A stretch of 47,277 bases of DNA, counting the filler, from Jimgerdemannia flammicorona (lineage: Eukaryota), in assembly GCA_003990765.1 (NCBI GenBank). It is 2 parts of 2 records of this genome, joined end to end, with 100 filler letters (N's around TTAATTAATTAA, not from the genome) between each part and the next. Parts side by side here need not be neighbours in the genome. Positions count along the whole stretch, not along the records: positions 23,693 to 47,277 come from RBNJ01001091.1; 1 more part is not named here. One strand, given 5' to 3'. Position 1 is the first letter of the stretch, and every line of letters starts with the position of its first letter. This document shows, piece after piece, positions 1 to 47,277 of the stretch. A model generated the notes under the pieces. That model had not been told where the DNA came from. It made no database searches and saw only the letters and a program-made list of their open reading frames with translations. Both the position numbers and the translations under genes were made by a program.

Positions 1-30
1 TGTTTTTTTTTTTTTTTTTTTTTTTTTTTT

Positions 31-126
31 CCTTAATCCTTCTCCGATCTCGTACAGCTTCTCTTCGACGATCGTGCCACTACTCAATCTCCATGGGCAT
101 TCGGCTGTAGGCGACCTTGATGACAT
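31..126 (-). CDS. 5' end of a divergently transcribed hypothetical protein (partial, runs into the poly-T at the window edge)
   Basis: Minus-strand ATG at 126 gives MSSRSPTAECPWRLSSGTIVEEKLYEIGEGLR. From memory, W-x-L-x-SG-x-x-VE-x-x-LY resembles a motif in Mucoromycota hypothetical proteins (unverified). It is preceded by a clean minus-strand GTGAGT...TTGAC...TAG intron (197-149), which would lie in the 5' UTR. Confidence 0.4.
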
Positions 127-365
127 TGGTCAATGCGAATGAAAGCACCTACAGGGAATAAATAAAAGCACTGTCAACTTCTCAAATGATGACTCACTTT
201 CTCCGCAGCAGGAGGATCTTTGCGCTAAATGGCTGGTGTGACGTTCCGTATTCACGTGATTTAAAAGTCACAAAATCGAATATAGGCGACGTGTCTGTAT
301 AATTACTTCCATATACTTTCGCAAGACCAAGTAACGTTTTCCGTAAACCGTTGCTTTCACTTACA
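127..365. promoter_or_regulatory. Putative compact bidirectional promoter (left-edge gene / DNA-PKcs)
   Basis: Only ~240 bp separate the head-to-head ATGs (126 and 366). Contains the palindrome TCACGTGA (~252-259). Inferred from geometry only. Confidence 0.3.
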
Positions 366-3300
366 ATGTCTAGCCTTGACAATCTGCGAAAGTACCTCCA
401 AGAACTTGGGGATCACGCGACCGGTGTTACAGAGACCGGCTCCACCATTTCCTTCGTGGACACAAAAGCCCTCTCTCAGGATGTCGTCTATCTAGTTAAC
501 TCTGACATTCAAGATAAGGATTTAGGCACGTATAATCGTCCATTCCGATTGTATTTCATTAGTTTTTGCTATGCTCATGATTCTCGACGAACATCATTAG
601 ACTATGCATCTTCGCTTTTGTTCGATTCCGACCGAGGCATTTTGCGCTTTCTCCTCTCCACCAAGAGCAAGTCGGAGCACATCGGCGCTAAATGCACTTT
701 CCTCGAGTTCCTTGCGAGATATATTGAGCGTGTGAAGACTGGCATTCAGCCATACGCCGTTGATATAAAGGTTAGCAATGTGGTGAAAAGGGTTAAATTT
801 ATATTATGCACATCAATTGACGTCTCTTTTTGTATTCCAAACTCTTCAAGAACGCATGCGTCACGCTCTTCACCTCCGACCTGTCCAACAAGGTCAAGCA
901 TGCCACATTCGATCCAATGATCGCGTTACTGGATACATGTGCCCATAATCTAGATGCTGATAAACTGGATGTTAAGAATCTGTTTGAAAAGTGTGCACAC
1001 AGGGTTTCATTGTTATTGAATCGGGTTTCTTCTTTTTGGCATTCAGTGCGTGTTTACAATACGTAGGCCCTAATATCGATAACCTTTTCAAATAGATACT
1101 TCAAAGACTACGCAACAATGCAATCCAAACTTTCTGCTGGAGGTAAAGTCAGTCACATTTTTTGCGCTGGGAGTACGATTGTGTCTTTTCTGTGCACGTG
1201 CCATTTTTTGCGAGTTCTAAATGCTTAAAAACCTTGCCACACATAGTAAAATCAAGCATTCTCCAGCTCCTTGGCATTATCACCCGATATTACTCGCAAT
1301 ACACCTCTGCCCTGGCCGCCCAGCTGCTTCGTTTCTTCGTGACAACAATGGAACACCAATTATTCAAGGCCAAAAACGCGGATGCCTTTATCTTGGCCGG
1401 CGCGTTTAGAGGATTGGATTCGTTTTTGTTTTCAGAGCGGAAGAAGCTTGAGGCCAGTGAGTATTCTGTCCGAATTCAATTGGCGATGGTTGCCATACAT
1501 TACACAGATTACTACAATTTCTGATTATGGAATTATGGATGGTCTTTGGTATGTGTATGTTAGGCATGAAGGATCTGCGAACAGTATACTCTTGCATCAA
1601 AATCGTCATAGACCTTCCCGAAGACCTCGTGCGATATGATGTTCCCAGAGGTAAGATGCCCGCCAAACTCGGGTTTGTCACTTACAACGTGTTTCTTTTC
1701 CTTCTCATCTCCACGACTTTATTAATTACCAACACCTACAGCTGGTCTTCAACTTATCATCAATCACCTCGACATCTTTCGACCATATCTTCTCGAGGAT
1801 GTGCGATCCATTTACATCAACCTACGCGCGCTATGCGACCATAAAAACGATGATATGTCGAAGCTAGCATACAAGGCGTTAGAGAGTTTCTTGAAGGAGG
1901 CAAGTGACCAAATTTACTCGGTACCATGACATCTGAATCCCGATAGACATATGTCGGGAATCGTTTCGTAAACTGATCATATCGAATCATGGCAACGTGG
2001 ATACAGATGGGCAGTCTCTTGGCTTCGCAAGTTGGCGGACCGAAAGAACTCGATTGCTTCTGGGTGAGTGAATTCCATGCTTGCGATTGACAACAACGCT
2101 TATTTGCAGATGATGCACGATTAACACAATAAACTTCTCTTATCACAGTTCTTCATGACCCAGTTTGCCAACGCCCTCAAGGCTGACAAAATTGAGGTTC
2201 GCGATCTCTCGATTGCCATCCGTGGATATGGTTACTTTGCAGCACCGTGCAAAAAATACATGAACGAAGAGCAGTTGCAAACTCTGTTAAGTCATCTCCT
2301 CAAGAAAAGCGCCTGGTTTTATTCAGAGTAAGTGATTGTCGGCTTAATAGCTGAATTCGTTTGATAGGTGTGTTGCATACGTGTAGATCGCCTATCTTGT
2401 TTCTGATATTCCTTGTCGTTAATATATCGTTAATATATCGTATAGTACAAACGACGACCTAGAAGGCGTGCTCACCCACATTGCCTCGTTCATTCAAGCG
2501 TACACTTATATCGCGCGCGAGTACGATGTTATCCCTGACTCCCTTATGTCCACACTCGAGCAAACTGTTAGCACCATGCTTGTTCAGTACCCACGCATGC
2601 GTGCTTACGTTCGCCTTGCCAACGTAATCGCATTCCAAGCGTTGTTGTGGATGCTGTTTGAGAATGGTGTGGGAGTTTTGAGGAGATTTTTGAGTTCGAC
2701 GGGTGAGTTGGCTTGATTGTATTCGATTTATTGGAGGTTGTTCGTTTGACGGAAGTATACATGCTCGCTTCTAGTTTTTCAGGTGGTATTATAAGTCTGT
2801 TCAGAAACACTAATATTGTTTCGCTGCTACATAACGACAGTATATCAAGCTCTAATCCTTACGTGTTCCGACGCGCTTAAAGCAACCGAAGAGGTTGAAT
2901 CGGGGCAACATGCTTCAAGCGAGGTTGATGAAATGGCAGATCACGTTTACATGGATTTCTTTTTTTTCTGGGAAAACATCTTCAAAATGCCGCAACTTAA
3001 ATCGAGGAAGACGATTCTAAAATCTACCGAGCAAGAATTCTTTGCAATTATCTATGACGAGCTCATGGCGAGCGTTCTACGTCTCGCTCGCACGCTCAAT
3101 TTTGCGACGCAAGACTTGAAGGAAGATAGCGAGGGAACCAATCTTGCTGTGACGGCTACCGTACCTTTGACCGGTGATGTTGCCACCCTTGTGCCTGTCG
3201 TGGTAAAGGATTTCCTGTTGTTCCAAAATTTAGTCGATTTTTGGGCACTTTTTCTGCCGCGCGTGCAGCCATTGCTTTTCACCCGGTGGGTCTATCTAGT

Positions 3301-5384
3301 AGGTGAGGGTCTGGTGGAATTATCCACGAGATATCCGCTTGTGAGCGGCTTTTATAAGATGTGTGGCACGTGTTTAGGCGTGTGCCAGGAGATTGGGATT
3401 TTCAATGGGGTTCGCAAATGGAGCAGAGTTCAAGAGGAAGGAAGTGAGGTGAGCAGAAAGACGTAGATATTGTTTAATTGATCGGGACACACGAAGTGGT
3501 CGATGGTTTGCTATACAAACATCAATCTGATCACAACGTTTTTACAATTTATGTTGGGTAGACTTTAGAAGAGCAGCTAAACCCGGAAGCGACACCTGTC
3601 CAACGATCAAGCTATCTCCTCTACGTCAAATACCTCCGTGAGGTCTTTGCGCGTCTCGTGCAGTACAAGGACGATCTGCTAGCCTCATGCCTCCGCCTCG
3701 TCCTGTCAGCACCACGAGAATTGACCCACGTCCCAGACCTTGTTTCCCCCATGCAAATTGCCCTGCGACTCGGGCTTAGCTATCATCCGCTAGCGACAAT
3801 TGCTCTTGATGCAACGGAGCTCTGGATTGCAGCTCTCTCACCAGCGGAGAACCGGAGATGGATAGGCTGCGTCTTACCGTTCCTGAATGAATACTTGATG
3901 GTCGACGTGGAAGCAGGATTGGACAATGACAATGAATCTGCACAGATGCAAGCAGCTGGCCAGAAGGGGAAGGGAAGAGTCAGCTCAAACATGAAGGCAA
4001 AGGATATTGGGAGCAAAAAACCGAAGGTGTTAACGGCTACGTTGTTGGGGGTAAGTCCTAACTTCACTTCCCAGATTTCGTGCCACAGATGTGTCTTAGT
4101 AATTATTTCTGCTCTTCAACGTGGCTGTAGCTTGCCCATGAAGATGTAGTGGGCTTGCATGATTTGCAGATTAGGATTCTACGATTACTAGGACGACTGG
4201 GCGGTGATAATAAGCTATTGCTTGAGGAACAGCGCAATCAGCCTGGTCGTGATATGGACGTTAATGACAGTGGACACTCAGTACCTACGCCACGGGATCC
4301 CCTTGCCTGGGATCCTGAAAAGAGAATCCGGTTTAAGCTTTCATATTCTGGATTGAAAATCGAAATTGTTTTAGGTAAGGATCTACGTTCATGTGTCCGA
4401 ACTACCAAAAATATATCTTGCTGACAATTTGACGAATCCTTACCCCAGATGATTTCCTGCCACGTATCACGGAGCTTGCTGAGTCCTCCCTCGATCGCAA
4501 GACAAAGGTAGCCGCGTGCGAGCTACTTCACGCCCTGGTCTTATTCATGATAGGCAACAGCGCGTTCCGTGCACGCAACACAAAGGAACCCGTCAAATCG
4601 CCGTACCATCGCCTCTACTTGCACATATTCCCCTTCCTGTTGCGCCTCGCTATTGACGTTGATCAGGTAGCGCGCCGTTTATTCCGTCCGCTCGTTGCCC
4701 AGCTTATTCATTGGCTCACCAACAATGCTCAGTACGAAAATCCGGAGACCGTTGCGCTCTTGAACTCGTGTGTCGCTGCCGTGTGCGGCACATGGGGCCC
4801 TCTAAGGGATTATGGTGCAGAGTGTTTAGCGGAGTTCGTTAAGTGGTCCATCAAGCAGTCCAGTGGAAAGGTAATTTTGTTAATTTTACAAGAATTTCCT
4901 TAACATCCAAATTGTAAGTTCTCACCGATTTATCCTGCTTTCCTTCGGTCATCTAGCAACAAGAATTGAATCCGATGAACATGAAATCATTGTTGAAGAG
5001 ATTGTACACGCTAGCGTCTCATCCAAGTTCCGCCAAGCGGCTCGGTGCCTCGCTGGCTGTCAATCGCATTTACAGGATCTTTCGCGAAGAAGAACCTCTG
5101 ATAGATCAGTTCACTTTCGAGCTGTTATACTGGGTGCTGTTCAGCTTACGCTTGGCTAATGAAGATCATGAGGCTTTGGGTATGTTCTAGGCCTTTACAT
5201 ATGCGCGCGCATGCATTTATTTTCTTTGCTTTCTCTTTTGAGCATACAACAAGAAGACCATGAGCTAAATTCATGTGGTTGGCCTAAAAAAAAAAAAAAA
5301 AAAAAAAAAAAACGATACATTTATAAAAAATAAGAGAAAGGATAGATACGAGAGCGCGATTAAAAAAAAAAAAAAAAAATATAG

Positions 5385-5429
<45 letters not shown>

Positions 5430-8400
5430 AGGTACCCTACAGCAAGCCACTATTGCTGTCCGTCACCTTCAACGTATCATAACCGTTAAGTTTCAGGTGT
5501 TCCTCAAAGAATCTAAAATACGCCGCAAATTTCCTGGACTTGAACGGGCCGATTTGGAGTGCCTGGTAGACTGGTTATTCAAGGAGACGGGAAGATTGGA
5601 ACTAGATTATTCACGATTGTGCAAAGAACTCTTCGAGCATTTGGTAGTCTTACTACCCGGTAAGTGCAAATATTTATTCTAACCAGTCAAACGCCCTATT
5701 GTTACATGCTCAATGGTTGTTACGACTCCATTCGGACTCCTACAGATTATCCGAGTCCTGCGCGCTGGGTTAAGACCAAACTCATGACGTCGAACGATCT
5801 TCTTGTTACATTGTACGATGCGAAGAGGCCAGATTATGCATCCATTCCTAGTCAAAGTGCACCACCTGACCATGTCCGTTTGTGGACCGACCAACTCATC
5901 TGTGCTATCGAAGGCTACACTTGGCTCATCTCTAAGCAGATCGTCTCTCCTAATGTTGTTCTAAATCACGTTGAATCGAATTTCGTTAGCTCAATTACGC
6001 ATTTTATGAATAATCAGGCATTGGAAGGGATCGCCGATCTGGATGAGCGGAAGCTAAAGATTGACTTACCAGCAGATAATGACGTTATAACACCGATGGA
6101 GAAAACGACTATTGCACACAAGAGAATCTATGTCGTGAAGCGAATCATCGCGTTTGTCAATGCTGCTCTATCTAGCTCAGACGACGGCTCCTCGATTGCA
6201 CAGCTGCTGGATAGTGCAGGTTTCTTTAGTCCAATGTTCTTCAAGCTTTTGGGCACGTGCCTCTTTTTGCCTGCCGCAATGGGTATAAATCAAATTGAAA
6301 GTAGTAAGGACGCGGCTGGGAAGACCGACGAGAAGTTCCTGGATTTATTGGAGACATTTTTAAAAGGGTTCAAGCGGGTGGTGCCAAAGGACATGGAAAA
6401 CAGAATGGGACGTGGCCTTGCAGATGTCGCATTCAAGTCAACCACAGATTTGGCGCAAATCAGGAAAGAAAGTGGTAGGCGTAATCTTATGAATGGACTG
6501 CAGTATGGCCGCCGTGTTGTTTTATTTTATTTTCTTGCAATTTTACTTATCTAACGGATTGAAAATGGCAGGTTTTGATCTGACACGAGGGATTTCGACT
6601 GCTCTTGGAATGAAGATGTTGCAGTCAACGGGGTTGATACATATTTTGTTTGAAGGCGAAGAGTCGGACGAGAGGAGCTATCCATCTTTGTCAACCTACC
6701 TCGTAACATTATTTGATCGGTTTCTTGAGCTGCATGAGGTCGCAGATCCTTTGTGGATCGAGATGGCAGGCAATCTTTTGGAACTCGCCTTGGCCGACGA
6801 AACGGTGAATGAACGACTGTTTACTGAACTATTGGTAAGTGACCAATGTTAGTTCTTCACATGGCTGTCCAAAGCATCTACGTTTCCCCAAGATACATAC
6901 CAATCGTTTTGCATGTATTCTCGTCATCATTTTTACATCGTCGCGCAGGGCATTCCTGGTGATGTCAATAAACCATCTTATTCTACGGCCAATGCTGTAT
7001 ATCGGAAGTTTGGAAAATATGTAAGAACCACTCTCGGTATATTCAAAAACTGCTTCTGTAAGGAGATATGAAGTTACCACTGTCAGTATGGCTGAAGGAA
7101 ATCCGATCTTTGATTGCATAGATAAACAACCACTTTGCTCAGAATTTCAAAGCAAACATCTCGATATTGGTGCCTTACTTGCACTATCCGATCGTGAAGG
7201 ACGTCATTGTCGGCCTGCTAGATTATCTACTAGCTCATCGAAACATGAAGTGTCAAATAGCTCGCTTAATGGATGATGTAAGAATCTATGGTAATCACAA
7301 CACGCCACGCGAGAAAAGGGGGGTGGGGTTTCCAGAGTTGGAATAATAATGCTGGAATTTTTTCACCGTTTTTCCGAATCACAGCTCACCTCCGATTCAA
7401 AATTCTTAGCATCCATGTACGGTATTCAGTATATGGACCTCAAGGCGCATATGAAGCCTCACATTCTTTACGGAGTATGAGCTAATTTCGAGGGGGTTTT
7501 TTTTATCCATATTAGAAGAGATGCATATGATAATGACCTCGATCGTGGCCTTCTTTTGCGACTTTGGAAGAACATTGTGAACCTCGATACAAACTTGCTT
7601 CGCAATACCCAATCAACCGATTTCCATGATGACTTCTGCGACATTTACGCCTCTCTATTAGTCAAAGACGAAAGAGACATTCCGCTCAGCTTCAAAAACG
7701 AAGTTATGAATATTTTGCCGGGTTTCTTGGGTGTAGAAGGTCCACACTTGAAGCAGGTAAAGCGTATCTTCGACTTTTGTTTTAATTCGGAAAATAATTG
7801 CACTGAATAATTCATGTCTCCTGGTATATACAACTATATATAGATTGAGAAGGCTTTGAACGATATGGTGACTTACCAATTCCCGATGCTTTCAAAAGAT
7901 TTGGTCATAGGAACCGCACAGTATCCTATCTAGAATGGCACACGAAATCACAGTTGGTCTCATTGTCGCTTGTCTGCAGGCCAATCCCTCTGTATTGGAT
8001 AAATCCTTAACCCATTGAACCACATTTACAGATACAGCGATTACATTACTGCGCTCCAAAATCTTATACAGACAATGGTCAACGCCACTTCTGCCCTAGT
8101 ATTCGGGGTTCTGACTAAGGTGGTGATACGAGAACAGGACCATGTTTATGGTCCCCAGATTCAGGATGGAATTTCCCAGTTTGCCACTAAATTATCGCTA
8201 CTGAAATTTGAAGAAGTTACTGAAACTTGCTTCGGGTATGTTTGATAAGGTTGCTAGTTTTCTGAAAATGTATTTTCAGGTACCAGTGTTTCTAACATCG
8301 TCTTGTTGTTTATCCAGTTACTTTTTCAGTAGCAATTTTGATATTGCATTGCGACATAATGCTGTCCAGTTGTTGCTTGTTCCGATGCTAACCCTGGTTC

Positions 8401-8549
8401 CAAATACCTACGTTCTCGAGTTTTTCAAACGGCACATTGTCGAAGTCATGAACTTGTTGAAGCAACCGCCTTTACGACGCGGAACGGATGATGAGATTAA
8501 ACAAGATCTTATTGAACGAACCAGTTGCTTTAATTTAGTACAAATATCC

Positions 8550-8587
<38 letters not shown>

Positions 8588-10787
8588 TTCATTCCGTTAA
8601 CTTTTGCGAGTCATTAAATTCTATTTATGTATATTACAATGACTTCCTTAACAATTCTTCACGTCTTGTATGAGCGTCTTCCAGCAGACGACCTTCACGG
8701 AGCAAAAAACATTCTCAGCACGGTGTGGGAACAGGCAGAGGAGACATCGAGCGGGAAGAAAACGGTACCAAATCTTGTTGGCAAGAAATTAACGATAGAC
8801 ATCACACGTATAGGACACGATTCCAAATCCCAAAAGGTTGCATCGAGGCTGTTGCTTGCTTCGACCGTTATTAGCCTTATTTAACCAGCGGAATAAGCTA
8901 ATGTTTTATTTTTTTATTGTATTTTTTATTTTTTATTTTTTATTTTTTATTTTTTATTTTTTATTTTTTATTTTTTATTTTTTATATTTTTTATTTTTAT
9001 TTTTATTTTAATAATGCGTCTCAGGCTCCACTTGAAGGTTCCGACGTAGCTCGTGTTCGGATGCAGTTCCATCGTTCCACATACAATGCCATATCAGCCG
9101 CGATAATGTGCACTCAGGTCAAGGAAGATTTTTATCGTGGATTTCTGTTTCGGGAAAATGAGTCGCGAGGTGAAGTTCTTTGGGAGAATCTTGTCGATAT
9201 ACAGGTATGAAATTCCTCTCTCGGTCTGTCGACCTGATTTCTGTACATTGCAATCGCAAAACTCACGATTTTCATTATAGGCACGACACAGTTTTGAGGT
9301 TGAGCTAGATCGCCCAATGATGAAGGCACGTCTTGAAGGCCGCCGAACTCAGTCGGGCATGCGTTTCGACACAAGCACTTCGTGAGTTAATATACGTGAA
9401 TTGTCGATTGAAACTTGCGAGAACTCTTTTTAATGTTCAATCTATCAACGGGACAGATCGAAGCCATTGAAATATCTCTCTACTCAATATCTAGCGGACA
9501 GCAGGTAGGGCCAATTGTTATTTATTTATTTGCTGTTTGACATATCTAGTTTTTTTTTTTTTTTGTTTGTTTGTTCCGATGAACCTTATCTTCTCTCGTT
9601 GGCAGTTCTCGAATTGATAAATCTTTTCTTTTCTTCGAAATACGCAAATAACCTAGCATTAGTCAGGTGAGCGGGATTTCAGTAGTTGGTCTAATATATT
9701 GCTGAGTACTGTTTGTACTCACACTGATATGATGTGTAATCTAGAATGTCGCGGTCTTCGCGAACAGTCAGGGGATCACAGAAAGTCCTGAAGTATTTGA
9801 GCAAGGCGCGGTTTTAGCTCACGATGATTCTGAAACAAAAGTTGTGGACATCGATGGCCAAGTCGAAGCAGACGCGTTAAGGTTTGTCATATCGTACGAT
9901 TAATGTGCATATCTGATTGAAATATTGCATGCATTAATTTTCGATGCTATTCCATCTAGGCCGATCGATCTCGAATTGGATGCTTTCAACCGCAATGAAT
10001 GCATGTCGGTTATTATCAAAGTCATTACAAAATTGCACACGATCATAAAGCCCTTACCTGACAAGTCCGGTCTGCCGGCCTGGATGTCTGAATTACAAAA
10101 GAAATTCGCAGCTAGGAGTACGTCGGTTCTCGTAAAACACCTCCTTTCAATATGAGATTCATACATGGTTTGAAGCTAACAATCGGTCTTGCTTTCTTCA
10201 GGTACTCCCCTCAACATTAAATTGTTTTTAGCCAAGATTATCCTCAATTATCCAAAAGCCTTCGAACAATATGCTGCTTTCTGGATACGTCCAATGATAG
10301 AGCTTGTGACTCGTGGACCGGAGTATGGCGAACCGATGAATTACTTTGTTCGGGTAACATTTCTCGCCGGTTTTGTGTGTCCTTTAGGTTGATGAAAATC
10401 CTCGTTCCACCTGTTTTAATCTATGTGATATGATCATTACATTAGGATCTCTGTGTCATCATTGTCACATGGGGAAAGGGAATCGAGCTTGGAATCGGTG
10501 TGGAAGATCGGTCAATGTTACTGAATCTTACGGTAATTGCTAGCGGTTCGGTTGGATTCATTCTTCAGCAAGTGTAACAATACGTTCCCTGACATTGCAC
10601 TGTATGCTGATTCATTAGGACTATTTGATGAGACATGCTTACCACTCGACTCGCAATGTATTGCGCAGTAATCTTGAGATTATCAAAGGACTTTTTGAGA
10701 ACTGGGGTAATTTTATAAGTGTGCCCACTGTAAGTATTATTCCTATTTGGTTTTTAGTTTTCTGTCTCGGTTGCCATTAATGTTGTA

Positions 10788-10840
<53 letters not shown>

Positions 10841-13800
10841 TTTGTTTGTTTGTTTGTTTGTTTGTTTGAAACTTTAGAAAGCCATATTTGATCACTTGAA
10901 GAATCCCTCCAAAGACAACAAAGAAAATATAACGGGGATTCAACTTATCGGCGTTGTCCTGGCGCATAATAAATCGCCATTCAATACTGAGTCTGACTCC
11001 CGCTTGGAGGGCCTTAGGGAGATGGCGTTTTATCAAGCTCTAATCGATAACTTCTCCAACAAGTACAGAGACGTTTATGCGTCGGCAGCGGAGGTAAATA
11101 CAAAATTGAACGTTTTCCGAGGATCAAGGCACAGCAAAGAAATTTTGTCTTTTTCATGAATTCTATTATTATAATTGCATGTGAAACTCTTAGGTCTGCG
11201 GATGGAATCTGAAATACATGCGTGAAAACAGTTGTGTAAACCCCGATTTTGAAAACATGATCGTTGAAAAGGTAAGGATACATCAACGTTGATCGGACGG
11301 TCAATACATCGGTTGGATTTGGCTAATGCTTTCCATATGCTTCTTTAATAGCTCAACATGATGCTTCTCAATCAAGACAAACAGAAGAGCACTGAGAAGT
11401 TTTTGCTATGTTTGCACAAGATACAACTTCATGACTCGGCTTTATGCGACCAATACATAAACCAGATTATGTATCTGTTGCCCCAAGTGGACGGGCCCTT
11501 AAAGGTTTTGGCGCTGGATATCATAGCCTCGTGCGCTGATCGTATTGCTGATCTTTTCCGCTCATTACAAGCCAAGGACCTCTTGAGTCTCCTCCGTCAC
11601 AGGTTCGTCAAATCGTTAGGAGTGTACTTATATTGCGATAAACTTGACTAAATTCTAGCACTTCATTCTGTACATAGAGAGGAATTGGCACAATTAGCCA
11701 CTTTGCGAATCCTTTATATCCTTATGAAGGATTTCAACGAATCCCAGGTTGACCACTTCCTGGATACGCTGGTCGATTCCTTCCGCGATCATCCTAATCT
11801 TAGTTGTCGAGTATCCTTTATCATGCCTCCTAATCAATATGACCCTGACCCAAATTTCCGATTGATAGTATTGAAAAAAAATCCAAATAGGCCCATTCGG
11901 CTGCGACAAATAAGGCTCTGGAATGTGTCCTTAACACTATGAATTTTACAGCAATTATTCTACATGATTTTAATAGGACTGCACGACCGATTCTCTGAAA
12001 CACGTGGCCTTGGCAAGAAATTGAAAATCCAGCTTCTACGCGGTCTTTCGGATAACGCAGAGGACATTCGTAATGTTCTGGGCGATTTTTGGCAAGAGAA
12101 GAGGAGGCTTTCACCAGAAATTTTCGAACGATTGCAACAGTTGATCACGTAAGGAGTTGGTCATTTTATTTTGTATTTTTTATTTCCCTGGTTCAACCAT
12201 TTTGGCTCATTGCCCTTCATTTATTTTCTTTCTATGGTTAGAAATATGTATGAGCCGGAAGTCGAAGACCTATTCTTGAACTACGCCACATACTTATTAT
12301 TCGAACCGACCAAAAAAACTTTCGAATATGACAAACCGATTTTTGATGAATCTCTTCCAAACGCGAAATTCGACAAAGATCATGAGAGGATTGACACGTC
12401 GTGGCATCGTAGCACTGCAATGACTCCATTGTTTATGAACACACAGGATACAGATGATCAGGTTAGTTGAACCCCTATTCTCGCGACACACGCTGATTAG
12501 GAAAGTATTCTCATGAAAATCCAATGTGATTAATATTAGGGAAGATTCGTTGAAAATATCACCGGCGAGGAGGGTTTACGTGCAACCCAAACCTCATTGG
12601 CATTCAGCCTGACGCAAGCTGGGGGTAACTTGAATATGTGAATTTGTGTATGCATGTTCATTCTATTTTATTAACTATATATTAATTGACCATACATTTT
12701 TCTTTTCTTTCCTTTCCTTTTATTTTATTTTATTTTTTATTTTTTGGTGTGGGGGATGTTACAAGGTACCACCGGAGCTTTGTCCCAATTTAGTGGACTT
12801 TCGCAAACTGCATCGACAATGTTTTTCACGACAACACTGCCCCCATCTCATGAAGGAGATTCAAAATATGCTGAAATCTCAAAGTAATGATGAACCCTGA
12901 CTCTGTATGCGCGTATTTTATTTAACTTATCACTAACAAGCCATCTATCTCAGCAGGATATCAAACCGCAGACAAGGTTCTAAATATCTAAGGCTCCGTA
13001 GCAGATTTTTGAAATCCGATACGCCATCATCAGGCGAATTCTATTCACATCTCCAAGAAAAATTGAAAAAAAGAGTGGAAAAATATAAACTTTTGCAACA
13101 ACAAGCGAGAGCTAACAAGGTATCAATGTTTCGTAAATATCGCGTCGGTAGGTATTCGTTTTCCACAGTGGTCAGGTCATGTTTCAGTTCTGTCGTTTGG
13201 ACATCGACATATTTTGACCATCTTGGCTTGATAGGCGAATTACCGGACATTCAAATCAAGCATATGGAACTTATTGGACCTTTGCAAGTACTCTCCCAAA
13301 AAGACGTAGACATATCTCGCATGTTGTTCACCACGATGTTTGTGTCGGTGTTCAACAGTGTTGAGGATAATGTAAACATGGTATGCGCATTTGAAGCATA
13401 TTTTGAGTATGTCAAAGAATGCTGAGCAGCGTAATCTTTGGAGTTTTATCAAGTATTTTTACACCTCTCTTATATTTCATGTTTTATATATGTAGACGGA
13501 GGATGTGGCTGCGGATTACAAAAAATCGTTAACCAACCAGATTCAAGAAATCTTCAGAAAAACGGTGAAATGTTTTTCACCATTCATTGGGAGCTTGTTG
13601 CGCATATGTTATGATATCGACGGTGTACAATTGGATCCGTTAATCATTGGAAGAGCAATCGAGGGAAGTTTGAATCAACAAATAGGCATATGCGTACTCG
13701 AGAGACAAATTCATCGTTCAGTCCCAGAAGAACGAGGTAATTTTTTCCCAGCCTATCATCCTTTTTCTCCCCCCCTTCTTTCTTAGCTATGTTCAATTAT

Positions 13801-16800
13801 GCTTTCTGGATTATACTGATCTAACACGACTCATCGATGGTTGTTTATCAGCATTTAAGCGTGCGCGTTTCAGCGACACGGGGACGACATCGATGAGTAA
13901 ACATGTTTGGATTGAGCTGGCAAGACTTTATAAGTCGATCGATGAACCTGATATTTTCAGGAGCATATATCAACATAAAATCGCCAGCACAAATTACACG
14001 AAAGGTATAGCACACACGACAGTGTATCTGAGACATATATTTTGCGAATTTCATTTTAAATATTCACACATTTTCTCTTGCTCTTCAGATGCCATCAACG
14101 CCGAGGTTCTGGGTGATTATGGAGAAGCTTCAAGAATTCTATCGAGCGCCGTACAGCAACGTCAGGATGAAGCTGAGGAAACAGAGGTGAGAGGTAATCG
14201 GTTGGAGTTTTCCAAAATTTTGCAATTACTGACTATCACTCGCTGTATGTTCAGTTCTCAGTCTGGGAACAAGAGCGCTTGAGATGCTTTGAGAAACTTG
14301 GTAGATGGGAGGACCTATCAGAGCATGTTCTTGTGGATATAGATAATAATCACGAGTCATTGTGGGATCCGAATTGGCAGGTAAAAAGCGACTGCACTAC
14401 CGCTGCATACCAAGTCGGTTGGCCTTTTACAGATTTGACGTCACCTTCATCAATGCGTAGGATCCGTATCTTCGATATTTCATTCGAAGTCATCTGAAAC
14501 TGGCTGAGGGGAAAGAAGACGCTGATGGACTGTTCATTGCGTGGGATGAACGTAATCCCAATCCGCTGTTTGAGTTCATAAATAAGTCCATGGAAAATCC
14601 CGAGAAAGCCTTCATTCTAGAATCACAATATCACACAGGTTTGTCGATTATTTTGAATATGGCTACCAATCAATCAAATTTCTTTCATGTTTTGTCACTA
14701 ACAATGATTTCTTGCAGATATGGCTTTGGCTTTTGTTATTGCAAAGGATTATGATCGCTCTCGGTACTATGTTCGGCGTGCCTACGATCAATTCGTGATG
14801 ACATGGTCAAGCATTCACCCACTATCTCGTAATAGCCGGCTTAGTAAACTGATGGCTTTACAAAAGGTACGCGGAATGTTGTTTTCGTCATCTCCGGCGC
14901 CACGTGGTCCTCCGGTGGGAAAAGGCTACATTGCATTCAAGAGGAATAATGACCGATAGAGCCGGTAAAATATCTCACACTATCTAATTCTTATTACACA
15001 GACGATTGAGTTGGACGAGTTTTTGAGTCTCATTGGGGTCGGAAGCCTGGCCTCCTCCAACATTGAGAAACTTGTCAAGTCTTGGGCAAACAGGTACGTT
15101 ATGAAAGACTTCATATTATATATGACAGCAAACAAGACTCAGCCATTCAATATTATCCATGTTATAACTTTTCAATGGCAGATACCCATGGAAGGAACTT
15201 GATGCCATTGAGATCTGGGACGATGTAATAGCTGATCGGAAGCTGTTTCTTGAGCGACTTAGCGACATTGCTCGAGACTCAAGCGTAAGTTGATTTTGAA
15301 TCCAACTATGCTCCCTCCAAAGCAAAGTACTATTTTATCATCTCAACACAAGTTCAACAAATAGGGTTCTGCCGATGTGATCCAAAAGGTGCAGGCGTTC
15401 GAGAAACAGGACATCGTGGCAATAGCGTCTGCTGCTAGGAAGCAGAAAAATTTTGATGTGGCCGCGAAATATTTGAGGGAACTTGGCAAATTTGGCGGAA
15501 AAGATTTTGGTACCACATTTTCAGCCCTGAAGCTCAATTATCAAATGATTCTCGCAACTGAAGACGGCGTACGTAGGACCGAGATTTTCGGCCGTATGTT
15601 TGCAAACATGGATAGGCGTAAGGTAAAATACATGCATCTGCCGTGTCAAAGTTTGAATTCGCGAATTTGACCGCCAAACCTTCATTCAATTTGTGCATTC
15701 CTCTATGCAGGGTAACTTCAACAAGCTCGAGCCAGTACAGCACATCAAATTCAATACTTTGGCTGGTAGGATATACGAGACTGCCATGACTGAGCTACGC
15801 AAAGAGCCTGATGCGTTCGTGCGCTTCAGCACTGATCAACACATGTTGAGGACACTTGACGGGTATATTGTCAGTGATCCGTCAAGATTGCTGCACTACT
15901 TCAACGACCAAGGTTTTCGCAGTCTCCAAGAAGCTGTACAAATATCTGCGCAAAGGGAATTCTCGGTAAGTTGCAGTTTTTTACATCGTATTGTGACAAA
16001 CCGTTCTACATTCTTACTCCACGTATGCATGTTCTCAGCAAAATTTCCAGGCAAAAACATTGTGGCGGTTTGCAAAATATTGCGATAATATTTTGCGGCC
16101 CTTAGAGGCAAATGTAGCTGGAGCGGTCCGTATTGTATGCAGTTTATGGCTTCGTCTATAAAATATGTCAAGCTTAATCGTTGTGTAAACCCGACGCATT
16201 TCTTTTCCTATAGGCACTGGTAGACAAATCGAAATACAGTAGCGTTATTGTCGAATCTATCTTTCAGGCGATGCATTTAGGCCTTATGAAAGCGTCGGAA
16301 TTGTTTCCACGACTTTTGCAATTGATCGAATTGTATCCAGATACTCGAGCGGTCTTCAAACACCATGTTAGCGACTTAGATTATCTAATGACCTTTTGTT
16401 ACCACATGTCATTTTACATTACTAACGGGGGGGGTTTTTTTTTTTTTTGGATATTCCTTACAGGTAACAACTTTCGATGCGACCTGGATGTTTCTTCGAT
16501 GGTTACCGCAGATTATCGCAATTCTAGACAAGGAAGGAGCTCAAAGTGTGCATCCCATTGTGATAAAGGTATTCGTTAAATAGGAATTATGTGTGTGTTT
16601 ATATTACCTTCATAATGTTCTTCTAACAAAACAAAACTGAAAATAGATCGCGACCGAATACCCCAAAGCCATTTATTTTCCGCTAGCTATCAGTAGCGAA
16701 TATTATCGATTTGGAAACGACGATATCGGAAGAGACAATAGAGTAACGGTTGATAAATTCAAAAAGATCGTACGTTCACCTCTTCTAGAGCAATTCACGA

Positions 16801-19580
16801 TGGAATTGAGGCGATTGACGAACCCTGAGCATATTATGAAAGATTGGATAGATTTTGTCGGTGTATGTATGTCAAAACTTCAGAGTCATGTAGCATGAAA
16901 ACGAAACTTTGCTTATTTATTCAATTTCCTCTCTGCTCAATCCATGTGTAGGCCCAACTCGCGGATCCATCTGACCGGAAATCAGATATTGTGGCTGCTT
17001 TCCACGACCTGAGGCGAATACTCTTGGATCCTCGTAATTCGGCTTTGGGGGCGATACATATCCTTCATTCCTACTCACGAAAAATTGTTCAATCGAAATG
17101 TTCTTGCTATATCTCATAAATCCTTGACTCTTTCTTACCGAAATCGTTTGCTGAGAAGCATGCAGCGAAACTCGTTGACATGTGTGGTGAGTCGTGCGAC
17201 ACAGTGCATCGCAATTCTTATATTTTATTCTTCTGACTGTTCTATTTCATGTCCCCTGCACTCTAAATCACAGGCAAAGATGGTTCTAAGCTTGCCAAAA
17301 TGAACTTGAAGGAATTTCAAAAGATTGTTGGCTATTACAAAACGGAGATCACTTCTAAAAAATACGACGGGGCACCTGATCTTCTCAAGTCATATTCACC
17401 TTGGCTAGCAACATTTCAGGCTTCGAATTTTAATGAGGTATAGCAAGTCTGTAAATATGTAGCAATTGCCAACTTCTGCTCACACTAAAATATTCCACTG
17501 TTAATATGTCAAATACGATTGATCTACGAAGGAAATCGAGATTCCTGGTCAATATACCGGATTGCGCAAGCCACATCCAGCGATTCACCCAAAAATTAGT
17601 AGCTTTGATCCGCGCCTCCTTGTCATGAGCTCAATCCGGAAACCGAAACGCACCATGATGATGGGGTCAGATGAGAACGAATACCTTTTTCTTGTCAAGG
17701 AAAGTTGCCAATTTAACCCAGATTTTTTAGCCTCCCATCATTCTTGAATCACGGCCTTTTCATAATCAACAATCTTTTCAACAGGGTGGAGAAGATTTGC
17801 GTTTGGATCAGCGTGTGGAGCAACTTTTTTCGGTCATGAATGAAGTAATGAAACAGAACGCGTACTGCGCTCAGCGGAAGATCTATTTGACGACATATAA
17901 AGTAAGGCAAATCACTATCTTGAACGATGTGTCCTTTCTCAAAAACAGCCCACCGTGAAGTTCATTAACCATGTTACCCGGTATATTATTATTAGGTGAT
18001 TCCGATGACAGGAAATGTGGGCATTATTGAATGGCTGGATAACACGAAACCACTACGAAGTTGTATCGAGAGCGAACTGAGCTCCAAGGAATATTTCACT
18101 AAAGCGCAAGAAATGCATCGGAACTGGGTAGCAAAGTTCAAAGGTGACATTCAAGGTACCGTACAGCATTATTTTCATGTGGTTTTTGATCGAAGATAGC
18201 ATATCTTGTATCCAATGGGACAGAGTTGATCACCTATTATTGTCATACCAGGCTATCTCAATATGTTCCATACGCCCCGAGAGCAGGCAGTGAAGCACTA
18301 CGATCAGCTCACAAGTCTTATGAAGGATGATCTATTGCGTTCTGCGGTATACAAACTCGCGGCGTCACCGGAGGCATTTCTTTCTATCCGCTCCGAATTT
18401 GCAAACAGCCTAGCGTCTATCTGCATTTGCGGCTATCTTTTGGGTATGGACATTTTCAGTAGACGGCCCACGCCGATCCTTATTGCGCTGTGTGTGCACA
18501 GGTACTGAAATATTGGCCTGTTTTTAGGTATTGGCGATAGGCATCTGGAAAATTTTTTGATTGACCTAACAAGGTAGTCCATAAGGGAATTTTGTTGCCT
18601 CGATTCAAATTTGGCATGTCCCTCAAGTGTCACGACATTAACAATTATCAAAACTCTTGATTTCTTTGCCACAGAGGGCGCATGATTCCTATAGATTTCG
18701 GGCACGCCTTTGGCTCGGCAACCGAGCTTCTACCAGTACCTGAACTGGTGCCATTCCGCCTGACGAAGCAACTTGTAGGCTTTTTAGAACCACTAGGAGT
18801 GCCTGGATTACTAGAGCACGCGATGATTAATGTTCTCCAAGGTATGTGAATCATGGAATCAATTGGCTCCATTAATGGCGACATTTGTAGTAAAACATGA
18901 TTTTGCTATTTCAGCCATGCGTACGCACAGAGATATCTTGCTGAACGCGATGGATGTCTTTGTGAAGGAACCATTGCTGGATTGGCGCAAGCATGCCGCT
19001 AAGCAGGCGAAAGCCCAGAGTACGTGACACCTCTGAATGTGAACCTTCGATTGCTTGGGCTCTGCATGCCTGTAAAAGCTTTGCAGATTTCTATGACGTT
19101 CGGTGATTTGGTGTATGCTTCGCTCATTCGGACAATTCTCTGCTTACTTAGAGAAAGCCAAAGACCAAGAATCATTCCAGGTTAGCGCGGCAAGCCAGGC
19201 CGCGTCGGAATGGTATCCACAGCAGAAGTTGGATATCGCACGGCGCAAACTGGAAGGTGAAAATCCAGCATGTACGTCTTCCTTCCCTATGGACGTTTTT
19301 CTCGAAAAGGAGCTTCGCATTATCATGTACATCTGTTTCGCCACCTCATCATGTCTGTTTTTCAGTCATTATCACCCAAGAACTTGCTTACGGACATCGC
19401 GACAAGCCCTATTTCTCGGCCTTAGAGAAAGTGGCACACGGAGATCCGAAACACGATATTCGCGCCCAGATTCCGCAGCATTGCAGCACGGTTAAGGAAC
19501 AAGTCGATTGTTTGGTCAACCTTGCCACGGATCCGAACTGTCTGGCAAGGGTATGGATTGGGTGGATGCCTTGGGTGTGA
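366..19580 (+). CDS. PRKDC: DNA-dependent protein kinase catalytic subunit (PIKK family), multi-exon, roughly 65-70 introns
   Basis: ATG at 366 ([11 protein letters not shown]). Spliced segments show DNA-PKcs hallmarks: [41 protein letters not shown]-like MTPLFMNTQ and [26 protein letters not shown] (YRPD motif); kinase motifs [27 protein letters not shown] and [55 protein letters not shown] ending at 19580. The intron count is an estimate by eye. Confidence 0.96.
1900..2006 (+). other. GC-AG intron in DNA-PKcs
   Basis: GAG|GCAAGT donor and TACAG| acceptor join [13 protein letters not shown] to [11 protein letters not shown] in frame. Confidence 0.75.
7921..8031 (+). other. U12-type (minor spliceosome) GT-AG intron
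   Basis: 5' GTATCCT, branch TCCTTAAC (~8004-8011), 3' CAG. Splicing gives GTAQYSDYI in frame. Confidence 0.85.
8544..8662 (+). other. U12-type AT-AC intron
   Basis: 5' ATATCCTTT, branch TTCCTTAAC (8644-8652), 3' AC. Joins SCFNLVQ to VLYERL in frame. Confidence 0.9.
8903..9010. repeat. Intronic low-complexity (TTTTTA/TTTTTTA)n tract
   Basis: Seen directly in the sequence, inside a DNA-PKcs intron. Confidence 0.8.
11811..11951 (+). other. U12-type GT-AG intron
   Basis: 5' GTATCCTTT, branch TCCTTAAC (~11928-11935), 3' CAG. Joins HPNLSCR to [12 protein letters not shown]. Confidence 0.9.
17058..17138 (+). other. U12-type AT-AC intron
   Basis: 5' ATATCCTT, branch TCCTTGAC (17121-17128), 3' AC. 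Gives [16 protein letters not shown] in frame. Confidence 0.88.
17700..17784 (+). other. Apparent non-canonical GA-AG intron in the kinase domain
   Basis: The conserved FLVK|GGEDLR motif can only be built by splicing AAG|GAAAGT...CAACAG|GGT. Confidence 0.65.
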
Positions 19581-20042
19581 GGTACAGAGTGGTGATAAAA
19601 TATAGGGTTTCACGTTGTCGTAATTCGATTGCAACAAATTTAATAACAATAGTTACGGATGGGGTTCGCTCATGTATACGGAGAGAATATTGATTATATC
19701 AATGGCGTGCGGGTTAATACAAATAAATTTTTGTAAAAGCATGAATACATTTTAGCCCATGAACTTGTAGAAATAACTTGGAGGATTACACATACGAAGT
19801 TGTCGATAACACGAGGGCTGTAATTAAATGTATTACAATTGCAGCCCATCAACAGCTTTGATGAAACCAACGTGACTAGCCTTGACTTTAAAGTCATTCA
19901 CGCGCTGTGCGCAGTTATTACAAGTTACGTGCGTTGTAAGTAGTCTAAGGTTGAAACCTCATAATGCCTCCCATCGTACAATATCACGTCCTTCCGAACA
20001 TCTCGTGATCACGATCACACGCCGCCTAGTTTGATCGAAGGC

Positions 20043-21200
20043 TCAGTCATCCTCTGAATCGCCCATAAAGAAAGCATCCTTAGCAACCTTGGGTTTTGTG
20101 GGTCCTGTTGAATTCAAAATGTTAGTGGTGTTTTTGGCGAAAATATCGATATATACTTTCGTCACATTGGAAAACACGGGAATTGGGGAGGTTACAGCAG
20201 GGAGCCAAAAACTATACCCACTTCTTCTGTTCTCTTCCCCCTCTCCCTCTTGCTCATTGTCGTCGTTGCGCTCCCTTTTCTTAGCTGTTCCCCTGTTCGC
20301 CTTCGCATGCATCCTGCTTGTTATCATCTGTTTCTTCTGCTCACGGAATTCCCGCTCAATCACACCCTCCTCCAGCACACCATTTCGCATGGCCTCGCGG
20401 ATCTTGCCGCGGATTGCGATACGCCGAGCGCTTGATTGCGGATTATCGGCATTGAATTTGGGAAAGAGAGAGACGTATTTTTCGGTTTTGGGAAAGTGCT
20501 GAATTACACAGGAGAAGTATAGTTAGTATATTTCGACGTAAGTAATCGAAGGTCTTCCCTGTTTTCCAAAGAAGTATGAAGAACATTAATTTGTTTGGGC
20601 GTACCAGGATGTAATTGAGATCCACCTTCAATTCGTCTAACGTGGCCTGTTCCGCATATCGTTCCGTATCGCTTGACGCGTCTTCCACTCGCTTCTCGGC
20701 CCGCTTAATCTTGCGCAAAACCTTTTGGCGTTCTGTCCAGGTTTAGGACATTTAATAAGCCATAAGAAGGTGCAAATTGCATCTGTGGCATGTAGTCACC
20801 ACGTCTGGAAATTTTGGTGCCTTATCATGCGTATAGAGTGGGAATCAAGAATTGCTCGTACGAACCAAAAAATTTCACCATACGGTATTTCAATGCAAAT
20901 TTCTTTTCGATCTCATTCATTTGCTTATCTGTCAGGTGCATCTGGAGAGCCTTCAAGCTCCGCTCGCTCTCCAGTCGCACTTTGGCCGATGCTTTATCCT
21001 AGAGCAGGGAATCAACACATTAGATTTTCCTTCCATACGCAGCTGGTTGGGAGCATCAGCGGATACCGTACGTGCTTCAGCGACCTCTCGGTATCGCGCA
21101 GCCTCTTCTTGATGGCAGTGAGACTTGTAGGGACTGCATCGTCGTCGTCGTATGGTTTATGGAAGGTTTTCCTGAAATTTTTTGAGGGGCCTTTGGGCAT
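20043..21200 (-). CDS. EFG1: rRNA-processing protein Efg1 (4 exons: 21200-21072, 20998-20866, 20732-20605, 20498-20043; 281 aa)
   Basis: Spliced product contains IKKRLRDTERSLKH, KYRMVKFFERQKVLRKIKR and VDLNYILHFPKTEKYVSLFP, typical of Efg1, with an acidic tail (DAFFMGDSEDD). Canonical GT-AG introns give an intact 846-nt frame. Confidence 0.88.
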
Positions 21201-21358
21201 GCTAACTAAATTAACACTTGAAGTAAAGGAACAGAGAGTTTACGGTGGCTTTGTTGATGCAAAATTCAATGGTCGGTCATGTGACCCGGCTACATGTTTT
21301 CAAACCGCCGCTGTAACCAAAACTCTCTTTCTCTTTTCCTCTCCCTCCCTCCTGCACA
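21201..21358. promoter_or_regulatory. Putative 158-bp bidirectional promoter (EFG1 / BuGZ)
   Basis: Head-to-head ATGs at 21200 and 21359, with a CT-rich stretch before the BuGZ ATG. Confidence 0.5.
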
Positions 21359-23031
21359 ATGGGGAAAAAGAAGACGAAGACGAAGGTCATCCGTCCTTGG
21401 TGCTGGTACTGTGAACGAGACTTTGAAGACGACAAGGTTCTTGTAGCACACCAAAAGGTACTGCACCTACACTAGTGACCTTGGAAGTTTGCGACTGTTT
21501 GTTTATCCACCATCAACCATTGATCCCTGCATCATAACCATTGTTAATAATATTCAGGCCAAGCATTTCAAATGCAGCCATTGCGGTAAAAAACTGACAA
21601 CGGCTGGCGGCATGGTTGTTCACGTCGCGCAAGTACACAAGGAGACTGTGAACAAGTATGTGTCAATATGCTCATGTCAACGAGTACACCACTCTTCATC
21701 GTCTTTGCTGATAATTCAATGCAACTGCTGCGCGATCCTTGGTGTAGAGTCCCCAACGCTCTTCCAGGCCGCGAATCCTGCGAGATCGAGATCTTTGGCA
21801 TGGAAGGCATCCCCGAGGAAGATCAAATTGCTCATCAGGCCGCATTGGATGCCAAGGACAATCCACCTAGCAAGCGCCAAAAGTTTGACACCGGAGGCAA
21901 CTTGACCGAGCTGACCCCCGAGCAGATCCAAGCCCAACTGGCTCAACATCAAGCATTGGCGCAGGCCACGCCGCAGTCTTTTCCTCCGGCCCCATATGGC
22001 GCTCCGGCCCCTGCTGGAGGGCCCGTCCCACCCGCTGGCGCTGCATACTCTGGATATTTTCCGCCACCCCGACCTGGTGCGCCGTCTGCAGCGCCTGCAC
22101 CTGCCCCATTTCCTGGTCAGTACAGCCAATTCTATCAGCCAAGGCCACCTGCGGGAACTGCTGCAACCCAGCCCTATAGACCTCCGCCCGGTCAACCCTA
22201 CCAGCAGCCGCCATTCCCACCGCAGCAACCATACGGATATCGTTCAGGGTAACTAGTACTTACAATAGTAACCACGTCGGAATAGATAAAGAGATGCTTT
22301 TGAATCGATATTGATGGACTAACCATCATATCGTATCGACAGGATGCAACCTGCTCCATATCCCGCACCCGGTGGCCCGCAACAATGGGCCCCTCGTCCC
22401 GGCGTGTCTCCCCCAGGACAATCGCCCTATTCTACTGGGTCTGTTGCGCCATTCCGACCACCGTCATCTCAAGCTCCTCCCACAGGGCCGGCCTATGGCG
22501 CACCTCCTACTTCGCAACCACCGTACTCTTCTCCACAGGCTCCGCAGCAGCCTCCCTACGGCCCAGCCCAAGGATATCCATATTCTCAAGCGTCGCCGAC
22601 CGCGCCTGCGTCCTCGACACCCACCTCACAACCGCCATTCGCTCCGTATTCTTCAGGACCGTATCTGGCTCCTTCAAGCACGCCATTGTTGATCGGGACT
22701 GCCGCGGCACCAACCAATGGTGCTGTTCCGCAAGGAACAGAAACTACTGCGCAAATTTCTCCAACCGAGAAGAAAAAGGCGGTAGAAACTTTGCTGATTT
22801 ACGACGATAACGAGGTCTCTCCGGTAGGTTTTTGAATGTTGATGTTATAACCTCCCCTCCCCCTCCCCCAAACAAAAAAAAAAAAAAAAAAAAAGTTATT
22901 TTTATTTTATTTTTTTTATTTTGAGCTGGTCCTCGTCTTATTCACATTTCTGTTTGTTTATGTAGGAGGAGAAGCGGGCGGCTCTGGATAAATACCGATA
23001 CAACAGAGATTCGGTCAAGCAGCAGGTGTAG
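21359..23031 (+). CDS. ZNF207: BUB3-interacting zinc finger protein BuGZ/ZNF207 homolog (5 exons: 21359-21457, 21558-21655, 21748-22248, 22343-22823, 22966-23031; 414 aa)
   Basis: MGKKK...[50 protein letters not shown]...[20 protein letters not shown], then a Pro/Gln-rich middle and a C-terminal GLEBS-like [17 protein letters not shown]. Intact 1245-nt spliced frame. Confidence 0.93.
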
Positions 23032-23592
23032 CATCTCGATCTCTCTATCGGGTCGTGTCTTGTCACCATAAGAAGCAGCACGTGTTCTAATATATACCAA
23101 CTAGCTTGGTGCGTCATTGGACTGAAGTACATAATTGGGGTGCTAGAGCAAAGGAAAAGGCAAACAATAGATGGAGATACAAAAGGGATAATCAATCATG
23201 GAACAATCATTTTCATTGCCGACGACTGGTTGTCAAGATTTACCGGTAAGGGTACCACATCCCCCGGTAAGCCACTCAAGTTCCGTCTACCCGATGTGCG
23301 CGCAAGCGGAATAGCTGAGCACTCGTCCGTCAAGGCAAGACGTCGCGAATATTACCTACCCGATGTCGTTTCCCTTCCTACAATCAAGGACCCTTCACTT
23401 TCGCAATTTCTTTGTCGTCACCTTATCTTTGTATAAATTTCTATTTTTGTTCGGAATTCATTTATAACTATTTCTTCGCTGCTTCGAACCTCATTTTGTG
23501 TCCCCCCCCCCTCCCCCCTCCTCCTCTTCCTTCCTCCTCCCTCCCTCCCTCCCTCCTCCCTCCTCCCTCCTCCCACCCTCAAACCCACACAC

Positions 23593-23692
23593 NNNNNNNN
23601 NNNNNNNNNNNNNNNNNNNNNNNNNNNNNNNNNNNNTTAATTAATTAANNNNNNNNNNNNNNNNNNNNNNNNNNNNNNNNNNNNNNNNNNNN
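23593..23692. other. Artificial contig linker N44-TTAATTAATTAA-N44 (stops in all six frames)
   Basis: Symmetric 100-nt spacer. Base composition changes abruptly across it. Confidence 0.95.
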
Positions 23693-24676
23693 AAGACCAC
23701 CACCACAGCACCAGAGACTGCCGAGATCTTTCTCAACCAAGTATTCAGGCTACATGGCATGCCAAGCACCATTGTATCTGACTGAGATACCAAGTTCACA
23801 AGCAACTTCTGGAAGGCATTTTTCTCTCTCCATGGAACCAAGCTGAAGTTCTCTACTGCCTACCACCCTCAGACTGATGGTCAAACCGAGCGAACCAACA
23901 GGACCCTCAAACAGATGCTTAGCATCTTCTGCTGTTACAAGCAAAATGACTGGGACAAGTACCTAGCCCATGCTGAGTTTGCCTATAACAACAGTCAGCA
24001 AACCTCCACAAAGAAGACTCCATTCTTTCTGAACCATGGTCAACACCCCAGGACCCCAAGTACTACCGCGAAATCAGCAGTCCCAGCAGCCCAAGATCTG
24101 GCTGAGACCATTTCTGACCTCACGCGAATGACAAGAGATGCTCTCATAGAAGCACAAGACTACCAGACCAAGTACGTGAACTTGAAGCGAAGAGAAGCCT
24201 CCTACAATATTGGTGACAAGGTCATGCTTAGAACAGACCACCTTCACCCAAACACCCTGGCACAACAACTAGCCAAGAAACTCCGTACTAGAAGAATTGG
24301 ACCATACAAGATTGTGGAAAAAATCAGCGAAGTCAACTACAAGTTGCAACTTCCCAACAATATTCGAGTACACCCAGTATTCCATATCAGCCAATTGGTG
24401 GACTACCATGAGAACCCATTCCTCGAGCGTACAGTTCCACCACCACCCCCAATTAGGATCAATGATCATGAGGAATTCGAAATTGAGGAAGTACTTGACC
24501 ACAAGGTCCGAAAATATCCCAAAGCAGTCAAGCGCCTTTTCCTGATCAAGTGGAAGGGTTACCCCACCCATGATGCCACCTGGGAAAAAGAAGAAGTCCT
24601 GAAAAATGCACGCGAAGCCCTCCAGGACTACATGGAAACACTCACCCCCCAGCAAAGGAAGGAACTACAGCTCTAA
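23693..24676 (+). pseudogene. Integrase C-half + chromodomain of element A (one in-frame TGA)
   Basis: HGMPSTIVSD*DTKFTSNFW...STAYHPQTDGQTERTN, a GPY motif (IGPYKI), and chromodomain EEFEIEEVLDHK...FLIKWKGYPTHDATWE. Confidence 0.92.
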
Positions 24677-25325
24677 GCATAGGAGCACATAGCAAGCAGA
24701 AGGATACCACATATTTTTATCTGGAAACATATAATATGTACCGAACATTGCGAAAAAAGGGAACACTATGGATAACCAACAAGAAGATACCCGAGCAACA
24801 GAACAATCTAGTACAGTATAGCAAAACACATTTGAACAACCCTATTTCATGCCATCTGTGTCATCTCCGCTGGATGATGACGGACGCTTCATGTGAAACT
24901 TAGGAAAGCTGACAATGTCGAAACCAGTCTAAGTCCATCCACGTGACAGATATTGTTACTAAAGAATTGCCTCGGATTACAAGAAAGTCTATTTCCGAGA
25001 GGTTCGAACCCCCAGCCGCGACAATGGGAGCCCTCGCCTTAGACAAGGATGGCCAGTCCTCGCAAATGCACCAACCAGACAAAAAAAAAAGTGGACCAAG
25101 ACCTGTTAACCCCATGTAACCACAGACAGGTGACGAGATCTTTGAAATCAGAATTTCCTCATGTGACCAGCACATGCTTCGCTTATAGCACAGGTCATGC
25201 ATTTTGCCAGAAAGCGTGACCAAAGGAAGATCACATCAGACAGGTGAACAAGTATAAATACCCAAGACAAGAATACCCCGCAACTCTCATCCCCCTTTCC
25301 TCACAAAAGAAAAGACAAGACAAGA

Positions 25326-26132
25326 ATGCCTGCCACCCGCTGCCAAACTGCCTGCTGTAGCCGGCCCCTCCCAAGCCAGATTGACCGCCTCTTTGGACAC
25401 ATCCAAGTTGCTATCCAAGGAAGGAACTGCCGCTCAGAGGCCCTTGACCTCTCCCACCAGGACCTAGGACGATATGTCCTTGACCGCCGTGAACTCATTG
25501 AAAGGGCCTACCTTGCTACCAGCCACCTAGAAATCTGACATGAATATGAGATTGGCCACCAACTTCTCCAACGTGCAAAGGACCTGCCCATGGACCAAGT
25601 CTCCAACTGGACTCACTTAGACAGGCATGAGCAAAGACTTGCCAAGAAGGTCCATCAAATCATGTGCCATGCACCTTTTGCGATCCCCAACCTCAACTAC
25701 ATACAACTGAAGGACTTCCAGAACCTCTCTTTCCCTGAGGTCGACGAACTAGAGATCAAGGTAGCCCAAGAAGCCGACTCCTGGATCACCCCCAAGTCTA
25801 CTGACTGCGAACCCTACTGGAGCCCCCTCCTGAATGACAACCCTGACCAATGGCTCCAAGGCCTCTCTGACCTCTTTGAAGGACCACCCATCTGAATGGA
25901 TATTCCCAGGCATGAAGATCAAGAGCCCTACTTGGATGGCCCCAACCGCATCAGATGGAGAACCCCAACACCAGCACAAAACCCAGTACGAGAACCATTT
26001 GCAGACCTCATTGACTTCTCCATCCTGGACATCGAGCCATCAGTAACCACCCCCCCTGCCCCTGAGCAAGATTCCCCACCTTTCTCTCCCCTGGTTCTCA
26101 ATTTCTCAATCAACGAGAACATTGATTTCTAA
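25326..26132 (+). pseudogene. Accessory ORF of element A (~268 aa, two TGA stops probably from CGA)
   Basis: Track ORFs 25326-25538, 25590-25895 and 25896-26132 are one frame broken by two TGAs. TATAAATA lies at ~25253, and the stop abuts the PPT. Confidence 0.75.
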
Positions 26133-26143
26133 GGAGGGAAGGA

Positions 26144-26915
26144 TGTAATAGAATGATGAACGATGAGCGATCACGTGACCCGGCGAGCGATGACATCACC
26201 ATATGATTGAAGCGCGACATATGAATAGCGAGTACGAACGATGCGAAACGACGCGGAAAACGATATCCAGCTTACCCCCAACAATCGGCGCCGCAGTCAG
26301 CGCCGCAGCAACAGTTGCCACAGTTGCTGATCATTGCCTAGTAATTGAGGTCCTGATCACAAAATTGTTTTTGCCAAAAACCACCTGACAAAGGTCGCGA
26401 TCACAAACCTCATTATAGTTACCAAATTAGTCACTCATACTTAGTCAGAAATCGCAGACCAACTTGTATAAATACCCCCCAGTTTTCCATCCGAAATAAA
26501 CCAGTTTTAGTTCAGTCCTTGATACAAGAATCAAGTCCCCCCCACACACTCACATTCCCCTGAGTCTTAGTAATGACATCTAAGTGACTCTAGTGTTTCT
26601 GACTAAACTCCAGAAGCCTAGCTAACTTCTGCCAGAACTGAGACCAGTATATAAATCCCCAAAGACTTAAGTAAACCCATTGAACCTGAATTCCAAGGTG
26701 AATTCAGTCTGTGCACAGCAAAGAACAAGACCCTCAAAATAGGGCACAAGAGAAAGACCTTTGAAAGATAAGGCACTGCTGCTACAACTACTTTAAGCGA
26801 GCGCTTCCTCAACTGAAGGCTTCTTGGTACACATTGTGTACTAAGTCCCTAAGTAATAGTCCACTTCCCTAATTATCCTAAGGATAAGAGAGGGATAGAA
26901 GTGAGAGTTATTACA
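26144..26915 (+). repeat. 3' LTR of element A (772 bp)
   Basis: Starts right after the PPT. Perfect 7-bp terminal inverted repeat TGTAATA/TATTACA, TATAAATA at ~26467 and AATAAA at ~26495. Confidence 0.9.
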
Positions 26916-28168
26916 AAGGGTCTGTTTACCTGTACAAACTCTGTATACCATACAGACTCTGTACACTGTACAGGTCCTGTATACTATACAGACTCTGTAT
27001 ACCTACCATAAGTAGCAGATCTATAGTTAGCCACATAGTAACCAGATAGCAACCAACTTGTATAAATTACCCCAGAGACAAGAGTGAATAAACCTCAGTC
27101 TGAAATACAAATACCAAAAAAGCCTCTAAAGATTGAGCATTGGTCCCCTTTCCACTCCAGTCCACTTTCCAATACAAAGCTTGAAGATTTGCTGCCAAGT
27201 TCAAGAAAGAACTTCACTGCCTTTTGAAGAACCCGCTGCTTAAGGAATAAGTTATGCTATTGGTATGCTTGCCAGATAAGCCTGAAGAACCCCAGTTTCT
27301 GTATTCCCAGAGAGTCTTGCCACAAGCCAGTCCCTGATGCAACTTTGCAGTAGAGCCAGTCTATTGATGCAACTCCACGCAAATGAAGCCAGTCTCGACG
27401 TAACTTGCCAAGAACCCAAGTTATTATTCCCAGAAGAGCCTGATTTGAAAGAATCTGCACCATCCGAGTTAATTCTCAGTTAAGCCGCCATTATTAAGAA
27501 GTCTGTTGATTCAGGAAGAATCTGTATCATCTGCTGTTTCCAAGTTATCTGCTGTATTCTCAGTTGAAGCCAAAACCACAATATCCAAGTTATTTGCCAT
27601 TCCCAGTGAGCCTGAGAAGAATCTGCCACCAGTACTATTTCCAGTAATAAGAACCCATGCTGTACAATTCCCAGTGAGCCAAATCGAGTTGTCCACCAAA
27701 TCTGCATAAGGAATACTGCCAAGATCATCCTGCATAAGGAAACCGCCATGCTACATAGAGATCATCATGCTACACAGAGATCATCATGCAGAGATCACCA
27801 TCACTCAAGAAAGAGAACTGCTAAATTGCCAGACTATCATACAGAGATTATTGCACTATACAAGAGACCATCCCACCAGAATTCGCATACTTTTGGAGAT
27901 TGCCTCACTATACAAAATTGTGCCATTCCTAGTTGACCTAAGAAGGAAATCCATTCATATACACAAATCACCACTACACTCAAAGAACTGTCCCAAAAAG
28001 GAAACTACTCACACAGTATCCAGATCTTGACTATTATACCACTAAACACCAAGGACCTCAGGAATCTTAGAACATTTTATTGCTTTTTGACAAAGTAACT
28101 GGAGGCTCAAGCCAAACTACATCAACCCCCAACCTTGTAATTTGCCTCCATTGAGCTGGCATGTTACA
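26916..28168 (+). repeat. 5' LTR of element B (first ~139 bp displaced by element A; full LTR ~1.39 kb)
   Basis: Matches the 3' LTR from 35896. Ends ...TGTTACA, immediately before the PBS. Confidence 0.85.
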
Positions 28169-28170
28169 TT

Positions 28171-28189
28171 TGGGGGTTCAACTGAGAAT
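28171..28189 (+). promoter_or_regulatory. Primer-binding site of element B (TGGGGGTTCAACTGAGAAT; tRNA identity uncertain, Pro- or Gln-like)
   Basis: TGG begins 2 nt after the LTR-terminal CA and resembles the complement of a tRNA 3' end. Confidence 0.6.
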
Positions 28190-28249
28190 ATTTCAAAATC
28201 AATATGACTTTTCAACTTACAAGAACCCACAGTCAAACTGGATATATTT

Positions 28250-31200
28250 GATATAACACCAACCTCTGCCACTACAGGAGAATTAGTCATCACTAGCATT
28301 TAGACAGGAAGAGAAGTAATTACCTCAAGACTTGCCAACTACCCAGCATCAGAAGGATCCCAACCAGAAGCAAGAGGCAGTACAGCCCGAAATCCCCAAC
28401 CAGATCAACCAGATCAATCAGACAATACAGGCAGCCCTGCTAGAGATTTTGGAGAACTTGCACAAGAACTAGAAGACCTTATTACACAGACCCAATACTT
28501 TACAGCCAGACACCCTACATCAGTCCCACCAATCTCACCAATAGAACCCCTACCACAACCTCTTGCAGAATCAGAAGTAGCTCCTACAAGAATACCTAGG
28601 CCTATTCTACTCCACCCAAGGATCAGAACACCATCTTCAAGATATCCAAGCACTCTTGTCTCTAGTGACAGTTCAGAAAGTGAATCAGAATCAGAATTTG
28701 AACCTGAACCAGAATCAGAAGAAAGTAATAATGAAATGGCCACCTCATTGCCAACCTTTGCAGGATACCCAGAGGAAGACCCCAAAGAATTTCTTGATGG
28801 AATTGAAGGAATTGCAGCCTTGAGAAATCTCTCAGATGAAAGAAAAATCGCCATTTATAAAGCTCAGCTCAGATAACCAGCCAGAGGAATTTTCCATCAG
28901 ACAGCAAACAACCAAGATTCAGAACTAGTAAGACAGATACAAGCAGTAATATCTGATGAGCTGAAATATGAAGCCATGGTCCACTGGCTCATTGAAAAAT
29001 ATGCAGGAAATGAAACCCACCACAAGGCTCAGGAATCCATCATAGAAATGAAGATGAATCTTGGAGAATCACCCAGAGCCTTCTTTACCAGAATCCAGAA
29101 GAGAATGCATTCTGCCAGGTTCAATGCCACCAACCAAGACATTATAGGTCCAATGACCTTCATGAATGGAATTCCCCCGAATATTGCCCAGCATGTCTGT
29201 ACCCTAGGCATCAGAAGGTCTGAAGAGCAAGTAGATATAGCCCAAGGATTCTTTGATGTCAGGCAAGGAACTACCTAGAGTGATTATGATAAGAAGGAAG
29301 ATAAAGAAGATATCCTGGTCAAAGCCCTGCAAGGACTTCTTCAAGGACAAGAAAGATCTGAAGAAAGAAGGCCAGCTAAGGAAGGAAAGAAGGACAGAAG
29401 TGAAATTCAAGACCTTAGCTCCAAGTTAGACCAATTGGTTGGACAGATTGAAAAACTCACCACATGTGAAAATCAGGACTACCAAAACAACAGAGGGAAC
29501 CCACCACAGAGGAGCCAAGGTTATCCACCAAGAGATAATAGGAATTACTAGCAAGAAGAAAGAAGGTACCCTGTCTGAGACAGAGCCCAAGTCCAATGCT
29601 TCCACTGTGGACAATTTGGACACTATGCCACTGAATGTGACAATAAAAGAAGTGACCAAAGGGACTCAGAACCACCAAACTGAAGGAATGACACTCAGTA
29701 CAAGAAGACTGAAGCCCATCCTGTTGAAGATTTCGAAGAAGCAAGTAACAGTGAAGACTACAGTGACCTGGACTTGTACCCCACTAGGGTTACAACCTGG
29801 AAAACAGTCTATCCAGCAGAGAAAAGAAAGAGACCCATAGAAAGACCATCCAGGAACATCAGCAGAAGAATTATCCAAGAAGAGGATGAAGAATATGAGG
29901 AGGAACAAGTAGAAACACCTCCCCAAACCCCCTCACCTTTTGTCTCCGAGACAAATGAGTTGCTACCAGAAGATGAAGAAATGGAACAAGAGGAACAGGA
30001 ATCTGCTGCTCCAAAGCCTAAGAAGAAGTACACTCCAAAGACCATGCCTAGAGATATTTACAATGAAGCCTGGCAGAAGATTCAAGAAGCCAAGATGGAA
30101 GTCCCTCTTCTACAGTTCTTGCAACTGACACCAGCTGGAGTCCAAAACAAATTGCTGAGAACCACTAGGTCTAGCACTGGCTGAGTTCCAATCCCACAGC
30201 AAGAATGAGCTCCTATCCTTGTTCAAGCAGCTGAAAGACATGTCAGCACCTACCTATATGAAGATATTGGAGGACAAAAAGCGAAAATCCTCATAGACAC
30301 AGGAGCAGCTGTCTGTGTTATTGCCAAACGATTCTTGGACACCCTCCAATGGCCCATTGATGGACCATTGAACCTCAGCATCATAGTAGCAGATGGAGCC
30401 CAAACTCAACCCCTTGGAGAAGTATGAAATATCACCATCTCTCTTGGACACATTTAGTTCTCCATCTCCAAAGCTGTTGTCACCAAAGCTGTTACCTATG
30501 ACATGATTCTTGGCACCAACTGGATGAAGGAAATGAATGCAGTTGTTGACATTGGCCAACAAGTACTCAAGTTTGACTACTAAGGTAAGAAGTACAGAGT
30601 TAAGGTAACTAGTTATGAGCAATCAAAGAAGAAGAAAAAGGTCACTATTCAGGAAAAATATGCCAGCAGCAAAGAGTCTACTACAGAAGAAGAAGAATCT
30701 GAAGATGGAAATGATCCCAGACTTAATCCCCAAATCAATCTGGTGGATAACAGACCAGAAGATAATGTGTGGGTCAAGAACACCATCCCTATCACTATTG
30801 GAGCTATTGCGGAAGAAGCCAAAGGATGCTCTACCTGCCTCAAGAGACACAAATGTCCTGAGCACTCCTCCAAGATCATGGAAACAAGGAAATCACCTGG
30901 CACAGTCTGCCCAGAATGCAGAAGGAAGAAGAAGAAATATAGACATGTTCCAGAAATACCTGCAATCAAAGCTGCAGAAGTATAAGCAATTTGGGGTCAA
31001 GAATCATCCAAGGAAGAAGAAACTTCTGACCAAGAAGTTCCTGAACAAGAAGCATCTGATGAAGAAGAGGTCCCCGAACTCATTCCCTAGGATGACCCTT
31101 GCTGGACACTACCTGAAGACAATGACCCATGGAATACAGAAGAAGGACCCAGTATAATCACCATTATCACCAAGAAAGAAACCCACCAAGAGAAAGCTTT

Positions 31201-34144
31201 TCAGCTAGGAAGATGTTCATACCAAATGGTCTTCCATTCCCCCTGAGACTACTGCTATCAGTGTCATCTGTTGGACCAATAAGAAAGACAGAGACCCCAG
31301 AGACCAGAATTCCCAACTACTCTTGTACAGTCTACCACCTTTCAAGAAGTCACCACAAGGTTACAAAGTCGATTTAGGGGACAAGGCTTCTTCACCTGAA
31401 CAGAAATATACCCCTTGTCTACTCTTCCCCCAACCTATGATCAAGATGGGTACCAATTCCCAAGGCAATAAGAGATAAATAGCCGGGAACATCATTTCTG
31501 AACAATGAGATATTGCAACCATGGGAGACACCCTGATTGCTGAGACTGTAGATATCAGAAGATTCACCTCAGTCATGATATTGCAGTGCACACCTTGAAG
31601 AAAGGAGATAACCAAAGCCAGATTCAAAAAAGTCAGATTCGAAAAAGCCAGACCAAGAAGCCCAGAAAAAGAATTCTCAAGATCTATAATTTGGGAGAAG
31701 ACATCCTAGCTCTCATCAGACATGCAACTCGCCAAGGATGGGCAGAAGATACTACCAACTTCATGGAAGCCCTCGACCCCACAGAAAGGAGGGAATCAAT
31801 TACCTCCAAGACCCCTCTACTGGAGCCAGATGGCCACACCTCAACCTTAGAGCTTGGAGGCTTTCCGCTAGTGGAGCTTCAGCCTTAGGAAAGCCTGAAC
31901 TCAGCAAGGACATTGCCCAGTATGCCCTGCTGCACCCCAAGGCCAAACCCCTGACCAAAGCCCACTCAGAGGATGTAGGATATGACCTTCACAATCTGAA
32001 GGATAATCTATCAAGCCTGGAAAAACCTTTATGGTCAGAACTGGATTAGCCATGCAGCCACCCCAAGGAGCTTATATTCAACTGATCTCAAGGTCCAGAC
32101 TTGCCAGACAAGGGATAACTATAGAAGGAGGAACCATTGACCCTGGATATACAGGCGAAATCAAGGTTATCCTACACAACTGCAGTGCAGAATAGCACCG
32201 AATCATTAGAGGACAGAAGATTGCCCAAGCAGTCTTCATGAAGGTCAAGACCCCACAGTTACAGGAAGTCTCTGAACTAACTGAAGGAACAAGACAAGCC
32301 AAGGGATTTGGAAGTTCAGACAGGAAGGAGGTATATCTCCTTCAAGTTAACCACCTTAAGAAGAATGTTCCCCAGCAAGTATACCTGCAACCAGTCAGAC
32401 TGCACAAGAATCTCATTCTGGAATCTGGAGAACAAACTACCTTCAAAATCTTTGCACCACCCAACCCCAGAAACCTTTTCTTTGAACCTAAAGAAGATAT
32501 CCCACACCTGGACATAGAGGGATACACATTCTCTGATAAGATGAATCCAGTACACTCCTAAGCAACCAACCAAAGTTAGGAGACCATCATCTTGCCAAAA
32601 GGAACCATTATAGGATATCTGGTGCCTTTTCTCAACCAAACTCATAGGGAAGTTTATGAACTAAACCTATCAGGAAATGGCAAAAGGTCCCAGAAGAAAG
32701 GAAAGGCCTCTCTGCGACCCAGGAGACAGTGAAGCCTTCCACTAACATTGGAGAAGAATTGACACCTCAACAACAATAACAACTAGTAGAACTTCTCAAC
32801 AAATATCAAGATATCTTCATCACTGATTATGGCAACCTGCCATACAATCCATCATATCACTATAGCATAAATACAGGAAATGCAACACTCATCTGGCAGA
32901 AACCCTATAGAATACCCCATCACTTGAAAACATTCGAAAAAGAGCACATCTAAGAACTCTTAGACAATGGAGTTATCTGACCCTCTACTACCCCCTGGGC
33001 CAGCCCTATACTTATTGTACCAAAGAAAGGAGGATGAAGACTCTGCATGGATTACAGGAAACTCAATTCAGTCACCAAAAAGGATGCCTATCCTCTGCCC
33101 AGGATCGATGACCTTTTGGATTAGCTATAAGATACCAGATACTTCAGCAGTATGGACCTCTCCACAGGATTTCATGAGATCTCCATGGACCCCAAAGACA
33201 TTCAAAAGACAGCCTTCCTTGCTCTAGGAAAACTGTTTGAATATCTCTAAATGCCCTTTGGACTTTGCAATGCACCCCCCACTTTTCAGAGAATGATGAA
33301 TTTGGTCTATGCCCCCCTGATTCACCACTGCCTGATTATATACATGGATGATTCCAACATCTATTCAGCAAATTTCGAAGAATACCTGCACCATATAGAG
33401 GAATTCTTCAAGCTCACTTGCAAAAACCACTTGAGACTGAATGCAAAGAAATGCTACTTTGGGAAACAGAAACTTGAATTCCTCGGATTCATGGTTTCAA
33501 AAGAAGGAACTCATGCAGACCCAAAGAAAATCAAGAAGATCAACAATTGGCCAGTACCCAAGACTCCAAAAGAAACACTATCATTTCTGATACTAGTATC
33601 CTACTACAGAAGATTCATCAAAGATTTTGCCCAAATCGCTGCCCCAATCCGAATCCTTCTCAAGAAAGGAGTGCCATTCAAATAGACAGAATCACAGGAA
33701 AAAGCCTTCAGAGAACTCAAGAACCACATAACTACAGCACCAATCCTTGTGTGCCCCAATCTACAGAAGCCATTCATCTTATATACAGATGCTTCTAAAG
33801 ATGGCCTCAGGGCAGTACTGTCCCAAGAAGGACCTGATCAACAGCACCATATGATAGCCTATGTAAGCAGGGCTACCAACCAGCAGCAGATGAACTATGG
33901 TAGCACCAAACTGGAATGCCTTGCAGTCATATGAGCAGTTACCCTGTTCAAGCATTACCTTATCAGAAAAAGGTTCACCCTGATCACAGACTATGTAGCC
34001 CTCAAATGGCTATTCAACTGCAAGGAACCTGCTGGAATCCTAGCCTGCTGGATCCTTATCCTTCAGGATTACAAAATCACTATTATTCACAAAGCAGAGA
34101 AAGCCTACAACAATGTTGATATACTTTTCCGCCAGCCCCAATGA
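28250..34144 (+). pseudogene. Decayed gag-pol of element B (Gag, CCHC knuckle, protease, dUTPase, RT, RNase H); start approximate
   Basis: LPTFAGYPEEDPKEFL (Gag); CFHCGQFGHYATEC (~29597); ILIDTGAA (~30290); DAYPLPRIDD, MPFGLCNAPPTFQ and YMDD (RT); LYTDAS (RNase H). Many stops and some frameshifts. Confidence 0.9.
31921..32321 (+). pseudogene. dUTPase domain in element B (between protease and RT)
   Basis: All five trimeric dUTPase motifs are recognisable: VGYDL, SRSRLA, GTIDPGYTGEI, KIAQ, RQAKGFGSS. Confidence 0.9.
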
Positions 34145-35205
34145 ACCAGAAGAAGGGTGTCCCAAGGAACCACACCCTAAAAAAAGCTCCTAAGACCATC
34201 AAGAAACAAGAAAATCTCATCTGACAAGAACATCAGAAAGCCCACCAAGGACAGACATACATAGAAGACAAGATTTGAAAACAATATCAACATTGGCCCC
34301 ACCTCAGAACCCAAGTCCAAGACATTATTCAGAAATGTGACATCTGCCAGAAGTATCAAGGAAAGAAGAACTATCAAGCCCCTCTGCAACCAATTCCTCC
34401 ACCCACTCACATCTTTCAAAGATGGAGAGCAGATGTAATTGGACCTCTACCAGTTATACCAAGAAGAAACAAATATATTCTTGTATTTGTGAAACATCTG
34501 ACCAAGTGGCCTGAGGCTTTTCCAATGGAAATCACAGATGCCTTAACCATTGTAGGCCTCCTCCATAGACTCACACTCAGATATGGACCCCCAGAAGAAC
34601 TCATCTCTGACCAAGGCACAGAATTCATCAACAATATAATCACAAGTTATGCTTGAATTCACAAGATCCACCTCAAAAGGACCACATCATACCACCCTCA
34701 GACCAATGGCATGATAGAGAGAATGAACCAGACCATCAAGAAAGGACATGCCCAAGTCAATCCTACTAATTGGGACCTCTGCTTACCTGAGATCTTATGG
34801 AAAATTCAGAACACCCCTGCCATATCCACCAAACAAAAGCCATTCAAAATGATGTTTGCCAAGAGAACCAGAACTGACCATAAGAATCTCAGAGACCTCC
34901 TCAAGAAGGCAGAACAGTTATGTAATCAAGCCCAAGGACAGATTATCAAAGCCCAGGAAAGACAAAAGAAGTACTATAACCAAAAACAGAAGGATCAGAA
35001 GATCAAGATTGGAGATCAAGTCCTAGTTTGGAGAAGTATGATTGAGACAAACTTTGCCACTAAACTAGAACCGAAATGGGAAGGACCTTATCTTGTATAC
35101 AATATCAGAGGAACCAGTATCTATTTAAGAAGCATGGATAGACAAACCCTGAGAACACCAGTACATATCAATCACCTCAAACTATATTTCCCCTCTACAC
35201 CATGA
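34141..35205 (+). pseudogene. Integrase of element B as a separate ORF
   Basis: From ATG 34141 in one frame: H-x3-H...CDIC zinc finger, WRADVIGPLP, LISDQGTEF, YHPQTNGMIER and KWEGPY. Two internal TGAs near the N-terminus. Confidence 0.88.
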
Positions 35206-35717
35206 GCCAAAGGATTGATCAGCACCTCCAGACATTGGTCCTCAGCTCCTTCCAAGCCCTACCAGTCCCTCTACCCCAATTCGGCCAAGCCAATGGAAGC
35301 CCCCTTCAAAGGATCCAAGTTCACCAGGAAAATCTTACCTTGGCCAGATGCCTACTACAAGTCCACCAACTGCAGGCCTATTATGCAATTGGTGAACAAT
35401 TGCAGAACCTCCCAGCCCCAGAACAGACCTATATCAGGAATACCATAGGTCTGACCAGAAGAGACACTACTGCTACAGACAGACTATACACTATTTATAA
35501 ATGAAATGTCACAGCCCTGATACAAGCACAATTCTCCCTGAATGATATTCAAGGAATGAACCCTGTTACCTATTTGAGCATCATCAACTCTGTCGAAATT
35601 CTATTCCCCAAAGAAGAAGAAGAGCCCATAGAATGGAGTGACCCCAGTATAGACAATGAAGATGATGGAACAGGTATAGATACAGAAGTAGCCTATGCTT
35701 ACTGGGATAATGACTGA
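35202..35717 (+). pseudogene. Accessory ORF of element B (~171 aa; may extend to TGA at 35754-35756)
   Basis: ATG overlaps the integrase stop (ATGA). One internal TGA at 35502-35504, then an acidic tail EEEEPIEWSDPSIDNEDD. Confidence 0.75.
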
Positions 35718-35756
35718 AGAATAGTCTGGGACAGACTACCCTTCAGTAAGGGCTGA

Positions 35757-36696
35757 TGTGACAAACCAAAACATACCACCCAAATTATATCTTAACCAGA
35801 TGATGTGAACAATTAGGCAAGATGATGTGAACACACAGTATAGTAACCAGCAACCATTGCTGCGGAAAACTGTATAAATAGCCAGACATACTAGAAAGGG
35901 TCTGTTTACCTGTACAGACTCTGTACACCATACAGACTCTGTACACTGTATAGGTTCTGTACACCATACAGACTCTGTATACCTACCATAAGTAGCAGAT
36001 CTATAGTTAGCCACATAGTAACCAGATAGTAACCAACTTGTATAAATTACCCTAGAGACAAGAGTGAATAAACCTCGGTCTGAAATACAAACACCAAAGA
36101 AGCCTCTAAAGATTGAGCATTAGTCCCCTTTCCACTCCAGTCTACTTTCTGATACAAAGCTTGAAGATTTGTCACCAAGTTCAAGGAAGAACTTCACCAC
36201 CTTTTGAAGAATCTGCTGCTTAAGGAATAAGCTGCACTATTGGTATGCTTGCCAGATAAGCCTGAAGAACCCCAGTTTCTGCATTCCCAGAGAGCCTTGC
36301 CACAAGCCAGTCCCTGATGCAACTTTGCAGTAGAGCCAGTCTATTGATGCAACTCCATACAAATGAAGCCAATCTCAATGTAACTTGCCAAGAACCTGAG
36401 TTATTATTCCCAGAAGAGCCCAATTTGAAAGAATCTGCACCATCTGAGTTAATTCTCAGTTAAGCCACTGTTATTAAGAAGTTCACCGATTCAGGAAGAA
36501 TCTATATCATCTACCATTTCCAAGTTATCCACTGTATTCCCAGTTGAAGCTGAAACTGTGACATCCAAGTTATTCACCATTCCCAGTAAGCCCAAGAAGA
36601 ATCTGCTGTCAGTACTATTTCCAGTAATAAGAACCCATGCTGTACAATTCTCAGTGAGCCAAATTGAGTTGTCTGCCAAATCTGCATAGGGAATAC
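35757..36696 (+). repeat. 3' LTR of element B (interrupted by element C at 36696/36697)
   Basis: Begins TGTGACA after a short purine-rich tract. Co-linear with the 5' LTR up to ...GGAATAC. Confidence 0.88.
35913..35984 (+). repeat. 4 x 18-bp tandem repeat (TACAGACTCTGTACACCA) in LTR B U3; second copy at 26933-27004
   Basis: Units start at 35913, 35931, 35949 and 35967. Confidence 0.85.
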
Positions 36697-38761
36697 TGTA
36701 AGCACACAACCTTCAAGCCACCAAAATCACACATCACCCTCTGAACAAGCCACTGAAATCACATGCGACCTCTGAACAAATCTGGAAATTACCTGCTTGA
36801 TCACGAAGCTGAGTCAAACCAAAGTCACAGTGTACAAAGCTGAGTCAATACAAAGTCACAGAATACAAGATTCATATAAACAGAATCTTACCAATCAGGA
36901 CCAAATGCATATATACCAAGCACCGAGATGTATCGAAACAGAGAACCAAAACAAACAACAACCACAACTCTTAACATACAAACATGACTACTGAGATCTA
37001 CAACTGTATCTGCATTGACATTTGGAATGTTATTATCAACTGAGCCACACCCCCTTTGCCCCTTATAAATATCCATAGCCTAGCACCCCTCTACTTCATG
37101 GAAGCCCGATGGAATGCCCTGAACATGCTTAATGAGGCCCACCAAATCAGACAAATCTCAAGCTACTATCAGATCAGCCGCCTCCTGAAAGATATGGTTA
37201 AACACCACTATGATACAGACATTACCCAGATATCTCAACACCAAAAGCTCATCACTCACAAATACAGAGAACTCTTCTACGAGTACAGCACCTTTATTCT
37301 CCACCTCTGAGTTACTACCAGTGAAATGGTTGCTACTCTGTCCTATGGCCAAATCGATGACATGATACAAGAACTCAACCACAAGTATCTCGAGTACATC
37401 CAGACCACAGACAGAACCTTTCCGCACCCCAATAACCACATCCTGCAAATGCCCCAAGTTGGATACATTATGAAGGACATCTACAATATAATCCGGTTCA
37501 ATGATGATGAAGCAGAAGACAATGATCTCTCTGACACTGACATGACCCCAAGCCAAGGATCCCTGCCAATACTAATTACACCACCAACCTTGCCAATGAA
37601 CTTACAATAGTTCATAACCACATATGAGACTTATTGGGACAATGATCACTAGTATGAATACTGACCTGCATTCACCCCCGATTACTTCAACTATAATGAA
37701 GAGACTGGAGAACACAACCTATACCTTCAGACAACCCTTGAGATTGAACCAACCACTCCACTATCCGAGTATGAGCAACATGAACCACAGCTACCAGCAT
37801 ACTATAACCCTACAACTTATAGTGCTGTAACCTACAGAAGGTACACAGACAGTGAATCTGATGAAAGTGAAGACAATGCACCACTCCTTCACCCCCCAAC
37901 ACCTTACCCAGTATATGAGACTGACGACACCATCTTATGGGATGGAGATAAAGTTCCAATGTATTATTACCTCAGCAAACAAGGAGAAGTAATCTGCAAA
38001 CCACTCTTCCTAGATGACTACTTCATTAGAGATGATGCAATTGATAGTGATGTCATCAAAGACTACCCAGACAGCATCTAAACCTAGAAATAGGTTAGCA
38101 GTCATAGTATAGTTAGATTAGCCTTGTATAATGTAACTGTGAACTAACTCAGCAGTCAGATGATCTCTTGATATGTCAGATCACTCTTATACTATATGAC
38201 TGCATTCCGACTCAGCAAGGCACTTAGTGCTACATCTATATTTAGTATAGTCCAGATAGCCCCTCACTAGTATAAATACTCCCTCCCCTAGACCTCAGAA
38301 TCTCAGACCTAAACAATCTGAACACAACTCCTGAGCACTTCCCCACAATATCCCTTCACACAACTACTCCTAGTATAGTAATATTATGAATAGCGAATAA
38401 ATCTATTTAATAACCCACAACCCACTCTTAAGTAAATCTGCTCCCCATTAGGTCCCACTTCTAACCCCATCATAAAAATTCCTAATTGGGTATTGTCTGT
38501 AGTGATATGCCAATTCAACTAAGCTGGTCTTAGTTTCTTGAACTTCCTGAAATATGGAAAATCCTGAACATCCAGAACTAGTCCAAAAAAAGGACTCTGA
38601 TTGAAACATCAACCCAAACTTGAAATCAATAAGTATAGAGGATGTACTCTATATGAAATTGATCTTGACCATAAGAAAACAGTCTCCCAGAACATCCAGA
38701 ACTTCTAGAAAAACCCCTCCAGAACTACATAATGGTTACTCTAAAAAGCAACCCTCTTACA
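36697..38761 (+). repeat. 5' LTR of element C (right end inferred)
   Basis: TGTAAG...CTTACA inverted termini, followed by TGGTAGTAGTG (38765; resembles a decayed tRNA-iMet PBS). TATAAATA at ~38271. The end cannot be confirmed because the 3' LTR is truncated. Confidence 0.7.
37065..38081 (+). pseudogene. Accessory ORF inside the LTR of element C (~338 aa); partial second copy 45647-46098
   Basis: A single frame with scattered stops. The two LTR copies complement each other: ATA 37065 vs ATG 45647, and TGA 37308 vs CGA in the 3' copy. Confidence 0.8.
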
Positions 38762-38899
38762 ACTTGGTAGTAGTGATTTACAATCCAATTCTGTTTCAAG
38801 ATACTTCTTCACTCAGCTATAAAACCCCTCTGTGAATTCCTACAAGTTAGTATCAAGCCCAACCTCTGAACTAGAATTTATTCTGAACCATCTGACAAT

Positions 38900-41800
38900 C
38901 TGAAGAGAATTGAACCTGACGTACAAGGACAATTTGACCTCTACACCTGCAATAAGTGGGACAAACTTCATTTAAAGAAAGAAGTACTCCAGTTAAACCA
39001 GCAAATAGGTGAAACCCTATTCACCGAACTCCTTGCACTACACCCAGCAAGTCAATATGAAGAAGGTCTTATAGAAGTCTTCTTTACTCTTCTCAACAAG
39101 AGTTTTGTTAGCTCCACAAATTTGAGTAATCTAGGATAACCAGCAGCAGTCTTTCTAGCCTTAGTCCCTCATGAAGCCCAAACCTCTGTAGCCAAGTGGC
39201 TCAACTCTACCAACTTTCACCATACCAGGACCAAGACTGCACTATACTACCAATTCCAGAACAGCAAGACCCACCATATCCTTAAAGAAGAAGCAAGAGA
39301 AACTCTTCATCAACTACCTGACCCTGAACCTGAAGTAGGCTCTGCTATAGCTCTACCTAAATCTGAAACCAATACCAAACCTGAACTTGACTTTGAATTA
39401 AGTCCATCTGAAATCAGATATATAACTGATTCTGTCTACTTTGATGCTGAGCAAACTCAATTACATGGAGATCAAACTGAAGAGGAGGAGGAGTATCTCA
39501 GTGAATTCGATCTCAGATATATCAGCAAAGGAGAAGCACCTCCATCAGGACAGAATATACCTACACAGTAACAAATAGCTATCTATCAAGCTCTTACTCC
39601 AGACCCACAACTACTACTCCAACAACTTACATAGACCTAAAGAACACTCTCACACTCTGCACCAGTACCTCAAGTAGTACTAGTAACACCACTACCAGTA
39701 GTCCAACTGCCTTCAGTAAACAACATGGTGAACCAACAGATTCTAGACCTCATAGCCCAAGTAGCAATAATGGCAGCAACCATTACTGCCCTAGCCGAAC
39801 AGACCTGACCTACCAAAAATCTGAGCCTACCTACCTTCAATGGTACTGCATAAGAAGTTCAAAGCTTCATTAGTATAGTAGATACCAACTTCGAAGCCAA
39901 TCAATGGACCAATGAGCAAGTTACTGACTGCATTCTGACAAACAATCAAGACCACACCCTGGAACAACTCTTTGCTACCACTACAGCCTATGTCTGCCAA
40001 GTTGTTACATTCTTCTGAGGATCTGCTGAAGAATGGTAGTGAACTCTTCCTGAAAAACCTCTCACATAGGACACCTGACCTGCAGTAGTTGTGCAGAATG
40101 CAGCAAATAACGCCCCAGGATATGGAGCCCATCCTGCAGCCCCTGGTCAAACAACTCATGATTGCTCAATACCACAGTGAAACTATGATTGCTGAATCCT
40201 GAGTAAAACTCTGCAACCTCAAATTCGATGTATATGGCAAAGAAGAATTCAAAACCTTCTGTACAAAACTCAAGTCACTCCTGAACACTGTTGACCTAGG
40301 ATATATCGCCAATGATGAAGCATGAAATGGTACAAGAGCAGACCATTTATTCGATGCCCTGCCTGAATGGCTTACTAGAAAAATCCAAGAACAAGGCCAC
40401 CCAGTTGGTTGTGATCACCAACAATGATGTCTGGCAAGAATCAAGACTATGGTCAAGCAAATCCTAACAGCTGGACCAATTCAGCTCTGAAGACAATTTA
40501 ACAATAAGGAAAAGACTTGGACCAAGAAAGAAGAACCCAAGCATGAAGTATCCCAAGCTCCCTCCACATCCACCTCTTGGACACCTAGAAATCATGAACC
40601 TGCCCAGCTGAGTATCTTCAAGAAACTCACCAAAGGAGAAAGAAATGAACTTCAAAGAAGTGGAGCATGCTTCTATTGCTGAAAGATAGGACACATGGCC
40701 AGTGTCTACCCTAACCAAAAACTCTGAACAGCAACATGAGCAACTGTTACCACTCTGCACCACCTCAACAACCTGATCACCAGAATACTAGACTTTGTCA
40801 AGTTAAGGCAAACTGCCAAGGCTCCAACCAAAGGAAGTCAAAAAGCAGCCAGATATGATCTATATGCAGCTGAAGAAGCTACAGTTTCCAACTGAGAAGT
40901 CAAGCAAGTCTATACAGGAATTAGTATCCAAATTCCTGAGGGATATGTTGGAAGAATATGCTGTTACAGTAGCCTAGCATTGAAGGGACTCTTAGTAGAA
41001 GGAGGAGTCATTGATAAGGATTATACAGGTGAAATTATTGTCCTCATCTGAAACCATAGTTGGATATCCTTCAAGATCCCTATAGGTTTCTGCATCACTC
41101 AGATCTTATTTAAAAAAATTGAGTCAACCCTGATAGTCAAGGAAGTCCCTGAACTACTATCTACCATCTGAGGATCCAAAGTATTTGGCTCATCAAACAA
41201 GGCCCAGCCCAACCTACTATGAGCAAAGAAGAACAATTCTACAAGAAGATCAAAGACAGATATGTACCAAGTGGCTGATGCCCTCATGGTATTGGAATGT
41301 ACTCTTCCCGAATGATTGATGATTGCTTCTCTTGTATCAATGAACTGGCACAAAGAAGAATCAACAGAAGGAAAGCTCCTACAACTGATATCACCACCAT
41401 TGGATCAGACAAACTACTTACACTTAAAGCTTTTGTCAACTGAGCACCTGTCAAGATTATGATAGACAGTAGTGCCTCAGACAACTTCATTAATAAAGAA
41501 ACAGCCAATAGACTCAAGGTCTTCACCTCTCCAGTACAACAAACTCAAGCAGTAGCCACAGCTGATGGAACCTCATATGTTATTAGCAAGGAAGTCCACA
41601 ACCTACCCTTCCGAATTGGTGACTATTGAGTACATATTACCTTCCAAATTGTACCACTTTCTGACAATGAGATCATCCTTAGAACCCTATGGTTGAAACA
41701 AGAGAACCCTATGATTGATTGGGTAAACTATTCTCTGACCATCAAGAAAGGATGCCATAACTTCAAACTACAAGGCAAAAAGGATACACTCAATTCTAGT

Positions 41801-44800
41801 GACCTTGGACCAAAGATCACCTACATCAACAAGCTACAACTCAAGAAATTGGCCAAGAAATGCCCTCTTTTTGCCATCTCCATCCGCCCATCCAAAGGAG
41901 AACTCAAAAACTCTGGAGAAGACTTTTCCAAAGTTGACAGCTATATCAGACCACTACTCCAGAAATTCCAAGACATATTCCCAAAGAAGCTCCCAAAGGG
42001 CCTACCTCCTAAACAAGCAGTAGACCATGCAATCAAGACTATTCCAGATGCCAAGCCAGCCTTCAAGTCAATCTACCACATGTCTCCAAGAGAAATCAAT
42101 TTACTCAAGATAGATATCAATGAACTTCTAGAACAAGGATTCATCAGGCCCAGTGTATCACCCTACAGTGCACCAGTCCTCTTTGTTGTAAAGAAAGAAG
42201 AAGACCTGAGAATGTGTATTGATTACTGTGACCTCAATGAACAGACCATCAAGAACTGTTGCCCACTACCGAGGATTGATGAAATATTTGATAGACTCAC
42301 CAACCTGCAATTTATGAGCTCTTTTGATCTGTGAAATGGTTATTGACAAATTGCTATGAAAGAAAAAGACATCTACAAGACAGCTTTCTGAACTCACTAT
42401 GGATACTTTGAGTTCCTGGTTATGCCCTTTGGCTTAACTAATGCTCCAGTAACCTTCCAGATACTGATGAATACCATTCTGCATCCATACCTAGACAAAT
42501 TTGTTGTTGTCTACATTGATGACATCCTAGTCTTCAGCAAAACCCTGGAGGAACATCTCGAACACCTTGAACTAGTACTACTGAAACTCTGAGAAAACCA
42601 ACTCTTTGCAAAACTCAGCAAGTGTGAATTCCTCCTGAAAGAAATCCAATTTCTTGGATACATTGTCATACCAAATGGAATTAAAGTAAACCCCAGCAAA
42701 ATCTCTGCAATCAAAGATTAGTCTGGACCCAAGAAGCTGAAAGACCTCCAGTCATTTCTGAGATTAGTAAACTATTATAGCAATTTGTTGCCAACTTTGC
42801 TAAAATCGCTACCGCCCTCACCCAAATGACTAAGCATAACAAGAAACAAGAACAACCCTGGACCATGAAACAAGAGAAAGACTTCAACAATCTTGTAAAT
42901 TGGGGACCCAAGCAAGATACTGCCTTTCAAGCACTAAAAGATGCCCTGATAACCACTCTAGTACTTCAAGCGGCAAATCCTGCCCTACCATATGAAGTTA
43001 CTACTGATACCTCTGACCTAGCTCTTGGAGCAGTGCTCATACAAGAAGGACACCTTGTGGCCTATCACTCCCGCAAGTTCAATGATGCTGAAATTAACTA
43101 TATAACTCATGAGAAGGAAATGCTAGCCATCATAGACACTCTGATCAAATGGTGACCATACCTAGAAGGAGCACACTTCACTGTATTGACTGATCACAAG
43201 TTACTAGTCAACATCAAGATACAGGCTACCCTCTCTTGAAAGCAAGCCAGATGGATGAAAGTCCTCACTAACTTTGACTATGAAATCCAGTACTGCCCTG
43301 GCAAGGAAAACATTATCACCAATGCAATCTCCAGGTCACCAATCGAAGAAGTTATCCAAACCCTCACCTTGGTTATAAACTCCATCATGGAACAAATTAT
43401 TGTAGCATGTACTGATGATAAGGAAGCTCAAGTACTCTGAGAAATCTTGGACAGTGATGATGCCAATAAGCATATACAGTATCATCAATACCAACTGAAG
43501 GACAATGCTATCTACTATAAGGACAGACTGTATGTCTCAAACAACTGAGACCTCTGAAGGACTATCCTATTCAAATGTCATGATGCCCCTACAGCTGGAC
43601 ATTTAGGATTTGATAAATGTTATGAAGTTATCTCCTGAAACTTCTATTGGCCCCACATGGCAGACCAGCTCAAGATCTATATCACTTCCTGTGATGCCTG
43701 CCAATGGAATAAGTCCTCAACACTAGCAAAATCTAGCCTACTCCACTCTATTCCAGTACCATCTGCTAATTGAGAACAAATATCTATAGACTTCATTGTA
43801 CAACTACCCCAAACCAAGAATGGAAAAGATGCAATTGTTGTCTTTGTAGACTATCTCAGCAAACAAGCTCACTTTGTACTAACTACCACTACTGCAACAG
43901 CACCAGATATAACTACACTCTTGTTTGACAACATTTTCTGCTATGTATCATGGTCTCCCTAAGATCATTGTTAGTGACCAAGACCCAAAATTCACCAGCC
44001 ATTTTTGGAAAGCCCTCCATACATACCTTAGAATGAAACTTGCATTATCTACAGCTTTTTACCCTGAAACTGATGGCCAAACCAAAAGAATGAACCAAAC
44101 TCTGGAATAAATGCTAAGGAACTATGTTTCCTACAGACAAGATGATTGGCATGAACACCTCACCACAGTTGAGTTTGCCTATAATAACAGCAAGCAAGCC
44201 TCCCTTAGAATGACTCCATTCTTCGCCAACACTGGACAAAACCCAAACACCTCTTTGATACTCATCTGAACTACTGAAGAACCCTCTACAGTCAAAGCTG
44301 TTGAAGAATTCCTGCTCAGAATGTGTAATCTAAGCCAGATCGCAATTGAGAATTTATCATGAGCTTAAGAACAACAGTCACAGTATGTTAACCAATACTG
44401 TCGAGAAGAAACCTTTGATATTGGAGAAAAAGTTCTACTAGACATCCAAGAATACCGAGTAGACAACCTCAAGCACAGACTATCTACAAAGCTGAACAGC
44501 AAGTTCATTGGACCATTTGAAGTTATTGTACAAGTCTCTTCAACCTCCTACAAATTGGTGTTGCTAGATACCATTAAGATTCACCCAGTCTTTAATGTCC
44601 AACATCTCAAGCAATACAATGACAATGATGATGAACTATTCTCAAACCAAACCATGGAACCACCTGCATCTGTCATTATTAATGACCAGGAAGAATACAA
44701 AGATTGAACAGATTCTCAACAAACATGGCCACAAGAACCACCCAGAATACCTTGTTAAATAGAAAGGTTACTTGATCCATAATGCAACCTGGGAACCCAA

Positions 44801-44858
44801 GACCAATCTCCAGAATGCTACTGACTTGGTTCAGGAATATGATTCCTTGAACAACTGA
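38900..44858 (+). pseudogene. Decayed gag-pol of element C (Gag, CCHC, dUTPase, protease, RT, RNase H, integrase, chromodomain); ends approximate
   Basis: LPTFNGTA (Gag); CFYC*KIGHM; IMIDSSAS (protease); [16 protein letters not shown] and YIDD (RT); HDAPTAGH...CDAC (IN); YLVK*KGYLIHNATWEP (chromodomain). Confidence 0.9.
40788..41195 (+). pseudogene. dUTPase domain in element C (between Gag knuckle and protease)
   Basis: AARYDL, YSSLA, GGVIDKDYTGEI, ITQ and *GSKVFGSS: decayed versions of the five dUTPase motifs. Confidence 0.88.
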
Positions 44859-45278
44859 AATCTGAATACTCCCATACTATTAGTACATACTATATATTAC
44901 CCTCCTGAACATTATAATTATCATGAACAAAACCAAGAATGCAGCAAGCCAAGAATACTGACCCTCTAGAAAAATAGCAAAACTGAAAGCCAGCCTATTC
45001 TCTCCATACCACTGGTGGGAAACGAGGTGTAGACATTTAAGAAGATTCCTTAGAGGAAATTCTTCAGCAGTAAATGATGTCAGAATTACTTTCAGTGCAT
45101 AGTATTGAATACAGGACCCTTTAATGTATGAATCTAATGCATTAGGCAACTGTACTATGAGCATGCCACTTTCTGAAAAAAATAGACTTTACTGGACTTT
45201 TGACCTCCCAAATGGTGTAACAACACTAGAACAAAATTAGAAGGCCCCAATGAGAACATCGAAAGCTAAGGGGAGAGT

Positions 45279-46098
45279 TGTAAGTGCACAACCTTCAAGC
45301 CACCAAAATCACACATCACCCTCTGAACAAGTCACTGATATCACATGTGACCTCTGAACAAATCTGGAAATCACCTGCTCAATCACAAAGCTGAGTCAAA
45401 CTGAAGTCACAGTGCACAAAGCTGAGTCAATACAAAGTCACAGAACACAAGATTCACATAAACAGAATCTTACCAATCAGGACCAAATGCATATATACTG
45501 AGCACTGAGACATGTCAAAACAGAGAACCAAAACAAACAATAACTATAACTCTTAATACACAAACATGACCACTGAGATCTACAACTGTATCTGCACTGA
45601 CATTTGGAATACCATTGTCAACTAAGTCACACCCCCTTTGTCCCTCATGAATATCCATAGCCTAGCACCCCTCTACTTCGTGGAAGCCTGATGGAATGTC
45701 CTGAACATGCTTAATGAGGCCCACCAGATTGGACAAATCTCAAGCTACTACCAGATCAGCTGCCTCCTGGAAGATATGGTCAAACACCACCATGATACAG
45801 ATATTACCCAGATGTCTCAACACTAAAAGCTCATCACTCGCAAACACAGAGAACTCTTCTATGAGTACAGCACCTTTATTCCCCACCTCCGAGTTACTAC
45901 CAGTGAAATGGTTGCTATCCTGTCCTATGATCAAATTGACAACATGATACAAGAACTCAACCACAAGTACCTCGAGTACATCCAGACTACAGACAGAACC
46001 TTCCTACACCCCGATGACCACATCCTGCAAATGCCCCAAGTTGGATATGCTATAAAGGACATCTATGATATAATCCAGTTTGATGATGATAAAGCAGA
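45279..46098 (+). repeat. 3' LTR of element C, truncated or interrupted at 46098
   Basis: Starts TGTAAG after the PPT. Homology to the 5' LTR stops abruptly after AAGCAGA. Confidence 0.9.
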
Positions 46099-47277
46099 CA
46101 GCTCCTTTCTCCGCTACCCTACCAGTTACAAGATTTGGTAGGCGACCTTCTGAGTCCCCTTTCCCCCAATATTACCCCCTCTACCTTGGGTTGGTTTGCT
46201 GTGCCTGCAGGGGCATGGTGGGAGGAGGGCGATGGTGATGAGTTGCCCCTTTATCAGTGTCGGATCGGTACTTCCTCCACTTTTTTGCAGATTCTGGTGC
46301 CTTCAGCTGCATCTGGGGTATACCCATTTTGGTATGGCACCTTCTTTCTTTTGCCGTCGCCAATAAGGAGTTGTCTCAGTATGTCTTGGGCTATGTAGGG
46401 AGTCGGCTGACCTTGGGCATCAAGTGCTCAGTGTAGGTTACCTGCAGGTCTTTGGTGTCTGTGGTAGGGCCCTCTGGCTTTGGCGAGCTTCCCAGTGAGC
46501 ATGGTTCTGGCATAGGTGACTGCTTTTCAGGTGTTGTCGGGATGGGAGGAGAGATGGCCATCACAGATAGGTAGAAGGGCGATTACGGTGAACCAGTTGG
46601 GTACCAGGCTGGGGGCGGTCATCGGGGCTGGGGCAGGTGCTGCTTTGGTGGGGCCTTTTGATTGGTGCGACGTGGTTAGGTGGTAGGTGTCACTATCGGC
46701 TTCTTTTGGCGGTCAGTGGGGTTGGGCCCCAGTTGTCAGGGGGGGTCAGGAGGCCTGAGACTATCCATTTCAGGTGTCTTGGCTGCACTCAATTGGAACT
46801 GGGAGCTGATATGGCAACGTGATCGAGGCCCACAGGCTTGAGTAGTGGGGTATTGGGGGTTTCCTCCCACCTCACGTATAAGTTCTTTACTCACCTCAAC
46901 TGAGAGAACCAGGCCCTACCCACCATGTTGTGCTTTGATGAGGGTTTTTTATTTGCCTGTCATTCTCTTTGGGGTAGCAGGGGCTATTCTATTCAGCTCA
47001 GGCATGGCCTTGTACATATGTTGGGTTCTCAGGCATGCGCTTTCAGTCATTGGCATATGGTTGGGTTTCCCCTGGTGGTAGGGAGAGCATGGTGCACAGA
47101 ATGAGGTATGGGCTTATTAGCCCTGCTGTGCCTGGCATGGTCGAGCTACTGGACAATAGCTAGCCTAGGTTAATGGGGGGGCAGTGCTTGGTAGGTGGTG
47201 GGGGAGGGTTTTGGCCTATATAGTCTAGGTTTCCTTCCAATAAAAATCTGTGGGACATGAGTCTATTAAACAAAAAA
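46099..47277 (+). mobile_element. Probable 5'-truncated non-LTR (L1/Tx1-like) retrotransposon remnant
   Basis: Abrupt switch to a G/T-rich strand. Decayed PSC...PETIHF..C and ALYICWVLRH resemble the ORF2 C-terminal zinc finger and WxxRN region. AATAAA at ~47239 is followed by an A-run at the window end. Confidence 0.4.

Follow-up and report, generated by a model that had tools for sequence, protein, structure and literature searches.

A predicted accessory protein with a helical core and an acidic tail carried by three divergent Ty3/Gypsy lineages

The window analysed in this study is a stretch of 47,277 nucleotides of DNA, filler included, in which three retrotransposons (elements A, B and C) were recognized, and at all three loci an extra reading frame was found 3' of pol (Table 1). 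The initial annotation had proposed an additional ORF beyond gag-pol in each element, which is upheld, and all three are broken by stop codons. Its coordinates for ORFs A and B were kept, but its start of ORF C at 37065 was wrong; the ATG is at 36984, with the end at 38081. A Pfam scan of 87 of the 109 stop-free ORF pieces gave the order PR-RT-RNase H-IN in B and C, and IN with a chromodomain in A. Other marks of Ty3/Gypsy elements were an LTR pair in B, polypurine tracts and LTR ends in A and C, and a primer-binding-site-like sequence in C. A dUTPase is present in B and C. The identity of pol was 37% for RT between B and C and 24–41% for IN among the three elements. Judged from these sequences, the accessory family is carried by three divergent Ty3/Gypsy lineages. 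DNA comparisons of LTR A with the stretch after ORF C, of two pol-ORF spacers, and of 46099-47277 with the leaders of C and B were no better than shuffles. In A, B and C alike the accessory ORF follows pol and precedes the LTR promoter core, and the earlier view that each is expressed in a different way is not supported in that form; element C stands apart only in that its ORF probably lies within an LTR.

Table 1. Features of elements A, B and C in the window, in order of position.
Feature	Position	Strand	Remarks
Element A, end of pol (integrase C-terminus, SH3_Tf2-1, chromodomain)	23786..24676	+	Pfam SH3_Tf2-1 1.3e-19, Chromo 5.5e-13
TATAAATAC, candidate internal promoter	25253..25261	+	65 nt upstream of ORF A start
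ORF A	25326..26132	+	accessory protein, 268 codons, 2 stops; family HMM 161.7 bits
Polypurine tract GGAGGGAAGGA, then 3' LTR of element A, 26144 (TGTAAT) to 26915 (ATTACA)	26133..26915	+	sequence
Element B, 5' LTR	26909..27718	+	810 nt, 90.6% identical to 35889-36698
Element B, final part of pol (integrase C-terminus)	34657..35205	+	TGA stop 35203-35205
ORF B	35202..35717	+	accessory protein, 171 codons, 1 stop; family HMM 172.1 bits
Element B, 3' LTR	35889..36698	+	pair of 26909-27718
Promoter-like stretch before ORF C	36697..36983	+	starts TGTAAG; GCTGAGTCAA at 36808, 36839; TATATA at 36909
ORF C	36984..38081	+	accessory protein, 365 codons, 5 stops
LTR core after ORF C	38082..38761	+	TATAAATAC at 38271, AATAAA near 38393, end CTTACA 38756-38761
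Primer-binding-site-like TTGGTAGTAGTGATT	38764..38778	+	2 nt after CTTACA; starts TTGGTAG
Element C, gag-pol	39300..44800	+	gag (CCHC near 40665), dUTPase about 40815-41234
Element C, pol domains	within 39300..44800	+	protease 41444, RT 42392, RNase H 42781, integrase and SH3 43913-44704
Second copy of 36697-37516	45279..46098	+	820 nt, 90.2% identical; breaks off at 46098

N gaps at 23593-23692 hide the remainder of element A. The 9-mer TATAAATAC occurs only three times in the window against 0.22 expected (at least three in 1 of 100 shuffles): one copy precedes ORF A, one belongs to LTR A, and one to the LTR core that follows ORF C. ORF A is directly followed on its 3' side by the polypurine tract and LTR A, and in the contigs of other copies the primer-binding-site-like sequence CTTGGTAGCAGCGGATT was found after 26916. 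A contig of run X1 joins 26916 to 38031, for which no explanation was found. The ATG of ORF B (35202-35204) overlaps the pol TGA as ATGA, and 171 nt separate the end of this ORF from the 3' LTR. Canonical TG...CA ends and target-site duplications were not found for element B, nor at the B-C junction. Contigs of runs X1 and X2, which were guessed to be RNA, did not cover ORF A and included only LTR-side pieces near ORF B; they have no bearing on expression.

Both window copies of the stretch that precedes ORF C carry the tandem GCTGAGTCAA, 31 bp apart, together with TATATA, and from 45566 the second copy continues with 178 codons of ORF C, its N-terminal part (family HMM 144.5 bits). A purine tract stands just before 36697 in other copies, and also at the second window copy (45265-45278). 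A deamination-tolerant scan for primer-binding sites over 23700-47000, with the reference motif taken from the contigs of other copies, gave TTGGTAGTAGTGATT as its best match, and CTTACA, 2 nt and TTGGTAGTAGTGATT are arranged as in other copies downstream of the ends of A-type LTRs. Because the canonical LTR end and the primer-binding site are found at 38756-38778 and not at 37516, ORF C probably lies within a 2,065-bp LTR (36697-38761), in U3; a gene in this position would be doubled in each element and persist in solo LTRs. The initial annotation had placed ORF C just inside the 5' end of the element, a layout based on the 820-bp repeat (36697-37516 and 45279-46098), which is most probably not the whole LTR. 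If the repeat were the whole LTR of C, ORF C would be a 5' leader gene, translated first from the genomic RNA. The repeat does open with TG, preceded by a purine tract, and end where the similarity stops, the gag of Ty1 also starts inside its LTR, and such a layout would agree with the earlier idea of different ways of expression. However, no primer-binding-site-like sequence follows 37516, the termini TGTAAG...AAGCAGA are not inverted, and CTTACA, a 2-nt spacer and TTGGTAG... are located 1.25 kb downstream in a match to the A-type LTR layout, and we regard the 820-bp LTR as very improbable. The read depth near 38000-38300 rises about 1.4- to 2.6-fold, which fits better with an LTR start after ORF C, in a tandem copy, than with one long LTR.

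The window copies of A, B and C are decayed and dead. Wherever the residue can be read from an intact relative, their stops stand in the place of R, Q or W, which agrees with decay by C>T and G>A changes. The differences within the two long repeat pairs are mostly transitions (77 of 81 and 81 of 83 differing sites). In the initial annotation the first stop of ORF A had been restored as R, whereas it stands in the place of W; the C sequence quoted there was a mixture of the two window copies (starting at 36984 and 45566), not one copy. Intact relatives of A, B and C in public data show 56–83% identity. ORF A is 61% identical to the intact P0009 and 55% to P0015 as far as the C-terminal region, and ORF B has seven relatives at 56–81% identity, four of full or greater length (171–183 aa) and three shorter. 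The N-terminal 128 aa of ORF C are 81% identical to P0008, and its residues 115-365 are 65% identical to P0022, the two ending at a common C-terminus. The presence of intact relatives in public environmental data indicates that elsewhere the accessory frame has stayed open.

The direct comparison of the three proteins gave weak values. BLASTP returned E values of 9e-4 for B-C, 0.23 for A-C and 4.5 for A-B, the three hhalign pairs gave 0.0099, 0.041 and 0.21, HMMs made from A, B or C only cross-scored near noise, and the identity between the families was 12–20%. The BLASTP values for the pairs with A, the hhalign values and the cross-scores would agree with the view that the three ORFs are unrelated and that their likeness arose by chance among helical, decayed, A-rich frames. 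This view is opposed by the distant members of the family. A joint A/B/C profile searched against 1.84 billion proteins gave 25 matches at E<=1e-3, of which two were low-complexity junk, and in this library the distant members are significant on their own. An HMM built from 12 distant proteins, without any A, B or C member, detected all 16 of the A, B and C members at 29.8–61.1 bits, above every one of 2,800 shuffled sequences used as decoys. The A-only profile scored the distant proteins at 10.4–42.8 bits and the B-only profile at 6.6–32.0 bits, most of them above the respective best shuffles (13.3 and 10.3). Moreover, the motifs keep a constant order across the members of the joint alignment, and this single alignment led to confident models of two members that are 19% identical. 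Because the distant-only profile recovers all 16 members above all shuffles, we conclude from sequence comparison that the three ORFs are copies of one conserved accessory protein family. Chance likeness is ruled out by this profile, barring the case that the 12 proteins are artefactual, and its probability is close to nil. The kinship claimed in the initial annotation stands by way of the 12 distant intermediates. Carriage by Gypsy elements is shown for A, B and C only; for the 12 distant members, two metagenome scans with the family alignments gave no confirmed locus. None of the 20 family proteins scanned against Pfam-A had a family near the cut-off (best E 0.013, 16.1 bits against a cut-off of 28.3), and the window ORF pieces of the accessory ORFs matched no Pfam family. 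The earlier description of the family as uncharacterised is upheld.

AlphaFold2 models were obtained for P0001 (pLDDT 82.1, pTM 0.70) and P0026 (pLDDT 90.0, pTM 0.82), and both contain an identical set of seven helices in spite of the low identity of the two proteins. According to these models, the accessory protein is soluble and consists of a core of seven helices, about 135 residues long, and a disordered, acidic tail with many aromatic residues. The net charge of the tail was negative in 29 of the 29 rows that have one (-1 to -24), with aromatic residues, and several members end in a short aromatic-x-acidic-hydrophobic motif that, by its sequence, looks like a docking motif. With a net charge between about -4 and +3 in most members, the core is close to neutral, which does not favour nucleic-acid binding. 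No membrane segment was found in 24 family sequences, where the Kyte-Doolittle maximum over 19 residues was 1.47; the usual threshold for a membrane segment is about 1.6. These data bear out the helical core and acidic tail without membrane segment that the initial annotation had described, and its statement that the protein is not env-like, since the proteins lack such a segment and the models are soluble helical bundles.

The fold search against 48,161 solved chains gave no match (best Z 4.0), and no match at E<=1e-3 was obtained in PDB and BFVD, fusion proteins included. The structural modelling called for earlier thus yielded confident models without a solved or viral relative. The ESM Atlas gave chance-level neighbours only, and the sequence profile search of PDB gave a single match with E 0.94. 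The homodimer prediction for P0026 scored 0.23, with a mark of 0.32. SopB, VirB and KorB, with an HTH of ParB type, aligned with model P0001 at Z 2.7–3.2 over 74–81 residues with an rmsd of 4.5–5.1, and hhalign of the family with P1 ParB, represented by a single sequence, gave E 0.24 over 32 columns (ParB residues 152-184). None of them was among the 50 matches listed for the better model P0026, and this likeness was thus present in one model and not reproduced in the other.

As to expression, the TATA-like sites of A and C are candidate internal promoters. From consensus matches, the accessory protein of these elements would be produced from its own TATA-type promoter, 65–75 nt before the ATG, as a short message ending at the LTR poly(A) site. 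In element B, the ATGA overlap suggests that re-initiation, or a nearby internal start, would give the protein. As to function, we tentatively suggest, as the best of several readings though one less likely than not, that the accessory protein acts in trans for its element as a regulator or an adaptor, its tail recruiting a host factor. The helical core would dock on a component of the element, for example on the LTR or on one of the proteins, and the acidic-aromatic tail would recruit a host machine, most simply transcription co-activators.

Such an arrangement would resemble that of foamy viruses, where the transactivator Tas (Bel1) is expressed from an internal promoter. The accessory gene resembles that of Tas in its place 3' of pol, its candidate internal promoter, and its folded domain with an acidic C-terminal part, and also in a short 3' co-terminal message, which is a proposal for A and C. 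The two differ in that no sequence or fold match was found (BFVD, PDB) and that the core here is not basic. The comparison with Tas may indicate how the accessory protein works, and not that it belongs to the same family. We further consider it possible, though unlikely as a whole, that these divergent Gypsy elements, probably fungal, possess a retrovirus-like circuit, in which an internal promoter drives a small trans-activator with a fold absent from solved structures, and that in one lineage the gene moved into U3, making every solo LTR a free-standing promoter-plus-regulator unit able to influence further copies or genes of the host. The attribution to fungi draws on the initial annotation, on the soil and root origin of the metagenomes with matching sequence, and on the range published for chromoviruses with dUTPase (PMC2864245).

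Two other functions have to be weighed against a trans-acting regulator. The accessory protein could be a cofactor of replication or assembly, with its core binding Gag, integrase or element RNA; it would aid the assembly of particles, their entry into the nucleus or the choice of target, with the tail as a docking motif for a host transport or chromatin protein. The near-neutral core, the failure of a reproducible HTH relative to appear, the retention of the gene beside integrase in three lineages and the docking-like C-terminal motif of several members are in favour of such a role. However, no likeness to capsid, matrix or nucleocapsid was found by HMM over the window or by the fold search; capsid chains were absent from the listed fold matches, the CCHC motif was absent from the family alignments, and the family HMM found nothing in the gag regions of elements B and C. 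We hold the cofactor role, in either form, to be rather unlikely. On the other hand, the protein could counter host silencing, whether by RNAi, by DNA methylation or by repeat-induced mutation, a role that was among the suggestions of the initial annotation. Heavy decay by C>T and G>A changes in the surrounding copies indicates that the host attacks these elements, and the accessory protein evolves faster than pol (12–20% against 24–41% identity between families), as is common where a protein is in conflict with its host. But fast evolution is equally usual for any accessory protein, there is no likeness to known suppressors, and no GW/WG-type motif was seen in the aligned tails, so we judge counter-defence to be clearly unlikely.

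LTR retrotransposons with extra genes are known. To our knowledge, few of these genes have been traced as protein families, and outside env almost none has a function. The family described here is kept across lineages whose pol proteins are 24–41% identical, has a confident helical fold without a match, and is absent from Pfam; with its core, tail and candidate promoters, it offers a defined target for studying self-regulation in complex retrotransposons or their dealings with the host. Novikova et al. (2010; PMC2864245) drew an 'add. ORF, unknown function' for some fungal Ty3/Gypsy elements, and, supplementary lists aside, the literature searched gave for this kind of ORF only this unnamed entry in a figure legend. 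Like A, B and C, those elements have an extra frame beside gag and pol, and the dUTPase that occurs at varying places in fungal chromoviruses (PMC2864245) is present in B and C as well. Unlike the family reported here, the 'add. ORF' is given no sequence family, fold or function in the accessible part of that article. The same source (PMC2864245) describes env-like ORFs in Athila-type plant elements, from which the accessory protein differs in having no membrane segment. An extra gene without assigned function is also carried by a fungal Gypsy element, Boty/BcGypsy1 of Botrytis; as far as the description in the available part of PMC8365987 goes, this gene, brtn, is antisense, whereas ORFs A, B and C are on the sense strand after pol.

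If the LTR of element C is 36697-38761, ORF C would lie wholly in U3 and be doubled with the LTR, in which it would resemble MMTV sag and HIV nef. The sag gene of MMTV is located in U3 and encodes a membrane protein, and nef of HIV only overlaps U3. The likeness is limited by these two properties, and by the position of the genes of A and B outside the LTR. Should this layout of element C be true, a shift of the polypurine tract would be a simple route for an accessory gene into the LTR.

The Ty3/Gypsy elements of the window are stacked on the sense strand between about 23.7 and 46.1 kb. The Pfam scan covered 87 of the 109 stop-free ORF pieces and located the remains of three adjoining elements, A, B and C (see the table). 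Judged by domain identity, their polymerases are far apart (37% between B and C for the RT; 41% for A-C, 29% for A-B and 24% for B-C for the integrase). The differences between the copies of the two long direct repeats are nearly all transitions (77 of 81 and 81 of 83 sites), found in CpA as well as CpG contexts, and the other copies in public sequencing runs mostly show C or G at sites that read T or A in the window. These substitutions indicate that the copies in the window are deaminated and dead.

Features of the element pile and the accessory ORFs
Feature	Position	Strand	Description	Basis
Element A remnant	23786-24676	+	Integrase end, SH3 domain, chromodomain; behind two N runs	Pfam
ORF A	25326-26132		Accessory ORF	
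Long direct repeat 1	26909-27718 and 35889-36698		810 nt, 90.6% identical	Self-comparison
Element B pol	30209-35205	+	Protease, dUTPase, RT, RNase H, integrase, in this order	Pfam
ORF B	35202-35717		Accessory ORF	
Long direct repeat 2	36697-37516 and 45279-46098		820 nt, 90.2% identical	Self-comparison
31-bp tandem repeat	36808-36848 and 45390-45430		One GCTGAGTCAA per unit; upstream of the ORF C TATA-like site	
ORF C	36984-38081		Accessory ORF	
LTR end with primer-binding-site-like sequence	38756-38778	+	CTTACA, 2-nt spacer, TTGGTAGTAGTGATT	
Element C pol	about 40815-44704	+	dUTPase, protease, RT, RNase H, integrase, in this order	Pfam
TATAAATAC sites	65 nt upstream of the ORF A start; inside LTR A; inside the LTR core past ORF C			

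The three accessory ORFs were translated with X for every stop and used as protein search queries. ORF B retrieved seven proteins at 56-81% identity, four of them full-length or longer (171-183 aa) and three shorter, while ORF A retrieved P0009 (61% identity) and ORF C retrieved P0008 (83%). P0015, from the same cluster as P0009, was 55% identical to ORF A, with a match reaching the C-terminal region. The initial annotation had started ORF C at 37065, but the alignment with P0008 puts the start at the ATG at 36984; the end that it had given, 38081, was kept because P0022, which matches residues 115-365 of the window frame at 65% identity, has the same final residues. The stops in the window align with R, Q or W in the relatives, all of which come from environmental records and are annotated never beyond 'hypothetical protein'. 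The comparison indicates that ORFs A, B and C are real genes elsewhere.

The direct tests of relatedness among A, B and C were weak. BLASTP gave E-values of 9e-4 for B-C, 0.23 for A-C and 4.5 for A-B, the shallow family alignments compared by hhalign gave 0.0099, 0.041 and 0.21, and with the single-family HMMs the scores of the remaining two families lay close to that of the top shuffled decoy. A joint alignment is collinear through the start, the P-x-P-L-P stretch, Y-Y-x-I-G-x-x-L, A-x-R-[IV]-Y-x-L-F and P-x-A-[IL]. A profile search with this alignment over 1.84 billion representatives matched 25 proteins at E<=1e-3, comprising 11 of the A, B and C families, 12 distant proteins of 154-286 residues each, and two long low-complexity proteins that were set aside. 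An HMM built from the 12 distant proteins alone, themselves chosen by a profile containing A, B and C, recovered all 16 members of the A, B and C families (29.8-61.1 bits), above all 2,800 shuffled decoys. Scored with the A-only profile, the 12 gave 10.4-42.8 bits (best shuffle 13.3), and with the B-only profile 6.6-32.0 bits (best shuffle 10.3); most of them exceeded the best shuffle in each case. C is joined mainly through the distant-member profile, since its own profile consists of three near-identical rows. The library-wide E-values of the distant proteins and the size of the back-scores make chance very unlikely, and ORFs A, B and C are shown by profile comparison to be homologous. The proposal of one accessory family in three Gypsy elements is thus more strongly founded than before, and this family extends beyond the window and is without a known domain or fold.

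In element A, the ORF lies 650 nt past pol. Directly behind it come a purine tract and an LTR whose inverted ends match perfectly (TGTAAT at 26144, ATTACA at 26910-26915), beyond which the contigs of other copies go on with primer-binding-site-like sequence. In element B, the ATG of the ORF overlaps the pol stop as ATGA (35202-35205), and 171 nt separate the ORF end from the 3' LTR. In some relatives of ORF B, the frame is open farther upstream, across the integrase end.

The layout of element C allows several readings. A simple 820-bp LTR is very unlikely, and the 820-bp repeat appears not to be the whole LTR of C: neither an inverted terminus nor a primer-binding site was found at its end at 37516, and ORF C crosses this end uninterrupted in the window and in P0022 alike. 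From the CTTACA, the spacer and TTGGTAGTAGTGATT, which apart from three transitions and one other change equals the motif after A-type LTR ends, the 5' LTR of the C gag-pol is placed to end at 38761. The repeat opens with TGTAAG, which is exactly the CTTACA end inverted and complemented, and a purine tract precedes TGTAAG in the second window copy and in other copies. We lean slightly towards a single LTR of 2,065 bp (36697-38761), which would hold the entire ORF in U3, the 3' LTR being truncated at 46098. Two tandem copies with a common LTR, arranged like A as pol, ORF, LTR, are favoured by the rise of read depth near 38000-38300 and are a possible but rather doubtful arrangement. With the long LTR as with the tandem copies, the gene stands between pol and the LTR promoter core, like A and B, and the three different modes of expression claimed by the initial annotation were not borne out.

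Just three copies of TATAAATAC are present in the 47 kb, against 0.22 expected. In both copies of the stretch before ORF C, TATATA lies about 75 nt upstream of the ATG and is preceded by two GCTGAGTCAA in tandem at a 31-bp interval; the four occurrences of GCTGAGTCAA in the window are exactly those of the two pairs. GCTGAGTCAA has the AP-1/Gcn4-type site as its core. An LTR poly(A) signal (AATAAA) is present near 38393. The TATAAATAC, TATATA and GCTGAGTCAA sites suggest an internal promoter whose short message would terminate at this signal.

AlphaFold2, run on the family alignment for two members 19% identical, P0001 (pLDDT 82.1, pTM 0.70) and P0026 (pLDDT 90.0, pTM 0.82), gave confident predictions, with the same seven helices in both and a disordered tail in P0001. 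No membrane-like hydropathy was found in 19-residue stretches of the family sequences (maximum 1.47). The core charge is near neutral; the tail is rich in aromatic residues and net negative in 29 of the 29 rows having one (-1 to -24). Several members have an aromatic-x-acidic-hydrophobic motif at the extreme C-terminus. A short aromatic/hydrophobic, acidic, hydrophobic motif closes P0023, P0026, P0033, P0034 and window A (26115-26129), and B-family members end in Y-W-D-D-D; these endings may be a conserved docking motif. The structural and profile searches gave no known relative: Pfam has no family for this protein, Foldseek gave no match at E<=1e-3 in PDB or BFVD, and an exhaustive comparison with 48,161 solved chains reached Z 3.9 and 4.0 at best (none >=5), low even among unmatched models according to the notes of the alignment tool. 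A ParB-type HTH cluster (SopB, VirB, KorB; Z 2.7-3.2) matched the P0001 model and was absent for the better model, P0026, and hhalign against P1 ParB gave E 0.24; a putative HTH domain is kept only as a lead.

The accessory protein evolves faster than pol and is conserved across lineages, and its gene probably has its own promoter. Together with solubility, a folded core with a disordered acidic-aromatic tail and the place after pol, these features make it a candidate trans-acting regulator or adaptor, in the simplest form a Tas-like transactivator. We propose this role tentatively, beside a putative replication or assembly cofactor and a putative counter-defence protein. Novikova et al. (2010; PMC2864245) listed, in a figure legend, an 'add. 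ORF' of unknown function for some fungal Gypsy elements. Extra ORFs are not treated in the accessible text of Muszewska et al. (2011; PMC3248453), and the brtn gene of Boty is described as antisense in the accessible text of PMC8365987. The family was nowhere described in the full texts searched.

The dUTPase placement differs in adjoining elements, between protease and RT in B (32007-32558) and before the protease in C (about 40815-41234). This agrees with the variable placement in fungal chromoviruses in the text of PMC2864245, which places it variously in Postia placenta elements and cites earlier reports from Phanerochaete and Tuber elements.

A, B and C abut end to start without intervening host DNA (26909-26924; 36692-36700). 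The LTR end of A (ATTACA, 26915) directly meets the repeat of B, whose end directly meets the TGTAAG of C, and no target-site duplications were found at the two junctions. Insertion may have been targeted to LTR ends, recombination may have joined the elements, or the assembly may be faulty near the N gaps. A contig of the public run X1 joins ~30 nt resembling the LTR A end (26916) to sequence 91% like 38031-38300. Just past the break of the C repeat at 46098, a further TTACA, 4-nt spacer and TTGGTAGGCGACC (46126-46147) resembles an LTR terminus plus primer-binding site; from there to the window end, the sequence is GC-rich with opposite base skew, and a further, less decayed element may start near this point. 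Immediately left of the pile, a host-like gene piece (21447-21902), higher in GC than the elements, has a weak C2H2 zinc-finger match in Pfam (E 0.004, below the cut-off). Long simple repeats at 1-38, 5285-5431, 8560-8587 and 10788-10870 match one another on both strands.

Follow-up and report, generated by a model that had tools for sequence, protein, structure and literature searches.

Probable accessory gene within the 2-kb long terminal repeats of a decayed dUTPase chromovirus

Genes lying wholly within a long terminal repeat (LTR) are textbook rarities, exemplified by sag, the superantigen gene in the U3 region of the LTR in mouse mammary tumour virus (MMTV). The nef gene of HIV/SIV and the bet gene of foamy viruses are 3' accessory genes that overlap U3, and foamy viruses use an internal promoter. 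The aORFs described from plant Ogre/Retand/Tat elements, and the "add. ORF" of fungal chromoviruses, are extra ORFs of Ty3/gypsy elements that follow pol and are internal, flanked by the two LTRs. Among the matches listed by a literature search, "LTR ORF" in print mostly denotes MMTV sag (e.g., the accessible part of PMC2118998). The available portions of PMC7264820 and PMC2864245 report an additional ORF of unknown function beside gag-pol in Ty3/gypsy elements, and text searches of PMC7264820 and PMC6431247 gave no match for a location in or within the LTR. In fungal chromoviruses, the placement of dUTPase varies and includes the Pol N-terminus, with Postia, Phanerochaete, and Tuber as examples in the accessible part of PMC2864245. 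A full-text search, PMC10787394 included and with most subscription journals outside its scope, turned up no LTR retrotransposon lacking env in which a protein gene is described as lying within the LTR, in the portions of text it covered.

The window, the whole 47,277-nucleotide stretch of DNA analysed here, contains a compact DNA-PKcs gene (~300-19577; Pfam DNA-PKcs_N, CC1-2, CC3, CC5, and FATC) with long exons and short introns, followed downstream by three nested LTR retrotransposons, A, B, and C, all sense-oriented; the features of these elements given below lie on the + strand. The best relatives of the DNA-PKcs gene product were 46% and 34% identical, and an Atlas search with it yielded generic repeat-protein clusters only. 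Self-comparison of the window revealed two repeat pairs, one belonging to element B (26909-27718 and 35889-36698; 810 bp, 90.6% identity) and one to element C (36697-37516 and 45279-46098; 820 bp, 90.2%, gap-free). The 5' LTR of element B reads GGAATACTGCC without a break at 27712-27722, and its 3' LTR is broken by element C, whose first base adjoins the break; element C is thus an insertion into the element B LTR. The presumed target site, AATAC, occupies 36692-36696 in the element B 3' LTR; its counterpart at the far side of the element C 3' LTR would fall outside the window. An Rfam search of 20000-47277 gave 0 matches.

At least 36697-46098 belongs to element C, an old Ty3/gypsy chromovirus that includes a dUTPase and is present as a dead, frameshifted copy. 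A Pfam run on three frames of 38762-45278, with stops read as X, located its domains across all three frames of the internal region (38762-45261). These comprise gag with a decayed CCHC near 40683, a dUTPase at the Pol N-terminus (40815-41195), protease (RVP_2, 41405-41749), reverse transcriptase (RVT_1, 42191-42667), RNase H (RT_RNaseH, 42901-43275), the integrase zinc finger (Integrase_H2C2, 43546-43716), an SH3 domain (SH3_Tf2-1, 44423-44617), and a chromodomain at the integrase C-terminus (PF00385, 44700-44843; E 4.5e-9). The Pol order PR-RT-RNase H-IN plus chromodomain fits the Ty3/gypsy chromovirus group. By domain content, namely gag, dUTPase at the Pol N-terminus, PR-RT-RH-IN, and chromodomain, element C resembles the fungal dUTPase chromoviruses PosPlaTy3 of Postia placenta, those of Phanerochaete, and Tmt1 of Tuber, for which the accessible part of PMC2864245 mentions no LTR-borne gene. 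Decay is dominated by transitions, which account for 79 of the 80 differences between the element C LTRs and 75 of the 76 between the element B LTRs. CpG observed/expected is 0.12 in element C and 0.09 in element B, versus 1.05 in the host gene, and TG/CA pairs, which mark CpG deamination, are numerous among the LTR differences.

We consider it likely that each of the 2.07-kb LTRs of this dead dUTPase chromovirus carried a complete sense-strand accessory gene in U3, an arrangement best read as a variant of the sag-type LTR gene, here in a chromovirus. Like MMTV sag, the element C frame is a sense ORF of a few hundred codons that lies wholly behind the polypurine tract (PPT) and before the putative LTR promoter and would be duplicated in both LTRs. 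Unlike MMTV, element C is an env-less Ty3/gypsy chromovirus, its host is probably a soil eukaryote with compact genes, and it offers the gene a candidate promoter of its own. With nef and bet it shares a 3'-terminal accessory position and sequence in common with U3; those genes start before the PPT and overlap U3 in part, whereas the element C gene lies entirely in the LTR. As with the aORFs, a Ty3/gypsy element carries an extra ORF downstream of pol, but in element C it is located behind the PPT, inside the LTR; the ORF of element A occupies the ordinary internal position.

Element A provides the comparison piece (25252-26915), in which a TATA-like box, an ORF, a PPT, and an LTR follow one another downstream of the pol stop (24674-76). 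The box, GTATAAATAC, starts at 25252, ~70 nt 5' of the ATG at 25326, a spacing also seen in element C. The acidic, Pro-rich ORF (25326-26132) has 268 codons with two stops, and its own stop overlaps the PPT AAGGAGGGAAGGA (26133-26145) directly 3' of it. The 770-bp LTR, TGTAATAG...TTATTACA (26146-26915), holds a second GTATAAATAC at 26466 and AATAAA at 26497.

The element C 5' LTR (36697-38761; 2065 bp, TGTAAG...CTTACA) is paired with a 3' LTR of which the first 820 bp are present (45279-46098). Its start is defined to the base in both copies. As the preliminary description had proposed, the repeat begins at a TG, at 45279 in the 3' copy, one base after the PPT AAAGCTAAGGGGAGAG (45262-45277), and at 36697 in the 5' copy, exactly at the element B junction. 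The same terminus is found in other copies of the element. Thirteen sequencing runs are listed with element sequence (11 soil metagenomes and 2 of organism A, from 8 studies; shares 0.05-0.19), with no RNA run among those listed, and the contigs of four public runs (X1, X2, X3, and X5) were mapped on 36400-45278. X2 contains a joint from 41596 to 36697, the same LTR terminus, and in X5 position 37327 is joined to 36705, separated by 8 letters. At the PPT-LTR transition, X5 has a joint from 45270 to 36746 and X1 a loose end at 45270 with 8 reads. The longest listed contig piece measures 469 nt, and among the pieces listed none bridges PPT, ORF, and LTR end. When the 17-nt PPT/LTR junction was used to scan metagenomes, it yielded 61 loci, which were rejected as chance matches, 0 of the 61 being similar to window positions 20000-47277 (blastn, 1e-5).

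Contig depth outlines the same unit. It is near zero in the flank bin left of 36696 and high over 36696-38767, rising from 9.3 to 863 at the 36695/36696 bin border in X1 and falling from 1996 to 465 at the 38767/38768 border, with both steps in the same direction in all four runs. The ratio of the four ORF bins to the mean of 22 internal bins is 1.85 (X1), 2.10 (X2), 2.09 (X3), and 3.00 (X5); summed contig depth is not copy number, but a roughly twofold excess matches the expectation of two LTRs per element.

The LTR's 3' boundary is placed at 38761 by indirect marks, because unrelated DNA truncates the 3' LTR at 46098 and leaves 820 bp for comparison. Three features converge on it: CTTACA is an exact 6-bp inverted repeat of the starting TGTAAG, a TGG-type site begins 3 nt after the LTR CA, and contig depth drops at the 38767/38768 border noted above. 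The TGG-type site, TGGTAGTAGTG (38765-38782; TGGTAG...), is a candidate primer-binding site by sequence; no tRNA gene was found in the window and hence no tRNA partner for it. The truncating DNA (46099-47277) is G/T-rich, has AATAAA and an A-run at the window edge, and shows no Pfam match in any of its six frames; sensitive alignment detected no similarity between the LTR copies past 37516/46098. Of the LTR of ~2 kb that had been proposed, the start at 36697, recurring in other copies, thus stands firmly, and 820 of the 2065 bp are present twice.

The 770-bp length of the element A LTR, with its ORF outside, and a TGTAAC at 38132 raise the alternative that the true element C LTR spans ~38130-38761, and that 36697-38130 is either a nested insertion or belongs to a tandem copy lying upstream, as its 3' end. 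We regard this as very improbable. The left edge of the repeat matches to the base the PPT of the 3' copy as well as the break in the element B LTR, and it recurs as a terminus in other copies. Moreover, 38132 has no purine tract before it, and the LTR differences are nearly all transitions, which cannot erase such a tract; the roughly twofold depth of the ORF bins in four of four runs also opposes a short LTR.

The ORF in the 5' LTR (36984-38081) begins 287 nt into the repeat, so that all of it is downstream of the PPT and LTR start, and comprises 365 codons plus a stop, free of frameshifts, with stops at codons 20, 109, 209, 223, and 227. It had initially been delimited as 37065-38081 (~338 codons); the single frame running to the stop at 38079-81 holds, and the same frame extends upstream to the ATG at 36984, giving 365 codons. 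Read from 37065, this frame has 4 internal stops, compared with 9 to 38 in the other five frames. The best frame of 5000 shuffles averaged 13.8 stops, and none of the 5000 had four or fewer. Codons 1-177 are retained in the 3' LTR, where codons 20, 42, and 87 are stops. Inactivating mutations in the two copies had been described as complementary, which applies to codon 109 in the 5' copy and codons 42 and 87 in the 3' copy but not to codon 20, a stop in both; the two-copy comparison covers 177 of the 365 codons. Given this shared stop, 36984 may not be the start used in this subfamily, whose true start may lie further down. In both LTR copies of the window, the ORF is dead.

Protein searches identified two relatives that together cover nearly the whole ORF, at 65% and 83% identity. 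Among 5.8 billion proteins, a word-indexed search found 1 match in 281 candidates; a "shorter" protein search found 1 in 20, and full HMMER searching across 1.84 billion representatives found 3. One of these three, the repeat protein P0004 (E 6.7e-7), was rejected as an artefact, having summed scores to 24 unrelated Pfam families and no single passing stretch, which leaves two homologues. A metagenome scan with the ORF protein alignment produced 220 pattern matches, of which 0 were confirmed. P0002 (247 aa, from a 998-bp contig) matches codons 115-365 with 163 of 251 positions identical, 207 of 251 similar, and 4 gap positions; it is stop-free, its gaps are in frame, and it ends in the same C-terminal residues as the ORF. 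P0003 (128 aa, from a 1180-bp contig) matches codons 1-128, is open from its first Met, and is 81-83% identical to the window copies (104/128 to the 5' copy and 106/128 to the 3' copy). The reading frame is thus conserved at the family level. Both relatives are fragments from gene callers that list only open frames, an ascertainment bias that applies to a sample of two.

P0002 also bears on the LTR itself, running uninterrupted across the point 37516, which corresponds to the break of the 3' LTR at 46098. The original order is therefore kept in the 5' LTR, and the damage is in the 3' LTR. Together with the terminus at 36697 in other copies and the 177 N-terminal codons shared by both LTRs, this supports the proposal of a true LTR with a gene inside.

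The frame looks like a family gene rather than a chance opening. It might instead be a relic that a long U3 carries as a passenger, either a captured fragment or an ORF once internal, with the open database fragments representing young copies. Such a reading accommodates the dead window copies, the lack of a recognisable domain or fold, and the small number of relatives, both of them ORF-caller picks. We nevertheless judge it unlikely. P0002 differs at 35% of residues, yet its 247 codons contain no stop, its gaps keep the frame, and it terminates at the same position, which argues for selection on the frame; the window copy, in contrast, acquired its 5 stops in 365 codons at the far lower divergence of ~10% between LTRs. 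Element A likewise kept an ORF similar in size, charge, and position.

The LTR is organised in the order TG, a 31-bp repeat pair, a TATA-like box, ~70 nt, the ATG at 36984, 365 codons, the stop at 38081, 190 nt, GTATAAATAC, AATAAA, putative U5, CA, and the candidate primer-binding site. Each of the two 31-bp tandem copies (36806-36868) contains TGAGTCA (36810-16 and 36841-47), a putative AP-1/Gcn4-type site, and the pair is a candidate upstream activating element. The TATA-like box GCATATATAC (36907-36916), ~70 nt 5' of the ATG and retained in the 3' LTR copy, is a candidate promoter of the LTR gene. A second sequence, TATAAATA, located just 5' of 37065 in the 5' copy, was rejected as a promoter, since both the 3' copy and P0003 have coding sequence there.

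Downstream of the ORF, the TATA box announced at ~38271 is indeed present as GTATAAATAC at 38270-38279. This 10-nt motif occurs three times in the window versus 0.04 expected, the other two occurrences lying at the ORF promoter and in the LTR of element A, places equivalent to those in element C. We presume it to be the main LTR promoter box, with the U3/R border shortly 3' of it, and AATAAA (38396-38401) to be the polyadenylation signal at the end of R, ~360 nt before the CTTACA end. The ORF probably lies in U3, because it is upstream of both GTATAAATAC at 38270 and AATAAA at 38396; the earlier placement of the gene in U3 agrees with this order of motifs.

The TATA-like box and TGAGTCA repeat pair upstream of the ORF would also be compatible with genomic RNA starting near 36910. 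The gene would then lie in R (or R-U5) as a 5' leader gene, and GTATAAATAC at 38270 would be a secondary or internal promoter. This arrangement appears distinctly unlikely to us, as it implies an R of ~1.5 kb and places gag behind a 365-codon ORF plus ~800 nt. In elements A and B, moreover, GTATAAATAC followed by AATAAA is the common LTR core, close before the poly(A) signal.

With the gene assigned to U3, its position would follow from the location of the PPT between pol and the gene, as plus-strand priming starts there. Reverse transcription would then copy the U3 gene to both ends of each new insertion. The gene would most likely be read from a short mRNA starting at the TATA-like box within U3 and ending at the poly(A) signal of the LTR, thereby sharing its 3' end with the genomic RNA, so that each LTR would constitute a self-contained transcription unit. 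This matters for annotation, as genes may be hidden in long LTRs regarded as "non-coding" and a solo LTR may be other than inert.

The predicted product is acidic (pI 4.05-4.36, about 4.1-4.4) and hydrophilic, with 9% Tyr and 7.5-10% Pro, and, with a maximum 19-residue hydropathy of 1.24, contains no membrane-like segment. GrpE at 0.14 aside, Pfam yielded no match up to an E of 10; its best match among PDB profiles has an E of 0.3, and an Atlas search gave no usable match. The MMTV Sag protein is a type II membrane protein, and the element C product differs from it in lacking both a hydrophobic segment and sequence similarity (Pfam, PDB). An AlphaFold model of a 327-residue query starting at the ATG at 37098 reached a pLDDT of 30.2 and is unusable; apart from helices that it suggests in the first ~100 residues, the protein would be mostly disordered. 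We take the product to act in trans, as an accessory factor in the life cycle of the element itself. A further-reaching version, which we hold as speculative and unlikely, is that the LTR acts as a mobile gene: equipped with the activating repeat, TATA-like box, ORF, and poly(A) signal, every LTR, solo LTRs left by recombination included, would be expressible, giving hundreds of genomic copies of a gene for a lineage-specific acidic protein acting in trans for the elements, for example against the host's methylation-linked silencing, the source of the C-to-T changes in these copies.

Comparison with element A bears on how a gene may come to lie in an LTR. In element A the cassette precedes the PPT, in element C it follows the PPT, and the element C LTR exceeds that of element A by about the length of the cassette. 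If the consensus structure is as read, the window shows both cassette states, and, if true, it provides an example of a moved priming site changing LTR content and doubling gene dose. An origin by a PPT shift, as the preliminary description suggested, is plausible in either direction and fits the same cassette order in element A; the homology between the A and C cassettes is weak, and no relic purine tract was found behind the element C ORF. Smith-Waterman alignment of the element A ORF with P0003 scored 56, against 29.2 +/- 4.4 for shuffles, with 0 of 300 shuffles reaching 56, whereas alignments with P0009 and P0002 showed no excess over shuffles (105/300 and 125/300). An hhalign comparison of the A and C ORFs gave an E of 0.21. 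Taken together, these values weakly suggest common descent of the two ORFs.

The post-pol tail of element B (35142-35717) aligned to the ORF family with an hhalign E of 0.095; its Smith-Waterman scores rose above shuffles only against P0003 (1/300) and P0009 (10/300), and we treat it as a hint rather than accept it as a homologue. A longer element B LTR reaching the TTACAACCTGGAA site at 29790 was rejected, 28304-29700 being element B gag with its LPTF...CCHC pattern.

The frame 3' of the integrase of element B, an LTR retrotransposon into whose 3' LTR element C has inserted, spans 35142-35717 on the + strand, carries one internal stop, and ends in YWDND, a motif also present in the ORF within the LTR of C. 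Its similarity to the C family (this ORF and its relatives) is weak (hhalign E 0.095), and its Smith-Waterman scores exceed those of shuffles only against P0003, an open 128-aa homologue of the C ORF, and P0009, a further sequence in the same comparisons. A dUTPase is encoded in both B (32196-32558) and C (40815-41195), at different positions within Pol: that of B lies far downstream of gag and upstream of RT, that of C immediately 3' of gag and upstream of the protease.

Repeat comparison placed the left edge of B's repeat (+ strand) at 26909 in the 5' copy and 35889 in the 3' copy. No purine tract was found ahead of the 3' copy, and the left edge of the 5' copy adjoins the LTR end of element A, TTATTACA at 26915. 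The real start of B's LTR is probably upstream of this edge, with A located inside B's 5' LTR.

Element A, whose own 5' half is absent, bears a post-pol cassette (25252-26132, + strand) composed of GTATAAATAC, an ATG ~70 nt downstream, and an acidic, Pro-rich 268-codon frame with two stops, terminating on A's own polypurine tract. The frame has no match in Pfam. Two N runs, of 44 each, occupy 23593-23636 and 23649-23692 in the element A region.

Transitions account for 79 of the 80 differences between C's LTRs (36697-37516 versus 45279-46098) and 75/76 between B's (26909-27718 versus 35889-36698), many being TG/CA pairs at former CpG; this near-exclusive pattern points to strong methylation-linked deamination restricted to the elements. 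The host DNA-PKcs gene (300-19577, + strand; domains DNA-PKcs_N, CC1-2, CC3, CC5, and FATC) has a CpG observed/expected ratio of 1.05, versus 0.09-0.12 in the adjoining elements. Its exons are long and its introns short, and its product shares only 46% and 34% identity with the best relatives found.

The 3' LTR of C is interrupted by G/T-rich DNA (46099-47277; GC 0.53), which may be a poly(A) retroelement or retrocopy truncated at its 5' end; its terminus, at the window edge, is AATAAA with an A-run.
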